From contig JBBTUL010000011.1 of assembly GCA_038063755.1 (NCBI GenBank), positions 71,040 to 135,039 on the forward strand: DNA of 64,000 nucleotides, in the 5' to 3' direction. Of this stretch, positions 1 to 64,000 are shown in pieces. The notes beneath the pieces are model-generated. The model was not told the DNA's origin. It made no database searches and was given only the letters and a program-made list of their open reading frames with translations. Every line of letters starts with the position of its first letter. The first letter of the stretch is position 1. Made by a program: the position numbers and the translations under genes. This DNA is from Patescibacteria group bacterium. GTDB lineage: Bacteria; Patescibacteriota; Minisyncoccia; UBA6257; 2-01-FULL-56-20.

Positions 1-1
1 G

Positions 2-1705
2 GTGGGAGAAGCCATTGTCCGTCCCACGGAGGATTCCCGTATTTTTCGAAATGACGGAAAAGCGACCGACGTATTCAAGGGTGCGAAGGGAGGATCCTTT
101 CTCCTGCGATTACCGGCACCCCAGGGTCCGTTGGTGTTTTCCGAAACCCACCCCGACCAATCGAAGTGGTATTTGAACTCCTCAGTTTCTCTCGAGTGGA
201 CGAACGAAAGCGGGACTCTTGCCAGGGGATACAGCTACATACTGAACAACAATCCCATTGACGTTCCGGATGATATTCCCGAAGGAACACAGACGAGTGT
301 TATATATCGAGACCTTCCCGACGGACGGTATTATTTCCACATCAAATCTCTTAGCAATGAGGGACTATGGGGGCGAGTTACCCATTACGCCTTCAAGATA
401 GACGCTTCTCCTCCCGCGGAATTTCGCATTGCGGCACTCCCGAAAGCAAAAACTTCACGGCGCCAACCGATTCTCCAATTCCAGACTACCGACGCGGAAT
501 CAGGTCTTGATCACTATGAAATGAAAGTTATCCCTCTACGGCGACAGGGGGAGGTTCTTGCGAGCCTCAAGGAGGAGAGTCAGCCGATCTTTTTCGAAGC
601 TCAAAGTCCCTATCTTACTTCTCCTCTTTTTCTTGGGTCCTATGACGTAATCGTGCGCGCATACGATGTAGCGGGTAATTACCGCGACTCTGCGGAGCGG
701 ATAAGGATCGTAAGCGCTCTATTTCGCTCTATCGGAGATGAAGGGCTCGAGGTAAAAGAGCTTGTCGTTATTCCGTGGATGGGAATCTGGAGTTCTTTCG
801 CGCTTCTGATTTTCCTCGCGGGATATCTTGTGTTCGTTATACGCCGCTCTCATAAGAAAACAGCCAAGCAGCAGGAAACGAAAGACCTTCCGGACTATGT
901 GCGAGAAAAAATAGATGAATTGAACAAATACCGTTCAAAATACGGAACTCTTATTGCACTCCTTCTTGCCTTTGCCGCATTATCACTCATCCCGATGGCG
1001 CCTCGGACGGCGAATGCGAGCGAGGATATCCTCCGCCTGGCCCCACCGCTTGTAACCAGCATGGCAAAAGACATCTCAAATGAGGAGATTTTTTACGTGG
1101 GCGGCAGGGTAGAGGCACCGCGCGCGGATGTCGTGCTCTATCTTCAAAACCTGAACACGGGAGAGACGATAAGCCAGGCGACGGTATCGAACGAGAGGGG
1201 AGAATGGTTCTACCGGCACAATACGTTTCTCTCATCCGGAGACTATCTTTTGTGGACCCAGGTGAGGTCGGGAGAGGTTCTTTCGCCCCCAAGTCCGCAG
1301 ATAGAGTTGGGTGTTCGCGAGACGGCGCTTCATTTCGGGGCTTCGCGCTTAAGCTACGAAATGCTCTACCTCATACTTTTATTCGTCCTCTCGGCCATAG
1401 TCCTTGTTCTTATCGGGTTCGCGATTTGGCACCATACAAAATTCAGAAAGGTGAAAAGATCTTTGGCGAAAGAGGTGCGAGAGGCGGAGGAATCAATCCG
1501 ACGTGGATTTGCGGTGCTTCGGAGAGACATTCAAAGCGAACTGGCCTTGTTTAAAAAGACGAAGCTCCCGCAATCGATTTCGCAGGAAGAAAAGATACGG
1601 GAGGCGCAACTGCTCAAAGATTTGGCATGGGTCGAGTCCTATGTCGGAAAGGAGGTTTGGGATATAGAGCGCGCATCGGATCCGCGGTCTAGCGGAGCGT
1701 TGTAG
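2..1705 (+). CDS. partial (5'-truncated at window edge) multi-TM membrane/surface protein of unknown function
   Basis: ORF open to position 2. Three hydrophobic helices (GIWSSFALLIFLAGYLVFVI, LIALLLAFAALSLIP, LYLILLFVLSAIVLVLIGFAIW) separate beta-rich segments. No catalytic motif recognised. Confidence 0.5.
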   Translation: MGEAIVRPTEDSRIFRNDGKATDVFKGAKGGSFLLRLPAPQGPLVFSETHPDQSKWYLNSSVSLEWTNESGTLARGYSYILNNNPIDVPDDIPEGTQTSVIYRDLPDGRYYFHIKSLSNEGLWGRVTHYAFKIDASPPAEFRIAALPKAKTSRRQPILQFQTTDAESGLDHYEMKVIPLRRQGEVLASLKEESQPIFFEAQSPYLTSPLFLGSYDVIVRAYDVAGNYRDSAERIRIVSALFRSIGDEGLEVKELVVIPWMGIWSSFALLIFLAGYLVFVIRRSHKKTAKQQETKDLPDYVREKIDELNKYRSKYGTLIALLLAFAALSLIPMAPRTANASEDILRLAPPLVTSMAKDISNEEIFYVGGRVEAPRADVVLYLQNLNTGETISQATVSNERGEWFYRHNTFLSSGDYLLWTQVRSGEVLSPPSPQIELGVRETALHFGASRLSYEMLYLILLFVLSAIVLVLIGFAIWHHTKFRKVKRSLAKEVREAEESIRRGFAVLRRDIQSELALFKKTKLPQSISQEEKIREAQLLKDLAWVESYVGKEVWDIERASDPRSSGAL

Positions 1706-2585
1706 GGTTCTTTCCCTCAACTTGGATAAGGGTCAAAATGAGGCGACCCGTATCGACATTCGCAGAAAATAATTTCACGCGCTTTTCGGGGCTTGGTTTG
1801 CTTGTAAACGAGGCAAGCGCACTACCCCAGGTCCACACTCCGGGCTCTTCCCCCAACGCCCGTATTTTTCTCGATATCTCAAGTGCAAGCTCGGAATTTT
1901 TTCCGGAAAGAGCTTCCGCAAGATCTTCCGGATCCACGAATCCATCTTCGGACGTGAATTTTGAGGTAAAAGTTGCATTTTCGTGTTTCTGCGGGATCGG
2001 TCTCGACTTTCCCGCCGAGAAGAGTGGAATATTTTTTGCTCCGAGTTTTCCGCCCAAATGCGCGAGGCGTATGAGGAGATCCTTGAACGAGAGGTCATCT
2101 ATCGGGCACGACTCTTCGGCGAGAACGGGTCCGTGGTCGACCTTCTCGTCCATAAGGAACAGCGAAACGCCGGTTGTCGTGTCGCCCTCAAGAATGGATG
2201 TCTGAACGGGAGAGGCACCTCGGTGCTTCGGAAGGAGAGATGGATGAACTCCTATCGCTCCAAGGTTGGGAATCATAAGCACGTCTTCGGGAATAATCTT
2301 CGCGTAAGCGGCTACGATAAATAAATCCGGCTTTAACGCCGCAAGTTCATGTTTCGCATCGGACGGCGAGTGCGGCTGTAAAACGGGTACACGAAGCCCC
2401 GAGATGCGAATATATTGCTTTGTCGCCGGCGAGGTGAGTTCCTTTTTCCGACCGGCTGGTTTGTCGGGATTGCAAACAAGTGCATGGGGAATCAGGCCCC
2501 CGGCGACGAGTTCTTCAAGTACTATTTTCGCGAATTCCGGGCTCCCGAAAAAAACGTACTTTGGGTGAAGTGAATTAATTTTCAT
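1689..2585 (-). CDS. fmt: methionyl-tRNA formyltransferase
   Basis: N-terminal MKINSLHPKYVFFGSPEFA and the HPSLLPKHRGASPVQTSILEGD signature. Start taken at the internal Met (ATG at 2583-2585) that gives the canonical Fmt N-terminus. Overlaps def by 11 nt, as in def-fmt operons. Confidence 0.85.
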   Translation of the reverse strand: MKINSLHPKYVFFGSPEFAKIVLEELVAGGLIPHALVCNPDKPAGRKKELTSPATKQYIRISGLRVPVLQPHSPSDAKHELAALKPDLFIVAAYAKIIPEDVLMIPNLGAIGVHPSLLPKHRGASPVQTSILEGDTTTGVSLFLMDEKVDHGPVLAEESCPIDDLSFKDLLIRLAHLGGKLGAKNIPLFSAGKSRPIPQKHENATFTSKFTSEDGFVDPEDLAEALSGKNSELALEISRKIRALGEEPGVWTWGSALASFTSKPSPEKRVKLFSANVDTGRLILTLIQVEGKNPTTLR

Positions 2586-3084
2586 TTTTACTGATGACTC
2601 TGGTGTTTTTTGCGCGGTCAATAAAAAGAATTCCGTCAAGATGGTCAACCTCGTGTTGAAATATTCGGGCAAGAAGACCCCAGGTTTTTATTTTGATCTT
2701 TTTTCCGGATTTATCGTCGGCGACGATGGTTACTTGATAAGAGCGCTCAACCTGTCCATACACCCCAGGGATACTCAAACATCCCTCCTCTTCGATTCGA
2801 GTTTCTGCACTTTTCTTCTCGATGTGAGGATTGAAAAGAGCATAAAACTTCTTTCCGTTTTCAGAAGGAACCTCTGCCACAAACATGCGAAAAGCATGCC
2901 CAACTTGATTTGCAGAAAGCCCAACGCCGTTCGCTTCTCTCATTGTCGCCTTCATGTCAAAGAGAAGTGCTCTCATTTCTCCCGCGTTAAATTTTGAGAA
3001 ATCGAAAGAAGTTGTTTTTTTTCGTAAAAACTTTTCCTCCTCTTTTTTCTTGACAGTTATTATCCTCATGGCACTTTTTTTCAC
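2575..3084 (-). CDS. def: peptide deformylase
   Basis: GCLSIPG and QHEVDHLDG metal-binding motifs. Confidence 0.9.
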   Translation of the reverse strand: MKKSAMRIITVKKKEEEKFLRKKTTSFDFSKFNAGEMRALLFDMKATMREANGVGLSANQVGHAFRMFVAEVPSENGKKFYALFNPHIEKKSAETRIEEEGCLSIPGVYGQVERSYQVTIVADDKSGKKIKIKTWGLLARIFQHEVDHLDGILFIDRAKNTRVISKNEN

Positions 3085-3344
3085 TTTTTTTCCGCTTCGG
3101 AGAAAACAATCTTCATAAAATAAGCTCCTTTGTTCTTGACCGATTTGTTTTGAGAAATCTCCTTCGCAATTTTTCTTAAGTCCCGCGCTTCATAGCGTTT
3201 CGCCATTTTAATGTAGAGAGACTTGTGCTCTTCGTCGCCCAGGAGTTCTGCAATTTCTAGCCCGAGAAGCTGAAAGTCCGCATAAACTCGGCTTCTTTTT
3301 TTTCTTATCCTTATTTCATTCAAGTAATTTGGGGCAATAGGCAC
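3081..3344 (-). CDS. hypothetical small basic protein (87 aa)
   Basis: ORF with a 4-nt overlap to def and lysine-rich composition. No motif recognised. Confidence 0.4.
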   Translation of the reverse strand: MPIAPNYLNEIRIRKKRSRVYADFQLLGLEIAELLGDEEHKSLYIKMAKRYEARDLRKIAKEISQNKSVKNKGAYFMKIVFSEAEKK

Positions 3345-3383
3345 GTGACCATTGTAATGAAAGGACGGTATTTATTCAACAAG

Positions 3384-3413
3384 TTGCAGAACTGACCGTG
3401 TGCCTGTTAGAAT
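3384..3413 (+). promoter_or_regulatory. candidate sigma70-type promoter for ctpA
   Basis: TTGCAG at 3384-3389, a 17-18 nt spacer, then TAGAAT at 3408-3413, about 12 nt upstream of the ctpA ATG at 3426. Confidence 0.35.
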
Positions 3414-3425
3414 ATACGATACAGA

Positions 3426-4640
3426 ATGAAACATCCAATCTTACTAACAGCCGTTGTGGTTTTTGCCGCAGGTGCTCTTCTTTGGAGCGGATTTTCTCTC
3501 GGCGTTTCGACCGTTTTGAATCGGCCATCTCTTTTGCCGCCTGTCTATCTCGAAAACGTTAGCACGACAACGATAGAGGCCGACTTCGGAACGTTCTGGC
3601 AGGCCTGGAATTCTATCGATAAGATTTATCTCAAAAGCACTTCTACGTCAAAAGAAGATCGCGTTTACGGTGCCATTTCGGGACTAGTAGATTCGCTCGG
3701 CGATCCATATTCAGAGTTTTTCCCTCCGGAAGATGGAAAGAAGTTTCGAGAAGACATACAAGGAGACTTCGGGGGCATCGGAGCACAGATCGGAACCAAG
3801 GAAGGAAGAATTATCATAATTGCTCCACTAAAAGATAGTCCGGCGATGCAGGCTGGGCTGAAAGCAGGGGACTATATCCTTTCCGTAAATGCAACATCAA
3901 CAGCCGGATTAGGTGTTGACCGCGCTGTTCAGATCATTCGAGGACCAATCGATTCAAAGGTGAAGCTTCTCGTTCTTCGCGAGGGATGGGATGAACCCAA
4001 AGAGTACGAGATCGTCCGCGCAAAAATTGTAGCTCCAACTCTTGATTTTTCCATGAAGGAGGGAGGTGTCGCGTATGTGCAGCTCTACAGCTTCAACGGA
4101 AACACCGAACGACTTTTTCGCGACGCCATGATTCAGGCTTTCGGGAGCGGCATGAGGGGACTCGTCTTAGATCTTAGAAATAACCCGGGAGGATACTTGG
4201 ATGTTGCGGTAAATCTTGCTGGATGGTTTGTCCCGCGCGGAAAGATCGTCCTAAGCGAGGAAACGAAGCGGGGAGTGGAAGAAGTCTTTCGAGCGAGCGG
4301 AAATGAGGTTCTTCTTGAAACTCCGGTCGTGATTCTTATAAACGGGGGATCTGCGTCGGCCTCAGAAATTCTAGCCGGAGCACTGCAGGACATCCGAGGA
4401 GCGAAGCTTATCGGTGAAACGACTTTTGGAAAAGGGACCGTTCAGCAGCTCGAAGAATTCGCGGACGGTTCTTCGATTAAGCTAACCATTGCACATTGGG
4501 TTCTTCCGTCCGGAAAAATTCTTGAAGGGAAAGGAATCGGCCCCGATTTCAGCGTTGCGGGAAAGAGTGAAGATGAAAAAGAGCCAGAAGACCTTCAGCT
4601 CAAAAAAGCCATCGAAGTGCTTATGGGTGAAATAAAATAA
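3426..4640 (+). CDS. ctpA: carboxyl-terminal processing protease (S41 family, PDZ-containing)
   Basis: N-terminal signal/TM segment, a PDZ-like region and the LDLRNNPGGYLD S41 signature. Confidence 0.85.
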   Translation: MKHPILLTAVVVFAAGALLWSGFSLGVSTVLNRPSLLPPVYLENVSTTTIEADFGTFWQAWNSIDKIYLKSTSTSKEDRVYGAISGLVDSLGDPYSEFFPPEDGKKFREDIQGDFGGIGAQIGTKEGRIIIIAPLKDSPAMQAGLKAGDYILSVNATSTAGLGVDRAVQIIRGPIDSKVKLLVLREGWDEPKEYEIVRAKIVAPTLDFSMKEGGVAYVQLYSFNGNTERLFRDAMIQAFGSGMRGLVLDLRNNPGGYLDVAVNLAGWFVPRGKIVLSEETKRGVEEVFRASGNEVLLETPVVILINGGSASASEILAGALQDIRGAKLIGETTFGKGTVQQLEEFADGSSIKLTIAHWVLPSGKILEGKGIGPDFSVAGKSEDEKEPEDLQLKKAIEVLMGEIK

Positions 4641-4644
4641 AGAC

Positions 4645-5094
4645 ATGAAGGTCATACTTCTTCAGGACGTACGGAATGTAGGAAAAAAAGACGAAGTGAA
4701 GGAAGTTTCCGATGGGTATGCAAGGAACTCTCTTCTACCGAAAAAGCTTGCGGAACCTGCCACGGCATCCGCACTGAAACGGTTGCAGATTATTCTCATG
4801 GTCAAAGAGAAAGAAAAGAATGAATCACGCGATCATCTGGAAAAATTAAAAAAGATGATCGAAGGAAATACTCTCGAGTTTCACTTAAGGACCGATAGCC
4901 ACGGAACACTTTTCGGTTCGATAAACGGAGAAACAATACTCTCTTCGCTGAGGAGGGAGAAGTTTATTACGAAAGAAAGAGTGTCGGTTTTGCTTCCGCG
5001 CCCCATAAAAGAACTTGGCGAGCACACAATAGTGCTGAGTCTTGGGGATGGAATTGAAGCAAAAATACGAGCTAGAGTACTGCCACAACAGTAG
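4645..5094 (+). CDS. rplI: 50S ribosomal protein L9
   Basis: MKVILLQDVRNVGKKDEVKEVSDGYARNSLLPKKLA is a typical L9 N-domain. Confidence 0.9.
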   Translation: MKVILLQDVRNVGKKDEVKEVSDGYARNSLLPKKLAEPATASALKRLQIILMVKEKEKNESRDHLEKLKKMIEGNTLEFHLRTDSHGTLFGSINGETILSSLRREKFITKERVSVLLPRPIKELGEHTIVLSLGDGIEAKIRARVLPQQ

Positions 5095-5344
5095 CCAGTC
5101 TTCGCGAACCGTCAAATTTCGATTTCATCTTTTTGGAAAACTTCACGATTCCATTTTTCATCGCGTAGAGCGTGTCGTCGTCCGCACGTTTAACATTTTT
5201 TCCCGCGAGGTATTTGCTCCCGCGTTGGCGGATCAAGATTTCTCCGACTCCGATAGGCTGTCCGTCCTGGACTTTTACTCCGAGGCGCTGCGACCTGGAA
5301 TCTCTTCCTAATTTTGTTGAGCCAAGGGCTTTTGTATGTGCCAT
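5072..5344 (-). CDS. rpmA: 50S ribosomal protein L27
   Basis: MAHTKALGSTKLGRDSRSQRLGVK... is the L27 signature. The 3' end overlaps rplI convergently by 23 nt. Confidence 0.85.
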   Translation of the reverse strand: MAHTKALGSTKLGRDSRSQRLGVKVQDGQPIGVGEILIRQRGSKYLAGKNVKRADDDTLYAMKNGIVKFSKKMKSKFDGSRRLATVVAVL

Positions 5345-5553
5345 AGGTGAATATTAACTTATCTATCGTATGGTATAATCGCGTCCATGTCAAACATTAT
5401 AAATATCGCGCGAAGGTATAAAAAAGAGATTTTATTTTTCATTTTTTTCTTTCTTGTGTCAAGCACAAGCTTCGCAGTCGGATATCTTGCTCAAAGCGAA
5501 TTTCTTCGCTCCCCGATAACTATCGAAAAATGCCAAGATAATTTGGGCACCCG

Positions 5554-6156
5554 CTAGCTTGGAGTTTCGTCGGTACGGTCAAGCGAGAAAGCTCGCGCAT
5601 GGATCATTTTCCCAAGGAACGTCGAAAGAAACATAATGAGAATCGCGAGGAAGGTAAATAAAAAGTAATAACTTCTCTCGACGAACATCGAGCCGAAGAA
5701 GTAAATCAGAAATATGCTCGGAGTGCTTCCGATTATGGTTGCAAGCATAAATCGGAGCGGGCTTATGGTGGTAAGGCCGGCTGCATAGCTCATATAATCG
5801 AAGATACCAGAGCTCGGAATTCTCAAAAGAACTAAACCCCAAAATTTTTTCTTTTCGGATATCTTTCCCTCCCAAATAGAGATTCTTGAAAACGCCGATT
5901 TAAAATATTTTTGAAGAAAAGCTCTGTTTAGCACTTTTGCTATCCAGAACGCCACCATCGCGCCACTCACCAGTCCGATCTCTGAGGCAATAAACCCAAC
6001 ACTCCAGGGAAGAATAGCTATTCCTCCAAGATCAACAAGGAACCCAGGGATCGGAGGCACTACTACCGCTACGGCTCGAAGGGCAAGAAGTGATATGAAC
6101 GAAAGTATCGGATGTCCATTGCTTAATAAAAATACTTGTGCAATGTAGTCATCCAT
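5554..6156 (-). CDS. DedA/TVP38-like integral membrane protein
   Basis: Multi-TM protein with a proline-rich re-entrant segment (VVPPIPGFLVDLGGIAILPW). Family assignment is tentative. Confidence 0.45.
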   Translation of the reverse strand: MDDYIAQVFLLSNGHPILSFISLLALRAVAVVVPPIPGFLVDLGGIAILPWSVGFIASEIGLVSGAMVAFWIAKVLNRAFLQKYFKSAFSRISIWEGKISEKKKFWGLVLLRIPSSGIFDYMSYAAGLTTISPLRFMLATIIGSTPSIFLIYFFGSMFVERSYYFLFTFLAILIMFLSTFLGKMIHARAFSLDRTDETPS

Positions 6157-6161
6157 GAATC

Positions 6162-6674
6162 TTAAAAGTATGTGCTGGTAATGCGACCAATAGATATCCC
6201 AATCGCAATAGCGATTCCTCCCAGAAGAAGTATCCTGAAGCTATTTTTGATGACTGGAATGTGCGAAATTCTTGCGTCGATTACACCAAGCGTGAGGAGG
6301 GCGACGAGCGAAAGTCCAATTGAGCAGAGAAGCGCGGTAGATGTCGGAAGAAAAAGATAGGGGAGGAGGGGAATGGCTCCGGAGAGAAGGTATGAAAAAA
6401 ACATTACCACCCCACCCAAGAGAGACTTTTTCATCGATATCTCTTTCTGGAACTCATATTCTTCTGCGGACTGCTCTGCAAGGAGGCTCCCAACCGCCAT
6501 AGAGAAAGCTTCGACGAAAACGAGAACGGCTCCGGTGAGGAAAATAGTTTCTCTTCCAACTTCCGCAATCGCTATTCCAGAAAGAAGTCCGACGGTTGAG
6601 ACCAGGCCGTCTTCAACGCCGAATGTAAAATTCCGAATGTAGGACATTCCGTCTTTTCGCCGGTTTGAACTCAT
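6162..6674 (-). CDS. VIT1/CCC1-family (iron/manganese) transporter homolog
   Basis: FGVEDGLVSTVGLLSGIA motif plus C-terminal TM helices. Confidence 0.75.
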   Translation of the reverse strand: MSSNRRKDGMSYIRNFTFGVEDGLVSTVGLLSGIAIAEVGRETIFLTGAVLVFVEAFSMAVGSLLAEQSAEEYEFQKEISMKKSLLGGVVMFFSYLLSGAIPLLPYLFLPTSTALLCSIGLSLVALLTLGVIDARISHIPVIKNSFRILLLGGIAIAIGISIGRITSTYF

Positions 6675-6690
6675 ATGGGTATATTAGTTT

Positions 6691-6726
6691 AAAAAAAAGA
6701 CAACTCCAAGTCTGGAGTTGTCTTTT
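6691..6726 (-). terminator. rho-independent terminator downstream of the DUF378 gene (palindromic, possibly bidirectional)
   Basis: AAAAAAAA-GACAACTCCA-agt-TGGAGTTGTC-TTTT: a perfect 10-bp stem flanked by an A-run and a T-run. Confidence 0.6.
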
Positions 6727-6738
6727 GCGGGGACGAAA

Positions 6739-6969
6739 CTATCCCTGGGCTACGCCTGAAGCAGACGGTCCACAGGCCTTGCAGTCGGCTTTATGCGCAA
6801 AAAGCTCATAAACGGCCGAGAGGCCAACGAGAATATAGATTATTCTCGAAACCCATGCCGAAGGGCCTCCGAAGAGATTTCCTATCTCCCACTGGAAAAG
6901 CCCGAAAAGAAGCCAGTTCAATCCACCAACAACAAGGAGGATGAACGTTACCATATGCAATCCTTTCAT
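6739..6969 (-). CDS. DUF378-like small membrane protein
   Basis: Two TM helices with the GGLNWLLFGLF pattern typical of DUF378. Confidence 0.6.
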   Translation of the reverse strand: MKGLHMVTFILLVVGGLNWLLFGLFQWEIGNLFGGPSAWVSRIIYILVGLSAVYELFAHKADCKACGPSASGVAQG

Positions 6970-7235
6970 GTTTTAGCATTTATGTTCGAACACCCGACCT
7001 TTATTCCATTATACCATTCCCTCTTGAGACTAATTGACAAACGGGGATGGTGGTTGCTATGGTTTTAAAAGCTAATCTTTCGCTGTGCGGGAGAAATCAT
7101 GCGAACAGTGATCGAGATGTTCGTCCTGATCGGTGAATTCTATGTTTTTCTCATTAAGTGGTTTTGGAGGCACGTGAAAGAGGAAAGGTTCCAGGCCTGG
7201 TAGACAGCGGCATTTCCGGCATATGGCCGGATTTT

Positions 7236-8006
7236 TTATTTCAAGTAACCAATTTTTTTGAGCCACCATTCATTCTCCCACTCCCAAAGACGCTTCGCGC
7301 CCAAGAAAGCTTCGAAGTCCGATTTCCAAAACGGAAATTCTTGAAGTTCGATTACGCCTTGAACGGCACCCCATTCGTGCGCGCTCGTCGCGCAAACTAC
7401 GCGCGAGCCGTTATTGCGAATCTTCTCGCGTCCTCCTTTTGTTCTTTTCGTCGCTCCGCAAATCTGGCACTTGCTTACTTGATCGATCCTCAGAATCCAG
7501 CGTGTGTGAAGGGTCGGGAACGTTTTTTTAAGCGCTTCGATATATGCGGCGGTTTGCAGATTGTAATCGCGATAAATCGATTGCGATGTTTTAATATCCA
7601 AGATGCCAAACTTCCCGTCGATAACGGCGAGCGCATCCACCGTTCCGGCATAGCGGTGTTCGGGATGCAATATCCTTCGCTCGATATAATCCGGCGCAAC
7701 CTTGATCGGAGTTTTCGCGGCGAATTCGCGAAATGCAGTGACCGCCGGAGCGATGGAGGAGGGGACACTGGGATTGAGTCCTAGGAGCAATTCTTCGACA
7801 ACTTCGTGCACCAACGTTCCTTCTTCCGCCGAGCGATTCGAGACGGCCTTTGCCGCTTCTTCGCTCCCCATCTCTTTGTAGAAGTTATGGAGTCCCGGCT
7901 TTGATTTTATCGAGACGATTCGGGTTACCCGTGGATACCACGCATCCTCGATGGTGTATCCGTTCGAATCCATAAACTCATATTCATCCCGGAAATATTC
8001 TGACAT
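7236..8006 (-). CDS. PD-(D/E)XK nuclease-superfamily protein with an inserted Cys ribbon
   Basis: GTVDALAVIDGKFGILDIKTS gives D...(D/E)xK with Lys in DIK. C-x2-C ...C ribbon (CQICGATKRTKGGREKIRNNGSRVVC). 7-nt gap after murC. Confidence 0.6.
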   Translation of the reverse strand: MSEYFRDEYEFMDSNGYTIEDAWYPRVTRIVSIKSKPGLHNFYKEMGSEEAAKAVSNRSAEEGTLVHEVVEELLLGLNPSVPSSIAPAVTAFREFAAKTPIKVAPDYIERRILHPEHRYAGTVDALAVIDGKFGILDIKTSQSIYRDYNLQTAAYIEALKKTFPTLHTRWILRIDQVSKCQICGATKRTKGGREKIRNNGSRVVCATSAHEWGAVQGVIELQEFPFWKSDFEAFLGAKRLWEWENEWWLKKIGYLK

Positions 8007-8013
8007 AGCGTAG

Positions 8014-9381
8014 TTATTTGAGGAGGCGTTCAGTATAGCTCACAATGTCGCCCGCACCCATCATGATGACCATGATTCTGTGCTTTTTGCCTAAGATCGA
8101 ATCCGTGAATTTCAAAAGTGTTTTCCTTGAAAGGGAATGGGGATCTTCAAGGTAGAGAAGGGGGAGGTGTCTGTTCTTCTTCCCGATGGCGCGTGCCAGA
8201 TCGTTCGCGGTCATGACGCCCCTTTCCTCGTCGCGACCCTTTACCCGATAGGTCGGCAAGAGGATAAGCCCATCCGCTTCGTCGAACGCTCCGACAAACT
8301 CTTTGAATAACTTCTTTAACCGTTCGGCATGGTGTGGTTGGAACACCGGCAGGATAAGGTGGCCGCGGAATTTTTCTCGAAATGCACCGATGGTCGCTCG
8401 GATCTCGGTTGGATGGTGCGCGTAGTCGTCAAACACCGTAAATGCCATACCGCCGGAATGAAACGATCCGCGCCTCTCGTATCTTCTCCAGGCCCCGCGA
8501 TACCGTCCAAGCGAAGCAAGAATATCCCTTTTAGGAATTTCAAGAAGAGCGCCCAGTCTGTAAACCGCAAGCGCGTTTGACGCGTTGTGGATCCCAGGGA
8601 TTTGCAATGTGCGACGGATGGCTGGGGCGATACTGTCATCCATCGAATACCAGACAAGTTGTAGTTTATTTTTCCGCACCAACGTCTCGATCTTTCCCTT
8701 GAGCGAGAATAAGTACTCATTGTCGCGATTCAGGATAAGCGAACCGCCGACTTGCGTTTGCGCAAGGAAGCGCAAGAATGTCTTTTTAATGTCGGCAAGA
8801 TCGCGATAACAATCCAAGTGCTCGCGGTCGATATTCGTTACGATAGCGCAGTACGGCGCGTAATTTAAAAATGCTTTTTTGAACTCGTCGGCTTCAAGCA
8901 CCAGGTAATCTCCGTGGCCGTTTCGGAAGTTTGAGTTTCTAAATTCTTTGAGTTTCGTTCCCACGATAACAGTCGGATCAAGACCTACCGAAGTCAAAAG
9001 AAGCGCCGCAAGAGCCGTCGTGGTGCTTTTCCCATGAGCGCCGGAGACGGTAATTGTCTTGTACTCACGGGTAATCCTCCCCACCATTTCGGGGTAGGAG
9101 AGAACTTCTATTTTCCGCTTCCGAGCCTCAAAAAGCTCTTTATTTTCGGGTTTTATGGCATTCGAATATATGACAAGCCTCGCGGCGGGGGGAACCCCTC
9201 CAGAATGGCCAATTTTGAGCTTTACGCCCTCTTTTACCAAGGAATCGGTGAGTTCACTTCGGGTGGCGTCGGAGCCCGAAACAGCCCATTTTTGGGCCAA
9301 AAACCACCTGGCGAGGGAACTTACCCCGATACCGCCGATGCCTATAAAATGGACCGATTTTCTCGCCTGTCTTTTCGTCAT
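8014..9381 (-). CDS. murC: UDP-N-acetylmuramate--L-alanine ligase
   Basis: FIGIGGIGVSSLARW N-terminus, GTKLKEF, Mur ligase middle and C domains. Confidence 0.9.
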   Translation of the reverse strand: MTKRQARKSVHFIGIGGIGVSSLARWFLAQKWAVSGSDATRSELTDSLVKEGVKLKIGHSGGVPPAARLVIYSNAIKPENKELFEARKRKIEVLSYPEMVGRITREYKTITVSGAHGKSTTTALAALLLTSVGLDPTVIVGTKLKEFRNSNFRNGHGDYLVLEADEFKKAFLNYAPYCAIVTNIDREHLDCYRDLADIKKTFLRFLAQTQVGGSLILNRDNEYLFSLKGKIETLVRKNKLQLVWYSMDDSIAPAIRRTLQIPGIHNASNALAVYRLGALLEIPKRDILASLGRYRGAWRRYERRGSFHSGGMAFTVFDDYAHHPTEIRATIGAFREKFRGHLILPVFQPHHAERLKKLFKEFVGAFDEADGLILLPTYRVKGRDEERGVMTANDLARAIGKKNRHLPLLYLEDPHSLSRKTLLKFTDSILGKKHRIMVIMMGAGDIVSYTERLLK

Positions 9382-11150
9382 GCGATTTCGCTATTGTAGC
9401 AAGATTCACAGTATACAATCTCCGGTCGATCAGGAGCGTATGAGGTCTCGAATTCATTTGGACAGGAATTCGTACCGTGTGGATGTGCAGCTGTGTTTTG
9501 ATAGACACCGCCCTGCGAAGCCGCTCCCACACAGACACACTTTCGATGCCAAAGTTTAAGTGGATTTCTCTGCTTGAGACGCTCGTAGTGACGACAATTT
9601 GGACAAAGGCGAGGGAGCGCCAGTTTTATTTTCCGGTAAAAAGCGAGCTCTTCGGGAATTATCCGGAAGGCCGTAGTGCACTGATCGTTACAGTCTCCTC
9701 CATGGAGGCATCCGATCGTTTCTTTAAGAACTGACTCATCTATATCCTTGATTTGATCTGGAAGATTTTCGGGTTCTTTTGTGATTGTGTATGACTTGGC
9801 GTCGAGGTCTCGCCAGCGGTAGCCCCTTTCAATAGCATCTTTCTTGGTTAACGGGAAATATTCTTGCGAGAGCGCTTCGTTGTACGCGAAAGGGGAGAGC
9901 TCAGGAGGAAAGAACTCACCATATTTATATACACGCCCGCGTGCATCCACATACGGCATAGCATTCATCTGCTCGATGATCTTGGGAACAAGCGCTTCAT
10001 ATTCTTCCTTTGTATATTGCCTGTTCAGAATGCAATATTGTTTACTGCGTAAACCTATGCAGCCAAAAAGATTGCTGGAAGAATGACACCAGTGGCAGTA
10101 TCTCATCTCACGAGCCGCGTCGGAGTCAGTACAGAAGGCAGTTTTGGACGTGCTCCAGCCGGTCACAACAGATTCATAATTTAATTCCTTTCCGGAACTC
10201 CCATAAATATCGTAGCTGTCCTTCAGATTAAATGCCCTCCCGACGAATTTCACGTTTTCAACTTCATGGACACCAAAACCAGATGTAACATTTTTTGAAT
10301 TCCAAATATTGTCTCCGGTACAGTCGGATGCCTTCGTTTGGTTGGAGAATTTATGGAGCGAACCGACGGCTATTTTGCGATATTCTTCTTCCATCTGTCT
10401 GAGAGTTTCATAGCTTCCCAGATTAATTTTTCCGACCTGAGCTTCGTAATCGGTTTTGGTAAGTTGTTTGTTCCTGAAAACATAACTTTTATTTCGTAGA
10501 CCAGAGCTCATAAAGCAGTTTTTGCAGTTTGCGCAATCGAAAAGAAAGCTTGATTCAACACAACCATGAGAATTATGTAGAAAAGCACTTCTGTAGTTGC
10601 CGCTTCCATCTATATTCTCGTAGCAAAGCTCTGACTTTTGGAGGTACAGCACATCAAAGCAATCCTTTAGGTCGGTGATATTGCTCGAATACGCAACGTT
10701 TTCGCTATCGACCGCCGAATAAGCCAAACAAATATTTTTCGTATTCCTCACAAAGTTTGAGAACTCAGCGTTTTCGTTTTGTGAATATTGCACGAGCGCC
10801 ACTTGGGGAACCTTGCTTTCCAATTGAAAGAATTGATCGAGGAACGGCTTGTTTTGGTCGTATTCTTGTTGGTAGGTTAGCGGGTCCCACCCATCCGATA
10901 GCCAGCACGATTTACAATAGATAGGAAATTTCGCGTCGGGAAGATGCATCGAAACTATCTCCTTGGCGCATAGATCGCACTTTCGCTTGCAGAGAGATCT
11001 TTCGTTTCGCCAAGTTAAGCGGCGAATTAGGCGGCACTCCGGACACCAGGTCGGCGGGGGAACGTTGATCTTTCTGTAGAAATCAAAATCTTCGGGTTCG
11101 ATCGTGAACTCTTTATGGCAGTTTTGACAATTTCGAGCTTCTTGATTCAT
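9378..11150 (-). CDS. cysteine-rich zinc-ribbon-flanked ~590-aa family protein, paralog A
   Basis: N-terminus CQNCHKEFTIEPEDFDFYRKINVPPPTWCPECR..RR..RNER. Central FDCANCKNCFMSSGLRNKSY.F.NKQ..K..YE and YCHWCHSSSNLFGCIGLRSKQYCILNRQYTKEEYE modules. C-terminus AFRIIPEELAFYRKIKLALPRLCPNCRH ... PEIVYCESCYN. 4-nt overlaps with both neighbours. Confidence 0.8.
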   Translation of the reverse strand: MNQEARNCQNCHKEFTIEPEDFDFYRKINVPPPTWCPECRLIRRLTWRNERSLCKRKCDLCAKEIVSMHLPDAKFPIYCKSCWLSDGWDPLTYQQEYDQNKPFLDQFFQLESKVPQVALVQYSQNENAEFSNFVRNTKNICLAYSAVDSENVAYSSNITDLKDCFDVLYLQKSELCYENIDGSGNYRSAFLHNSHGCVESSFLFDCANCKNCFMSSGLRNKSYVFRNKQLTKTDYEAQVGKINLGSYETLRQMEEEYRKIAVGSLHKFSNQTKASDCTGDNIWNSKNVTSGFGVHEVENVKFVGRAFNLKDSYDIYGSSGKELNYESVVTGWSTSKTAFCTDSDAAREMRYCHWCHSSSNLFGCIGLRSKQYCILNRQYTKEEYEALVPKIIEQMNAMPYVDARGRVYKYGEFFPPELSPFAYNEALSQEYFPLTKKDAIERGYRWRDLDAKSYTITKEPENLPDQIKDIDESVLKETIGCLHGGDCNDQCTTAFRIIPEELAFYRKIKLALPRLCPNCRHYERLKQRNPLKLWHRKCVCVGAASQGGVYQNTAAHPHGTNSCPNEFETSYAPDRPEIVYCESCYNSEIA

Positions 11151-11710
11151 TCGAGGGAGTCCAGTAGCTTGTTTGTTGCCTGAAAAGATCGCAACGCCTC
11201 CTGCTTGATTCCCGGCAAGCCGATATAGCCGAGTTTCTGTTTTGCCTTACGCCGAACTTGTCGAACGGCATCGGAAAGGGAGAGATCGCGCCCTCCAAGA
11301 TCGTGGAGATAAATAACCGCTCCTTGGACGGTAATAAACTTAAAGCACTCGGCGCTTTTCATAACCTCCGCAACCTTGCTCTCGGCCTTAACTTTCTCGT
11401 GATGAGCTCGTATAGCATTCAAGATGATCATCGTTTTTCGGGGATCCACTTTCCATCGTTTCAAATATTTCTCGGCAAGTCGGGCGCTTAGCTCTTCGTG
11501 GTTGCCCTGAATCCTCCCGTTGATTTTTTTGGAAAAAATTACATGCGCAAGATAGAGGGCAACAACGACTAATTCACGATCGACATTATATTTTTTCGCC
11601 AGTTCTTCGCCCTTGGCGACTGCCAGTTCCGTAAGTGCCCAGGTCGGAGCTCCATTTTCGATTGTCTTGCGGTGCATGAGAGCCCTGGATCGACGAATGA
11701 GTGTGGACAT
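11147..11710 (-). CDS. hypothetical protein (187 aa)
   Basis: ORF co-directional with paralog A and overlapping it by 4 nt. Helical and His-rich (IRAHHEK) but has no HD dipeptide, so no family assigned. Confidence 0.5.
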   Translation of the reverse strand: MSTLIRRSRALMHRKTIENGAPTWALTELAVAKGEELAKKYNVDRELVVVALYLAHVIFSKKINGRIQGNHEELSARLAEKYLKRWKVDPRKTMIILNAIRAHHEKVKAESKVAEVMKSAECFKFITVQGAVIYLHDLGGRDLSLSDAVRQVRRKAKQKLGYIGLPGIKQEALRSFQATNKLLDSLE

Positions 11711-11719
11711 GAAAAAATT

Positions 11720-12085
11720 TTATTTGTCCTTTTTTAAATCCAAACAGACCGAGTTAATGCAGTATCGTTTTCCAGTCGCGGTCGGACCATCGTCAAAAAC
11801 ATGTCCGAGGTGGGCACCGCAGAAACCGCACTTCACTTCGACGCGTTTCATACCGCCGCCCTCATCCGATTCATAGACGACGCTCGTGTCGGATATCGGT
11901 TTTTCGTAGCTTGGCCACCCGGTTCCAGGATCGAACTTGGCATCCGATGCAAAAAGGGGATTGTCGCACGCGGCACAGTGATATGTGCCGTCATCGTGCG
12001 AATTCCAATAGGTTCCGCTAAAAGGTGCCTCTGTTCCTTTTTCTTGCATGACGTGATGTTGTTCCGGGGTGAGCTCTTTCGGCAT
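11720..12085 (-). CDS. msrB: peptide-methionine (R)-S-oxide reductase
   Basis: CAACDNPLF ... CGFCGAHLGHVF ... RYCINSVCLDL is the MsrB zinc/catalytic signature. Confidence 0.9.
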   Translation of the reverse strand: MPKELTPEQHHVMQEKGTEAPFSGTYWNSHDDGTYHCAACDNPLFASDAKFDPGTGWPSYEKPISDTSVVYESDEGGGMKRVEVKCGFCGAHLGHVFDDGPTATGKRYCINSVCLDLKKDK

Positions 12086-12153
12086 CCTCTCATTTTATCG
12101 CAGTCCGTTGACCCCGTGAATAGGAAGGTCTAATGTCAAAGAAGTAATCGGCT

Positions 12154-12447
12154 TTGCCAAAAAATGGAGATCTTATGGAGGACGATCCTCGTGCGAGATT
12201 TCGCTATCTAGTTGAAGGCAGAAGAAGTCCATCAAAGGAAACTGAATACGAAGACTTTTCTTGGCTTATCAGAGCAAGCGGAGATAGGGAGGCTCAGTCT
12301 TGGGCGTTCATCGTGATGCGAAAATCTCTTATGCGCTATAAAGACTTGCGAATAGTGCGACTGAGCGAGCACGGGTGTACGGCAAGCCTCACCTTTAAGA
12401 GCGATAGGGTGTTCGATTTCAAATCCGAGAGCGAGAAAAGCATTTAA
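12154..12447 (+). CDS. hypothetical protein (97 aa)
   Basis: One of the few plus-strand ORFs. Followed by a strong terminator. Confidence 0.4.
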   Translation: MPKNGDLMEDDPRARFRYLVEGRRSPSKETEYEDFSWLIRASGDREAQSWAFIVMRKSLMRYKDLRIVRLSEHGCTASLTFKSDRVFDFKSESEKSI

Positions 12448-12478
12448 GGGGATAGACAAAGCACATCCTCTTCAAACC

Positions 12479-12524
12479 CCTACCTGTCGCACAATCATCA
12501 TTTTGCGACAGGTAGGGTCTTTTA
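12479..12524 (+). terminator. rho-independent terminator
   Basis: CCTACCTGTCGCA ... TGCGACAGGTAGG is a 13-bp stem, followed by GTCTTTT. Confidence 0.6.
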
Positions 12525-12947
12525 ATTAACCAACGCTCTTAAGAGATCGGCTAACTTGTCTATGGAAAATTGAAATATGCCGAGTATCGCCCTTATGACC
12601 CACATGAAGAGCCTCCAGAAGACCAAGATGAACTGATCAAAGCCTACTCCGGTGACACCTCTGAACCAGTTGTTGATTCCCCGAAGGACGCCCTCTTCTA
12701 TAATTGGCTGAGACAAGTCCTTCGCATTGGTTGAAGTACCCTTCACAGTGTCTTGAACGTCTTCTTTCGCACCACTAAAAAATCCAGAAAAAATGTTTCC
12801 TAAAACCCTCGCTACGTCTTGTGATGCGTTGGATTCGAGATCCGGAAGCGCAGGGTCTGTTTTAGACGAAGTTGCGACTCCTGTCGCAAACGCTGTCGTT
12901 CCAAGAACAAGACTAAAAACAACAGTCCAGAAAAAGATCCTTCTCAT
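12522..12947 (-). CDS. hypothetical secreted/membrane protein (141 aa)
   Basis: N-terminal signal-like helix, Ser/Thr-rich middle region, C-terminal amphipathic/hydrophobic segment. Confidence 0.45.
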   Translation of the reverse strand: MRRIFFWTVVFSLVLGTTAFATGVATSSKTDPALPDLESNASQDVARVLGNIFSGFFSGAKEDVQDTVKGTSTNAKDLSQPIIEEGVLRGINNWFRGVTGVGFDQFILVFWRLFMWVIRAILGIFQFSIDKLADLLRALVN

Positions 12948-12978
12948 TCCTTACATTATAACACATTTCTATAAAAGA

Positions 12979-14241
12979 TCAAAGATAATCCTCGGGATCA
13001 ATAACAACGCCAACCGGAATAAGACCAACGCTTGGTGGAACCGACTTCATGGTGATACTTGGACTCCAGTAAAGACCCAGGTGAAGATGCGGTCCGGTTG
13101 AGTAACCCGTGTTTCCGGAGTATCCGATAATTTGTCCGCGCCTCACTCGATCCCCTTCTCTCACAATTTGTCGAGAAAGGTGACCATAAAGCGTTGCAAG
13201 ATTGTTGTCGTGTTTCAGAAGTACATATTTTCCGTACTGATATTTCTTCAGTCTGCTCTTGTCATTGTCATCAACAGCAAAAACTACTCCGTCCTCTGCA
13301 GCAATGATAGGCGTTCCAACCGGAACGCCTATATCAAGACCGTTGTGTGGCTTTCCACGGTAGAGACTAGATATCGTTCCGAAGTGCTGAGTAATCTTTT
13401 TTTGTCCGCCAATGACTGGCCACTCGAAAACGCCCAGACGTTTCGCCGGAAGAAGGTTCGGATTGAATGATTCGCGGAGCTTTTTTTCAAATTCAGCGAT
13501 TTCGTCAGAGATTGAATCCTGCTGTCCTCGCAGTTCCTGTAGCTGTTTTTCATACACTCCTTCTTTGTTTTTTGTGACGGTAAGAATTGATTCACGCTCA
13601 GCTTTCTTGTCCTCAACAATGAGTTTTCTGTTTTTTAGGTTTTCCTGTCGAACGAGCACCTCGCTTCGTTTTTCCTCAACGTTATTGAGCTTTGATTCGT
13701 ATCCTTCGGATAGAACGCGAAGCTCGGCGATGTCGATCGTAAGCTGCGACCGAATCGTTCCAAGATTTTGTGCCTCGGTAAGGGTTTCGGTAAGCTTCGC
13801 ATTCTGCAGCAGAATCATGAGAAGATTATTTTGATCGTTTCTCTGAAGTTCTCTCATAAGATCGCCGATCGCCTCTTTTTTGTCGGCCACGGAGTCTTCG
13901 ATGTCACGAATGTCGTATTGGAGACCGTCAATCTCAAAACCAAGCTTTTGGCTCGTCACATCGTCAGACTGAATGTTTAGGTTTAACTGCTTCACCGAAT
14001 AGTCGAGGGACTTTAGCTCTTTGGTGAGCGAGCTCTTTTGTCCTTGAATTTCTTTCAGAGTGTTCTGCGTCGTTTCGAGTTCCTTATTGATTGACTCGAG
14101 CCTTTGTGTCCGCGCCTGAATCTCTCGCTCAAGCTCTTCGGGGGTCGAGGTGGTGGCGGCAAGCGCTAAAAAATCTGCCGGAAATGAAATAGTTAAGAAA
14201 AGCGCTAAACTGCAGGAAATGTTTAAGATATAGTTTTTCAT
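12979..14241 (-). CDS. M23 family metallopeptidase with N-terminal coiled coil (EnvC-like murein hydrolase/activator)
   Basis: Signal peptide MKNYILNISCSLALFL, a long coiled coil, then HNGLDIG ... GNTGYSTGPHLHLGLY (the LytM H-x-x-x-D / HxH motifs). Start set at the internal Met (ATG at 14239-14241) preceding the signal peptide. Confidence 0.8.
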   Translation of the reverse strand: MKNYILNISCSLALFLTISFPADFLALAATTSTPEELEREIQARTQRLESINKELETTQNTLKEIQGQKSSLTKELKSLDYSVKQLNLNIQSDDVTSQKLGFEIDGLQYDIRDIEDSVADKKEAIGDLMRELQRNDQNNLLMILLQNAKLTETLTEAQNLGTIRSQLTIDIAELRVLSEGYESKLNNVEEKRSEVLVRQENLKNRKLIVEDKKAERESILTVTKNKEGVYEKQLQELRGQQDSISDEIAEFEKKLRESFNPNLLPAKRLGVFEWPVIGGQKKITQHFGTISSLYRGKPHNGLDIGVPVGTPIIAAEDGVVFAVDDNDKSRLKKYQYGKYVLLKHDNNLATLYGHLSRQIVREGDRVRRGQIIGYSGNTGYSTGPHLHLGLYWSPSITMKSVPPSVGLIPVGVVIDPEDYL

Positions 14242-14249
14242 AATGAACG

Positions 14250-15701
14250 CTAAAGGAGGCGTTGTTCTCCTGAAATCTTCTTTTTGGCGAGAGAGATACG
14301 CTCGAGAGACTCCTCTTTTCCAAGAATTCTCAGAATGTCGAATGGGTCGGGAGAAGCCTTTTTCCCTGAAAGCGCGACACGAACCGGCCACAGAACACTC
14401 CCCTTGCCGTTTTTTTTCATGATCGAATCAAGCATTCGCTCCATCTCTTCTCTGTCGAGGTTTTCTGCTTTTTTTATTGCTTCAGCAACTTCGTGCAGTG
14501 CTTCGATGGTTTTTTCCTCTCCGTCGTTATTCCATCGAAGAAGGTCTACACTATACGCCGGCAACGAAAAAAAGAAATCCGAAAGATCAAAGAAATCGCT
14601 TATTGTTCTCATCCGCTCTTTTTGAATCTCAATTATTTCCAAAAGAAATTCCTCGGATCGTACGCTGATCCCTCGTGCCTTGAGGAGCGGCGTAATCATA
14701 CTTTTAATCTCCTCCGCCTCCATAAGTTTTAAGTGCTCCTTGTTGAGCCACAAAAGCTTTTCTTCGTTAAAAATTGCTCCTGCCTTCTGTACCCGAGAAA
14801 GCGAAAATTCCGCGAGCAATCCGTCGAGGGTAAAAACTTCTTCGTTTCCCTTTGGGTGCCAACCAAGAAGCGCAAGAAAATTTACGATTGCGGCTGGGAA
14901 AAAACCTTGCTCTCTATATTTCAGAAGCGATGTTTCAGCGTAGCGTTTGGACATTTTGCTTCGATCGTGGTTTAGAAGAAGCGGTAGATGTGCGAACTCT
15001 GGTTCTTGAAATCCTAGCGCCTTAGCAAGTAAAATTTGTTTCGGCGTATTCGAAATATGATCTTCTCCTCGAATTACATGCGAGATATTCATGAGTTCAT
15101 CGTCCACAACGGCGGTAAAATTATAGAGTGGATGTTCCAGGTCTTTTGCGATAACAATGTCCCCGAAAAGAGATGCGTCGAATGTGACTGTCCCACGAAC
15201 AATGTCTTTAAATGTAATCTTTGCTTCGGGAGATTTAAAACGGATCACTTGACGCTCGCGCCCCTCCGGAGCCTCGGCAAAACTTCTGCAGTGACCGCTG
15301 TACTTCGGCGCGAACCCCTGCGAGGTCATCGCTTCTTTCTGCGCCTCAAGCTCCTCAGGAGTGCAATAGCAGTAGTAGGCCTTTTTTTCGCTGAGAAGAT
15401 TTTCTAGGTGTTGCTTATAAATATGGACCCGCTCGCTTTGTCGATACGGTCCATAATCTCCGCCGACTTCCGGACCTTCGTCCCAGTTAAGTCCAAGCCA
15501 TCTTAGAGATTCCAAAATTTCGTCCTCGAATTCTTTCTTCGACCGTACTTCGTCGGTGTCTTCGATTCTCAGAATAAACGTTCCTCTTCCCTGGCGTGCA
15601 AAAAGCCAGTTAAACAAGGCGGCTCTTGCTCCCCCAACGTGAAAATGCCCCGTCGGACTTGGAGCAAATCGCACTCTTATAGGCCGAATGCTTTCTTTCA
15701 T
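14250..15701 (-). CDS. gltX: glutamyl-tRNA synthetase
   Basis: RFAPSPTGHFHVGGARAALFNW (HIGH motif) and KMSKR. Confidence 0.9.
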   Translation of the reverse strand: MKESIRPIRVRFAPSPTGHFHVGGARAALFNWLFARQGRGTFILRIEDTDEVRSKKEFEDEILESLRWLGLNWDEGPEVGGDYGPYRQSERVHIYKQHLENLLSEKKAYYCYCTPEELEAQKEAMTSQGFAPKYSGHCRSFAEAPEGRERQVIRFKSPEAKITFKDIVRGTVTFDASLFGDIVIAKDLEHPLYNFTAVVDDELMNISHVIRGEDHISNTPKQILLAKALGFQEPEFAHLPLLLNHDRSKMSKRYAETSLLKYREQGFFPAAIVNFLALLGWHPKGNEEVFTLDGLLAEFSLSRVQKAGAIFNEEKLLWLNKEHLKLMEAEEIKSMITPLLKARGISVRSEEFLLEIIEIQKERMRTISDFFDLSDFFFSLPAYSVDLLRWNNDGEEKTIEALHEVAEAIKKAENLDREEMERMLDSIMKKNGKGSVLWPVRVALSGKKASPDPFDILRILGKEESLERISLAKKKISGEQRLL

Positions 15702-15747
15702 CGGTCTTTATTTTACCACTAAACATGGGCTTGTTTAAAGCCGAAAG

Positions 15748-16890
15748 CTAGACGAGCTGCAATATCTGCTTTGCGATTTCCTCTGCGGCTCGAGGCTTTG
15801 CAAATTGAAGGGCCGATCGAGACATATTGTCTCTTACGGTCGGATTTGAAAGTATTTTCTTTAGCTCGTGCACAAAAGTTTGTGCATTTAGATTTTCTTC
15901 CTCTATTACAATCGCTCCGCCTCCTCCGGCAAAAATGTACGCGTTAGATCGTTGATGATCCTTTGCCGATTCATCAAGAGGAACCAGGACGGAAGGTGTT
16001 CCGAATGGTGCAATCTCGAATAGTGTTCCGCTGCCGGAACGGGCGAGCACAACATCAGCCGCTGATAGGGCTTCGGTAAGTTTTTTCTCTTCAAAGTATG
16101 GCACCAGGGAGTAGCGATGTTCGACTTCGGTCTTCACCGGAAGATCAATAAGAACAGCTTCTGAAAGTTTTTTTGTATCCAAAAAATCCCCGGTTCCTGC
16201 TTGGTGTAAAATCTGCGTCTCGGTGAGGAATTCTTTTAGATTAAGAGCTACGAATCGATTTATGCGCTGAGCTCCTTGCGACCCACCGAGAACAAGAAGA
16301 ACCGGCTCTCCGGGGTTAAAGCCGAGGCTTTCTTTCGCCGCTTCCTGGGTAATCCTCTTCTCCTGGAAACTCCTCCGAACGGGATTTCCTAAAATTAAAA
16401 CTTTTCTCGAGTCGAAGTATTGACGGGCTGCTTCAAAGCTTAAGATGATTTTCTTTGCGAATCGTGCCGTAAGTAGCGTCGTAAGGCCTGGGACGGAGTC
16501 GGACTCATGTATGACAATCGGAATTCGATAAAACCAGCCGCACAAAACCACCGGCAGGGCTCCGGGACCGCCCTTTGAAAAAATCACGTCGGGCATTAAG
16601 AGAAACATTTTCCACCAGGCTTGTATGAGGCCGACGAAAAACTTCGGAATATCGATAAAATTTTGCAGGGAAAAATACCGGCGGAGTTTCCCGGTGAGGA
16701 TCGGGTGTATGGCAACAGGAACGCGTGCGAACTCTCTTGAATACTGATCGAGCGAGCCGAACCAGTGCATCGTGATTTTCCCCGGCAACTGCCCGCGCGT
16801 ATCCTGTAGTATCTCTGCAACAGCGACAAGAGGATTTATATGTCCCCCGCTTCCTCCGCCACAGAAAAGAATTCGAATTTCTGATTCCAT
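15748..16890 (-). CDS. murG: undecaprenyldiphospho-muramoylpentapeptide beta-N-acetylglucosaminyltransferase
   Basis: ILFCGGGSGGHINPLVAVAEIL is the MurG N-terminal motif, with a GT-B C-domain. Confidence 0.9.
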   Translation of the reverse strand: MESEIRILFCGGGSGGHINPLVAVAEILQDTRGQLPGKITMHWFGSLDQYSREFARVPVAIHPILTGKLRRYFSLQNFIDIPKFFVGLIQAWWKMFLLMPDVIFSKGGPGALPVVLCGWFYRIPIVIHESDSVPGLTTLLTARFAKKIILSFEAARQYFDSRKVLILGNPVRRSFQEKRITQEAAKESLGFNPGEPVLLVLGGSQGAQRINRFVALNLKEFLTETQILHQAGTGDFLDTKKLSEAVLIDLPVKTEVEHRYSLVPYFEEKKLTEALSAADVVLARSGSGTLFEIAPFGTPSVLVPLDESAKDHQRSNAYIFAGGGGAIVIEEENLNAQTFVHELKKILSNPTVRDNMSRSALQFAKPRAAEEIAKQILQLV

Positions 16891-16896
16891 AATATA

Positions 16897-18009
16897 TTAG
16901 GTGTACTTAGAAATATTAGCGGCGATACCGCTCATGGTCAAAAAAACGGCAAGGGCAGTCCCCCCGTAGCTTACAAATGGCAACGGAACTCCCGTAAGCG
17001 GTAAAAGTCCTGAAATTGATCCGATATGAACAATGGACTGTAGGGCAATAATAAGTCCGAAACCAGCCAAAATGAGCTTCCCGAAGCGATCCCTCGCCCG
17101 TGAAGCTATCCAGAAGAAGCGAAAAACTAAAATCGCGAATATGACAACAACCACGCTTGTTCCGAGAAAGCCAAGTTCTTGTCCCAAAACGGCGAAAATA
17201 GAGTCGTCGATGACTGCGGGAAGACTACTGGCTTTGGCCGTCGACTGTCCATATCCGACTCCCGTGACCCCTCCGGAACCGATTGCAATGAGCGCTTGAT
17301 TCAAGTGGTAGTTTGCTCCAAGAGAGTCACCACTTTGATCGAAAAAACTCATTACTCGCTTCATTCGGTACGGAGTTGCAAAAATAAGCATCGTAAGAGC
17401 CAGTAAGCCGAGTCCCGCGATTGAAAATATGTATTTCCATTTAGCACCGCTTAAAAAATAGACACCCAAACCGGCAGTAAGCAGGATTGCGACCGTACTC
17501 GTCGCCGGCTGCAAAACCAAAAGTCCTCCGATAATTCCCGAAATAATGAGAAAAGGGAACAGGCCTTCGCTCATTGTTTCTGAACGACTCACTTTGGTAT
17601 TCGAAAGCCAAGCTGCAAGATACAAAATAAAGGAAAGTTTTAGTAGCTCTGCCGGCTGAAACGTAATTGGCCCCATCTCAAGCCAACGGCTTGCTCCTCC
17701 AGAAGTAATTCCGAAACTAGTAAATACCAACGAAAGCAAGCCGACGTTAACAAGCAGGAATGGTAGTGCAATCTTTTGATAAAACTGATATCGGATAAAG
17801 TAAGCCGCAAGAAATCCGAGCAGACCAAGCGAAAGACCGAAATACATCTGATGCTTTAAATAATAGTAACTATCTCCGAACTTAATTTCTCCGATATTCG
17901 AAGAAGCGCTCGATAGTACGATAAGTCCTCCGAGCGTAAGAATGAAAACCGAAGCAAGAAGGAGGTAGTCGGGATGATGTCCCCTCTTTGAAAAAAACCG
18001 CTCTTTCAT
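16897..18009 (-). CDS. ftsW: SEDS-family peptidoglycan glycosyltransferase (FtsW/RodA)
   Basis: Ten TM helices and the LPLTGVPLPFVSYGGTA signature. Sits immediately upstream of murG, as in dcw clusters. Confidence 0.8.
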   Translation of the reverse strand: MKERFFSKRGHHPDYLLLASVFILTLGGLIVLSSASSNIGEIKFGDSYYYLKHQMYFGLSLGLLGFLAAYFIRYQFYQKIALPFLLVNVGLLSLVFTSFGITSGGASRWLEMGPITFQPAELLKLSFILYLAAWLSNTKVSRSETMSEGLFPFLIISGIIGGLLVLQPATSTVAILLTAGLGVYFLSGAKWKYIFSIAGLGLLALTMLIFATPYRMKRVMSFFDQSGDSLGANYHLNQALIAIGSGGVTGVGYGQSTAKASSLPAVIDDSIFAVLGQELGFLGTSVVVVIFAILVFRFFWIASRARDRFGKLILAGFGLIIALQSIVHIGSISGLLPLTGVPLPFVSYGGTALAVFLTMSGIAANISKYT

Positions 18010-19511
18010 TGTCGATGCTTTTTTACCGTTTCACCGGCCCGAATCCCGGTTATCTCTCCATTACGAACAACGACTTGTCCGCCGAGAATGACGAACCGAA
18101 CAAGACCATCTTTGAAAACCGCGCAGTCGGCGAAATTTCCTTCCTTGAGCATTCCTCTTTTTTTAAGTCCGAGCTTCTTTGCAGGGGCAAGTGTGATTTT
18201 TTCCACTGCCCTTTCGATGGATAGCGACTTGTCCTCGAGAAAAAGCCTGAGGAATTCAGGGAATGTTTTCGTCGACCGATCTGAGTGTGTAAAGCTCGTA
18301 TCCTTTCCGAAATTAGGAGCATGCGATGAGACAAGCGATCGATCATGCGAAAGCGCCTTCTTCAGTAGGTCTCCGTTGATATTTTTAATATGAATCACGG
18401 CTCGTAAATCAGTACACGCCATAAGGTGCAACAAAGCACCTCCTACGTCGTCTATCTCGTACATTTCTTGAACATCCTTCAATGTCTTGCCAGACAAAGA
18501 TTCATTTCCTGGGGCGTAGGCAATCTGAATATCAAGACTGTTAACCACTGGAAACTCCTTGATGATCCTCGGAATCATCCATGGATCCCGGATGGCTTTT
18601 TTTATCTCTAGAATTCCTTGGTTTCGCATCCAAAACGGAAGGAGACGATGAATCGGAACGGTACTTACCGGAAATGGATAAACATCAAAATGGACGTTTC
18701 GTTCTTTAGGAAGAGCGTCAAGCTTATCGAGAATTCGAAGATATTGCTCCTCGAATCCCTTAACTGGAACAAGGTGCGAAATGAGCATGTTCACTTGAGA
18801 TTCCTTTGAAAGTTTCAACGCCTCGTCAACGGATTTTTCGACATCACAGTCGACGCTACGTAAATGAATCGAGTACAGTAGGTTCTCCGCGCGAACCGTA
18901 CTCGCAAGAGATAACAGTTCCTTGTACGGTGTATTCCGAGCATGAATATACTCAAGTCCCGTAGAAAGCCCAAACGAACCATCCCGAAATGATTGACGAA
19001 GGATTTTTTCGAATAGTTGTGTTTCGTGCGCCGTAAGATCCCGAAGTTCTTCCCCGATAATCCCCCGTCGTATCGTGCTGTGCCCCGTAAGCGTTGCGAA
19101 ATTCACTCCCAGTCTCAACTTCTGAACATGCGAAAGAAATTCTTTTACGGTATGCCAATCGATGTTCATCTTCGACACATCCGCCCATTTTTGTATCGAT
19201 TCGAGCGAGCCATACAAAAGAGGCGCAAGAGATGATCCGCATTGCCCCCCGATCATCGTTGTAACTCCCTGCCGCAAAAAATCCCATTGCTCAGGATTCT
19301 CAAATAGCGAAAGATAGTGATCCGAGGTTGTTCCAATATCGATAAATCCAGGAGAAACGTAGCCCCCCTGACCATCGATGGTCTCCTCAGCTGCCTTTTC
19401 TGGAAATGACCCGATTGCCGAAATTTTGTTTCCAGATATAAAAATGTCTTTTTGGCTTGGCCGAGAGGCATCCCCAGCCAAAACAGTAACGTTTTTAATG
19501 AGAACCGACAT
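18006..19511 (-). CDS. amidohydrolase-superfamily protein (D-aminoacylase-like)
   Basis: MSVLIKNVTVLAGD ... YVSPGFIDIGTTSDHY N-terminal beta-sandwich/TIM pattern of N-acyl-D-amino-acid deacylases. Start set at the internal Met (ATG at 19509-19511); the ORF is open up to 19532. Confidence 0.6.
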   Translation of the reverse strand: MSVLIKNVTVLAGDASRPSQKDIFISGNKISAIGSFPEKAAEETIDGQGGYVSPGFIDIGTTSDHYLSLFENPEQWDFLRQGVTTMIGGQCGSSLAPLLYGSLESIQKWADVSKMNIDWHTVKEFLSHVQKLRLGVNFATLTGHSTIRRGIIGEELRDLTAHETQLFEKILRQSFRDGSFGLSTGLEYIHARNTPYKELLSLASTVRAENLLYSIHLRSVDCDVEKSVDEALKLSKESQVNMLISHLVPVKGFEEQYLRILDKLDALPKERNVHFDVYPFPVSTVPIHRLLPFWMRNQGILEIKKAIRDPWMIPRIIKEFPVVNSLDIQIAYAPGNESLSGKTLKDVQEMYEIDDVGGALLHLMACTDLRAVIHIKNINGDLLKKALSHDRSLVSSHAPNFGKDTSFTHSDRSTKTFPEFLRLFLEDKSLSIERAVEKITLAPAKKLGLKKRGMLKEGNFADCAVFKDGLVRFVILGGQVVVRNGEITGIRAGETVKKHRQ

Positions 19512-19559
19512 TGTTCCTTTATTATATCTCATCCGGAAACATTCCGTTGTGCCAAGATG

Positions 19560-20444
19560 CTACCTTTCCGATGCGATATTGAGTGTTTTTGTGATCGGGG
19601 ATGGTTTTACGTGGATCGTCCCATTTACATCAGTACGAAAAACCGCACTGCCCAAACGTGAGAGAACGGTTAAAATACCTGCCGATGGATGACCGTATCT
19701 ATTCTCTGCTCCAACCCCAATAAGCGCCACTTCTGGACCCACTGCTTGTAAAAAGTCATTACTTGAAGAAAACTTTGATCCGTGATGTCCGACCTTCAAA
19801 ATATTCGCTGAAAGCTTTTCTTCTTTTGAAATCAAATACCGTTCAAGATTTGATCCTGCGTCACCAACAAGAAGCATGGTCCAGTCCTTGGTTTCGACTT
19901 TTTCGACAAGAGAGGTGTCATTCAATTCTCCGCTTTCTATGATCATTGGGTCCGGCGAAAGAATGCGAATTACACTTTCCCCTTGCTTAATACTGTCTCC
20001 TGCGCCAAGGACAATAATTGGAATATTTCGTTTTTTTATTTCGCCAAGAAGTGCGTTCCATCTTATTCTCGCCTCTCCCTCGGGAGTTCTGCCGTTTATA
20101 ATAAACGTTCCAAACTTATACCTTGCGAGAAGGTGTGAAAATCCTCCAAAATGATCAAGTTGCGGATGAGAAATTATCGCGATATCTATATATGAACCCT
20201 CCGGAAGCTCGCTTCGAATCGCTCGGAGTATTGATGAATCTGGTCCACCGTCCGTCATGATTCTTGCGCCGGAATCGAATTGAACAAGAGAAGAATCACC
20301 TTGGCCTACATCAAAAAAATAAACTTCGTTCTTCGATGAGCCGGTTTCTGTAAAAATTCGGTTCCATAAAAAAACGTCAAATACAAAAAATGTCGCCACA
20401 AAAATTATTCCAAGTGTATTATTTTTTTCTGCGTAAAGATCCAT
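19560..20444 (-). CDS. comEC: ComEC/Rec2 C-terminal metallo-beta-lactamase domain (separate ORF)
   Basis: FFDVGQGDSSLV ... IAIISHPQLDHFGG (MBL HxHxDH-type motif) after one TM helix. In ComEC this domain normally follows the competence domain. Confidence 0.7.
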   Translation of the reverse strand: MDLYAEKNNTLGIIFVATFFVFDVFLWNRIFTETGSSKNEVYFFDVGQGDSSLVQFDSGARIMTDGGPDSSILRAIRSELPEGSYIDIAIISHPQLDHFGGFSHLLARYKFGTFIINGRTPEGEARIRWNALLGEIKKRNIPIIVLGAGDSIKQGESVIRILSPDPMIIESGELNDTSLVEKVETKDWTMLLVGDAGSNLERYLISKEEKLSANILKVGHHGSKFSSSNDFLQAVGPEVALIGVGAENRYGHPSAGILTVLSRLGSAVFRTDVNGTIHVKPSPITKTLNIASER

Positions 20445-21837
20445 TGTCTAGATGATTGTTTTTAATGAGAAAAAAGAAAATCATCAAATAATAGATTGCG
20501 TACAGGAAAGCAGAAAATCGAAAACCTAAAAACTGAAACGGAATCTTACTAAAAAAATTTATTATGCCGGTTTCGTAGAGTAGGAGGATCTTCAGAAACA
20601 ACGCGATCGGAAACGAAAGAGATGCAGAAAAAAGGCCGAGAACGGCAACAACGAATCCAAAAAACATCGTTATTGGAACAAACGGAAGAATAAGCGTGTT
20701 TGGAATAAATGAAAGAAATGAAGCGGAACCAAGCGAGGTTGTAAGTATCGGAAGAACAACAATTTGAGCTCCGAGACTCTGAGAAGCAGCCTTCGTAAGC
20801 CATGATCCCTCCTTTTTTTCTTGTCTTAATTTTGATAACAAGACTTCAAGTTTTGGAGCGACGAAGGCGATACCTAAAAGACTTACGAAGGATAGCTGAA
20901 ATCCCAAAGAGAATAAAATACTCGGACTCGTGACTATCATGAAAAGCGCTATAAAAACGATAGAATGGCCGAAGCTGTAAAGGCGGCCGATGTGACGAGC
21001 GAAGAGGGCAAGAAAGCCCATTCCCGCCGCTCGAACGATAGAAGGCTCGCCTCCAACCATCACCACAAAAATAAGAATTGCGAAAAGTGTTGCGATGAAT
21101 GTAATCTTTCGAGAAAAATAAGGAAGAAGCGTCGCGTATATTACCGTAACAAGAATTGCAACATTGTACCCGGAAAGCGCGACCAAGTGCGTTGTTCCGC
21201 TATCCTTCATTTTCTCGCGAAATTCCTTGCTGAAACCGCTTCGATTCCCGAGAGTTATTCCGCTCGCAAATACCCCCAAATCTCCAGGAAGATGCTCGGT
21301 AAGAGCAGAAATTGCTTTCTGTTTTACGGCAATAAGCTCTTTTCTGATAAAATTTTTTCCCGAACCAGATCTTACTTTGAGGATTTTTGGAAATGCCGCA
21401 AGATGATCCCCGAATTTTTTTTCGTGCGCGGTTATGATCCCTTCGACATCGATATGATCTCCATAAAAGAACGACCCGTTGCTTATCACCTTGATCTTCC
21501 CCGCTCTTGGAGTTTCGAGCTCCGCAAGGAACGAAGCGCTTCCACCTTCAATTGTGATGGGTTCACTTACGATCTCCGCAGAGAAACGGACTCTTTCGTT
21601 AAAGATGATGTCTTCTTGAGATCTTTCTCGCTCAAGCGAGAAAGATCCGTACCATGCCCCGCAGAGAAAACCAAGCAAAACGACGAAAGCGAAAAGTGAC
21701 TTTTTGAAAAGGAAAAGAGATGAAGAACAAAGCAGGGCAATCACAATCAACAAAAAACCGGGAGTACTGATCCCGAAAAGGAACATTCCAGACAAAAAAG
21801 AAAGGGAGGTCCAGAAAATTATTTCCGCGCGCGCCAT
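20419..21837 (-). CDS. comEC: ComEC/Rec2 N-terminal membrane (competence) domain
   Basis: Polytopic membrane protein with HLVALSGYNVAILVTVIYATL, the Competence-domain signature. Its 3' end overlaps the MBL ORF by 26 nt in another frame. Confidence 0.7.
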   Translation of the reverse strand: MARAEIIFWTSLSFLSGMFLFGISTPGFLLIVIALLCSSSLFLFKKSLFAFVVLLGFLCGAWYGSFSLERERSQEDIIFNERVRFSAEIVSEPITIEGGSASFLAELETPRAGKIKVISNGSFFYGDHIDVEGIITAHEKKFGDHLAAFPKILKVRSGSGKNFIRKELIAVKQKAISALTEHLPGDLGVFASGITLGNRSGFSKEFREKMKDSGTTHLVALSGYNVAILVTVIYATLLPYFSRKITFIATLFAILIFVVMVGGEPSIVRAAGMGFLALFARHIGRLYSFGHSIVFIALFMIVTSPSILFSLGFQLSFVSLLGIAFVAPKLEVLLSKLRQEKKEGSWLTKAASQSLGAQIVVLPILTTSLGSASFLSFIPNTLILPFVPITMFFGFVVAVLGLFSASLSFPIALFLKILLLYETGIINFFSKIPFQFLGFRFSAFLYAIYYLMIFFFLIKNNHLDNGSLRRKK

Positions 21838-22484
21838 TTCTTTATGGCGCTATGATTTCCCGATACAAGTACTCTTGGAACGTCCCAGCTTTTCTTGCTT
21901 CTTCCCGGAAAAAATTTCTCCGGACGAGTATAGGTGGAAAATGAACCATTGACACTCTCGAGAGATTCGAGCTTTCCGAGAAATCCTGGTAAAAAACGAC
22001 TCGTTGATTCTGCAAGTACCAACGCAGCCAACTCGCCTCCCGAAAGAACATACTCACCAATAGAGATCTCCTCGTCAGCAATGTATTCTGCGACTCGCTC
22101 ATCGACGCCTTCGTATCTGCCGCAGATACAAACAATTCGTTCGTACTTTGAAAGTCGTTCCGCGTACGAGCTAGTAAGCTTCTTTCCCCGAGTGCTGAAA
22201 AGCAAAACCTTCGTCTTCTTCTTTCCTTTTGAAAGAATCGACGAAACTGCGCGAAAAATTGGGTCCACCTGGAGAACCATCCCGGGACCCCCACCAAATG
22301 GTCGATCATCGACTTTTTTGTGTCTTTCTCTTGAAAAATCACGGATATTATGGACAAAAACCTTTACGGTTCCCTCCATCCTTGCACGCCGAAATAAAGA
22401 TTCGTTAAGATAAGAATCAAAAATTCTTGGAAAAATAGTAAGAAAATGAAACTCGACTTGCCTAGCCTTTTTCTTTTCTTTCAT
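21819..22484 (-). CDS. trmD: tRNA (guanine37-N1)-methyltransferase
   Basis: FHFLTIFP ... DDRPFGGGPGMVLQVDPI ... SIGEYVLSGGE. Confidence 0.9.
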   Translation of the reverse strand: MKEKKKARQVEFHFLTIFPRIFDSYLNESLFRRARMEGTVKVFVHNIRDFSRERHKKVDDRPFGGGPGMVLQVDPIFRAVSSILSKGKKKTKVLLFSTRGKKLTSSYAERLSKYERIVCICGRYEGVDERVAEYIADEEISIGEYVLSGGELAALVLAESTSRFLPGFLGKLESLESVNGSFSTYTRPEKFFPGRSKKSWDVPRVLVSGNHSAIKKWRARK

Positions 22485-22492
22485 GGGTTTAT

Positions 22493-24427
22493 CTACTCTT
22501 CGTCGTGCGTTATCTCAGCTTTATGAAGTGATTCTGCTATTGCCTTTCTCAGGTCTGCAATGTTAACTCCGTCCTTTTTTCTTTCCGCTCTTTGTTTCTC
22601 TGGCACTGACCTTTCCGAAAGATCCTTGAGCGAAAGAGTTTTTTCGGTACTGCTTTGCTGCGATGCCCTTGCTTCTACTTCAATTCTTGGGACAAAAGAT
22701 CTTTTTCTCTGTTGAAACTGAAGCTCCGATCGCTCTGGGCGCTTCGGAAAGTCTTTATTCTGAATTTCCTGCGGAGCTTTTCGAGACACTGCCTCCTCGG
22801 GCTGCTCCGTCCTTTCCTCTGTCGGATGAAGAATCTTTGTTTTTTCTTCACCGCCTCCCTCGAACTCGATCCCGAGACTCGCAAGATCAGCAGAAAACTG
22901 TTTCTGATTAACGCTGACCTTCGGGGAGGAAGATCTCGATGCAGGCATAATTGTCCCCTCTTTTATCCCGGCGAGACATTCTCGGCAGTATACGGGCTTC
23001 CCGGGTATGGGCTCAAAAGGAACGGTTGTTTCTCTCCCGCAAGATGAGCAAATTGCCGAGAAAGACTCTCCGCTTCTCGGAGTGCTCGCTCGCGACATAA
23101 TTGTTTCTCCCTCTCCTCCCCTCGGAACCATTCCGGCCCATCGATTAATTTCGTCCTCAATGACTTCCCGGGGGCGAGCGTATCTTTCCCTTGACTGCTC
23201 AATAATTTCCTGCGCAGTCGATGCGTCCTCTACTCCTTTTATGGGCGGTAATGTTTTCGCGGAAAACGGCCTTGAGGCAACCCCGTCGCATAAAAGTTTC
23301 AAATAAATATGATAGTTCGGAAGGTTTACGATGTCTTGGATAGTAAACTCCGGCTCAAACTCGCTTTCGAGAAACTCCGCATCGGCAGCCCCGACACGAA
23401 AGATGATCATCGTTCCTGCGTTTCCAAAAATTGCGTCTCTTACTTTTGTAGAAACATCCGTAACAAGTTGTCCTATATATTGATGCGCCAGTATCAGATC
23501 AAGTCGATATTTTCTTGCTTCAGATAAAACACTCGCAAATGAATCCGTTGCGAAGTTTTGAAATTCATCGACGTAGAGATAGAAGTCGACGCGCTCGTCC
23601 TCCGGAATACGGACGCGCTCCATCGAGGCAAGTTGAATTTTCGTAATAAGCATCGCTCCCAAAAGCGCGGAGTTATCCTCCCCAATGCGCCCCTTGGAGA
23701 CATTTACCAAAAAAATCTTTCCTTCGTTCATAATGTTAAATATGTCCATCGTGCTTTTCGATTGTCCGACGACGTTTCTCACGATTGCGGTTGAAAGAAA
23801 TTGACCAACCTTGTTTTGAATAGGCGCTATGGCTTCGTTTCTGAACTTGTCTTGCCACGCCTCATACTCGTGAATCCAAAAAGCCTTTACCACTGGATCT
23901 TTAATGTTATTCACAATGGTCTGCCGAAATTCTTTATCGACCAAAATGCGAGTGATACCAAGGAGCGTTGAGCCGGGTGTGTCGAGAAGCGCAAGGATTG
24001 CGTTGTTTAAAATGTATTCCATTCTCGCCGACCAGACATTTGACCAAATTTTCGTAAAAATTCCCATAAGACCTGAAGCAACCAAATGCTTGTATTTCGG
24101 GTCTGGCAGTTCAAGCACATTAAAGCCAATGTGATAATCGATGTCAGCTGGATTGAAATATACGACATCCTTTACGCGCTCCTTCGGGATTTTCGAAAGA
24201 ACTCCCTCAATAAGCTCTCCGTGCGGGTCAACGACACACACGCCTTCGCCGTTTGCGATATCTTGAATAATAAGATTGCTTAAAAAAGCGGACTTTCCGG
24301 TACCGGTCTTTCCGATAACATACATGTGCTGCCTTCGATCGTTTCTTTTGATGCCAAAAATCCGATCGGCGTTACGAAAATCGGTTTTCGCAAAATATAC
24401 GACATCTCTGTCCGGTCTATCAATCAT
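22493..24427 (-). CDS. soluble VirD4/TraD/TraG-like (T4CP-like) P-loop ATPase with C-terminal zinc ribbon and a long charged tail (T4CP-like-1)
   Basis: Walker A HMYVIGKTGTGKS, Walker B FYLYVDEFQNF, and the AHQYIGQL coupling-protein motif. No N-terminal TM. C-terminal ribbon CSSCGRETTVPFEPIPGKPVYCREC, followed by a ~170-aa E/K/R/S-rich low-complexity tail. Confidence 0.75.
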   Translation of the reverse strand: MIDRPDRDVVYFAKTDFRNADRIFGIKRNDRRQHMYVIGKTGTGKSAFLSNLIIQDIANGEGVCVVDPHGELIEGVLSKIPKERVKDVVYFNPADIDYHIGFNVLELPDPKYKHLVASGLMGIFTKIWSNVWSARMEYILNNAILALLDTPGSTLLGITRILVDKEFRQTIVNNIKDPVVKAFWIHEYEAWQDKFRNEAIAPIQNKVGQFLSTAIVRNVVGQSKSTMDIFNIMNEGKIFLVNVSKGRIGEDNSALLGAMLITKIQLASMERVRIPEDERVDFYLYVDEFQNFATDSFASVLSEARKYRLDLILAHQYIGQLVTDVSTKVRDAIFGNAGTMIIFRVGAADAEFLESEFEPEFTIQDIVNLPNYHIYLKLLCDGVASRPFSAKTLPPIKGVEDASTAQEIIEQSRERYARPREVIEDEINRWAGMVPRGGEGETIMSRASTPRSGESFSAICSSCGRETTVPFEPIPGKPVYCRECLAGIKEGTIMPASRSSSPKVSVNQKQFSADLASLGIEFEGGGEEKTKILHPTEERTEQPEEAVSRKAPQEIQNKDFPKRPERSELQFQQRKRSFVPRIEVEARASQQSSTEKTLSLKDLSERSVPEKQRAERKKDGVNIADLRKAIAESLHKAEITHDEE

Positions 24428-24487
24428 GTCTCTTTATTATACGTTATATTTGCCCCTTCATATAGCATTTTTCACGCTTCTAGCAAC

Positions 24488-26263
24488 CTATCGAGTTTCA
24501 GCCAAAAAACACGACTCACAGTAAACAATTGCCTCTTTCTCATTCGAAAATGTGGTCTCGAATGAGTTCTCACACCTCTTGGATCCGTGAGAATGAATTG
24601 TGTTATTTTTATACTTTCCCGACTCTCCTCCTTCGCACATACAAAATCCCTTCTGCCATCGGGGAGGGTTCCTCTTTGCTGTTCGCGCAGAATGCCGACA
24701 AGGAAAACAGCTTCTTGGAAGGGCAAGATTGAAGCGCTTGTAAAAACCAAGTTCTGCGGATGCAATTTGATAGGCTCGCTTGCAGGAAGCGCATCCGATA
24801 ACCTCTTTAAGAATTTCGTCGGATGTGTCGCTGATGTGGTCTGATAGCTCCTCAGCTCGAACCGTTATTTCAAAGTCGCGCAGATTCGGATCCTGCCACC
24901 CGAAACCCGTTTTTAACGCTTCTTCTTTCGCAAGTGGAAGAAGATCAAGCGCCATTGTTTCGTTGTATGCGTATGGGGAAAACTCCGGAGGAAAAAACTC
25001 GCCGTACCCGTAACTCTTCCCCCTGGCATCAACGTACGGCATCTCCTTCATGTGTTTTTTGAGTAGTGAAACCTTCTTCTGATACTCCTCTTTCGAATAC
25101 TGTTTATTAAAAATGCAATACTGCGCGCTTCTAAGGCCAATGCACGCGAAACAGTTCGAGGAAGAGTGACACTCGATACAATATTCAAGCTCGGTACAAC
25201 CAGGCCAGCATTCGATGCAAAATTTCAAGCGGTTTGATTCGTTGCCACAGGTAACGCATTCATATATAAGCTCGGTTGAATCACCCCAATTGGTGAAGTC
25301 GTATGATTCGCTTGTTCCCGCAAGAATGCTTTGGGAATACTTTACGTTCTCTACCCCTATTGCCTCATAGCAGTATTTTGCGTTTTTGGAATTATACACG
25401 TACTCACCAATTACATTTTCATTCTGGGACCCGTGAAAAAACTTCTCGGGAAACTGCTTGTCCATACTCATCATGCGTTCTTTCATCTTCCGAACTACTT
25501 CGTACGAACCGAGGTCAAACTTTTTGATTTCTCGCTCATATTCTTCCTTTGTATATGGCTTGTTGAAAATATAATATTTCTTATGCAGAAGATTCACGCA
25601 ACCAAAGCAGTCCGAACAATCGTCGCATCGTACGAGAAAGGCAGAGTTTTGACACCCTTCACAGTCGTAGGAGAAAAACGTTTTGTAACAACTTGCGACG
25701 AGAGAAACCTCGCTGCAAAGCTCCAGTTTTCCCGATTGGAAAAAATCCACTGAATCCTTCACATCCATAAAGGTAACGCCATAAAGCGAGTTTTCTCCAC
25801 GACCTCCATTGAAGCAAAGATAGCAATTTTTTAGGTCCCCGGACTGATCGCAATAATCGCTGTTTGAGAGTCTGAGGATAGACCGTGAAGCCCGAGGAAC
25901 TTTTTTGATAAACTCCCGGAATTGCGCAAAAAACGGTCTTGAAAGATCGCACTCTTCCCCAAAAGACAGGGGGTCCCATGAGTCAGACCACCACCGAGGA
26001 TGGTCGTAGACTTGAATCGGAGCTGACCTTGGAAAACTCGAAAATATTTCTTCTTTTGTAACGGCATCGACATTCCGAAATAATTGGTGGTCATTTCTGA
26101 AACACATCCTCCTCTGCATTCTGCACTCCGGACACCGCGTCGGTGGTGGAACATCCATCTTCTTGTAGAAATCGAAGTCTTCGGACTCAATAACAAAGTC
26201 CTTGCTGCAGTTTTGACAGACTTGTCCTGAGCTTGCCGAAGGGTTTTTGGTTTCGTGATTCAT
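24488..26263 (-). CDS. cysteine-rich zinc-ribbon-flanked family protein, paralog B
   Basis: CQNCSKDFVIESEDFDFYKKMDVPPPTRCPECR N-ribbon. The second N-ribbon Cys are lost (RNVDAVTKEEIFSSFPRS). Central YCIECHSSSNCFACIGLRSAQYCIFNKQYSKEEY. C-terminus AIVYCESCF. Confidence 0.8.
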   Translation of the reverse strand: MNHETKNPSASSGQVCQNCSKDFVIESEDFDFYKKMDVPPPTRCPECRMQRRMCFRNDHQLFRNVDAVTKEEIFSSFPRSAPIQVYDHPRWWSDSWDPLSFGEECDLSRPFFAQFREFIKKVPRASRSILRLSNSDYCDQSGDLKNCYLCFNGGRGENSLYGVTFMDVKDSVDFFQSGKLELCSEVSLVASCYKTFFSYDCEGCQNSAFLVRCDDCSDCFGCVNLLHKKYYIFNKPYTKEEYEREIKKFDLGSYEVVRKMKERMMSMDKQFPEKFFHGSQNENVIGEYVYNSKNAKYCYEAIGVENVKYSQSILAGTSESYDFTNWGDSTELIYECVTCGNESNRLKFCIECWPGCTELEYCIECHSSSNCFACIGLRSAQYCIFNKQYSKEEYQKKVSLLKKHMKEMPYVDARGKSYGYGEFFPPEFSPYAYNETMALDLLPLAKEEALKTGFGWQDPNLRDFEITVRAEELSDHISDTSDEILKEVIGCASCKRAYQIASAELGFYKRFNLALPRSCFPCRHSARTAKRNPPRWQKGFCMCEGGESGKYKNNTIHSHGSKRCENSFETTFSNEKEAIVYCESCFLAETR

Positions 26264-26290
26264 GAAGGACTATTTACTTTGGTCCAATCG

Positions 26291-28099
26291 TTACGCCGTC
26301 TCTGCCTGAAAACATCCTTCACAATAAACGATATCGGGAAGCGCCTTGTCATATGGAGACTCGAATGTATTCGTACAGCTTGATGACGATTCGTGGGCTT
26401 GATGCAGGGCGATGTTTTTATAGCCACCATCTAACGACACGTCCCCTCTACACTGACATTCTCGAGTATAGAGCTTTGCCGGAAGACGCTGTTTAATACG
26501 TTCGAAGTGGCGTGAATTGTAACAACGACGAGGGATTGGCAATCCGAACCTTTTATAGAATTCGAGTTCTTGTGGGATGATGCGAAAAACTCCCGTGCAG
26601 TTGTGCAGGATGGCCTCTTCGGAATCTTCATCCCAAGATCGGCATCGGATTGTTTGTCCGAGAAGGTCATCCGTGGCGTCCTCTATGGAATCCGGAACAT
26701 CTTGCCATCGCAGTGTCGCTTCGTGCTTTTTTCCCTCAGGTTTCTTCCATATCAGATGCTGTTCGGCAGCGGCATGTTCGGATAGTGGAAAGTTTTCTTG
26801 CGCGAGCGTGTGGTTATAGGGATAGGGAGAAAATTCCGCCGGGAAAAACTCGCCGTATGGGTACCGTAGCCCATTTGCGTCAACATACGGCATTGTATTC
26901 ATGTGCTCAATAACGCGTTCCCGGAGCGCGAAATACTCTTCCTTCGAATATTGCTTGTTCAAAATACAATACTCTCTCTTCTTAACTCCGGCACATCCGA
27001 AAAGATTTGAGGAATTACTACAATAGAGTGCGTATTCAAGATTCTTGTTTTCGGGCCAGCATTCCCAACAGAAGCGACAGTTATATATCCCCAAGCCACT
27101 TGCGACCGCTTCATAGACCAATTCGGCGTTATCTCCCCAGACGGTATAGTCGTAGCACTGCCTCGTGGGAGGCGTTAGTATGTACTGACAGTAACGACTG
27201 TCTTCAAGGCCAAGCGCAAGATAGCAATTTTCGGCATTTTTTGATTGATAGACATACGATCCCGAAGCATTTACGTTTTTGTTGTTTGCCGCATATTTAT
27301 TCGGAAACTTCAGCCAGAACTCGGCGCTTTTCTTCTTGAACTCTTCGATCTTTCCATAGGAGTTGAGAGCGAATTCCTTTACTCGTCTCTCGTATTCCTC
27401 CTTGGTGTAGGGTTCGTTGAAGATATGATATTTCTTGTTCTTTAAATTCACGCAACCGAAGCAGTCATGGCAACCAATACATTGTTTTGAGAACCACATA
27501 TCGTACGATCCGTTACAGCGCGTTGAAAAAAAGCACTTCGAACAGTCGGCGGAAAACGAAAGCTCGTAGCAGAATTCGCTACTATCCATATGTGAAAAAT
27601 CTATGCAGTTCTTTCCGTTATTAACCCCATTTCCGTACATGCAATCTTCGGCATAATTTCCGTTGAAAACGAGGTAGCAATTTTTAAACCCGGTATAATT
27701 GTTGGAATAGTCACTGTTTGTTCCATACACAACCGAAAGCGAGTAAATCGGCACCGCTTTCCAGAGGTCATAAAGCTGTGCAAGAAACGGCTTTGAAAAA
27801 TCGACCTCGCGCCCGAAAGACATCGGATCGATGGTGTCCCCGAAAAACAATTCATTCTCGACGATTTTTTGGCGGGAATCCGGAGGGAACATTGAAAATA
27901 TTTCCTTGCCCGAAACTTCGCTTTTTCGCTTATATAGGAAGCGCTCGTTTCTAAATGCCATCCTCCGCATCATCCTGCAGGCCGGACACCGCGTCGGTGG
28001 TGGAACATCCATCTTCTTGTAGAAATCGAAATCGACCGGCTCAAGAGCGAAATCCTGGTGACAACTCTCGCAGATGCGGTGTTCTATTGCGTCTGTCAC
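26291..28099 (-). CDS. cysteine-rich zinc-ribbon-flanked family protein, paralog C
   Basis: CESCHQDFALEPVDFDFYKKMDVPPPTRCPACR. Central CIGCHDCFGCVNLKNKKYHIFNEPYTKEEYE and FGCAGVKKREYCILNKQYSKEEY. C-terminus GVFRIIPQELEFYKRFGLPIPRRC ... PDIVYCEGCF. Sits in tandem with B. Confidence 0.8.
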   Translation of the reverse strand: MTDAIEHRICESCHQDFALEPVDFDFYKKMDVPPPTRCPACRMMRRMAFRNERFLYKRKSEVSGKEIFSMFPPDSRQKIVENELFFGDTIDPMSFGREVDFSKPFLAQLYDLWKAVPIYSLSVVYGTNSDYSNNYTGFKNCYLVFNGNYAEDCMYGNGVNNGKNCIDFSHMDSSEFCYELSFSADCSKCFFSTRCNGSYDMWFSKQCIGCHDCFGCVNLKNKKYHIFNEPYTKEEYERRVKEFALNSYGKIEEFKKKSAEFWLKFPNKYAANNKNVNASGSYVYQSKNAENCYLALGLEDSRYCQYILTPPTRQCYDYTVWGDNAELVYEAVASGLGIYNCRFCWECWPENKNLEYALYCSNSSNLFGCAGVKKREYCILNKQYSKEEYFALRERVIEHMNTMPYVDANGLRYPYGEFFPAEFSPYPYNHTLAQENFPLSEHAAAEQHLIWKKPEGKKHEATLRWQDVPDSIEDATDDLLGQTIRCRSWDEDSEEAILHNCTGVFRIIPQELEFYKRFGLPIPRRCYNSRHFERIKQRLPAKLYTRECQCRGDVSLDGGYKNIALHQAHESSSSCTNTFESPYDKALPDIVYCEGCFQAETA

Positions 28100-28102
28100 G
28101 CC

Positions 28103-28294
28103 CTATCTTGAAAGTTGTTTTTTGAAGAACGCAGATTGCACCTCTGGAGTTTTCCCACCAAGAATCCAAAATGAAAATTCACTCTTTACGCCTCTGAGCT
28201 CCTTAGCTGACGCAAATACCGGCAGAATAAGCGATAAAATAATAAGAATGACGGCAATGGTGACAATGGTTTTTAACGAGTTTCTCATGTCCAT
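28103..28294 (-). CDS. hypothetical small single-TM protein (63 aa)
   Basis: One TM helix (IVTIAVILIILSLILPVFA), wedged between murD and paralog C with 3-24 nt gaps. Confidence 0.4.
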   Translation of the reverse strand: MDMRNSLKTIVTIAVILIILSLILPVFASAKELRGVKSEFSFWILGGKTPEVQSAFFKKQLSR

Positions 28295-28318
28295 ATTTTA
28301 CTTCAAAAAGCGAAATTG

Positions 28319-29713
28319 TCACGTCGAAAAAAGCGAGCCGAGAACCTCTCGCTTGAACTGATCTCCTCTATCTTTATAGCTTTTAAACATTCCGAAGCTC
28401 GCGCAGGCGGGAGAGAGCATCACAATGTCACCTGCGACAGCCTCCTTCCTTGCCACGTCAACAATCTCTGCCATCGACTTACATCCTTCTATAAATTTAA
28501 CTTCCCTCTTCTTTGTACGATCAATCGCCTCTTTTATTCTTTCCCACTCTTCGCCGATTCCGATAACTGCCTTTACCGATGCGTCGTTTTGGATAAGCTC
28601 GCCAAGCTCGCCGAAATCAGACCCCTTGTGCGACCCTCCCAAAATCATTATTTTTGGATAATTAAAAGCCTTAATCGCTGCAATCGCGCTTTCTGGTGTT
28701 GTCGAGAACGAGTCGTTTACGTATCGAACTCCGTCGATCTCGGCTATTAGCTCGAGCCGATGCGGCAATCCGCGGAAGCTCCTCAGGGTCGCAGCTATTA
28801 CTCTGGTTGAAACTCCGGCGCATTTTGCAGCCATCGTTGCGGCACAAACATTTTCTAGATTGTGCGACCCTGGCAGGAAAATTTCATTCGTGTCGACAAT
28901 CTTTTCTTCTTCGGCGTCGTTTCGCACAAAAACAGAATTGTCACGCACAAAACATCCCTCTCGAACCTCATCATTCCTGCTTACCCAATACTTTTTTCCG
29001 AAAGACTGATTTGCGATAAAAATGGAATTTTTAAAGTCCTGATTTGCGATAATAACATCGTTTGTCGATTGAAATTTTGCGATCGCTCCCTTCGCCTCTA
29101 CGTACTCCTCTTCGGTCACATGGTAGTCGAGGTGCTCGCTTGTTACCATAAGGACCACCGCAATGTTCGGACTTTTTGTTAAATCAATAAGCTGAAAGCT
29201 TGAAAGCTCACAGACCGAAACCGACTGCGCAGTAAGTTTTGGCAAAAGCGAAAGCATCGAAACTCCGATGTTCCCTCCGAGATAAACGTCCTTCCCTTCG
29301 CTTCGCAGCATTTCGGCGATGAGCGATGCGGTCGTTCCCTTCCCTTTTGTTCCGGTTACCCCAATCGTAAGCCCCTCCGCGTATTCAAAAAAGATTTTGG
29401 TTGAAGAAGTTATTTCGATTCCTTTCTCTCTCGTCGCCTTCAAGTAAGCTGCGCCGGAATGAACGCCGGGCGAACGGAATATAAAATCAAATCCGTCGAA
29501 ATTTTCAAACTTTCCGAAAACAACCGGAATGTCGAGAGATCTGCATTTTTTAATTGTCTCAGCATCGAGCAGCGCCTCTTCTTTCTCGTCAAAAACCGTT
29601 GGAATTGCTCCCTCTTCGAGAAGGAAAGAGGCGGCCTCGAGTCCGGCATCAACGCCCAAGCCCAAAACCGCAACCTTTTTCCCACTAAATTTTTCCTTTG
29701 GATCTCCTTTCAT
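28319..29713 (-). CDS. murD: UDP-N-acetylmuramoylalanine--D-glutamate ligase
   Basis: KKVAVLGLGVDAG N-terminus and the GTKGKGTTASLIAEML P-loop. Confidence 0.9.
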   Translation of the reverse strand: MKGDPKEKFSGKKVAVLGLGVDAGLEAASFLLEEGAIPTVFDEKEEALLDAETIKKCRSLDIPVVFGKFENFDGFDFIFRSPGVHSGAAYLKATREKGIEITSSTKIFFEYAEGLTIGVTGTKGKGTTASLIAEMLRSEGKDVYLGGNIGVSMLSLLPKLTAQSVSVCELSSFQLIDLTKSPNIAVVLMVTSEHLDYHVTEEEYVEAKGAIAKFQSTNDVIIANQDFKNSIFIANQSFGKKYWVSRNDEVREGCFVRDNSVFVRNDAEEEKIVDTNEIFLPGSHNLENVCAATMAAKCAGVSTRVIAATLRSFRGLPHRLELIAEIDGVRYVNDSFSTTPESAIAAIKAFNYPKIMILGGSHKGSDFGELGELIQNDASVKAVIGIGEEWERIKEAIDRTKKREVKFIEGCKSMAEIVDVARKEAVAGDIVMLSPACASFGMFKSYKDRGDQFKREVLGSLFST

Positions 29714-29741
29714 GATATAGAGTCAGCTTAAACCACAATCT

Positions 29742-29771
29742 AAAAAGAAAAAAGAACCCTTTCCGGGTTCT
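29742..29771 (-). terminator. rho-independent terminator (minus-strand sense)
   Basis: GAACCC-ggaaa-GGGTTC followed by TTTTTTCTTTTT on the minus strand. It lies ~390 nt downstream of the helicase-nuclease stop and just upstream of the murD start. Confidence 0.55.
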
Positions 29772-30157
29772 ATAGGAGCTGGATTCTTACGAGCTGCGCC
29801 AAATGGAATGTTGGAGAGACCTCCAAAACTGTCCCTACAACAAAAGTAACCACTTGAAAATAGCCGCCTCCCAGAGAGACTAGCCGCCCTGAAAATGAGC
29901 TGCTTCCTCCCCCGGGAAGAACTACTTCAACAAGGACCTTTTTTTCCTGCACTGTAAAACTGTTCAGCGCGTGCAGTTTTTCGATTCGAAGCGCGTCCTG
30001 TGCGAACTGCGAACGCGCATGCGCCATCCTAATCATTTTTAACGTTAGCGCGGCGGCTTCATGGTGCCGCGATTCGAAATCATAGCAACTTTTCGGCTCC
30101 ATCGCTCCTCCTTGTCGGTAATGCTATGAAGAATATAAGCGCGAACGGAAGAATTCG

Positions 30158-33133
30158 TCAAGCCCGCATCGTATCGCGCAGCGCACAATAGTTGCAATCT
30201 TTTCTTTCGCAACGCTTATCCCAAAAAGCTAAGCTTTTTATCTCATCGGCAACCCTAAGCACCGCTTGCTCAAGCTCTAAAACCTCTCCACTTTCGATTT
30301 CAAAAATTTCTTTCTTAAAGACACCCTTGTCGTTTGGCTCCGTAAAATCGATAACGCCAAATTTCATATTGAATTTCTTCTCTGGATAACGATCGAGAAG
30401 TAGTTTATAGAACACTAACTGCCGCTTATAGTCTCCTCCCGAATCGCCAACTTCTCCCGAAATCCAGTTCCGGCTTTCGGGTTTTTTTGTCTTGTAGTCA
30501 ACCACAAAAATGTTGCCTCCATCTTCGGAAAGCTCGATTTTATCAATTTTTCCGGTGATTTTGACATTGTCAGTCAGTATAATCCCGCGAACATTAAACT
30601 CAACAATGGCGTTGTAGTTCCATGTTTCCATGTTCGCTTCGACATACCGCGAAAAATTCTTTCTCCCTTTTTCTAAAAGTAGTTCTTTTTCGCGCTCGGA
30701 AAGCGGGTACTTACTAAGGTAAAAATTGAAACGCTCAATCACAAAGGGAATACCCGCTTCTTCCCCGCTTTTCTTTTTCTCAAAAAAACTCTGTAATGCT
30801 CCGTGTACGGCAATCCCATATATCTGTGCTTTTGAAGGAACGCTCGGGATCCGAATGAGGTTTTTGTAGAAATATTCCCACGGACAGCGAAGATAATTAT
30901 TAAGGTGCGTTGGCGAAAGTCCTCTTGTGAGGAATAGTTCGTTTAAAAATTCTTTTTCGGTGACGCTCGGAGCTTTTCTTTCGTTTTTTGCAAAAACAAT
31001 CTCCCTGCTTTTCTCAAATTCCTCTTCGTATGGAACGCCGTCCTCGATTCGAACAAGCTCCGCTCTTACTTCCTCTAAGAACTGGCTTGGAACGCGCTCT
31101 CGACCATTCGCATCCACCTTTGCAAAGGTGATACATGCTCCTTTTTTTGCACGAGTAAGGGCCATGTAGAACAAACGACGCTCGTCTTCGTTTTTTTCAA
31201 ACTCCTTTACGCTCGCGCTCGTTTTGAAGGGAAGCGCAAAATGATTGTGAGATTTTTTGTTTCCCCAGTGTCCGTCGGTTGCTCCGGCAACATAGACATA
31301 TTCGAATTCAAGCCCTTTCGCTCGATGGGCAGTCATGAGACGAACCGCCTGGAGCCCTCGCCTATGCCTCCCTTTTATAGAAACTCCGTGTTCCTCAAGA
31401 ATCACGAGATGGTCCATAAAATCCTTGAGCTTATAAAAACCGTTATCTCCTACAAGTCCCTTCGCTTCGCCGAAGAAAAGATCGAGTTTCTCCATTTTCT
31501 GGATCATTTCTTCTCCTTTTAGAACGTGCGCAAGAAAACCGGACTCTCGAACAATTTCCTCAAAAAGCCTAAGGAAGGGCTCATTTTCGCTCTTCACTTT
31601 CCACGCCCTCAGATTCTCCACGAACGAATGAACTGCGGGAATGTTCACGAACCTGTTCGCGTCATAATTCTTTCTAAAAAGCATATCAAAAATTGATTCG
31701 CCTCCTCTCGCATCACGCTCAACAAGAGTATAAATGTCGATTGGTTCAATTTCTAAGAAGTCAATGTGCAATGCTTTAATGAGATGTTCGTCGCTTCCAA
31801 AATTCATGACTGCAGCAAGAATCGCAATGAGCTTCTTTATGTCGGGATCGGAGAGCAGGTTTTCGTCTGATTCAACAACGTGAGGAATTCCCTTTTTTGC
31901 CAGAAAGTCTGCGATTGGGAACGCGTCTCGGTTTTCGCGATAAAGAATTGCAATTTCCTCCGGGGCAACTCCTTCGTCGATTTTTCTCGCAATATCTACC
32001 GCAAGAAAATATAATTCCGCTTCGGTCTTTTCGAAGGAGAGAAGCCGCAGGGGTGTCCCGGATTCTTTTTTCACAGAAAACAATGAGTGATGGATGGTGG
32101 CTTTATTGTGGGATATCAGGCTCTCTGCGGAATCAAGTATCGACTGTGTTGATCGATAGTTTGTGGTAAGACTCACAAGACTTGCAACCGGGTATTTGTT
32201 TTTGAAATAAAGAAAGTTCTCAAGACTCGCTCCTTGGAATCTGAAAATCGCTTGCTTTTCGTCGCCAACTACAAATAGATTCGGATTTTCTTGAAAACTT
32301 GCGATAAGTTCCAAAACTTTATTTTGTGCACCATTCGTGTCTTGATGCTCATCAACCAAAATATATTGATAGTTTTCCTGTATCTCAAGAAGAAACGCTT
32401 CGTTCTCTGAAAATGATCTTACGACTTCTAAGATCATATCTTCAAAATCATAAAGTTTTCGCAGCCGAAGTTCGTTTTGATACTCTCGGTAAGCGCTCGC
32501 CAATTCCTTATTTTTTTCGATGCTCACGAGCTTCTTTTGATACTCGCCTTTCATTTTTCCTTGGTGAGCACCCTTCTCGTGATAAAGGTCTGAAATTTTT
32601 CCAAATTCCTCTTTTTCGGTTTCGACCAATTCCTCGAAATCATTCGGTGAAATACCCTCATTTTTTATCGACCTGATTGCCGAGAGGATTGAAGGGATAT
32701 AGAAAAAACTGTCTCCGTAGGGGCGAAGATGCTCGGCCTCCATTCGAAGCACAACATCTCGCAAAATAGAGATCTGATCCACCGCAGTCGCGCTTCGCCC
32801 CCCGATTATTCCAGGGAAATACTCCGGATGGTCTCGGATGATTTTATTGCAAAATCCGTGAAACGTATGGATTGCAACGTAGTATCCCCGACTCCCAATA
32901 AGGGAAACAAGCCGCCGCCTCATATTTGCGGCAGCCGACTCGGTAAAAGTAAGGGCGAGGATGGCATCCGCCGGAGCTCCGGTTTGCTTTAAAATATTCG
33001 CTATTCGAAGGGTAAGAATCTGCGTTTTCCCCGTTCCTGGACCGGCAATGACCATAACCGGTCCCTCGATTGCGTCAACCGCCCGCTTCTGTTCCAGGTT
33101 AAGGCTTGTATATGCTTTTTCGAACGTTTCCAT
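30158..33133 (-). CDS. UvrD/PcrA-type helicase fused to a C-terminal RecB/Cas4-like PD-(D/E)XK nuclease (AddA/AdnB-like helicase-nuclease)
   Basis: Motif I VMVIAGPGTGKTQ, UvrD motifs throughout, and a C-terminal VVDYKT nuclease motif. Cys set LRCPWEY ... CERKDCNYC suggests an Fe-S nuclease domain. Confidence 0.8.
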   Translation of the reverse strand: METFEKAYTSLNLEQKRAVDAIEGPVMVIAGPGTGKTQILTLRIANILKQTGAPADAILALTFTESAAANMRRRLVSLIGSRGYYVAIHTFHGFCNKIIRDHPEYFPGIIGGRSATAVDQISILRDVVLRMEAEHLRPYGDSFFYIPSILSAIRSIKNEGISPNDFEELVETEKEEFGKISDLYHEKGAHQGKMKGEYQKKLVSIEKNKELASAYREYQNELRLRKLYDFEDMILEVVRSFSENEAFLLEIQENYQYILVDEHQDTNGAQNKVLELIASFQENPNLFVVGDEKQAIFRFQGASLENFLYFKNKYPVASLVSLTTNYRSTQSILDSAESLISHNKATIHHSLFSVKKESGTPLRLLSFEKTEAELYFLAVDIARKIDEGVAPEEIAILYRENRDAFPIADFLAKKGIPHVVESDENLLSDPDIKKLIAILAAVMNFGSDEHLIKALHIDFLEIEPIDIYTLVERDARGGESIFDMLFRKNYDANRFVNIPAVHSFVENLRAWKVKSENEPFLRLFEEIVRESGFLAHVLKGEEMIQKMEKLDLFFGEAKGLVGDNGFYKLKDFMDHLVILEEHGVSIKGRHRRGLQAVRLMTAHRAKGLEFEYVYVAGATDGHWGNKKSHNHFALPFKTSASVKEFEKNEDERRLFYMALTRAKKGACITFAKVDANGRERVPSQFLEEVRAELVRIEDGVPYEEEFEKSREIVFAKNERKAPSVTEKEFLNELFLTRGLSPTHLNNYLRCPWEYFYKNLIRIPSVPSKAQIYGIAVHGALQSFFEKKKSGEEAGIPFVIERFNFYLSKYPLSEREKELLLEKGRKNFSRYVEANMETWNYNAIVEFNVRGIILTDNVKITGKIDKIELSEDGGNIFVVDYKTKKPESRNWISGEVGDSGGDYKRQLVFYKLLLDRYPEKKFNMKFGVIDFTEPNDKGVFKKEIFEIESGEVLELEQAVLRVADEIKSLAFWDKRCERKDCNYCALRDTMRA

Positions 33134-33188
33134 GTTCTTCTTTTTTCACAGGATAACACACCGCGAAGCATCATGGTAAAATAATCCA

Positions 33189-34241
33189 ATGGAAACAGCA
33201 CTTCTTTCTTTCTTTTTCGCGGTTTTATTCATCGGTTTCTTGTATCTCGCATACATAGTACGAAAGAACACGAGCGAAAAGCCAAGAGATGATTCTCAGT
33301 CGATGCTGCTTCTGCAAAATCAGATAGCGGAACTCAATCGAACGCTCGACATGAAACTCCGAGAGACCGGCGACAGAGCCGAACGCCAATTCGGGGAAAG
33401 CGCCAAGATTATCAAGGACGTTACCGAGAGACTAACCAAGCTCGACGAAACAAACCGACAAGTGGTGAACTTCGCAGATCAGCTCCAGTCGCTCCAGGAC
33501 ATTTTAAAAAATCCGAAACAGCGCGGCGTTTTGGGCGAATACTACTTGGAGGCCCTTCTTAAAAATGTTCTTCCCCCGGGCTCATACCAGACACAGTATG
33601 AGTTTAAAGATGGAACTAAGGTTGACGCTGTTGTTTTCGTAAAGGACAAGATCATTCCGATCGACTCAAAGTTTTCTCTTGAAAACTACAACCGGATTGT
33701 TGAAGAACGAGATCCTACGGAGCGAGAACGCCTCGAAAAGGTTTTTAGGAATGACCTCAAGAACCGAATCGACGAAACATCGAAATATGTAAAGCCGGAT
33801 GAAGGAACGATGGAATTTGCCTTTATGTTTATTCCGCACGAGGCAATCTATTACGATCTTCTTGTGGCGCAGATCGGCGCAGTCAAAGTCTCGACTCGCG
33901 ATCTCATCGAATATGCCTTTCGAGACAAGCACGTCATCATTGTTTCCCCCACTTCATTCCTCGCTTATCTCCAAACCGTTCTCCAGGGCCTTAAGGCTCT
34001 CCAGATTGAAGAGTCGGCAAAGGAAATACGCAAAAACGTTGAACTTCTCGCGAGCCACTTAGTGAGCTATGAAGAATATATGCGAAAACTGGGAGGCCAT
34101 CTTGGAACCACAGTTACCGCCTATAATAACGCGTCGAAGGAATTCAAGAAGGTTGACAAGGACATTTTCAGAATCACCGACCGCGTACTTGAAGTTGAAT
34201 CAGCCGAACCCGAACTAGAAAAGCCGGAGCTAAGTCGGTAA
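33189..34241 (+). CDS. rmuC: DNA recombination protein RmuC
   Basis: N-terminal TM, a long coiled coil, GVLGEYYLEALLKNVLPPGSYQTQYEF and IDSKFSLENY RmuC core. Confidence 0.8.
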   Translation: METALLSFFFAVLFIGFLYLAYIVRKNTSEKPRDDSQSMLLLQNQIAELNRTLDMKLRETGDRAERQFGESAKIIKDVTERLTKLDETNRQVVNFADQLQSLQDILKNPKQRGVLGEYYLEALLKNVLPPGSYQTQYEFKDGTKVDAVVFVKDKIIPIDSKFSLENYNRIVEERDPTERERLEKVFRNDLKNRIDETSKYVKPDEGTMEFAFMFIPHEAIYYDLLVAQIGAVKVSTRDLIEYAFRDKHVIIVSPTSFLAYLQTVLQGLKALQIEESAKEIRKNVELLASHLVSYEEYMRKLGGHLGTTVTAYNNASKEFKKVDKDIFRITDRVLEVESAEPELEKPELSR

Positions 34242-34242
34242 C

Positions 34243-34268
34243 AAAAAGACCGAGGGGTTAGCTCGGTC
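34243..34268. terminator. bidirectional rho-independent terminator (rmuC / EEP nuclease)
   Basis: AAAAA-GACCGAG-gggttag-CTCGGTC, with T-rich sequence on the plus side and a T-run on the minus side. Confidence 0.6.
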
Positions 34269-34283
34269 ATATGATTTCTGCTT

Positions 34284-34991
34284 TTAGAGATCAATCTCGA
34301 CTGAAATCGCAAGGTGATCAGAGCCGCTGGGCGCCATCACCTGAAACGATCCGGGAACGACTCCGTCGTAAATATCACGACTTACGAAGATATAATCCAG
34401 TCGGGTATTGATCCCCCCCGGATTGCATCCGCTGCACCCTTCGGGATGCGCGCTCCAAGTCGGATTCGAATCGGGATCGGTGTCCCGCATGTGGTTGTTC
34501 ATTGCTGCAATCACTTCGCTTCCGGGGACTGCGTTGAAATCCCCCATCACAACCGTTCGCCTTCCTCGTGAGATCCGAAGAAGACGATGGGCCTGAACTA
34601 GCTGCGTATCCGAGAGCCTTTGATGCGTATGCAGAAGATGCGTACAATATACATGAAGGAGCGGCTCTCCATCACCATCTTCAATCCCTGCATAAACAGC
34701 TCTCCGCATGTCCTTTCGGGACAAAGGATAGCTACCTATGGGTCCAGTCCCTGGTAACCTAGAAAAAATCGCATTCCCCATCACCCTTCCGTCCTTAAGG
34801 GTCATGACCCCAGAACATACTCCATGCCTATATCCTTCCCCAATGAGGATGCGGCGAATATCCCTCTTCGGGTCATTCAGCATGACCTCTTGGAGAGCAA
34901 TCACATCCGCATTGCACGCCCTAAGCAACCTGGAAACTCCCTCGAAATCACAGTTGCACCAAATGTTCCAGGAGAAAAGCTTGATTCTCAT
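34284..34991 (-). CDS. endonuclease/exonuclease/phosphatase (EEP) family protein
   Basis: MRIKLFSWNIWCN ... ADVIALQEV N-terminal EEP motif. The C-terminus carries the SGSDH catalytic His region. Confidence 0.75.
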   Translation of the reverse strand: MRIKLFSWNIWCNCDFEGVSRLLRACNADVIALQEVMLNDPKRDIRRILIGEGYRHGVCSGVMTLKDGRVMGNAIFSRLPGTGPIGSYPLSRKDMRRAVYAGIEDGDGEPLLHVYCTHLLHTHQRLSDTQLVQAHRLLRISRGRRTVVMGDFNAVPGSEVIAAMNNHMRDTDPDSNPTWSAHPEGCSGCNPGGINTRLDYIFVSRDIYDGVVPGSFQVMAPSGSDHLAISVEIDL

Positions 34992-35058
34992 CGGCCTCTT
35001 CCTCCTTTAAATTACTTTCTCCAACGTACACTCTTTTTACAAATTCGTCAAGACAAAC

Positions 35059-35082
35059 AAAAAGACCGAGCGTAGCTCGGTC
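35059..35082 (-). terminator. rho-independent terminator (minus-strand sense)
   Basis: GACCGAGC-gta-GCTCGGTC, followed by TTTTT on the minus strand. Confidence 0.55.
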
Positions 35083-35269
35083 GAATGATGAAGTCCCGAA
35101 GGACATTATTGGAAGGTACGATCCCCTGCCTCGATGGGACGCATGGGGCACCCCGCCGGATGGCCAGGCATGGCCTGACGTTTGGTGTTACCCGGTGTTT
35201 CTTGGCTTCTCCGCACCGAGGCAGGGGTACTTATAATACTTACATCCGCAAATATCGTTGTCAAGAATC
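35083..35269. other. GC-rich structured non-coding element (candidate small RNA; strand and identity unresolved)
   Basis: GTACGATCCCCTGCCTCG (35117-35134) pairs with CGAGGCAGGGGTAC (35217-35230), enclosing ~80 nt. A further internal hairpin GGCCAGG-cat-GGCCTGAC is present. The element is much more GC-rich than flanking DNA and has no convincing ORF. Confidence 0.3.
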
Positions 35270-37024
35270 CTACCGCCTTCCTCCCTGCTCGCGCCAAAGA
35301 GCCGCGTAAAGCCCTTCTTTCGTGAGCAATTCCGTGTGACTCCCGCGCTCTACGATCCTTCCCTTCTCAAGAACATAAATCCGCTTCGCATGTTGAATGG
35401 TCGAAAGGCGGTGCGCTACAAGGATGGTGATTACGTTCGGGCGCGACACTTCGATATCTTGAATCGTTTTGGTGATGGCTTTTTCGGTAATGGAGTCAAG
35501 GCTCGATGTCGCTTCGTCGAAAATAATAAATTCGGGGCTTCGCAGAAGTGCTCGGGCAATCGCAAGACGCTGACGTTCTCCACCTGAAATCTTTATCCCT
35601 CCTTCGCCAATTCTTGTGTCAAGATCCTTTCCGCCGCGCTCTATAATCGCAAGTGCGGAAGCGAGTCGGAGCGCCTCTCGACATTCGTTATCGCTCGCAT
35701 CGGGGTTTACAAAAAGTAGATTTTCCCGGATTGTTCCTGCAAAAAGTTGTGTTTCCTGAGAAACAAGGCCGATTCGCTTTCGGAGCGCTGCGTAATCGAT
35801 CTCCGACGAATCGATTTTGTTTATAAAAATTTGTCCTTCCGTTGGTCGATATAAGCCGGCAAGGAGTTTTATCACGGTGCTCTTTCCCCCACCTGATGGA
35901 CCGACGAAAGCAATCACCTCTCCGTCTTTTGCTTCAAATGAAATTTCTTTTACGGATGGATCTTCATTCCCCTCGTAGGAGAAACTAACTTTTTTAAAGT
36001 TGATACTTTTAAGTGGTCCTGTATCTTTCGGACTATACGGCGCGTGCTCCGGCTCTTTTGTAAAAACTCCCTCAAGCTGCTCAAGGCTTGCCTTCGCCTC
36101 TTGAAACTGGGCTGTAACATTTCCGATTTCCGAGAGGGGGTTGAAAATGGCAAATGAATAAAAAAGTAACGAGAAGAATTCTCCGAGCGTTATCGATCCC
36201 CGAAAAACGAACCATAACATAAGAAGTAAGAGTCCTGAACGAAAAGCATTTATTGTAGTTCCCTGGATAAAGCTCATGGTCCGTATAAGACGAACCTTCT
36301 TGAGCTCAAGATCGAGTATCTTGTCGTTCACCGAATTCAGGCGCCCAATCTCCTGCCGCTCTAAGCCAAGGCTTTTCACCAGTTCAACGTTTCGCATGGT
36401 CTCAGTCGTTGATCCAGCAAGCTCTGCCGTTTCACGCACAACGGCCTTTTGGGCAGCTTTAATCTTTTTTGAAGTGAAAAAAGCAACAGTTCCAAGCACC
36501 GGAATCATGAGAAAATACATGAGTCCTATAATCCACTGAACGGTTGCCGCGTAAATAAGAACAAAGATAATTCCGATGAGAGCAAGGAAGAGATTGTTGA
36601 TCGAACTTGAGATAACACGCTCGCTGTCAGACCTTGCTTTTTGAAGTTTCTGAAGCAGCTCGCCGGATCGCTGATCTTCAAAAGCCACGTACGGAAGCGA
36701 AAAAGAATGCGCAACGCTTTCCGCGTACATCCTGGCTCCTACGCGCTGGGTTACCACGCTCACATAGTAATCCTGAAAGTTTTTCGCAATTCGCGAAATC
36801 AGAGCCACGCCCATTGAGGCAAGAAGCAAGAGAAGAACTCCCCGCAGAAAGTCTTCCCGCGAAAGTTCGTGAATTTTCTGCGCGTAGTCATCAATGATCA
36901 GACGAAAAATTTGCGGATCAAGAAGCGAGAAGCCCTGATTTATGGTTGCGAGAAAAAGCGCGAGAGTAAGGTATTTCTTGTTCCTCTTTAAGTATGAAAA
37001 TATAAGACGCATAGGTCCGGTCAT
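35270..37024 (-). CDS. ABC transporter, fused permease/ATP-binding protein (MsbA-like exporter)
   Basis: Six-TM N-domain, Walker A GPSGGGKST, signature ISGGERQRLAIARAL, Walker B IIFDEATSSLD. Confidence 0.85.
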   Translation of the reverse strand: MTGPMRLIFSYLKRNKKYLTLALFLATINQGFSLLDPQIFRLIIDDYAQKIHELSREDFLRGVLLLLLASMGVALISRIAKNFQDYYVSVVTQRVGARMYAESVAHSFSLPYVAFEDQRSGELLQKLQKARSDSERVISSSINNLFLALIGIIFVLIYAATVQWIIGLMYFLMIPVLGTVAFFTSKKIKAAQKAVVRETAELAGSTTETMRNVELVKSLGLERQEIGRLNSVNDKILDLELKKVRLIRTMSFIQGTTINAFRSGLLLLMLWFVFRGSITLGEFFSLLFYSFAIFNPLSEIGNVTAQFQEAKASLEQLEGVFTKEPEHAPYSPKDTGPLKSINFKKVSFSYEGNEDPSVKEISFEAKDGEVIAFVGPSGGGKSTVIKLLAGLYRPTEGQIFINKIDSSEIDYAALRKRIGLVSQETQLFAGTIRENLLFVNPDASDNECREALRLASALAIIERGGKDLDTRIGEGGIKISGGERQRLAIARALLRSPEFIIFDEATSSLDSITEKAITKTIQDIEVSRPNVITILVAHRLSTIQHAKRIYVLEKGRIVERGSHTELLTKEGLYAALWREQGGRR

Positions 37025-37043
37025 CTTAGCACAAAAATTACAA

Positions 37044-37067
37044 TAAAAAAGACCGGATGAATCCGGT
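37044..37067 (-). terminator. rho-independent terminator (minus-strand sense) immediately upstream of the ABC transporter start
   Basis: GACCGGA-ttca-TCCGGTC followed by TTTTTT on the minus strand, ~335 nt downstream of the exonuclease stop. Confidence 0.5.
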
Positions 37068-37405
37068 CGTCTAATAAATATTTCTTAAAAGCGGCGCGGC
37101 AGAGGTACGAAAAAGACCGCGAGACAGTCCGCCCAAAAATTACCATCGAAAAAGGCCTTTGCCTTTCGATATAAAGACACTGCCTCTTTCTCTGAAGTTT
37201 CTTTCCTGCAGAGCCTTCCTCCGATGAGACTCCTTCCTTCCTCGGACGAAGCGACGAGGAAAGAGTCTCCGTTAGAAAAAGAAACAATGCAATTTCCACC
37301 TGAAGGAATAACAGCCGAAGAAGACTCGATCATTCCACGCATTGTGTATCCTCCTCTAGTTGTGCCGAACTGTTTATACCGCAAACCGAACCGGTTCGTC
37401 AAGGC

Positions 37406-38113
37406 CTATGCCCTTATATAATCGTTCCAATATCGGTAGAGATCCTTGGTCGCACGAAGATCACCAACATTATACCTGGCAATTTCCAAAAACTTTTTTT
37501 CACTAAAAAGTCGGCTCACATCGTCTCCCGTTACTCCATCTTCCTTCGGGCTTTTGATGCCAAATGCCCGAGACCAAAGATGCAAACTTCCTTTTCTGCG
37601 CACCGCTCCGTAGAACGTGAGTTGATCCTGAAGATCAATATGCCGACATCCGCGCTGTTGCGAAAGATATCTTCCTTCCATCAGGTCTTGTGTCGGACGG
37701 ATTTTGTGAATTGCAGAACGAATCGCGAGAAACGGCGCGTCAAACCCTCGCCCATTGAAGCTCACAAACTCGTCGTACTTTTTCGCCCCTTCCCAGAAGC
37801 TTTTGAGCATTTCTTTTTCGCTCATCGGCTTGAATGTAATACCCTCCTCCGTCGTCGGCTCAAGTTTTTCCCCAGGAGCTTGATAATAGACAACGCCCTC
37901 GTCTCTGTCGTAGTCAAGCACACCGATTGCAACAATCTCACCCGTGAGCGGCGAAAAGCCGAGTCCGTTTTTTAGCTCTTCAAGCGCGCCCTCGAATTCC
38001 TCGGAGTCGCCGAATTCTTTTTTTATCCAGCGAGTGAGGTTTTCCTGCGTCGCCTCGTCGAGCGCGTTCCAATCCTCCCCAACTGTTTCGATATCAAAAA
38101 TGAGTCTGGCCAT
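37406..38113 (-). CDS. DEDD-type 3'-5' exonuclease (PolB-exonuclease-like / RNase H fold)
   Basis: MARLIFDIETVG (Exo I DxE), FNGRGFDAPFL (Exo II) and YNVGDLRATKDLY (Exo III Y-x3-D). Confidence 0.75.
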   Translation of the reverse strand: MARLIFDIETVGEDWNALDEATQENLTRWIKKEFGDSEEFEGALEELKNGLGFSPLTGEIVAIGVLDYDRDEGVVYYQAPGEKLEPTTEEGITFKPMSEKEMLKSFWEGAKKYDEFVSFNGRGFDAPFLAIRSAIHKIRPTQDLMEGRYLSQQRGCRHIDLQDQLTFYGAVRRKGSLHLWSRAFGIKSPKEDGVTGDDVSRLFSEKKFLEIARYNVGDLRATKDLYRYWNDYIRA

Positions 38114-38115
38114 GT

Positions 38116-38457
38116 TTATATTCCATAAGGAAGCTTGTTAATTTTTGCCGCGACAATAAAATCGTTTTGAGAAAGACCTCCTATTGCGTGCGTCCAAAGT
38201 TCGAGAGTAACTTTATTATATGAAATTTTGATGTCCGGATGGTGCCCCTCGTCTTCTGCGATCTTCGCTACTTCATAGACGAATGTTACAGCCTCGCTAA
38301 AGCTTTTAAGCACATATTCTTTTTTGATTTTCTTCCCTTCAAGAAGAACCCAGCCGGGACCAATTTCTGAAAGAAGCGGCGTGAGATCCACTCCCTCGAG
38401 GGGTTTTACTCCGCCCTCGCATGCAACGCATCTCTTTTCGTGAAGCGGGGATGTCAT
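38116..38457 (-). CDS. pterin-4a-carbinolamine dehydratase (PCD/DCoH)
   Basis: EGHHPDI ... KVTLELWTH signature. Confidence 0.8.
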   Translation of the reverse strand: MTSPLHEKRCVACEGGVKPLEGVDLTPLLSEIGPGWVLLEGKKIKKEYVLKSFSEAVTFVYEVAKIAEDEGHHPDIKISYNKVTLELWTHAIGGLSQNDFIVAAKINKLPYGI

Positions 38458-39461
38458 TTGTGTGGAGTCATTTTGTATTCTCTTCTCTTCTCCTTATCAA
38501 AACTCCACGGTCCTCCACCGAGAACGATTAACGCGGAAAGAGATGCAAAAAGCGTGATGTGCGAATAAACTGCCTCTCCAAAGTAGAAAAAGGTAAGACT
38601 AAGCACGAAAAAAGCGGTTGCGGAAACCAGGCGCGTCGCTATCCCAAAAATGAGAAGGAGTGCTATTAGGGCTTCGACCACGCCCGCACCGAGCGTCCAC
38701 GTAGCCGGATCAACCGGAATAAGCGAATGTAAGCCATACTGCTCGACGACAAGAGCTGACACGTGCGGATGAAGAAACTTTTCGTATATCGCCGAGAAAA
38801 GCATCGCACCTCCCACGCCGATTCTCAAGAGGAATGGAACATGTCTGGCTGCGCTCTCTGCTGGATTGCTTGATCGTATTCCCAAAAGATCGTCTATGCC
38901 TGGTCTCGAGCTGCCGGACGCAAGCACCGCGACCCCCATCATAAGAAACTCGAGATTTCCTAAGAGAATTCCGTCGGCGGCAAAAAGCGCTGCTCCATAA
39001 AGGAGAATCGTCATAAGAAGCACGGGGACGGTTATGAGTCCTCCTAGAATAAGAAATCCGAGGATCGCCTGAATAAAGCCGAATTGAGAAACATTTCCGA
39101 AAGCTGGCGAAATGAGAGTCCCGCTCGTCGAAGCGCCAATAAGCGCTATTCCAAGACCGAGGCGGAGCATCCACGGCACCAATTCCTCATATGCAACCGC
39201 CCGCTCCCTGAATCTCTCTCGCAAGATGCCGATAGCCTTAGATTTAAAAAATATTAGAAGACCAGTGAGGGCTATAGCCAAAACAACGAGGGCAACCAAC
39301 AAATTTTCCCACTCTAAAACCGATGAAAAAAGAAATTTCCAGTCGGTTCCGCTTTTTGAGAAGGAACCTTCCGGCGCAACGTAAATGACATGCGCAGATA
39401 CCAACTCCGGAAAGCCGATAAACGCTCCAAAAAGTACGAAGAAAAATCGCTTCAAGCTCAT
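38454..39461 (-). CDS. DoxX-like polytopic membrane protein
   Basis: Eight predicted TM helices arranged as two DoxX-like repeats. 4-nt overlap with the PCD gene. Confidence 0.5.
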   Translation of the reverse strand: MSLKRFFFVLFGAFIGFPELVSAHVIYVAPEGSFSKSGTDWKFLFSSVLEWENLLVALVVLAIALTGLLIFFKSKAIGILRERFRERAVAYEELVPWMLRLGLGIALIGASTSGTLISPAFGNVSQFGFIQAILGFLILGGLITVPVLLMTILLYGAALFAADGILLGNLEFLMMGVAVLASGSSRPGIDDLLGIRSSNPAESAARHVPFLLRIGVGGAMLFSAIYEKFLHPHVSALVVEQYGLHSLIPVDPATWTLGAGVVEALIALLLIFGIATRLVSATAFFVLSLTFFYFGEAVYSHITLFASLSALIVLGGGPWSFDKEKRREYKMTPHK

Positions 39462-39477
39462 CGTTCTATTATAGCAG

Positions 39478-40518
39478 TTACGGCAGAAGCATCATCCCAT
39501 CACCAAAAGAAAAGAATCTGAACTTCCTACGAATCGCTTTTCGATAAAGCCCAAGAAGTCTTCTTCTGCCGCAAAAAGCAGAAACGAGCATAAGAAGGCT
39601 CGACATCGGAACATGAAAATTTGTAATCAGGCCGTCAACAACCCTTAGCTGATATCCTTCTTTTATGAAAAGCTTTGTTTTTCCTTTGAATTTTATGCCC
39701 TTCTTCCCCCACGCCGACTCGAGTGCGCGGACAACGGTCGTCCCAACCGCAATAATCGGTCTCTTTTCTTTCTTTGCCTTCGATATTTCCCTGACAGTGT
39801 TTTCCGGTATCTCATAGTACTCCTCGTGTAATCGATTCTTTTCTAGATTTTCTAAATTAAGAGGGCCGAATGTGCCAAGACCCACATGAAGCGTTAGGCG
39901 AACAATCTTATTTCCTTTTGCACGAATCTTCCGAAGTAGACGACCCGTAAAGTGAAGAGAAGCCGTTGGAGCGGCCGCCGACCCCTTCTTCTTGGCAAAA
40001 ACTGCCTGATAATACATCCTCTTTCCTTTCTCCGTGAGCGATGAATGAGAGAGATATGGCGGAAGGGGTGTCTCTCCGAGGTTGTCCAAATATCTAAAAA
40101 TATTTTTCGCAGGGAACGAAGGACGCAAAACATACTCGCCCCCTATCTCCTTTTTGACCAAAAGGTGTCCGCTCTTGCCGCAAAGGAGAATGGTTCCGTC
40201 CTTGAGCCTTTTCGGCGAAAGAGCTCGTATTTCTTTTGCGCTGTGAGAAAGGTAAAGAAGCTTGATCGCGCCGCCTGTTTTTTTGCGAACCAGGAATCGT
40301 GCCGGAACCACCTTCGTTTCGTTCATGACAACAAGCGCGTTCGCGGGTAGATACTCGCATATATTTTTGAAAGTACTATAGACCGCTTCTCCACCGCTTC
40401 TTCTTGCGATAAGAAGACGAGCGGAATCTCTCGGACGTGCGGGGTCTTGGGCGATAAGTTCCTTTTTTAACGAGTAATCGTATGTCTTGAGACTCTTCTT
40501 GAATCTTTTTTCGTTCAT
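39478..40518 (-). CDS. queA: S-adenosylmethionine:tRNA ribosyltransferase-isomerase
   Basis: YDYSLKKELIAQDPARPRDSARLL ... ALVVMNETKVVPARF is the QueA N-terminus. Confidence 0.85.
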   Translation of the reverse strand: MNEKRFKKSLKTYDYSLKKELIAQDPARPRDSARLLIARRSGGEAVYSTFKNICEYLPANALVVMNETKVVPARFLVRKKTGGAIKLLYLSHSAKEIRALSPKRLKDGTILLCGKSGHLLVKKEIGGEYVLRPSFPAKNIFRYLDNLGETPLPPYLSHSSLTEKGKRMYYQAVFAKKKGSAAAPTASLHFTGRLLRKIRAKGNKIVRLTLHVGLGTFGPLNLENLEKNRLHEEYYEIPENTVREISKAKKEKRPIIAVGTTVVRALESAWGKKGIKFKGKTKLFIKEGYQLRVVDGLITNFHVPMSSLLMLVSAFCGRRRLLGLYRKAIRRKFRFFSFGDGMMLLP

Positions 40519-40521
40519 CTT

Positions 40522-41667
40522 TTAGAAATTCCCGCGGAAAATTTCCTTTCGTATTTTTGCGATAAACTCGTTGAAGAAATAAAGGTTGTGGAAAGTAAGA
40601 AGGCTTAGGCCGGATATCTCTTTCGCTCGAATAAGGTGGGAAAGATATCCCCGTTTATACGTTCTGCAAACGAAACATGAGCAGGAAGCATCAAGTGGCT
40701 TTTTTTCATAGGGTGTCTGTTGAAACTTCATTTTTGAAACATCAACCTTTCCTTTTGAAGTGAAGGCTATTCCGTGTCTTGCAAGGTGCGTCGGGACGAT
40801 GCAGTCAAATGTATCTATTCCCTCTCGTATTATTTTTGGAATGTCTTCAAGATAGCCAATTCCCAAAAGATGTCGAGGCTTTTCCTTGGGAAGAATGTTT
40901 AAAACCCACCTGATCATTTGTGTCATTTTTTTCTTATCGTCTCCGAATTCTCCCCCGATTCCGAACCCATCAAACGGAAGCAATCCGATGTTTCTCGCGC
41001 TCTCTTCCCGAAGATCTTTGTACCTTCCGCCCTGAACGATTCCGTAGAGCGCCTGCTTCGAGTCTCGGGCCTCAAGCGATTCTTGCGCCCATCGGTGTGT
41101 TCGTACGAGGGATTCTTTAATATATTTTTTGTTCGCAAGGGGCGAAGTACACTCATCGAATGCAAACATTATATCCGCCCCAATTTGTTCTTGAATCCTT
41201 ATTGATCGCTCGGGGTTTAAAAATATTTCGCTTCCATCAAGATACGAGGTAAAGCGAACGCCTTCGTCTGATATTTTTAAAAGCCTGGGCTGTTGCCCGC
41301 TTTGAATTTCCGCTTTCCTCTTTTTTTTCAATATTTTCCCAACACCTGAATCTCTTCCGAAGCCGAGGCTAAAAACCTGGAAACCGCCTGAGTCCGTCAT
41401 GATCGGTCTATTCCATTGCATAAAGCGATGTATTCCTCCGGCCCTCTTTATCGCCGCTCCGCCAGGACGCAAGTGAAGGTGAAAAGTGTTTGCGATAAGC
41501 ATCTGTGTTTTTGTGTCGGAAACCTCTTTCACAGCAAGAGCCTTCACGGCGGCTTGAGTTGCCACTGGAACAAGGGTCGGGGTTTCTACTAGGCCGTGCG
41601 GAGTCTTAAGAATCCCGAGGCGCGCCTTACTCTTCCTGGATTGTTTTATTATTTTGAAACTGATCAT
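40522..41667 (-). CDS. tgt: queuine tRNA-ribosyltransferase
   Basis: ANTFHLHLRPG ... MTDSGGFQVFSL and C-terminal zinc site CSCFVC ... H. Confidence 0.9.
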   Translation of the reverse strand: MISFKIIKQSRKSKARLGILKTPHGLVETPTLVPVATQAAVKALAVKEVSDTKTQMLIANTFHLHLRPGGAAIKRAGGIHRFMQWNRPIMTDSGGFQVFSLGFGRDSGVGKILKKKRKAEIQSGQQPRLLKISDEGVRFTSYLDGSEIFLNPERSIRIQEQIGADIMFAFDECTSPLANKKYIKESLVRTHRWAQESLEARDSKQALYGIVQGGRYKDLREESARNIGLLPFDGFGIGGEFGDDKKKMTQMIRWVLNILPKEKPRHLLGIGYLEDIPKIIREGIDTFDCIVPTHLARHGIAFTSKGKVDVSKMKFQQTPYEKKPLDASCSCFVCRTYKRGYLSHLIRAKEISGLSLLTFHNLYFFNEFIAKIRKEIFRGNF

Positions 41668-41727
41668 ATAGAAGCTACTTTACCCCATCGCGAGATTCCA
41701 ATCAAAAAATCCCGACAATGGTCGGGA

Positions 41728-42429
41728 TCATGAAAAACTGATTCGGGGACAAATAATGCTTCGTTCCCCGCCAACTGGCACGTTTGCCAATGCCCGACGG
41801 AGAAATTCCTTATCTTTGTAGTACTGCAGAGCAAGAACCTTCTTGGGAGTATCATCCGGCTTTCCGCCGGGAAAGAGGGGAAATTTTCTTCCTGTCTCTC
41901 GAGGAGTGGGCACTTCGATCGCCAACCTTTTCTCTAAGGTTCGGACGAGCGAAAAACTGAGGGCCGAAACGATCCTCATCGCTCCAGCATCAAGATCAAA
42001 CCCTCTCCGAGCAGATCGGAAAAGCGCGAACCACCTCTCATCAAGAGCGGCGAGCGCTCCTTGAAGAAACTCGGGCCTTTGTCCGCTTCCTTTCAGCTCT
42101 TTTTCGAAAACTTCTACTTCGATGCGTGGAAGACTCCGTCCTCCGGCATTGAAGATCGGAGCGAAGATAGCCGTAAGAAGCATTCGGATATTCAGACACT
42201 CCTCGCCCAAAGCTTCTTCCGTCATGCCATGATCGAATCGGGACGAAAAATACTCGGCCCTTGTCCTCATGTAGGACTCGAAAGCCTCTGGGCTTGAGGT
42301 CCTAAGTGCGACCTCCCACTCCCTTTTTTCATGGGCCCTTCCTTCACTCTCACCAAGAGAAAGTTCACGCAGCTCTCGATAACCATAGACATAATCCTCA
42401 TCACAAAAAGAGATAATTCGCTTTTTCAT
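41728..42429 (-). CDS. hypothetical protein (233 aa)
   Basis: ORF co-directional with and just upstream of tgt-queA. Helical. No motif recognised. Confidence 0.5.
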   Translation of the reverse strand: MKKRIISFCDEDYVYGYRELRELSLGESEGRAHEKREWEVALRTSSPEAFESYMRTRAEYFSSRFDHGMTEEALGEECLNIRMLLTAIFAPIFNAGGRSLPRIEVEVFEKELKGSGQRPEFLQGALAALDERWFALFRSARRGFDLDAGAMRIVSALSFSLVRTLEKRLAIEVPTPRETGRKFPLFPGGKPDDTPKKVLALQYYKDKEFLRRALANVPVGGERSIICPRISFS

Positions 42430-42487
42430 CTATCTCCTCCGTCAAGATGCTTCAACTCTTATAACACTTTATAAAAAAGCTGTCAAC

Positions 42488-42916
42488 TTAAAAACGGATG
42501 GGCACGCGAACTTCCGCATCGAGCTCCTTGAGACCCGACGGGTTGTCCTTTTTAAAAACGAGGATCCCCTCTTTCGATTTCGGCCGACTATAAGTTATCA
42601 TTCCTTCGAACGGAACGAAATCTTCTGTCATCCATTCGCTTCGCGCCTCAGCTACTCCTGCGCCCAAGAAAGTTCCATCCGCATCAAGTATCTGGAAAGG
42701 AAACGACGCCTCAAAAAACCACCCTCCCCTTGCTCTGCCGGACACCCGCAAAGGTTGAGTTACGAGTGAGTAGGGCTCGGGCGTTTCTATTATAATTTCG
42801 TCGCTTCGAGAAAGATTTACCTTCTGCTGCGCATATTTTTTCGGTACCGGAACAAACAAAACTACGAGAAGCAGCGCTAGAATGGTTACAGCGAGTACGA
42901 TTACAAGAATCTTCAT
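42488..42916 (-). CDS. membrane-anchored Gmad2/GerM-like Ig-fold protein
   Basis: N-terminal TM followed by the PLRVSGRARGGWFFEASFPFQILDADG pattern of Gmad2 immunoglobulin-like domains. Confidence 0.55.
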   Translation of the reverse strand: MKILVIVLAVTILALLLVVLFVPVPKKYAQQKVNLSRSDEIIIETPEPYSLVTQPLRVSGRARGGWFFEASFPFQILDADGTFLGAGVAEARSEWMTEDFVPFEGMITYSRPKSKEGILVFKKDNPSGLKELDAEVRVPIRF

Positions 42917-42936
42917 GGACTCAATGTTATCACATC

Positions 42937-43746
42937 CTACTTCGCAATTGAAAATTTATTTCGTTTTTCAATCACGGCCCCTTCCGAAACCAAAGCCTTC
43001 AGGGCTTCTAGGAAACGATTATTTTTTACGTCACATGCTTTTCGCAAATCACCAAGTGTTCTATCTCTCTCGAGAAGAAGGCTGACTATTCTTCCGCGCG
43101 CCTCACGGTTTGAACCCAGAAATGGAGTCTGCATCAGATACTTCCTGCTCCGCTTGTTGGGATTATCTTTACCGAGTTTTTTCCCAAGCATTGATCCGTA
43201 ATCCATAAGCGCGTAGTACCACTCCCTTGGATTCTTTTTATCGAACGTCTGCTCGACAAGCAAAAGGACCTCTGTGTCAGTCACTTTTTTCTTCCGTTTG
43301 AACCACTCATGGATATAGGCTCGCCTTATGTTGGTCTCGATAAACACACTCGGAGCGTTCCAGGCAAACGCCATAATCGCTCCGGCGGTGGCTGGACCGA
43401 CGCCGGGAAGCCGAAGCAATTCTTCGCTCTTTTCTGGGATTTTTCCTCTATTTGTTTTTACAATGATTTCCGAAAGTCGCTTGAGCGAGAAAGCTCTGCG
43501 ATTATATCCAAGACCCTGCCATTCTTTTAAAACATCTTTCGTCTGTGCTATGGCAAGCCTCTGAATTGTCGGGAATTTTTGAAGGAACCTCTCGTACTTC
43601 TCTTCCACTCGAGAGACCTGTGTTTGCTGAAGCATGATCTCGGAAACAAGGATTCGATATGGGTTTCTTGTGCGTCGCCACGGAAAATCGCGCCGGTTGG
43701 CGCGATAAAAGCGATAAATCTTTCTCCGAAATTCAGCTTTTGTCAT
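42937..43746 (-). CDS. HhH-GPD DNA glycosylase, MutY-like N-domain, no Fe-S Cys cluster
   Basis: DFPWRRTRNPYRILVSEIMLQQTQV (MutY signature), HhH LPGVGPATAGAI, Asp in the ETNIRR region. Only one Cys in the whole protein. Confidence 0.7.
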   Translation of the reverse strand: MTKAEFRRKIYRFYRANRRDFPWRRTRNPYRILVSEIMLQQTQVSRVEEKYERFLQKFPTIQRLAIAQTKDVLKEWQGLGYNRRAFSLKRLSEIIVKTNRGKIPEKSEELLRLPGVGPATAGAIMAFAWNAPSVFIETNIRRAYIHEWFKRKKKVTDTEVLLLVEQTFDKKNPREWYYALMDYGSMLGKKLGKDNPNKRSRKYLMQTPFLGSNREARGRIVSLLLERDRTLGDLRKACDVKNNRFLEALKALVSEGAVIEKRNKFSIAK

Positions 43747-43764
43747 CCAAAGACAAAACCCTTC

Positions 43765-44280
43765 CTACTCAACGATAATCTTCGCCGTCATTTGGGGATG
43801 CGGTCCGCAATGATAACTGTACGTGCCGGGTTTAGAAAATAGAAATGAATAAACCTGTCCCTGCGAAAGAAGAGGACTTTTGAAAAGTCCTGTATCGCTT
43901 GTAACGTCGTGCCGCACGCTATCTTTGTTGGTCCAAATAACAGTTGTTCCCAGATTAACCTTTATGCTGTTTGAAAAAAACGCGAAGTTGCTGATCTCGA
44001 TATTTTGTACTCCCGGCTTAACGACCGTCTTCGGTATTCCGGACACATCCTCCTCCCCAACAATCTTCTCTCCAGACGGCGGAGTTACTGTGGTTTTCCG
44101 AATGGGCGCTCCCCCCGTAGCTCCGGACACTCCAGTCTGTGCGTCGCCGTTCTCAGGAACAGTACCGGCTTCCGGAGATCCGGCCGGAGCTTCGTCGTTC
44201 TTCATAAACACGAAATACGACCCTCCTCCGAGCAGAACCACCAATACTACGAGTGCGATAATTTTTGCGGTTGTTGTCAT
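43765..44280 (-). CDS. membrane-anchored cupredoxin (plastocyanin/azurin-like type-1 copper protein)
   Basis: C-terminal YSYHCGPHPQMTAKIIV (Cys-x2-His-x4-Met ligands) plus an upstream His region. N-terminal TM. Start set at the internal Met (ATG at 44278-44280). Confidence 0.65.
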   Translation of the reverse strand: MTTTAKIIALVVLVVLLGGGSYFVFMKNDEAPAGSPEAGTVPENGDAQTGVSGATGGAPIRKTTVTPPSGEKIVGEEDVSGIPKTVVKPGVQNIEISNFAFFSNSIKVNLGTTVIWTNKDSVRHDVTSDTGLFKSPLLSQGQVYSFLFSKPGTYSYHCGPHPQMTAKIIVE

Positions 44281-44355
44281 TTTTTGTATTTTCACAATTA
44301 TACCATATGCGTGATATACTGCCCCTACAAGGTCGTTATCACCACTTTCTACGTC

Positions 44356-44550
44356 ATGCTCGAAAACCATCTCTACAATCTGCTTCTCCAGCTTTCGGAG
44401 GAACACAAAAGCTTATGGCGGATCAAGGACGAGTACCTAAAAGACGCTGGCGATTGTGCCGATTGCCAGGCAATTTGGAAGAAGCTCAAGGCGGACAAAG
44501 AAGCACACGTCGTGGAACTCACCGCTCTCGTAAAAAAGCACCTCGGGTAG
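44356..44550 (+). CDS. hypothetical small protein (64 aa) with a CxxC pair
   Basis: MLENHLYNLLLQLSEEHKSLWRIKDEYLKDAGDCADCQAIW... The start is trimmed to avoid overlap with the opposite-strand cupredoxin. Confidence 0.35.
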   Translation: MLENHLYNLLLQLSEEHKSLWRIKDEYLKDAGDCADCQAIWKKLKADKEAHVVELTALVKKHLG

Positions 44551-44564
44551 AGGTGCTTTTTCCT

Positions 44565-44801
44565 TTAAGCGTTCGTGGTCGGCGCCTCGCCTTCGGACGC
44601 TTGTTTTTTACTGAAAACGAAGAGATACAAGATTTCCAAAATCCCTACTGTGTGAACAAGAAGGAATGCGATAAACCAGTATTTCTTGCCCAGCCTCGCG
44701 GCTTTCCAGAGCGCAAGCCCTTTCCAGGGAATCGTCCAAAGTATCAAAAGGCCAAGTACAAGAAGTTCTTGATTGGTAAGCTGTCCTTGAAAAAAATTCA
44801 T
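44565..44801 (-). CDS. small two-TM membrane protein (DUF5652-like)
   Basis: LVLGLLILWTIPWKGLALWKAARLGKKYWFIAFLL pattern. Confidence 0.5.
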   Translation of the reverse strand: MNFFQGQLTNQELLVLGLLILWTIPWKGLALWKAARLGKKYWFIAFLLVHTVGILEILYLFVFSKKQASEGEAPTTNA

Positions 44802-44852
44802 TGTTTTTTACGTTAGCGACCTTTTTAGAACGTTGTCTTCCCACAAAGCATA

Positions 44853-45926
44853 TTATAGAAGCTTTTCAATGCGAACTCCAAGGAGACGGATAGCGCTTCC
44901 CTTTGCGTTCTCTCTTCCATCAAGAAATGGCATAAAAAGACGAAGGGCTTCGAATTTTAAGAGGGACGAATCGGCAGTCGGCTCGGGAAGTGTGTGCGAT
45001 TTTGTCTTTGTTTCAAAACCGGCAAAACGAACCGTTATAACCACTCTCCCGAACACCGAAAAATCGCTTTTTTGAAATCTTCGCATCACATCACCCGCAA
45101 GAACCAAAAGACGCTCCGATAGTTGTGTTGCGTCTTTGAGGTCGTGCTCGAATGTTTCTTGTTCACCGATTGACTTCGCTTCCCATTCTTCGATAAGCGG
45201 GCTTTCATCGATCCCTCGGAGGCGATCGTACATCTCCCCTCCCCACTTGCCGAAAAAGTTGACAAGCTCCAGTCGCGAGAATTTTTTCACGTCACGCACG
45301 ATAATAATCCCTTCTTTCTTCAGAAACCCTTCTGTTTTGGGTCCGATACCGGGGATTTTCCTCACGGGAAGTTTTTCAAGAAAGATTTCTGCTTCATCCC
45401 TGGTCACAACCGTAAGCCCGTCCGGTTTTTGTATGTCGGATGCTATTTTCGCGATAAGTTTGTTCGGTCCAATTCCGATTGACGCGGTAAGTCGCTCTTT
45501 CGCAAAAATTTCTTTTTTGATTTTTTTTGCGATATCTCTCGCTTTTTCAAATGACTTAGTCGAAGAAATATCAAAATACGCCTCATCAATGCTGGCCGGC
45601 TCGACATGTTTTGCGTATCCACGCAGTACCTCCACAACACTATTTGAAACTTCGCCGTATTTTTTGAAATTGCCCTCGAGGAACACGACCACCGGTTTTC
45701 CCTCCTTCCTGGCCGCCTCCGACCTGCGCCACGCCTCCGATATCGGCATAGCGGATTTGATACCGTATTCGCGTGCCTTATAGTTTGCAGTTGAAACAAC
45801 GCCCCTGCCCTTTCCGCCCTGCGGGTCCGCTCCAACGGCGATCGGGCGTCCCTTAAATCGAGAATTGTCACGCTCCTCGACCGAGGCGAAGAAGGCGTCC
45901 ATGTCGAGATGTCCGATGATTCTCAT
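44853..45926 (-). CDS. dinB: DNA polymerase IV (Y-family)
   Basis: IIGHLDMDAFFASVE, then palm/fingers/little-finger motifs. Confidence 0.9.
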   Translation of the reverse strand: MRIIGHLDMDAFFASVEERDNSRFKGRPIAVGADPQGGKGRGVVSTANYKAREYGIKSAMPISEAWRRSEAARKEGKPVVVFLEGNFKKYGEVSNSVVEVLRGYAKHVEPASIDEAYFDISSTKSFEKARDIAKKIKKEIFAKERLTASIGIGPNKLIAKIASDIQKPDGLTVVTRDEAEIFLEKLPVRKIPGIGPKTEGFLKKEGIIIVRDVKKFSRLELVNFFGKWGGEMYDRLRGIDESPLIEEWEAKSIGEQETFEHDLKDATQLSERLLVLAGDVMRRFQKSDFSVFGRVVITVRFAGFETKTKSHTLPEPTADSSLLKFEALRLFMPFLDGRENAKGSAIRLLGVRIEKLL

Positions 45927-46071
45927 CCTCCCATTATACTCACGAACAACCTTTTCCTCCCGCCATGCATCTTTCGGGAGTGCGCTCCAAGCCTGCCTGC
46001 CGTCAGGCAGAGCCGCTAAGCCAGGTCCTACCCTCCCTTAAAGATGCATGGCGAGATCGCTTTCCCGAATA

Positions 46072-46734
46072 TCACGCATGGTATACGTAGTCCGGTTTGT
46101 AGAATTTTTTAAGCGGGCAATCCGCCGCCCGATGCTTTCGGGCAGGGCAATGCTGCCTCCCGTAATTGATGAGCCGATAGGTAAACGAAAACCACTCTTC
46201 TTTCGGAAGGATCGCCATAAGGTCGCGCTCGATTTTTATCGGGTCGTTTCTGTGGGTCGTAAGTCCCAGTGCGTTTGCAAGACGAATGACGTGGGTATCA
46301 ACCGCAATTCCCTCTACCACGCCGTAGGCGTTCCCCAAGATGACATTCGCGCTTTTCCGTCCAACGCCCGGAATGGTCACCATTTCCTCCATCGTTTTCG
46401 GCAACTTTCCACGAAATTGCTCCTGGATTATTTTTGCCGCCGCAAGGATATTCTTCGTTTTATTCCTGTAAAAACCCGAAGGACGGATGTCTTTTTCAAA
46501 TTCGGCGCGATTGGCGGTCACATAGTCACCGAGCTTCCGATATTTTTTAAAAAGCATCGGTGTTATCTCATTCACTTTTTTGTCGGTACACTGCGCACTC
46601 AACTGCACCGCAACCAGAAGCTCCCATGGATTCGAAAAGTGAAGCGCGATCTTCGCTTTTGGAAATAGCTTTTTTAGGGCTGTGTTTACCGCCCTGGCTC
46701 GCCATTTCTTTTCGCTTAAACGGAGAATCATCAT
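46072..46734 (-). CDS. nth: endonuclease III-family HhH-GPD glycosylase/lyase
   Basis: ELLVAVQLSAQCTDKKVN, HhH IPGVGRKSANVILGNA, catalytic Asp after VDTHV. The C-terminal region has only C-x9-C (HCPARKHRAADC), not the canonical four-Cys spacing. Start at the internal Met; the ORF is open to 46776. Confidence 0.75.
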   Translation of the reverse strand: MMILRLSEKKWRARAVNTALKKLFPKAKIALHFSNPWELLVAVQLSAQCTDKKVNEITPMLFKKYRKLGDYVTANRAEFEKDIRPSGFYRNKTKNILAAAKIIQEQFRGKLPKTMEEMVTIPGVGRKSANVILGNAYGVVEGIAVDTHVIRLANALGLTTHRNDPIKIERDLMAILPKEEWFSFTYRLINYGRQHCPARKHRAADCPLKKFYKPDYVYHA

Positions 46735-46747
46735 GAATGTTTTGATA

Positions 46748-48802
46748 CTATCGACTCTTTTTTGCTTTCTTTTCACCGCCCTTCAGCATCGCGCTTCCTT
46801 TGACCTTCCTCGTGAGCACGCGCAACTCATCTCTTAAAACTGCCGCTAGTTCAAAGTCAAGACGTTCTGCAGCGCGCCTCATTTCCCCTTCTTTTGCTTT
46901 CAAGAGTTTTTCCATAGCGGACTTCGTTTTTGGAATCGGAGCAAGTTCGAGCGATAGAATTTCGCCGACGGGAAGTATGTCTCTGATTTCGCGGATTATG
47001 GTCCGCGGAGTGATGTTGTGCTTTTTGTTGTACGCCAACTGAATTTCGCGGCGCCTTTCCGTTTCTTTTACCGCACGCTCAATCGAACCGGTAATATGAT
47101 CGGCATAAATGATTACCTCGCCACGAACATTTCGTGCCGCACGACCGATGGTTTGGATAAGCGATGTTTCGCTTCGCAGGAATCCCTCTTTGTCGGCGTC
47201 GAGGATCGCAACAAGCGATACCTCCGGAAGATCGAGACCTTCGCGCAAAAGATTCACGCCGACCAGGACATCAAAATTCCCTTTTCGAAGATCGGTCAAG
47301 ATTTTGATTCGATCAAGCGTCTTTACGTCGCTGTGAAGGTATGCAACTTTGATGCCTTCTTCACGAAGGTAGTCAGTAAGATCCTCCGCCATCTTTTTGG
47401 TAAGAGTTGTCACCAGCACACGCTCTTTTACGTTCCCGCTCTCCTTCTTCGGACTCACTCGATCTTTAATGCGCGGGATGAGATCGTGCACTTGACCCTT
47501 TACCGGACACATCGTTATCTTGGGATCAACGAGGCCCGTTGGACGAATAATCTGCTCGACGATCTGCTGACTCTCTCTCCGCTCAAAAACACCCGGGGTC
47601 GCTGAGGTGTAGATAGATTGCCCAATTCGCTCCTCAAATTCCGGAAAACGCAGCGGGCGGTTATCCGCCGCTGATGGTAATCGAAACCCGTATTCGATAA
47701 GTGTCTTTTTCCTTGAAGAGTCCCCCGCGAACATTCCCTGGAGCTGCGGAATCGTCACGTGTGACTCATCGATGACGGTCAGAAATTCCGGCTTCCCGTC
47801 CGGCGTATGCGGAAAGTAGTCGAGGAGCGTATCGGGGGCTTCACCCGATGGGCGTCCGGAAAGGGGTTGCGAGTAGTTCTCTATGCCGTGGCAATAGCCG
47901 ACTTCCCTAATCATCGCGAGATCGAACTTCGTCCTTCGCTCAAGGCGCTCCGCTTCAAGGAATTTTTTCTCCTTTTCGAATTTCTTGAGCTGCTCTTTGA
48001 GTTCTTTTTGAATCGCTATCATCGCACGCTCTCGATCCGGCACGAGCGTGATGAAGTGTTTCGCGGGAGCGATGTAGGCCTCGGGAATCGCCTTGGTAAT
48101 GTTCGGCACAAAACCCTCAACGGGATCTATCTCGTAAATCTCGCCGATGACACTCTTGTGGAGTTCGAACGAATATATAAACTCCCGATCGGTTGGCATA
48201 ATCTCCCAGTTGTCGCCGCGCAAGCGAAACGTTCCGCGTTTGAGGTCCGCCGTGGTGCGCGTGAATTGGAGGGATACGAGCTTTCGCATGAGCTCTTGGC
48301 GCAACATCTTTTCCCCGGTTTTGAAATGTAAAATATTTTCGGCATAGACCTCAGGTGCGCCAAGACCGTAAATACAGGAGACTGAAGCAACGATGATAAC
48401 GTCTTTGCGCGTGAGAAGTGCGGTTGTCGCCGCATGGCGAAGCTTATCTATCTCCTCGTTTATCATCGCCTCCTTGTCGATGTAGGTGTCGGATGTCGGC
48501 AGATAGGCTTCCGGCTGATAGTAGTCGTAGTAGGAAACGAAGTAGTGGACGGAGTTTTTTGGGAAAAGCTCCCGGAATTCATTGCAAAGCTGTGCGGCAA
48601 GCGTCTTGTTGTGCGCAATGACGAGCGTCGGTTTCCCGATCTTTTCGATGACATTTGCGATGGTAAACGTCTTTCCCGAACCGGTTACGCCGAGAAGTGT
48701 TTGATGCTCAAGACCCTTTTTTATACCCGAAACGAGCCGTCCAATCGCTTGCGGCTGATCACCTGCGGGTTTGTTTTTTGAGACCAACGTAAAGCCATCC
48801 AT
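46748..48802 (-). CDS. uvrB: excinuclease ABC subunit B
   Basis: GVTGSGKTFTIANVI Walker A, helicase motifs, C-terminal UVR domain. Confidence 0.9.
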   Translation of the reverse strand: MDGFTLVSKNKPAGDQPQAIGRLVSGIKKGLEHQTLLGVTGSGKTFTIANVIEKIGKPTLVIAHNKTLAAQLCNEFRELFPKNSVHYFVSYYDYYQPEAYLPTSDTYIDKEAMINEEIDKLRHAATTALLTRKDVIIVASVSCIYGLGAPEVYAENILHFKTGEKMLRQELMRKLVSLQFTRTTADLKRGTFRLRGDNWEIMPTDREFIYSFELHKSVIGEIYEIDPVEGFVPNITKAIPEAYIAPAKHFITLVPDRERAMIAIQKELKEQLKKFEKEKKFLEAERLERRTKFDLAMIREVGYCHGIENYSQPLSGRPSGEAPDTLLDYFPHTPDGKPEFLTVIDESHVTIPQLQGMFAGDSSRKKTLIEYGFRLPSAADNRPLRFPEFEERIGQSIYTSATPGVFERRESQQIVEQIIRPTGLVDPKITMCPVKGQVHDLIPRIKDRVSPKKESGNVKERVLVTTLTKKMAEDLTDYLREEGIKVAYLHSDVKTLDRIKILTDLRKGNFDVLVGVNLLREGLDLPEVSLVAILDADKEGFLRSETSLIQTIGRAARNVRGEVIIYADHITGSIERAVKETERRREIQLAYNKKHNITPRTIIREIRDILPVGEILSLELAPIPKTKSAMEKLLKAKEGEMRRAAERLDFELAAVLRDELRVLTRKVKGSAMLKGGEKKAKKSR

Positions 48803-48860
48803 AGGAAGACATACACATCCTACTGGCTAGAAGCAAAAAAGGGAATGTGGCAGTTCGGTT

Positions 48861-50600
48861 CTATGCGACTTCTGCGTTATAGCATTGCTCGCAGTATACG
48901 ATCTCGGGACGGTCGGGGGCGTAGGAGGTTTCGAATTCGCTTGGGCAGGGAGCGTTTTCGTGGTCGTGCCCTTTCTTGCACATACACCTACGACGCCAAA
49001 GGCGCAATGGTTTATGCAGGTCCATTCGCTCTCCTCTTCTACAGCCGGGGCACAGTCGCGGAATTGGTAAATCCATCTTTCGGTAAAAGCCGAACTCCTG
49101 TTGGGTGGTCTTAAAAGCGAGGGTGCAGTTATGGATGCATCCTTGGCGGTGCTCGCATTCTATAACTTCGCTCAGAATATCGTCGTTGGCCTCCTTGATC
49201 GTAGCCGGCAGATCGCTTGAGGTTTTTGTTGATTGGTACTCTCTTGGTTCCGGCTCGGCCCATCGACAGCCGAACGCCAACGCCTCGTCTTTATGCAGAG
49301 GAAAGTAAAACTGCGTCAGCGATTCGTTATACGCAAACGGGGAAAGTTCGACAGGAAAGAACTCGCCGTACGGGTACACCTGTCCGTTCAATCCAACGTA
49401 TGGATTGTTGCTCATACCCTCAACTATGCTCGCCCGAAGCTCTAAGTACTCGTCTTTGCCGTATTGCTTGTTTAATATGCAATATTGCTTTTTCCGCAGA
49501 CCTACACACCCGAAGAGATCTTGGCTAACACGACAGTAGTCACAATATTGGATTCTCGCACTACTCTCGAACGTGTTTAAAGAAAAATAAATATTGGAAT
49601 CGAGATATCCCACATTAACACCCTCGTATAACAGCGAACACTCCTTGTCCCCTACACCATACATGTCATAGGAATCCTTCGCGTGACTTGCCTGCGCGCA
49701 GTATTTGATATCTTCACAATCTGCGGAGTTGAAACTATGTTTTGCATTCTTGCAGTTAACGAGGTTATCGCCCGAGGAGCCAACGCACTTGATGATATTC
49801 GCATATTTATGAAACGCGGCTTCTTTCATGCGAACATATTCCATACGGAGTTCCCTCTGGGTAGAATAGTCGCTACTAATAGCTTCGAGCCGCTTCCGAT
49901 ACTCTTCTTCGGCAAGCTGTTGGTTACGAAACACAAATTTACCGTTGCGTAAATTGCTGCTCATAAAGCAGTCGGAAGAGTTGCGACAGTCATAAAGGTA
50001 TGAGCTATTCATGCAATCCTTGCAATCAGAAATGAAGACGCACTTCACGCAGCGTTCTGAATCCATAGCCTCGTAAACGCTCTCGGAATTCATAATCACG
50101 ATGGAATCAAGTGTTTCTCTACAGCTCCACGCCCCTTTGGAATACGACACTGTGTCTGAATTCAGCGTTGAGGGTGAAAGATACACGTTTTTAGAAAACC
50201 ACGTGAAATCAGAATAGGGCGAATTCTCGTTTTGATAAGCTTCCAGACTTGGCCTCGGCATGACATCCGAAAGCTCCTTCCACTGAGAGAAAAAAGTCTT
50301 GTTCGAATTGTATTCGAGGCCGTAATCCAATGGATCCCACTTATCAGACCACCAACACTCATTGCAATACACGGGGAATTTAACGCTTTTCGAATAATGA
50401 GAAATGCCCTGTATGCCGCATAACCCACACTGGAACTTATGCATATTGAACTCATTTCGGAAAAGCATTCTTCGCTTCATCCTACACTCCGGGCACCACG
50501 TCGGCGCCGGAACGTCTATCTTTTTGTAGAAATCGAAATCCTCGGATTCGATGGTGAACGCTTGATGACAACTTTGACAATTTTTTGTCTCTTGATTCAT
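48861..50600 (-). CDS. cysteine-rich zinc-ribbon-flanked family protein, paralog D
   Basis: MNQETKNCQSCHQAFTIESEDFDFYKKIDVPAPTWCPECR. Central YCDYCRVSQDLFGCVGLRKKQYCILNKQYGKDEY. C-terminus PEIVYCEQCYNAEVA. Start chosen to match the family N-terminus; the ORF is open to 50621. Confidence 0.8.
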   Translation of the reverse strand: MNQETKNCQSCHQAFTIESEDFDFYKKIDVPAPTWCPECRMKRRMLFRNEFNMHKFQCGLCGIQGISHYSKSVKFPVYCNECWWSDKWDPLDYGLEYNSNKTFFSQWKELSDVMPRPSLEAYQNENSPYSDFTWFSKNVYLSPSTLNSDTVSYSKGAWSCRETLDSIVIMNSESVYEAMDSERCVKCVFISDCKDCMNSSYLYDCRNSSDCFMSSNLRNGKFVFRNQQLAEEEYRKRLEAISSDYSTQRELRMEYVRMKEAAFHKYANIIKCVGSSGDNLVNCKNAKHSFNSADCEDIKYCAQASHAKDSYDMYGVGDKECSLLYEGVNVGYLDSNIYFSLNTFESSARIQYCDYCRVSQDLFGCVGLRKKQYCILNKQYGKDEYLELRASIVEGMSNNPYVGLNGQVYPYGEFFPVELSPFAYNESLTQFYFPLHKDEALAFGCRWAEPEPREYQSTKTSSDLPATIKEANDDILSEVIECEHRQGCIHNCTLAFKTTQQEFGFYRKMDLPIPRLCPGCRRGERMDLHKPLRLWRRRCMCKKGHDHENAPCPSEFETSYAPDRPEIVYCEQCYNAEVA

Positions 50601-50655
50601 GGTCGTGTTTGTCCCGCCCACAGGCGGGATCCTCGATTTTGTCTATTCGCTACGC

Positions 50656-50727
50656 TCATACAAAATCGGGACAGTTCTGGCAGACCCGCCCTGAGCTTGC
50701 CGAAGGGGTTTTTGTTTCGCTCGTCAT
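50656..50727 (-). pseudogene. decayed N-terminal remnant of a further Cys-rich family paralog
   Basis: The minus strand encodes MTSETKTPSASSGRVCQNCPDFV-stop. 17 of 23 residues match the paralog B N-terminus (MNHETKNPSASSGQVCQNCSKDFV). Lies in the 109-nt gap between paralogs E and D. Confidence 0.6.
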
Positions 50728-50730
50728 GGA

Positions 50731-52452
50731 TTATGCAACCTCTGCGTTATGGCAAGATTCACAGTATAGATTCTCTCCGGGAAGCGATGTTTCAAACGCG
50801 TTTCCGCATGGGCTGTCGCCATGCGCGTGAGAAACGCTGTTTTGATAACCGCCCGAGCCAATCGTTCCTCTGCAAGCACATTGGCCTTCGTGGAGGTAAT
50901 TTGGTCCGCGAGCTTGAAATCTCCTGGCATGTCGACAATCTGGACAAAGCCGGGGAAGCGGCACTGAAAGTTTTTTGTAAAACGCAAATTCATCGGGAAT
51001 AATTCGATAATTTTTCTTGCAATCGATGCAGGCAAAAATCTTTTCAACAAGCGATTGATCGGCATCGCCAATCGCATCAGGAATCTCCGCCCAGGAAATC
51101 GTTTCTTTTCCAAATGTGCCGCGCTCGAAATCCTCCCACTTAAAACCAAGCTCGAGCGCCTCTTCCTTTGAGAGCGGAAACTGTTCCATTGCTGCGGATT
51201 CGTTGTAGCCAAACGTGCTGACTGATGCGGGGAAGAATTCGCCGTAATTTCCCGCATCTTTCATAGACGCAACTATCTTCTCGCGCAGTGTTTGATACTC
51301 CTCTTTCGAATATTCGTGGTTAAGAATGCAGTAATCTTTTTTACGAACTCCAACCGATCCAAAACAGTTGTTCGCATTGAAGCAGTAGTAGCAGTATTCC
51401 GTAAACGAACACGTCCAGCACATGCGGCAGCAGATTTGATTCGAGACATCCATTCCGGCGTTCACCGTGTTATACATCATCTCAGCGTTGCGCCCCGTAG
51501 TATCGCAGTCCATACAATCCTTGGCGTTACGCCACACATGGACGTTATACTTACAATCCTCGGCCTCATAACAATGAAAGCAGGATTTGCAATTTTTTGC
51601 GTTTTTTATGTAGTTTCCGCTTGAATTTGGCGCTTGGACAATTTCTGCATACTTTCTCGGTTGGGTTTTCAAAAATTTCTCGAATTTTTCTCTGAACGCT
51701 TCAACGCCGGAATTCGTATCGAGTCGGAAATTCTGCAGCTCCTTTTCATATTCTTCTTTCGAATATGGCTTATTGAAAATGCAGTATTTGGAGTTTCTTA
51801 AATTCACACACCCAACGCAGTTCGACACACCTCGACAGTCAAACAGAAAGGCACTCTCGCGGCAATCATGACATCCTCTGCTCCAGGAAATGCCGTAGCA
51901 GCCATAACAGTCGTCGCTTTCGTACGAAAGCTCGGTTTGGTGTGAAAATGAAACGTCGACAAGATCACGACATTGCTGAATCCAATAACAATGCGTGCAA
52001 TTCTCGTTGTTTGAAGACTCCACGATCATGTAGCAATTCTTGCTGTCTGCGGAAATATTCGTGTATTCCGAATTCGTGCTACGAATGTATACGAGCGCTA
52101 CTTTCGGAACCGAATCCCATACCGCCTTGAACTGTTCCATGAACGGTCTCGATGGCGTGTATGCCCGGCCATAATCAAGTGGATTCCAATCGTCGGAGAA
52201 CCAGCAGTCATGACACCAGACGGTATACGGCTTCTCGGGACTATACATGGAGATCACCACTTTCTTGCATTTGTCGCACGCGCGTCGATAGAAACTCCGT
52301 TCGTTACGGAATGAAAGTCGGTGTCTCGCACGACAGAGAGGACAAAGCTTCGGCGCCAGAACGTCTATCTTTTTATAGAAATCAAAATCTTCCGGTTCGA
52401 TGAAAAAAGGCTTCTTGCATTGTGTGCAGGTTTTCGTCTCCGGCATTGTCAT
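50731..52452 (-). CDS. cysteine-rich zinc-ribbon-flanked family protein, paralog E
   Basis: CTQCKKPFFIEPEDFDFYKKIDVLAPKLCPLCR. Central FDCRGVSNCVGCVNLRNSKYCIFNKPYSKEEYE. C-terminus NYRIIPDEFAFYKKLSVPLPRLCPDCRH ... NLYCESCHNAEVA. Confidence 0.8.
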   Translation of the reverse strand: MTMPETKTCTQCKKPFFIEPEDFDFYKKIDVLAPKLCPLCRARHRLSFRNERSFYRRACDKCKKVVISMYSPEKPYTVWCHDCWFSDDWNPLDYGRAYTPSRPFMEQFKAVWDSVPKVALVYIRSTNSEYTNISADSKNCYMIVESSNNENCTHCYWIQQCRDLVDVSFSHQTELSYESDDCYGCYGISWSRGCHDCRESAFLFDCRGVSNCVGCVNLRNSKYCIFNKPYSKEEYEKELQNFRLDTNSGVEAFREKFEKFLKTQPRKYAEIVQAPNSSGNYIKNAKNCKSCFHCYEAEDCKYNVHVWRNAKDCMDCDTTGRNAEMMYNTVNAGMDVSNQICCRMCWTCSFTEYCYYCFNANNCFGSVGVRKKDYCILNHEYSKEEYQTLREKIVASMKDAGNYGEFFPASVSTFGYNESAAMEQFPLSKEEALELGFKWEDFERGTFGKETISWAEIPDAIGDADQSLVEKIFACIDCKKNYRIIPDEFAFYKKLSVPLPRLCPDCRHARRFQARGPNYLHEGQCACRGTIGSGGYQNSVSHAHGDSPCGNAFETSLPGENLYCESCHNAEVA

Positions 52453-52469
52453 GAGTTACGAAATCCGGA

Positions 52470-52931
52470 CTACTTCACCTCGAGAAGTTTTACGGTAAAC
52501 AAAAGTGCTGAGTTCGGCGGAATCGGACCAACGGCTTGTGCTCCATAAGCGAACTCCGGTGCGATAGTGAGCTTCCTCTCTCCGCCAACCTTCATACCCG
52601 CAACTCCTTCGTCCCAACCTCGGATAACTTGTCCGACGCCCAAGACGAATGAAAACGGTGTTCCCCGATCAAGCGAGCTGTCAAACTTTGTTCCATCGGT
52701 CAAGGTTCCCGTATAGTGCACCGAAACAGTTTTTCCTGCTACTGCTTCCGCTCCTGTCCCAAGAACAACATCTTCAATTTTTAATCCTTCCATTTGCTTT
52801 ATTGTATTGTTTGTTTGAACCGTGACGTTCGGCTCGTCTATTTTTACTTCCTCCGGCTTGTTTTTCTCTCCATACCAAATCGCACCAGCAAGCACAGCCA
52901 CCGCAAGTAGTCCGAATATAATTGTTTTCAT
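52470..52931 (-). CDS. FKBP-type peptidyl-prolyl cis-trans isomerase (secreted)
   Basis: Signal peptide, then VSVHYTGTLTDGTKFDSSLDRGTPFSFVLGVGQVIRGWDEGVAGMKVGG. Start at the internal Met (ATG at 52929-52931). Confidence 0.85.
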   Translation of the reverse strand: MKTIIFGLLAVAVLAGAIWYGEKNKPEEVKIDEPNVTVQTNNTIKQMEGLKIEDVVLGTGAEAVAGKTVSVHYTGTLTDGTKFDSSLDRGTPFSFVLGVGQVIRGWDEGVAGMKVGGERKLTIAPEFAYGAQAVGPIPPNSALLFTVKLLEVK

Positions 52932-52941
52932 GCGGTTTATT

Positions 52942-53271
52942 TTATCGTATTTCTGTCCCTGGGGAAACATCCCTCTCGACCGTAAGCGCAACCGGAAGCC
53001 CTTCCTCATCTGTCGCCGCAAGCATCATTCCCCTGCTTTCCTCTCCCATGAGCGTGCGGGGATCGAGATTCACAACCACGATAATGTTTTTCCCGACCAT
53101 TTCTTCCGGAGTATACGCTTTCCCAATCCCTGCAAGAATCTGCCGGATCTCCTCTGGATCACCTCCGAGACTTACCTGCATTTTAAGAAGCTTTTCCGAA
53201 CCCTCCACCCGCTCGGCGGAGAGCACCCTGCCGACCTTGAGCTCAGTATTCTTAAATTCGTCTATGGTCAT
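52942..53271 (-). CDS. tRNA-binding domain protein (CsaA/Myf-like)
   Basis: ELKVGRVLSAERVEGSEKLLKMQVSLGG ... NIIVVVNLDPRTLMGEESRGMMLA is the OB-fold tRNA_bind signature. Start at the internal Met (ATG at 53269-53271). Confidence 0.75.
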   Translation of the reverse strand: MTIDEFKNTELKVGRVLSAERVEGSEKLLKMQVSLGGDPEEIRQILAGIGKAYTPEEMVGKNIIVVVNLDPRTLMGEESRGMMLAATDEEGLPVALTVERDVSPGTEIR

Positions 53272-53464
53272 TCGAAAATTGTAGCATGGTGAATCGCATT
53301 CACGAAAAACATCCGGGCGGTTTCGTTTTACATCTCTCGAACCGGAATACTTCGGCTCCGGCGGCCGAAATTTCCTGCCGCTCGTCGGCTCGACGCTTCG
53401 CGTCCAAGCTCGATCCGACTCCGCAAGCTTCTCGATCGGCAAAACGAAACCTACCCCTTGACGA

Positions 53465-53564
53465 AGGGTGAGGTAGCCCGCAGGTATTTTTCGGGGTTTC
53501 GCGGAGCGCGACGGCGCAAGCGTAAGCAACATTTCTTAAAAAATGTATGCGGCCCCGAAAAATA
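53465..53564. repeat. 21-22 bp perfect inverted repeat with 56-nt spacer
   Basis: GCCCGCAGGTATTTTTCGGGG at 53466-53486 is exactly reverse-complementary to CCCCGAAAAATACCTGCGGGC at 53543-53563. Confidence 0.7.
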
Positions 53565-53580
53565 CCTGCGGGCTGACGTG

Positions 53581-53616
53581 CGAGCTTAAATAAAAAATCA
53601 CCCCGACCTAAGCCAG
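53581..53616 (-). terminator. rho-independent terminator downstream of the RRM gene
   Basis: AATCACCC-cgacctaagcca-GGGTGATT, with a T-run on the minus strand. Confidence 0.6.
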
Positions 53617-53644
53617 GGTGATTTTTCTGAAAGTAAACGCCGAG

Positions 53645-53950
53645 TTACCAGCTGTTTCTTCCGCCTCCGAAGCCGCCGCCTTCTCGGCGAGGAGGACGTG
53701 CCTCCATCGGGCGTGCTTCGTTGACTGTAAGGGCGCGTCCTTCCAACTCCTTACCATTCCACATTTCTATGGCCTTCTGCGCTTCGGCATCATCGTCAAA
53801 TTCGACAAAGCCAAACCCTTTCGAGCGGCCTGTCATTTTATCGGTGATAACCGTTACGGAAGAAACAGTTCCGGCTTGCGAAAAAGCCTGTGACAAACTG
53901 TCTTGGTTGGTGGTGTAGGAAAGATTTCCCACGTATAACCTCTTAGACAT
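53645..53950 (-). CDS. RRM-type RNA-binding protein with Gly/Arg-rich tail
   Basis: RNP-2 LYVGNL, RNP-1 KGFGFVEF, C-terminal RREGGGFGGGRNSW. Confidence 0.85.
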   Translation of the reverse strand: MSKRLYVGNLSYTTNQDSLSQAFSQAGTVSSVTVITDKMTGRSKGFGFVEFDDDAEAQKAIEMWNGKELEGRALTVNEARPMEARPPRREGGGFGGGRNSW

Positions 53951-54137
53951 TCGATAACGTAATAATTTCCAGTATAACGCGATGTAAGACGACCTTCCTT
54001 TCCCGTCTGCGTTGCTCTATCCCTCATCGGGAAAAGAAGCGCGAGTAACGAAAAACCTTACAACTGCTCGGACAGTATACCATACTATTTTAAATCTGTC
54101 ACTACCCCAAAAAAGTCTTATAAATCAAGCTATTTCC

Positions 54138-54623
54138 CTATTGCTTCTTTTCAACCTTAAACGCCTCTATGTCCTTCAAAACCTTTTCTAATACCCCCTG
54201 GATCTCCCCGAGGGTCGCTTGGCTCTTTACGCTTTGCTCATCGTTTTCATCCTCGCCTTCTTGAATCTTGTCGATATCATCTGATATTTCCTCAATATCC
54301 TCTCCGAGTTCATCGATTTCTTCCTCGATCTCTCCGATGTCCTCTCCAATTTCTTCGATGTCTTCTTCAACCTCTTCTATGGTTTGACGGCTCTTGTTTA
54401 CGCTCATTTGAATGAAAAGGGAAAGATAAATTGCTTCGAGCGATACGATGGTTGTAAGCGCGATCGACAGCTTCTCGAAATTAACCCCAAAAAATACGAG
54501 CGACAATATCCCGCCGAAAAGAAACGTATGAACAAGGATTGACGTCGGAGAACCCGCAGCCGACATAATGGTCTCTGACCATTGCTCAGCCCTTGATTGT
54601 ATGTGCCGTGATTTTTTTCCCAT
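54138..54623 (-). CDS. membrane protein with a C-terminal acidic tandem-repeat/coiled-coil tail
   Basis: Two TM helices, then EEVEEDIEEIGEDIGEIEEEIDELGEDIEEISDDIDKIQEGEDENDE (period 6-7 aa). Confidence 0.6.
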   Translation of the reverse strand: MGKKSRHIQSRAEQWSETIMSAAGSPTSILVHTFLFGGILSLVFFGVNFEKLSIALTTIVSLEAIYLSLFIQMSVNKSRQTIEEVEEDIEEIGEDIGEIEEEIDELGEDIEEISDDIDKIQEGEDENDEQSVKSQATLGEIQGVLEKVLKDIEAFKVEKKQ

Positions 54624-54718
54624 AGATTTTTATCTTCCTCTATCTCCTCGTAGCAAATGAATACGCTCCGAAAGAGGACGTATTATAGTTTAAAAAAGTT
54701 CGCTCGTCAACCTACAAC

Positions 54719-55759
54719 CTACCGCTCCTTGACGTTCGCTGCGTTATAAATATCAAGTAAGGAAAAAAAGAGGCTGAATAGAAGCGGGCCAATCAAAAAT
54801 CCAAATGGCCCAAAAAGGCTGATGCCTCCAATTACTCCCATAAGCATAAGCAACGGGTGGAGATTTGAACCCATGTTCATAAGTTTCGGCCCAAGGAAGT
54901 TATCAACGAGACCGACCGCAACCATGCCCCATATAAGAAGTCCTAGCGCGCCACTCGTCGCACCAGAGACAAAGAGATAAAGAATGGCTGGAATGAGCAC
55001 AAGTGAAGTTCCAATACCAGGAATAAGGGCGCTTATTGCCGTCACGCCTCCCCAAAAAGCGGCGTTTGGTACTCCGAATACCCAATACCCGGAGCCGGCA
55101 ATAATTCCCTGGATAATAGCGACGACGAGCGAGCCGCGAATCACGCCATTTACGGTTCTCTTGAGTTTTCCCATGATCTCGTCATCGTATTCGTCTGAAA
55201 GCGGGCTAAATGAGATAACCCAGGCCCTAAACTTCTCTCCGTCCTTCAGGAGATAGTAGAAAATTATAAGGAAAATGAAGAAATCGATCAGAATGCCGAC
55301 GGTTCCGCTAAAGAGCGATCCGAGGCTTTTGACCGCCCCACTCAACAGGTTTCCAACCTCGTTATTGATGTTGAATGATGTTCTTGAAATTATCTCCTGG
55401 ACACGGTCCGGAATAAGCCCTAAAAGAGTGTCTGTCACGCCGTTTGTGGTTATGTGGGAATAGAGCGCAACTGCGTCCTGAAACACTTGAACCCCGATAA
55501 TTACGAGCGGAACGAGGACGATAAGGAGCACTAAAAGAACTGTTACAAGCGCCGAAAGCGGTTTTAATCCTCGAAACATCTTTGTAAGCCAGAAAAAAAG
55601 TGGGTGAAAAATGATTGCAAAAGTCACGGCGAGAATGACGGCGCCAAGGTACGGGAAAAGCACAAAAAACGACGCCATTCCTATAATCAGCAAAAATCCG
55701 AAAAAGAAATAAGTTTGAAGTTTTTGGGTATTCTCAACCGGCATATGATTATTATACAT
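54719..55759 (-). CDS. AI-2E family transporter (PerM/UPF0118)
   Basis: Eight TM helices and the characteristic FFFGFLLIIGMASFFVLFPYLGAV N-terminal pattern. Confidence 0.7.
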   Translation of the reverse strand: MYNNHMPVENTQKLQTYFFFGFLLIIGMASFFVLFPYLGAVILAVTFAIIFHPLFFWLTKMFRGLKPLSALVTVLLVLLIVLVPLVIIGVQVFQDAVALYSHITTNGVTDTLLGLIPDRVQEIISRTSFNINNEVGNLLSGAVKSLGSLFSGTVGILIDFFIFLIIFYYLLKDGEKFRAWVISFSPLSDEYDDEIMGKLKRTVNGVIRGSLVVAIIQGIIAGSGYWVFGVPNAAFWGGVTAISALIPGIGTSLVLIPAILYLFVSGATSGALGLLIWGMVAVGLVDNFLGPKLMNMGSNLHPLLMLMGVIGGISLFGPFGFLIGPLLFSLFFSLLDIYNAANVKER

Positions 55760-56229
55760 TATTTTCTTTTAGAGTCACCTTTTCGCAGAATGGACGTATG
55801 AAATTCCTTTGGGAGATGGGGGCGCAAAACTTTGAGTGACACAAGCGGAAGAACTCTCTCTTTCATTTTCTTCAAAATGTCGCTTCGCAAGTCTTTCTGA
55901 TCGTATCCGAAGCAAATGAGATCCGGGTCGATCCTTCGAATAATTTCATACGAACCAATTTCCTTATCTCCAAGATACACCGCATGTGGAATGCTTGTTC
56001 TTCGAAGCGCTCGGGCTCGCGCATGAGCGTTTCTCTCTGGAGGGTGTCCCTTGAGCCTCCTTACCACGAAGTCTTGTGGAATAACCACGAAGAGCCTCTC
56101 GGCATAACACCTCGCTTCACGAAGCGCGCGAAGGTGCCCTTCGTGGATACCGTCAAACGTCCCGAAAAAGATAGCTTTTTGGGCTTTCTTCGCCTTTTTG
56201 TTTTTTATTTTTTTCTGCGTAACCATCAA
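55759..56229 (-). CDS. cytidylyltransferase-like nucleotidyltransferase (FMN adenylyltransferase-like, HxGH type)
   Basis: FGTFDGIHEGH matches the (T/H)xGH motif of the nucleotidylyl transferase superfamily, in a 156-aa single domain. Confidence 0.55.
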   Translation of the reverse strand: MMVTQKKIKNKKAKKAQKAIFFGTFDGIHEGHLRALREARCYAERLFVVIPQDFVVRRLKGHPPERNAHARARALRRTSIPHAVYLGDKEIGSYEIIRRIDPDLICFGYDQKDLRSDILKKMKERVLPLVSLKVLRPHLPKEFHTSILRKGDSKRK

Positions 56230-56276
56230 GATCGATTATAACAGAGGCAAGGTCTGCTATACTAAAAATAGGTATT

Positions 56277-57497
56277 ATGCTCTTACTTGGAATAGCACTG
56301 ATCGTAGTTCTAAACTTTATAGTTTCTATGACCGAAGCGGCAATTCTTGCCGTTCCCCTTCACCGAGCAAAACTCCTCCTCAAAAAAACAAGTCGCTCTC
56401 AGGGAGCGCAAGCACTCATTCATCTCAAAGAAGCGAGTGAAGAGGCAATTACAACTCTCACCTCCCTTTCAAATCTCATAACCGTCGTAGGAAGCGTCGT
56501 CGTTGGTGCAGTTGCAGAAGAAACACTTGGCGCCCATTGGGTTTGGCTTTTCGCCGCAGTCCTTACGTTCGTCATCATGGTCTCAAGTGAGATCATCCCA
56601 AAACGAATTGGCGAAAAATATGCTGAAAGTATTGCATTGTGGTCCGCACCGGCAATCATAGTTCTTTCAAAGGTTTTCCGCCCTCTCACCTTTCTTGTCA
56701 CAAAACTTCTTAAATCCGCCCTTCGAAGAGACGGGAAGCGGCGCATCACTCGAGCGGAAGAAATCGCATATCTTGCAAGTATCGGCGGAATGGAAGGGGC
56801 TATTAGGGAGTATGAGACAAGAATTATTGAGCGCGTGTTTAAGCTTGCGGATATTACGGCGGTCGACATGATGACCCCAAAGCCCTTCGTTCTCATGCTC
56901 GACGGGGATAGAACAATTGGCGAAGCTGCCCATGAAATCGTCGCATGCCGCTACTCAAAAATACCGGTATACGAAAGATCCCACGACAGAATAGTCGGAA
57001 TTGCCCGTCAGTCAACGCTTTTAAAGCATCTCGTGGAAGATGAACAGGGCCTGCAAATTAAGACCCTTGTCGAAGATCCGCTCATCGTTCCGGAGGGTCG
57101 GATTGGAGACGATCTCTTGAAAGATTTTCAAGAAAAAAAGAAATCTTTTGCGATAGTTGTAGACGGCCGAGGACACGTAAGCGGGATTGTCACGCTGCGT
57201 GACGTAATTGAAGAGCTCGTCGGAGAAACGGTTGGGGAAAGAGACATCGCTCCCGAACTCGTCAAGCGCGTATCAAAAACGGAAGTTCTTGTACACGGTC
57301 AAACTCAAATTTCGTTCTTGAACAGATTCTTCAATACGAACATTCCCAATCACCGAAACGTAAATGGTTTCCTGCTCGATGAATTCGGGCATCTCCCGAA
57401 GGTCGGTGAGGTGCTCAAGTACGATGGCGTCGAGATCGAAATTCACGAAGCTGGAAGAAGCCAGATCGAACGTGTTCTTATCCGAAAGCCAGAATAA
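56277..57497 (+). CDS. CNNM/HlyC-CorC family transporter (DUF21-CBS pair-CorC_HlyC)
   Basis: N-terminal 4-TM DUF21, two CBS motifs, C-terminal transporter-associated domain. Confidence 0.8.
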   Translation: MLLLGIALIVVLNFIVSMTEAAILAVPLHRAKLLLKKTSRSQGAQALIHLKEASEEAITTLTSLSNLITVVGSVVVGAVAEETLGAHWVWLFAAVLTFVIMVSSEIIPKRIGEKYAESIALWSAPAIIVLSKVFRPLTFLVTKLLKSALRRDGKRRITRAEEIAYLASIGGMEGAIREYETRIIERVFKLADITAVDMMTPKPFVLMLDGDRTIGEAAHEIVACRYSKIPVYERSHDRIVGIARQSTLLKHLVEDEQGLQIKTLVEDPLIVPEGRIGDDLLKDFQEKKKSFAIVVDGRGHVSGIVTLRDVIEELVGETVGERDIAPELVKRVSKTEVLVHGQTQISFLNRFFNTNIPNHRNVNGFLLDEFGHLPKVGEVLKYDGVEIEIHEAGRSQIERVLIRKPE

Positions 57498-57560
57498 CTC
57501 CTACGCAATTTCCGCATTATAGCAAGCCTCACCCCGACCCGAAGTCGAGGGTTCAGTATA

Positions 57561-59312
57561 CTATGCTACTTCTGCATTGTAGCAACCTTCACAATACACG
57601 ATCTCGGGGCGACCGGGGGCGTAGGAGGTTTTGAATTCTGCGAAGCAAGAAGTATTCCCGTGTGAGTGAGGGATGGTATTTTTGTACACGCCGCTTGTCG
57701 ATTGCGGACCACCACAGTCGCAACTTCGCTTCCATAACCTCGGAGGATTCACTCTTTTAAACCGCGCATAATAGCGACAATTCGGACATAAAACCGGAAG
57801 AGGAACACCAAACCTCCGATAAAGCTGAAGTTCTGCGGGAACGATTCGAAAGGCGGCTGTGCATTTTTCTCCGCACCCACCATCATGACTACAACCGATC
57901 ACCTCATTTACAATGTCATCCTGAACCTCGGTTATCAAGTCAGGAAGCTCTGCGGGCTTCTTCGTTATCGCGTAATTCTTTTTTTCATCATCCTTCCAGC
58001 GCTCTCCATGTCGCAACGCTTCGTCTTTTGAAACGGGAAACCAATCAAGGGCCGCGGATTCGTTGTACGCAAACGGACTAAGCTTGTTCGGAAAAAACTC
58101 GCCATATTCCCCCGTTCGTTTCATATGTTCAGCGATCTTCGCTCTCAATGTCTCAAACTCTTCCTTTGAATATTTTTTATTCAAAATCGCGTAGGAGGCA
58201 TGCTTCAGTCCCGCTGAACCAAACACGTTCGTGCACGAATGACAGTTATTTGAGTACTCCGCATCAACGCATTTCCAGCAAAATACCGTAAACTTATTTC
58301 CCCGAGAGTTATCGGGCGTAACAGATTCATAGCACAACTCCGGGTTTCCGGTGTAAATACAGTCGTACGAATCTTTGGCTCGATCATTTATGACAATGTA
58401 GGATGAATTCTCGATTGGCGAGAAACAGTAAAAGCACTGTTTTGCCGATTTTGCCTCAAGAAGAAAGAACCCCGAGGAGTTGGTTGTTTTGGGGGCGTGT
58501 GTGTACCTTCGCGGAAACTGCAGACTAAATTCACTAAACATTTTTTTGTTCGCTTCGATGCCCGCACGACTTCCGAGATTCAACTTCGCAAGCTCTTTCT
58601 CGTACTCGTCCTTAGCGTACTGTCTGTTAAGGATGCAATATCGCTTGTTTCGCAAACCGACACATAAAACACAGTCAGAGCATCCTCTAAGATCGAACCC
58701 GAACACGCAATTGTTTGAGTCAAAACAAAGTTCACAATATTTGCAGTTATAACACTTATCGCAGTTAATGCTTTCGTACATCAATTCGGAATTATTTACA
58801 TTCCATGCGTCCATAATGTCCTTCGCATGATTCACGATGTACATATAAAGGCCGTTTTCGACGTACCAACCACAAGCCCCAAGATAACAGTTTTTACTAA
58901 ATGCCCAATCGTAGGTATATTCGCAATTCACACTACCAACACCATCGTCGTTCATACTCGATATTGCCGGCACCTTATTCATGAGTTCCTGAAGTTGATC
59001 AAAGAATGGACGTGAAAAATCAAAATCACGCCCATATGAGGCCGGATCCCATCCGTCAGACCACCAGCACCTTACGCAATAGACCGGAAATTCTGTATCG
59101 GGTGGATACATTCCAATCATATCCTTCCTGCACAAATCACACTTGCGGCGATAAAACGTCCGCTCGTTGCGAAATCTTAGCCGACGTTTCAGGCGACACT
59201 CCGGGCACCAGGTCGGATACGGAACGTCTATCTTTTTATAGAAATCGAAATCTTCGGATTCGATCGTGAAATCCTTATGGCAGTTTTGACAAACCTTGAT
59301 TTCACTACTCAT
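57561..59312 (-). CDS. cysteine-rich zinc-ribbon-flanked family protein, paralog F
   Basis: CQNCHKDFTIESEDFDFYKKIDVPYPTWCPECR, then RKCDLCRK...VYCVRCW. Central FGFDLRGCSDCVLCVGLRNKRYCILNRQYAKDEYE. C-terminus AAFRIVPAELQLYRRFGVPLPVLCPNCRY ... PEIVYCEGCYNAEVA. Confidence 0.8.
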   Translation of the reverse strand: MSSEIKVCQNCHKDFTIESEDFDFYKKIDVPYPTWCPECRLKRRLRFRNERTFYRRKCDLCRKDMIGMYPPDTEFPVYCVRCWWSDGWDPASYGRDFDFSRPFFDQLQELMNKVPAISSMNDDGVGSVNCEYTYDWAFSKNCYLGACGWYVENGLYMYIVNHAKDIMDAWNVNNSELMYESINCDKCYNCKYCELCFDSNNCVFGFDLRGCSDCVLCVGLRNKRYCILNRQYAKDEYEKELAKLNLGSRAGIEANKKMFSEFSLQFPRRYTHAPKTTNSSGFFLLEAKSAKQCFYCFSPIENSSYIVINDRAKDSYDCIYTGNPELCYESVTPDNSRGNKFTVFCWKCVDAEYSNNCHSCTNVFGSAGLKHASYAILNKKYSKEEFETLRAKIAEHMKRTGEYGEFFPNKLSPFAYNESAALDWFPVSKDEALRHGERWKDDEKKNYAITKKPAELPDLITEVQDDIVNEVIGCSHDGGCGEKCTAAFRIVPAELQLYRRFGVPLPVLCPNCRYYARFKRVNPPRLWKRSCDCGGPQSTSGVYKNTIPHSHGNTSCFAEFKTSYAPGRPEIVYCEGCYNAEVA

Positions 59313-59352
59313 GAGTTTTTACATTCCGCGTTCAGCTATTTACGCTTTACCC

Positions 59353-60801
59353 TCAAATAAGCGGCTCCGGAGGAAGATTCGACTGTATCGCCGAATGACC
59401 CTTCCCTTCGATAATTGCCTTTTCCTGCGCACTCCGAATAATAGTCGACTCTTCCTCTGCAATAAGTCGTCGCGCGTCATCAGCCGGAATAGAATATTTT
59501 TCTCGCGACTGAGCAAGGATTTCGGGCTTAAACGAACGATGTGGAGGATCAAGAACGGCCAGCGTTTCGGCAGAGAAAGGATCGTACGACTCTCCATCAA
59601 TCGTCATTTTAATATAAAATTCCCGCATCCCAAGATTGATCATGTCTTTTACGTCGAAGATCGGAGCCATTTCTGGTTTAAGCGTCACGGCATCATCCCC
59701 TCCCACGCGAAAGATCACAATACTCCCTACGTTTCCCAAAACCGCTGCTTGAACGCGCGGCAGGAGCTGTCCCATATATTGGTGCGCAACGGTAAGTGCT
59801 AAGCCGTACTTTCTGGCCTCCGAGAGAATATTCTCGAATGTCTCAGTAACCAAGTTTTGAAACTCGTCGACATAAAGATAAAAATCGTGACGCTCGGATT
59901 CGGGCAAGGCAGCGCGAGCCATACCAGCCTGCTTGATCTTGGTAATGAACATCGAACCGAAAAAACTTGAGTTCTCTTCTCCAAGCCTCCCTTTAGAAAG
60001 ATTGATCAAGATAATCTTCTTTTGCTGAATAAGCTCCTCAAGTTTTATTTTGTTCCCTTTTTGTCCGAAAATATTTCGCAGTGTTGGATCTGAAAGAAAC
60101 TGTCCGAGCTTGTTTACGAGCGGAATAATCGCGTCGGTATCGAACTTTTCGGACCAATCCGCAAATTCGATCGCCCAGAAACGCTTTACCATGTCGTCTT
60201 CGATGTATTCGACGACCTTCTGGCGATAGTTCCGGTCAGTAAGCATAGAAATCATACCTCGCATGGTGGCGTGCGGGTAATCAAGGAGCGCTAAAACCGT
60301 GAATCGAAAAACGTGCTCAAGACGCGGCGTCCAGTTCGCGCCAAACTGTTTTTCCATTACTTCAATCAGGCCCTGAGTGAGCTGATGCTTAAACAATGGA
60401 TCAACATTTGCAAGCGGATTGAAAGATGCCGGAAACGCGTGATCTGATGGGTCTATAACGACTACATCCCCTATCCGATTCTCGGGAATGAAATCAAGCG
60501 TCGCTTCGACAACGTCTCCGTGCGGATCAATGAGGCAAAGACCGTATCCTTGCGCAATGTCTTGGCGCATCATAAGTTCAAGCAGCTTCGTCTTTCCAAC
60601 GCCGCTTTTTCCAATTATGTACATATGACGTCGCCGATCTTTCCGTTTGATGCCAAAAATGAAACGTTTCTCTTCAAGCGCCGCAACGTAATTCGTTCTT
60701 CCGATAAAAGAAACTTCGCTCGTGTCTACTTTGCCGTATATCGGCAAATCCGTCGGGGGCGGAGCATATTTGATTATCTGTATTCGATTCGCCTTTGGCA
60801 T
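59353..60801 (-). CDS. soluble VirD4/TraD/TraG-like (T4CP-like) P-loop ATPase (T4CP-like-2)
   Basis: HMYIIGKSGVGKT Walker A, FYLYVDEFQNL Walker B, AHQYMGQLL. The N-terminal region is alignable with T4CP-like-1 (FGIKR.DRR.HMY.IGK). ATGA start/stop overlap with the upstream gene. Confidence 0.75.
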   Translation of the reverse strand: MPKANRIQIIKYAPPPTDLPIYGKVDTSEVSFIGRTNYVAALEEKRFIFGIKRKDRRRHMYIIGKSGVGKTKLLELMMRQDIAQGYGLCLIDPHGDVVEATLDFIPENRIGDVVVIDPSDHAFPASFNPLANVDPLFKHQLTQGLIEVMEKQFGANWTPRLEHVFRFTVLALLDYPHATMRGMISMLTDRNYRQKVVEYIEDDMVKRFWAIEFADWSEKFDTDAIIPLVNKLGQFLSDPTLRNIFGQKGNKIKLEELIQQKKIILINLSKGRLGEENSSFFGSMFITKIKQAGMARAALPESERHDFYLYVDEFQNLVTETFENILSEARKYGLALTVAHQYMGQLLPRVQAAVLGNVGSIVIFRVGGDDAVTLKPEMAPIFDVKDMINLGMREFYIKMTIDGESYDPFSAETLAVLDPPHRSFKPEILAQSREKYSIPADDARRLIAEEESTIIRSAQEKAIIEGKGHSAIQSNLPPEPLI

Positions 60802-61304
60802 CAGATTGCTTCGATTTCCTTCAAAAATGCTTCGTAATCGCCAATTGTCTCCTTGGCATCATCTTGAGAAACAGCAAACCCTGGACTGTGGACAAGATCA
60901 TTGCGAACGCGATGAGCTCGCCAAATACGCGGAAACGACTTCAGTTCATCTGAGGTAAGTCGGGCAAGTCTATCCGCGAAATGTTCTCCAGGAAGGCCGA
61001 GCTGTTTTAAAATGTCGTCTACAAGTCCATCGGCATCGATTATCGCAAATTTTACAGCATCGAGAGATCCGCCTTCGAGGCGCTTCGTGATTTCACTCCA
61101 ACGCTCTGCGATAACGGCGCTTCTCAATGTTCTCTTTCTCTTGTGCTTGGCCGGGTTAAAAACAAAATTTGGTCTGAACTTTAAGAGGCCGGAAATTGAG
61201 AAAACCAAAATCACGACAAGCCCAACATCAAAGACAATAAAGACGATTTTTAAAAAAATAAAGAATCCGCTAAATCCCTCGAAAAAACTTTGAAGTCCTT
61301 GCAT
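60801..61304 (-). CDS. TM-anchored protein with a HEPN-like Rx4-6H motif
   Basis: N-terminal TM helices (FFIFLKIVFIVFDVGLVVILVFSISGLL). C-terminal helical domain with RAHRVRNDLVHSPGF (R-N-x3-H). Confidence 0.5.
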   Translation of the reverse strand: MQGLQSFFEGFSGFFIFLKIVFIVFDVGLVVILVFSISGLLKFRPNFVFNPAKHKRKRTLRSAVIAERWSEITKRLEGGSLDAVKFAIIDADGLVDDILKQLGLPGEHFADRLARLTSDELKSFPRIWRAHRVRNDLVHSPGFAVSQDDAKETIGDYEAFLKEIEAI

Positions 61305-61321
61305 GTGTCTCTATGAGATTC

Positions 61322-62686
61322 TTAATTAAATCGATCCATTGCTCCTTCCTCGCCGTAGATCGGAAGTCCGGCAGGCGGGCCAGCCTTTCGGCTGACGACG
61401 CGCTTAATATGAGGTGCGGTGAGCACCAAAAATGTCGGTGGATGAAATAACGATGAAAGGCAACGGATGTTCATGGGGAAGCTCTTCGCTCCAAAATTCC
61501 ATCCGAAAAGATACGAAGTCATAAGTTTTGAGGTAAACATCTTCGATGGAAGTCGAGGACTCCGGTAGCTCGAAAGCATTCTTTGTTTTCGGTAACGAAC
61601 ACGATACTTTGAGAATATATGAGGCCAGTCCCAAATTTGTCCGCGCGTTTCGACTCCCGGTGTGTTTTTTCGAAATGAGTTCAGGTTGACGGCCGCATAC
61701 TGGTTGAAAGCTCCGCTAATTCCTCTTCTGGGGAAGTTTTCCAAGAATATTTCCTTCGGAGATATGTACATGATGCGAATTCTCGTCTCGAATGCGGGAA
61801 AAGAAAGATTTTCTTCGATAGCCTTCAGGACATCTGTTTCTCCTGGCGTACGCTGCAGTAAGGCACGGCCAAGCGCTTGTTCCTGGCTTGTTGCCTCTGC
61901 GACTTTTTTGACGACGCTGAATGCCGGAAGAATTCCACCCGGAAACTCCGCGGCGGTTCCAACGCTTGATCCTCCTCCTTTTTTCACCCGAAGCATTTTT
62001 TCCTTTCGATCTTTTAGGCTGTCGATTAGTCCTTCAAACTGCACGCTCCAATCAGGACCGAGGGCAGCAACAATAATCTGGATGCCGACAAACTCTCCGG
62101 GCTTTGCTTTTCCCAGGACTTCAAGAAACGCGGAAATCGGATCATATTGCTTGTCTTCGTCGGGAGACTCAAAGTCAAGGTAAGTTTTTATCGGATACGC
62201 AGCGCTCTTCGCCAAAATAAGTTCTGTTCCCCATAGCTCATACCCTCGCTCGTACACCTCTCCCATGTTCCGAGGAAGCGAGTCGAGATATTCTTCCGGC
62301 TGTGTTATCTCGATATCGGGGTAGTAAGAAAAAAACGCCGCCTCGACCAGCTCCTTGTGCTTCTTTGGGGTCCTTACATAAAAATGAATCTCACCGCCAT
62401 GACTTACCATTTCGAATGTAAACCACAGAGTAACTTCTCCCTCCCAGTACCATTCTTTTAGGTTTCCCGGAGCGTTTCTGAGGGAGTGTATCGCGGAAAA
62501 AATTTGTTCCATGCCCTTCGGGCTTTTCTTGATTTCTCTTGGAATATGAAGTTCGAGGAGAACGAACGGGATTCTCCCTTTATATTCTTCTTGACGCCAC
62601 GACATCCACGCGTTCCTGGCGATTGGGAAAAAAATCACAAACACGATGATCCACCAAATGGAAGCGATGAAGTCAAGCAAAAACAT
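61322..62686 (-). CDS. hypothetical membrane protein (454 aa, N-terminal TM then large soluble domain)
   Basis: N-terminal TM IASIWWIIVFVIFFPIA. No NTP-binding motif. Tightly linked upstream of the HEPN-like gene and T4CP-like-2. Confidence 0.55.
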   Translation of the reverse strand: MFLLDFIASIWWIIVFVIFFPIARNAWMSWRQEEYKGRIPFVLLELHIPREIKKSPKGMEQIFSAIHSLRNAPGNLKEWYWEGEVTLWFTFEMVSHGGEIHFYVRTPKKHKELVEAAFFSYYPDIEITQPEEYLDSLPRNMGEVYERGYELWGTELILAKSAAYPIKTYLDFESPDEDKQYDPISAFLEVLGKAKPGEFVGIQIIVAALGPDWSVQFEGLIDSLKDRKEKMLRVKKGGGSSVGTAAEFPGGILPAFSVVKKVAEATSQEQALGRALLQRTPGETDVLKAIEENLSFPAFETRIRIMYISPKEIFLENFPRRGISGAFNQYAAVNLNSFRKNTPGVETRGQIWDWPHIFSKYRVRYRKQRMLSSYRSPRLPSKMFTSKLMTSYLFGWNFGAKSFPMNIRCLSSLFHPPTFLVLTAPHIKRVVSRKAGPPAGLPIYGEEGAMDRFN

Positions 62687-62732
62687 TTGTCATTATTATA
62701 CCATCGTCAGCCTTGTTGTGTGAACGCAGAAA

Positions 62733-62768
62733 ACACAAAAAGCCCCGTTCCGGGGCTTTTTGTTTTGT
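62733..62768. terminator. palindromic, probably bidirectional, rho-independent terminator
   Basis: AAAAA-GCCCCG-ttc-CGGGGC-TTTTTGTTTT, immediately downstream of the sigma-R4 HTH gene stop. Confidence 0.6.
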
Positions 62769-62770
62769 GT

Positions 62771-63811
62771 CTACGCTTCCTTGATGTCGTATGCACCGTC
62801 TTCCTTTCTCGTAAAGTGCTCTCGATTCTGAAGATTAACAAGAATGGTGTTGTTCTTGAAGAGTCGCTCCTTCTGCACGGCAAGCACGACCTCATTTGAC
62901 CTCAAGGGTCCATGTTTTTTAAGAATTTTCATTATGATCTCCCTCGCCGTTCCCGGTTCATATCCGTGTTCCGAAAGACCATAGATACCCCGCCCAACAA
63001 GCACGAAACGAGAATCCTTGATAAGCTCGTTGTGCACCGTTGAGGCAATGGCAACCTTCATGTCAAAACGAGCGTTATTGATAAGACTTGCGATGTCCTC
63101 GAAATGAACCGGTTCCTGATTCCTCTTCATCACCGCGTAGATTCGATCGCGAATTGTTCTCGGATTGATCTCCGGCCAGTCGGAAAGACCAATATCACCG
63201 AAAGAGTTCTTGTGGATTCTCTTCGAGATGCTCGCGTATTCTGCCGCATGTGCAGGAACTATCTTTTTTTCCTTAATGAAGTTTTTAAATTCGGCTTGGT
63301 ATCCGCCATTTAAGATTTTCGCTTTTTGCGCTTTGAGGGCGCTTGCCCACTGCGCTATAAATGCCTTCGCTTTCTTGAGCGATGGTACGTCGAGGTAATA
63401 AAGTGGAGTAATTTCGTCATCACCATTGTGCTCGTGGAAAGCTTTCGACGAAGCAAGTAAAACGGAAAGGTGATTCTCGTGAAGATCTTCGTATGAACCT
63501 TGAAGATTTCCGACCATCGCTTCTTTTCGAATCACTCCTCCAACGTCCTTGAGGCACTTCTTCCCCTGCTTCAAAACGTCTTGTACAAGCGGATGCGTTA
63601 CCGCAGCATCTCCAATAACCTTAAGCGCGGAGGCCTCGATTTGTCGAACCCTTTCTCGAGTCACCCCAAACCGCTTCCCGATCGCATCAAGAGTTTCTCC
63701 TTCAACTGGTCCATTCTTTCCGATACCAAAACGCCCCGCTACAACCTCTTTTTGGCGATCGGTGAGATTCTTAAATAATTGCTGTAATACCTTCGCTTGA
63801 AATGAACTCAT
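62771..63811 (-). CDS. sigma-70 region 4-type HTH DNA-binding protein with a large uncharacterised C-terminal domain
   Basis: LTDRQKEVVAGRFGI ... ETLDAIGKRFGVTRERVRQIEASALKVI is a typical sigma region 4.2 HTH. The remaining ~270 aa are unassigned. Confidence 0.65.
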   Translation of the reverse strand: MSSFQAKVLQQLFKNLTDRQKEVVAGRFGIGKNGPVEGETLDAIGKRFGVTRERVRQIEASALKVIGDAAVTHPLVQDVLKQGKKCLKDVGGVIRKEAMVGNLQGSYEDLHENHLSVLLASSKAFHEHNGDDEITPLYYLDVPSLKKAKAFIAQWASALKAQKAKILNGGYQAEFKNFIKEKKIVPAHAAEYASISKRIHKNSFGDIGLSDWPEINPRTIRDRIYAVMKRNQEPVHFEDIASLINNARFDMKVAIASTVHNELIKDSRFVLVGRGIYGLSEHGYEPGTAREIIMKILKKHGPLRSNEVVLAVQKERLFKNNTILVNLQNREHFTRKEDGAYDIKEA

Positions 63812-64000
63812 GAATCTTGGCTGTTTGATTTAACGTTTATCATTATAAATCGGCCCTTTTCTATTGTCAAGCCCAGATCACGCAGAAACAAGCTTCTCAC
63901 TACCGAACCTACTTCTTCAGAGAAAGCCTCTGCCAAACCACGAGAAGCGGGCTTGCAACGAAAATTGAGGAATAGACTCCGGTCGTCACGCCGACAAGTA

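What the first reader, a model, noticed from the sequence alone, without database searches (positions are those of the whole stretch)
60801..61304. Membrane-anchored HEPN-like protein (R-N-x3-H) co-translated with the T4CP-like ATPase
The 167-aa ORF begins with two hydrophobic helices and ends in a helical domain containing RAHRVRNDLVHSPGF, a good fit to the Rx4-6H HEPN RNase motif (R-N-D-L-V-H). Its stop overlaps the start of T4CP-like-2 (ATGA). HEPN domains in toxin, Abi and CRISPR-accessory proteins are typically effector RNases. A TM-tethered HEPN next to a translocase-like ATPase is unusual.
Basis: partly seen in the sequence, partly recalled or inferred. Interest (0 to 1): 0.55.

Follow-up and report, generated by a model that had tools for sequence, protein, structure and literature searches.

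The report
Membrane-anchored HEPN protein in Patescibacteria
This small gene encodes a membrane-tethered protein whose cytoplasmic half has the fold and conserved active-site residues of HEPN RNA-cutting enzymes; it belongs to a large, unnamed family found only in ultra-small Patescibacteria, here in one operon with an orphan conjugation-type ATPase whose function is an open question.

Summary

Best reading: a cytoplasm-facing, membrane-anchored HEPN endoRNase working within, or gated by, this ATPase complex. The fold is well supported. RNase activity, substrate and physical coupling are inferred. The stop/start overlap is TGATG (1 nt), not ATGA.

The parts
60801..61304 (-). Gene for the 167-aa membrane-anchored HEPN protein (TM-HEPN, subfamily A)
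   Evidence: ORF. Homologues. AF2 model at pLDDT 88.8. HEPN fold hits.
61179..61247 (-). Conserved transmembrane segment (about residues 20-42) with a polar intramembrane position, D26
   Evidence: Hydropathy. Single helix 2-42 in the model. K+R averages 5.4 in the 20 residues after the TM against 1.1 before it, which places the C-terminal domain in the cytoplasm. D26 is D in 127/186 and S or N in 39/186.
60816..61127 (-). [quoted passage not shown]
60888..60905 (-). R134-N135-D-L-V-H139, the Rx4H HEPN motif at the C-terminal end of helix 3
   Evidence: Sequence. Conservation: R 182/186, N 183/186, H 174/186; the upstream H131 is kept in 185/186.
59353..60801 (-). T4CP-like P-loop ATPase (482 aa, 'ATPase2'). 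It has no TM segment, and its start overlaps the HEPN stop by 1 nt.
   Evidence: Pfam TrwB_AAD_bind, DUF87, T4SS-DNA_transf and TraG-D_C. No hydrophobic segment. Walker A GKSGVGKT. 54-84% identical across related loci, 72-84% in most.
61322..62686 (-). DUF8128 protein (454 aa): N-terminal TM helix plus a VirB4-N-terminal-domain-like globular part. First gene of the operon.
62695..62724 (-). Promoter-like site (TTCACA, 18-nt spacer, TG-extended TATAAT; 11 of 12 matches) just upstream of DUF8128
   Evidence: Consensus scan.
62735..62763 (.). Strong intrinsic-terminator-like hairpin (13-bp stem) between the sigma70_r4/HARE-HTH gene and the operon promoter
   Evidence: Consensus scan.
57561..59312 (-). 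Cys-rich 583-aa protein with a treble-clef zinc finger, 40 nt downstream of the ATPase. It recurs in this position in related loci.
   Evidence: Weak zf_Tbcl match. Follows the ATPase in most of the 35 loci. Six paralogues in the window.
62771..63811 (-). Conserved upstream neighbour: sigma70 region-4 plus HARE-HTH protein (346 aa). Probably a separate transcription unit.
   Evidence: Pfam. Synteny. Terminator and promoter lie between it and DUF8128.
22493..24427 (-). Paralogous T4CP-like ATPase ('ATPase1', 644 aa, 43% identical) with a C-terminal zf_Tbcl_2. It lies next to trmD and comEC. In some relatives this type follows the HEPN gene.
   Evidence: tblastn. Pfam. In L001, L014, L021 and L031 the ATPase1 type follows the HEPN gene.

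Best explanation
The gene encodes a single-pass inner-membrane protein with a short N-terminus outside and a cytoplasmic HEPN domain. That domain keeps every sequence hallmark of catalytically active HEPN endoribonucleases.

In this subfamily the gene is the middle cistron of a Patescibacteria-specific operon. The operon runs: TM plus VirB4-NTD-like protein (DUF8128), then TM-HEPN, then a TM-less T4CP-like hexameric-type ATPase, usually followed by Cys-rich zinc-finger proteins.

The most likely mechanism is this. The protein sits at the cytoplasmic face of the membrane next to the DUF8128/ATPase complex. There it cleaves RNA without a metal cofactor, leaving 2',3'-cyclic phosphate ends. Its activity is gated by assembly with, or the nucleotide state of, the ATPase. 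This would parallel other HEPN-NTPase pairs such as Las1-Grc3, PrrC, RloC and Ire1/RNase L.

Shown here: the gene is real; the fold is HEPN; the motif is conserved; the topology is predicted; the operon and synteny are conserved.
Inferred: RNase activity, the RNA substrate, and physical or functional coupling to the ATPase.
For: Fold and motif
[quoted passage not shown] This matches the published HEPN definition (PMC3710099).
- Of 143 members scanned singly, the commonest sub-threshold Pfam matches include HEPN_Swt1 (27), Hypoth_Ymh (14), HEPN_Cthe2314 (9), DUF4145 (8) and HEPN_RiboL-PSP (7).
- Catalytic-type residues are conserved: H131 185/186, R134 182, N135 183, H139 174, D92 183, D96 178, K/R100 169.

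Topology
- The positive-inside rule places the HEPN domain in the cytoplasm.

Coupling to the ATPase
- There is a 1-nt stop/start overlap with the ATPase.
- A predicted promoter lies before DUF8128 and a terminator before that.
- DUF8128, HEPN and ATPase lie in that order on one strand in 34/35 loci.
- Searching from DUF8128 instead gave the same arrangement in 3/3 cases.
- The ATPase has no TM segment. DUF8128 is VirB4-NTD-like, and a fused DUF8128-ATPase gene exists in L005.
- An intramembrane Asp is found in the ATPase-linked subfamily (127/186) but in none of 120 members of the gatA-linked subfamily.
Against: - No experiment or multimer model shows RNase activity, dimerisation or contact with the ATPase.
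- A sister subfamily keeps the same motif but lies after gatC-gatA, with no ATPase or DUF8128 within 7 kb. The HEPN protein can therefore function without the ATPase operon.
- A fused DUF8128-ATPase gene in L005 has no HEPN gene immediately upstream of it (the preceding genes are a peptidase and a 589-aa protein), although the locus shows only its first ~200 nt. The ATPase machine may therefore not need HEPN.
- No HEPN Pfam model reaches its gathering threshold.
- H139 is replaced in 12/186 members.
- The precedent Csx28 shows that a TM-HEPN can act as a pore rather than as an RNase.
Confidence: 0.55

Rival explanations
1. It is a stand-alone housekeeping membrane RNase. On this view the TM-HEPN family is a general inner-membrane endoribonuclease of Patescibacteria, working in RNA decay or processing or as a tRNase, functionally like membrane-anchored RNase Y. 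Its position in the ATPase operon would be conserved gene order without mechanistic coupling.
For: - Subfamily B (420 proteins) has the same architecture and RNxxxH motif (112/120). It lies after gatC-gatA among aaRS, RRF and MreB genes, with no ATPase nearby, in 4/4 contexts examined.
- Both contexts are core-gene neighbourhoods.
- The HEPN protein evolves much faster (about 45% identity) than the ATPase (72-84% in most loci).
Against: - The stop/start overlap or 8-30 nt spacing to the ATPase is kept in nearly every subfamily-A locus.
- The gene always sits between the two parts of what is elsewhere a single fused DUF8128-ATPase protein.
- The subfamily-A-specific intramembrane Asp suggests a subfamily-specific membrane partner.
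Confidence: 0.25
2. It has a non-catalytic structural role. The TM-HEPN would oligomerise into a ring, as Csx28 does, or would serve as the missing membrane stalk or anchor for the TM-less T4CP-like hexamer. The conserved R, N and H would then bind phosphate or nucleotide, or form protomer interfaces, rather than cleave RNA.
For: - The ATPase lacks the N-terminal TM domain that canonical T4CPs have.
- Csx28 has the same layout, an N-terminal TM helix plus a cytoplasmic HEPN bundle. It forms an octameric pore in which HEPN-motif residues make interfaces.
- The conserved polar residue inside the TM helix fits a helix-helix or pore-lining role.
Against: - The motif here is canonical and near-invariant (R-N-x3-H plus an upstream acidic residue), unlike the divergent motif of Csx28.
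- DUF8128 already supplies a TM helix.
- Subfamily B exists without an ATPase.
Confidence: 0.12
3. It is a defence or abortive-infection effector. On this view the HEPN is a toxin RNase released or activated by the ATPase when foreign DNA enters, as in HerA- or AAA-linked defence systems or Abi HEPN proteins.
For: - Most prokaryotic HEPN families are toxins or defence effectors (PMC3710099).
- The ATPase gives weak matches to PADLOC models mad8, DndH and HerA, as expected for any FtsK/HerA-superfamily P-loop.
Against: - There is no PADLOC hit for the HEPN, DUF8128 or Cys-rich proteins.
- There is no adjacent MNT or antitoxin-like gene, and no Tyr at H+2 as in HepT.
- Synteny with secDF, trmD and comEC is fixed across Liptonbacteria, Jorgensenbacteria, Wolfebacteria, Ryanbacteria, Kaiserbacteria and others.
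- ATPase identity of 72-84% in most loci is the opposite of the patchy, fast-evolving pattern of defence islands.
Confidence: 0.06

Closest known systems
HEPN superfamily (Anantharaman et al. 2013, PMC3710099); nearest solved structures are HepT/HEPN-T toxins (5yep_B, 7ae2, 8xdj) and AF0298 (2hsb)
   Same: - Four-helix up-down bundle with an insert between helices 2 and 3.
- R-[polar]-x3-H at the end of helix 3.
- A conserved acidic residue followed by a basic one in helix 2.
   Different: - No HEPN Pfam model reaches threshold.
- There is no MNT partner and no Rx4HxY tyrosine.
- It is membrane-anchored.
- It is encoded in a core-gene operon, not in a TA or defence locus.
Bacterial membrane-associated HEPN groups (PMC3710099, section 15): DUF4145 HEPN with a single 'WP' TM helix; Abi2/Swt1 HEPN after a single TM helix
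   Same: - An N-terminal single TM helix followed by a cytoplasmic HEPN with an intact motif.
- The weak profile affinity is highest for HEPN_Swt1, and also touches DUF4145.
- Those groups were likewise predicted to process RNA at the inner face of the membrane.
   Different: - A conserved R-P follows the TM here, rather than a WP signature.
- No extra N-terminal globular domain.
- All source-named members seen are from Patescibacteria.
- A fixed operon with DUF8128 and a T4CP-like ATPase, or placement after gatCA. Neither context appears in the passages of that paper that I read.
Csx28 (type VI-B2 CRISPR accessory protein; bioRxiv 10.1101/2021.11.02.466367)
   Same: Similar architecture: an N-terminal TM helix plus a cytoplasmic four-helix HEPN-like bundle.
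   Different: - Csx28 has a divergent motif, forms a face-to-back octameric pore, and depends on Cas13b.
- Here the motif is canonical, there is no CRISPR context, and Csx28 is not among the top structural hits.
HEPN-NTPase pairs (Las1-Grc3, PrrC/RloC, Ire1/RNase L KEN domain, Ava_2192 HEPN-AAA+). Partly from PMC3710099, partly from my own knowledge.
   Same: A HEPN nuclease is genetically or physically coupled to a nucleotide-binding module that could gate its activity.
   Different: The partner here is an FtsK/HerA-superfamily T4CP-like ATPase encoded as a separate polypeptide. No such pairing appeared in the literature I searched.
Orphan T4CP (VirD4-like) homologues of Patescibacteria (PMC12102498)
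   Same: The neighbouring ATPases are of this kind. That paper reports 5,713 T4CP homologues in 2,918 genomes, only 148 of them near virB4, with function unknown and 'possibly exapted'. This window has two copies and neither has a virB4 neighbour.
   Different: That paper does not mention the HEPN partner. TrsD (a VirB4-NTD homologue) is discussed there only in connection with virB4.

Membership tests
HEPN superfamily | [quoted passage not shown] | tested here: met
HEPN superfamily | Rx4-6H motif at the end of helix 3 or the start of the helix 3-helix 4 loop | tested here: met
   R134-x4-H139 ends helix 124-139. R is kept in 182/186 and H in 174/186. Definition from PMC3710099.
HEPN superfamily | Polar residue (N, D or H) immediately after the conserved R | tested here: met
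   N135 is kept in 183/186. Subfamily B has RN in 112/120, with one RD and one RS.
HEPN superfamily | Conserved acidic residue in helix 2, typically as Ex3[KR] | tested here: met
   D96-x3-K100 lies in helix 81-101 (D 178/186; K/R 169/186), with D92 also kept in 183/186. It is Asp rather than Glu.
HEPN superfamily | Significant match to a curated HEPN profile | tested here: not met
   No Pfam or NCBIfam hit for the window protein. Only sub-threshold hits among members: HEPN_Swt1 best E 8.8e-4, HEPN_RiboL-PSP 2.4e-4, DUF4145 2.8e-3. This means it is not a member of any modelled HEPN family; it does not exclude the superfamily.
HEPN superfamily | Metal-independent endoRNase activity dependent on R and H, with a dimer that juxtaposes two motifs | not testable with these tools
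   This needs biochemistry or a multimer structure prediction.
HepT/MNT (HEPN-MNT) toxin-antitoxin | Adjacent MNT nucleotidyltransferase antitoxin, and an Rx4HxY tyrosine that is AMPylated | tested here: not met
   The neighbours are DUF8128 and a T4CP-like ATPase. The motif continues H-[ST]-P-G-F, with no Tyr at +2.
Csx28 | Single N-terminal TM helix plus cytoplasmic HEPN-like bundle | tested here: met
   compared with the description.
Csx28 | Encoded with Cas13b (type VI-B2); divergent HEPN motif; specific structural similarity | tested here: not met
DUF4145-type TM-HEPN (PMC3710099, section 15) | [quoted passage not shown] | tested here: not met
   DUF4145 appears only sub-threshold, in 8/143 members. 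The conserved signature after the TM is R44-P45 (R 132/186, P 141/186), not WP.
Type IV coupling protein (neighbouring ATPase, for context) | VirD4/TrwB-type nucleotide-binding domain | tested here: met
   TrwB_AAD_bind 37.2 bits (cutoff 20.5), T4SS-DNA_transf 24.1 (20.1), TraG-D_C 22.9 (22.0). Walker A is present. The best PDB sequence hit is TrwB.
Type IV coupling protein (neighbouring ATPase, for context) | N-terminal transmembrane domain, and linkage to VirB4, a relaxase or a T4SS | tested here: not met
   No hydrophobic segment. No virB4 or relaxase in the window operon or related loci. This agrees with PMC12102498.
VirB4 N-terminal domain (neighbouring DUF8128, for context) | Structural similarity to VirB4 outside the P-loop domain, and an NTD-then-ATPase domain order | tested here: inconclusive
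Known anti-phage defence systems (PADLOC) | Match to a defence-system protein model | tested here: not met
   No hits for the HEPN, DUF8128 or Cys-rich proteins. The ATPase gives only generic FtsK/HerA-type weak hits.

The most novel reading that the evidence does not exclude
TM-HEPN, DUF8128 and the TM-less T4CP-like ATPase together form a previously unrecognised, Patescibacteria-specific membrane machine derived from VirB4/T4CP. In it, a ring or dimer array of TM-HEPN supplies the membrane stalk and an RNA-cleaving gate. The complex would translocate or process RNA, or RNA-bound Cys-rich zinc-finger cargo, at the membrane. Possible purposes are nucleotide scavenging from hosts or effector delivery. 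This would explain why these reduced genomes keep about two orphan T4CP homologues each.
Probability: 0.12. Interest if true: 0.85.

Novelty: new variant of a known kind. Interest (0 to 1): 0.6.

Why it matters
Patescibacteria (CPR) make up a large share of bacterial diversity, have tiny genomes, and depend on hosts for nucleotides. A 2025 survey found about two orphan T4CP-like ATPases per genome, unlinked to the T4SS, and could only suggest they were 'exapted' (PMC12102498).

This finding gives those ATPases a conserved genetic partnership: a VirB4-NTD-like membrane protein and a membrane-anchored protein with an intact HEPN RNase site. The family has about 3,000 sequence clusters and no Pfam or NCBIfam model.

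If the HEPN is active and coupled to the ATPase, it would be an example of a HEPN nuclease built into a conserved, apparently housekeeping membrane ATPase complex rather than a toxin or defence module. It would also make the function of the orphan T4CPs directly testable through RNase assays, pull-downs and multimer modelling. If instead it is an independent membrane RNase, it is a candidate for a lineage-specific RNA-decay enzyme in these organisms.

Tried and rejected
- **Direct Pfam/NCBIfam scans of the ORF.** These gave only noise: DUF4559 at E 0.041 and phosphatidylcholine synthase at 0.089.
- **PDB sequence searches, single protein and profile.** These gave only a weak similarity of helix 3-4 to the N-terminus of RNA polymerase subunit Rpb5 (E 0.15-0.6). 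I treat it as chance. Fold searches do not support it.
- **Profile of DUF8128 against PDB sequences.** No hit.
- **afdb50 fold library.** Unavailable.
- **PADLOC.** Nothing for the HEPN, DUF8128 or Cys-rich proteins.
- **L036 upstream gene.** I first read a short hhalign match (AMPAGLHIMGR against GPPAGLPIYGE) as a divergent DUF8128 upstream of the L036 HEPN. Pfam showed that protein is GatA. This revealed the second, gatCA-linked subfamily.
- **Basic partner for the intramembrane Asp.** I looked for a conserved basic residue in the DUF8128 TM helix to pair with D26 and found none.
- **Apparent fusions.** Two representatives look like fusions of the HEPN domain, with a MoCF_biosynth/CinA-like domain (P0265) and with an unidentified N-terminal region (P0284). 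Each comes from a single contig. P0265 has no DUF8128 or ATPase neighbours. I did not build on them.
- **Organism labels.** Labels such as 'uncultured Candidatus Saccharibacteria' on TPA assemblies were not trusted for taxonomy. Their ATPases are mostly 60-84% identical to Parcubacteria ones.
Full report
**Observation**

The window carries a 167-aa ATG-initiated ORF at 60801-61304 on the minus strand. It contains the quoted peptide RAHRVRNDLVHSPGF, and R134-N-D-L-V-H139 is encoded at 60888-60905. The N-terminal 40 residues are strongly hydrophobic.

The downstream gene (59353-60801, 482 aa) passes the Pfam thresholds for TrwB_AAD_bind, DUF87, T4SS-DNA_transf and TraG-D_C. It has a Walker A motif.

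- The stop/start overlap is a single base. The minus strand reads ATC-TGA-TG-CCA, so the junction is TGATG, not ATGA.
- The AlphaFold2 model gives one continuous helix over residues 2-42, at pLDDT 91-98 across residues 11-40, rather than two hydrophobic helices.

The ORF is clearly a real gene. There are 37 close homologues at E down to 1e-74, all from Patescibacteria metagenome bins. A family profile finds 2,990 representatives of 50%-identity clusters at E<=1e-3, and 2,170 at E<=1e-10.

**Is the C-terminal domain HEPN?**

The 2013 survey of the HEPN superfamily defines the domain as follows (PMC3710099):
- a four-helix up-down bundle with a variable insert between helices 2 and 3;
- a polar residue after the R;
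- often an acidic residue in helix 2, as Ex3[KR].

The AF2 model (mean pLDDT 88.8) matches each point. It has helix 1 (60-78), helix 2 (81-101), an insert with a short helix (109-114), helix 3 (124-139) ending in R134-N135-x3-H139, and helix 4 (147-163). Helix 2 carries D92 and D96-x3-K100.

Structure searches agree:
- Foldseek's top 12 are all HEPN, with probability 0.8-1.0 and weak E-values (>=0.019).

In a 186-sequence alignment the key residues are near-invariant:

| Residue | Kept in (of 186) |
|---|---|
| H131 | 185 |
| R134 | 182 |
| N135 | 183 |
| H139 | 174 |
| D92 | 183 |
| D96 | 178 |
| G106 | 185 |
| R112 | 180 |

No curated profile covers the family. When 143 members were scanned one by one, the recurring sub-threshold Pfam matches included several HEPN families: Swt1 (27), Ymh (14), Cthe_2314 (9), DUF4145 (8) and RiboL-PSP (7).

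I conclude that this is a distinct, unmodelled family of the HEPN superfamily with an intact catalytic-type motif.

**Topology**

The conserved hydrophobic segment is about residues 20-42. It is followed by a conserved R-P and a Lys/Arg-rich linker. K+R averages 5.4 in the 20 residues after the segment and 1.1 before it. By the positive-inside rule the HEPN domain is cytoplasmic. Longer homologues add a second, N-terminal TM helix preceded by a Lys-rich start, which gives the same orientation.

**Context**

On the minus strand the order is:
- sigma70_r4/HARE-HTH gene (62771-63811);
- a strong terminator-like hairpin (62763-62735);
- a near-consensus extended -10 promoter (62724-62695);
- DUF8128 (61322-62686);
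- 17 nt of spacer, then TM-HEPN;
- a 1-nt overlap, then ATPase2;
- 40 nt of spacer, then a 583-aa Cys-rich protein.

This order is strongly conserved:
- All five contexts reached from HEPN homologues show secD, secF, sigma_r4/HARE-HTH, DUF8128, TM-HEPN and a T4CP-like ATPase in that order.
- Across 35 loci with flanks, including 30 from species-representative genomes, 34 have DUF8128, HEPN and ATPase in that order on one strand.
- Starting instead from three DUF8128 proteins on long contigs, all three have a 159-171-aa ORF with the HR[IL]RNxxVH motif between DUF8128 and the ATPase.

ATPase2 is 72-84% identical to the window protein in most of these loci (54-60% in three). The HEPN protein is about 45% identical and DUF8128 about 50%.

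**What the partners are**

ATPase2 has no hydrophobic segment, whereas canonical T4CPs carry an N-terminal TM domain.

In one relative (L005) DUF8128 and the ATPase are fused into a single 792-aa protein. That is the NTD-then-ATPase order of VirB4. The operon therefore looks like a split VirB4/T4CP-derived machine with the TM-HEPN gene inserted between its two halves. The aligned range in TrwK was not reported and there is no sequence-level match, so 'VirB4 N-terminal domain' remains an inference.

A 2025 survey found 5,713 T4CP homologues in 2,918 Patescibacteria genomes. Only 148 were near virB4, their function is unknown, and the authors suggested they may have been exapted. The survey does not mention HEPN (PMC12102498). 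The window has two such ATPases. The second (22493-24427) carries a C-terminal treble-clef zinc finger and lies next to trmD and comEC. In some relatives this type directly follows the HEPN gene.

**A second subfamily limits the inference**

Divergent members (about 30% identical to the window protein, 420 proteins) have the same TM plus HEPN architecture and RNxxxH in 112/120. They lie immediately after gatC-gatA in a core cluster containing MreB, RRF, RseP, aaRS and GyrB genes, in all four contexts examined. No DUF8128 or T4CP-like ATPase lies within 7 kb.

So the family as a whole is not obligately tied to the ATPase. One subfamily-specific feature stands out. A polar intramembrane position is Asp in 127/186 subfamily-A proteins (Ser or Asn in a further 39), while none of 120 subfamily-B proteins has an acidic residue in the TM core. 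This is compatible with a membrane partner specific to subfamily A. I found no matching conserved basic residue in the DUF8128 TM helix.

**Mechanism**

Best-supported reading (confidence 0.55): the protein is a cytoplasm-facing, membrane-anchored HEPN endoRNase. In this subfamily it works within, or is gated by, the DUF8128/T4CP-like ATPase complex. This follows the recurring pairing of HEPN nucleases with nucleotide-binding modules: Las1-Grc3, PrrC/RloC, the Ire1/RNase L KEN domain, and Ava_2192 HEPN-AAA+ (the last from PMC3710099; the others partly from my own knowledge).
- Shown: the gene, the fold, motif conservation, predicted topology, and the operon with its synteny.
- Inferred: catalysis, the substrate, and physical coupling.

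Rivals:
1. An independent housekeeping membrane RNase (0.25). Subfamily B favours this.
2. A non-catalytic anchor or a Csx28-like ring for the TM-less ATPase (0.12). The Csx28 precedent favours this. The canonical, invariant motif and the absence of Csx28 from the top structural hits count against it.
3. A defence or Abi toxin (0.06). Against it: no PADLOC hits, no antitoxin-like neighbour, and fixed synteny with core genes in many lineages (Liptonbacteria, Jorgensenbacteria, Wolfebacteria, Ryanbacteria, Kaiserbacteria, Azambacteria, Minisyncoccia).

**Comparison with known systems, and novelty**

Membrane-tethered HEPN domains are already known. Three bacterial groups were described in 2013, with the prediction that they process RNA at the inner membrane face (PMC3710099, section 15). 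Csx28 has the same one-TM plus HEPN layout.

This family fails the defining extras of each known group: it has no WP signature, no DUF4145 threshold match, no Cas13b and no MNT partner.

Several things appear to be new:
- the family itself, which is large, seen only in Patescibacteria so far, and unmodelled;
- its placement in core-gene neighbourhoods rather than defence loci;
- its fixed operonic partnership with a VirB4-NTD-like protein and an orphan T4CP-like ATPase.

Literature searches found no paper linking HEPN to Patescibacteria T4CPs or to DUF8128.

I rate it a new variant of a known kind, with interest 0.6. The fold assignment is solid and the context bears on an acknowledged open question, but function remains inferred.

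Noticed in passing
window 57561-59312, 50731-52452, 48861-50621, 26291-28099, 24488-26263, 9378-11150 (all minus strand): There are six paralogues (38-43% identical) of a ~575-600-aa Cys-rich protein. Four of the five scanned give weak N-terminal treble-clef zinc-finger (zf_Tbcl) matches and the sixth, at 48861-50621, was not scanned. Together they take about 16% of the window. In related loci one to three copies follow the T4CP-like ATPase, and ATPase1 carries a related zf_Tbcl_2. They could be cargo or adaptors of the ATPases. No PDB or PADLOC match.
   Followed up: partly
window 61322-61390 (DUF8128 C-terminus) and 60730-60801 (ATPase2 N-terminus): The DUF8128 C-terminal tail, R-K-x-G-P-P-A-G-L-[PA]-I-[YF]-G-E-E, is nearly invariant yet disordered in the AF2 model (pLDDT <50). 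The N-terminus of ATPase2 has a similar PPPxDLP[IV]YG motif in the window and in several relatives. This may be a docking peptide or a relic of the DUF8128-ATPase fusion junction.
   Followed up: partly
L005 12300-12501 (gene runs off the locus): A 792-aa gene fuses DUF8128 to a T4CP-like ATPase (Pfam DUF8128 + DUF87 + T4SS-DNA_transf + TraG-D_C). It is a second copy in a genome that also has the split DUF8128/HEPN/ATPase operon.
   Followed up: no
L036 1483-2016, L041 4001-4534, L042 7001-7546, L043 7001-7510: A sister subfamily of TM-HEPN proteins (about 30% identical, 420 members) always lies directly after gatC-gatA in a core translation and cell-shape gene cluster, without any T4CP-like ATPase. 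These proteins have no acidic residue in the TM helix.
   Followed up: yes
window 59353-60801 compared with L003-L035: ATPase2 is 72-84% identical in most of the related Parcubacteria loci, far above the ~45-50% of its operon partners. That implies very strong constraint on an ATPase of unknown function.
   Followed up: partly
window 22493-24427 with 21819-22484 (trmD), 20419-21837 (comEC), 19560-20444 (metallo-beta-lactamase): The second T4CP-like ATPase has a C-terminal treble-clef zinc finger and is syntenic with trmD-comEC, both here and in relatives (L001, L013, L014, L021). This may indicate a link to DNA uptake.
   Followed up: no
window 62771-63811 and 63842-63870: A 346-aa protein combines sigma-70 region 4 (N-terminal), HARE-HTH and a winged-helix domain. 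It is conserved between secF and DUF8128 in nearly all related loci. A perfect 12/12 sigma-70 consensus promoter precedes it.
   Followed up: no
window 60816-60935 (HEPN helices 3-4): There is a recurrent weak sequence similarity to the N-terminal domain of eukaryotic RNA polymerase subunit Rpb5 (PDB E 0.15-0.6; Pfam RNA_pol_Rpb5_N in 5/143 members). It is probably chance, and fold searches do not support it.
   Followed up: partly
L040 4001-4876: On a single metagenome contig a 291-aa protein fuses a MoCF_biosynth (CinA-like) domain to the family's HEPN domain without a TM helix. It is divergently adjacent to recA. This could be a real fusion or an assembly or gene-calling artefact.
   Followed up: partly
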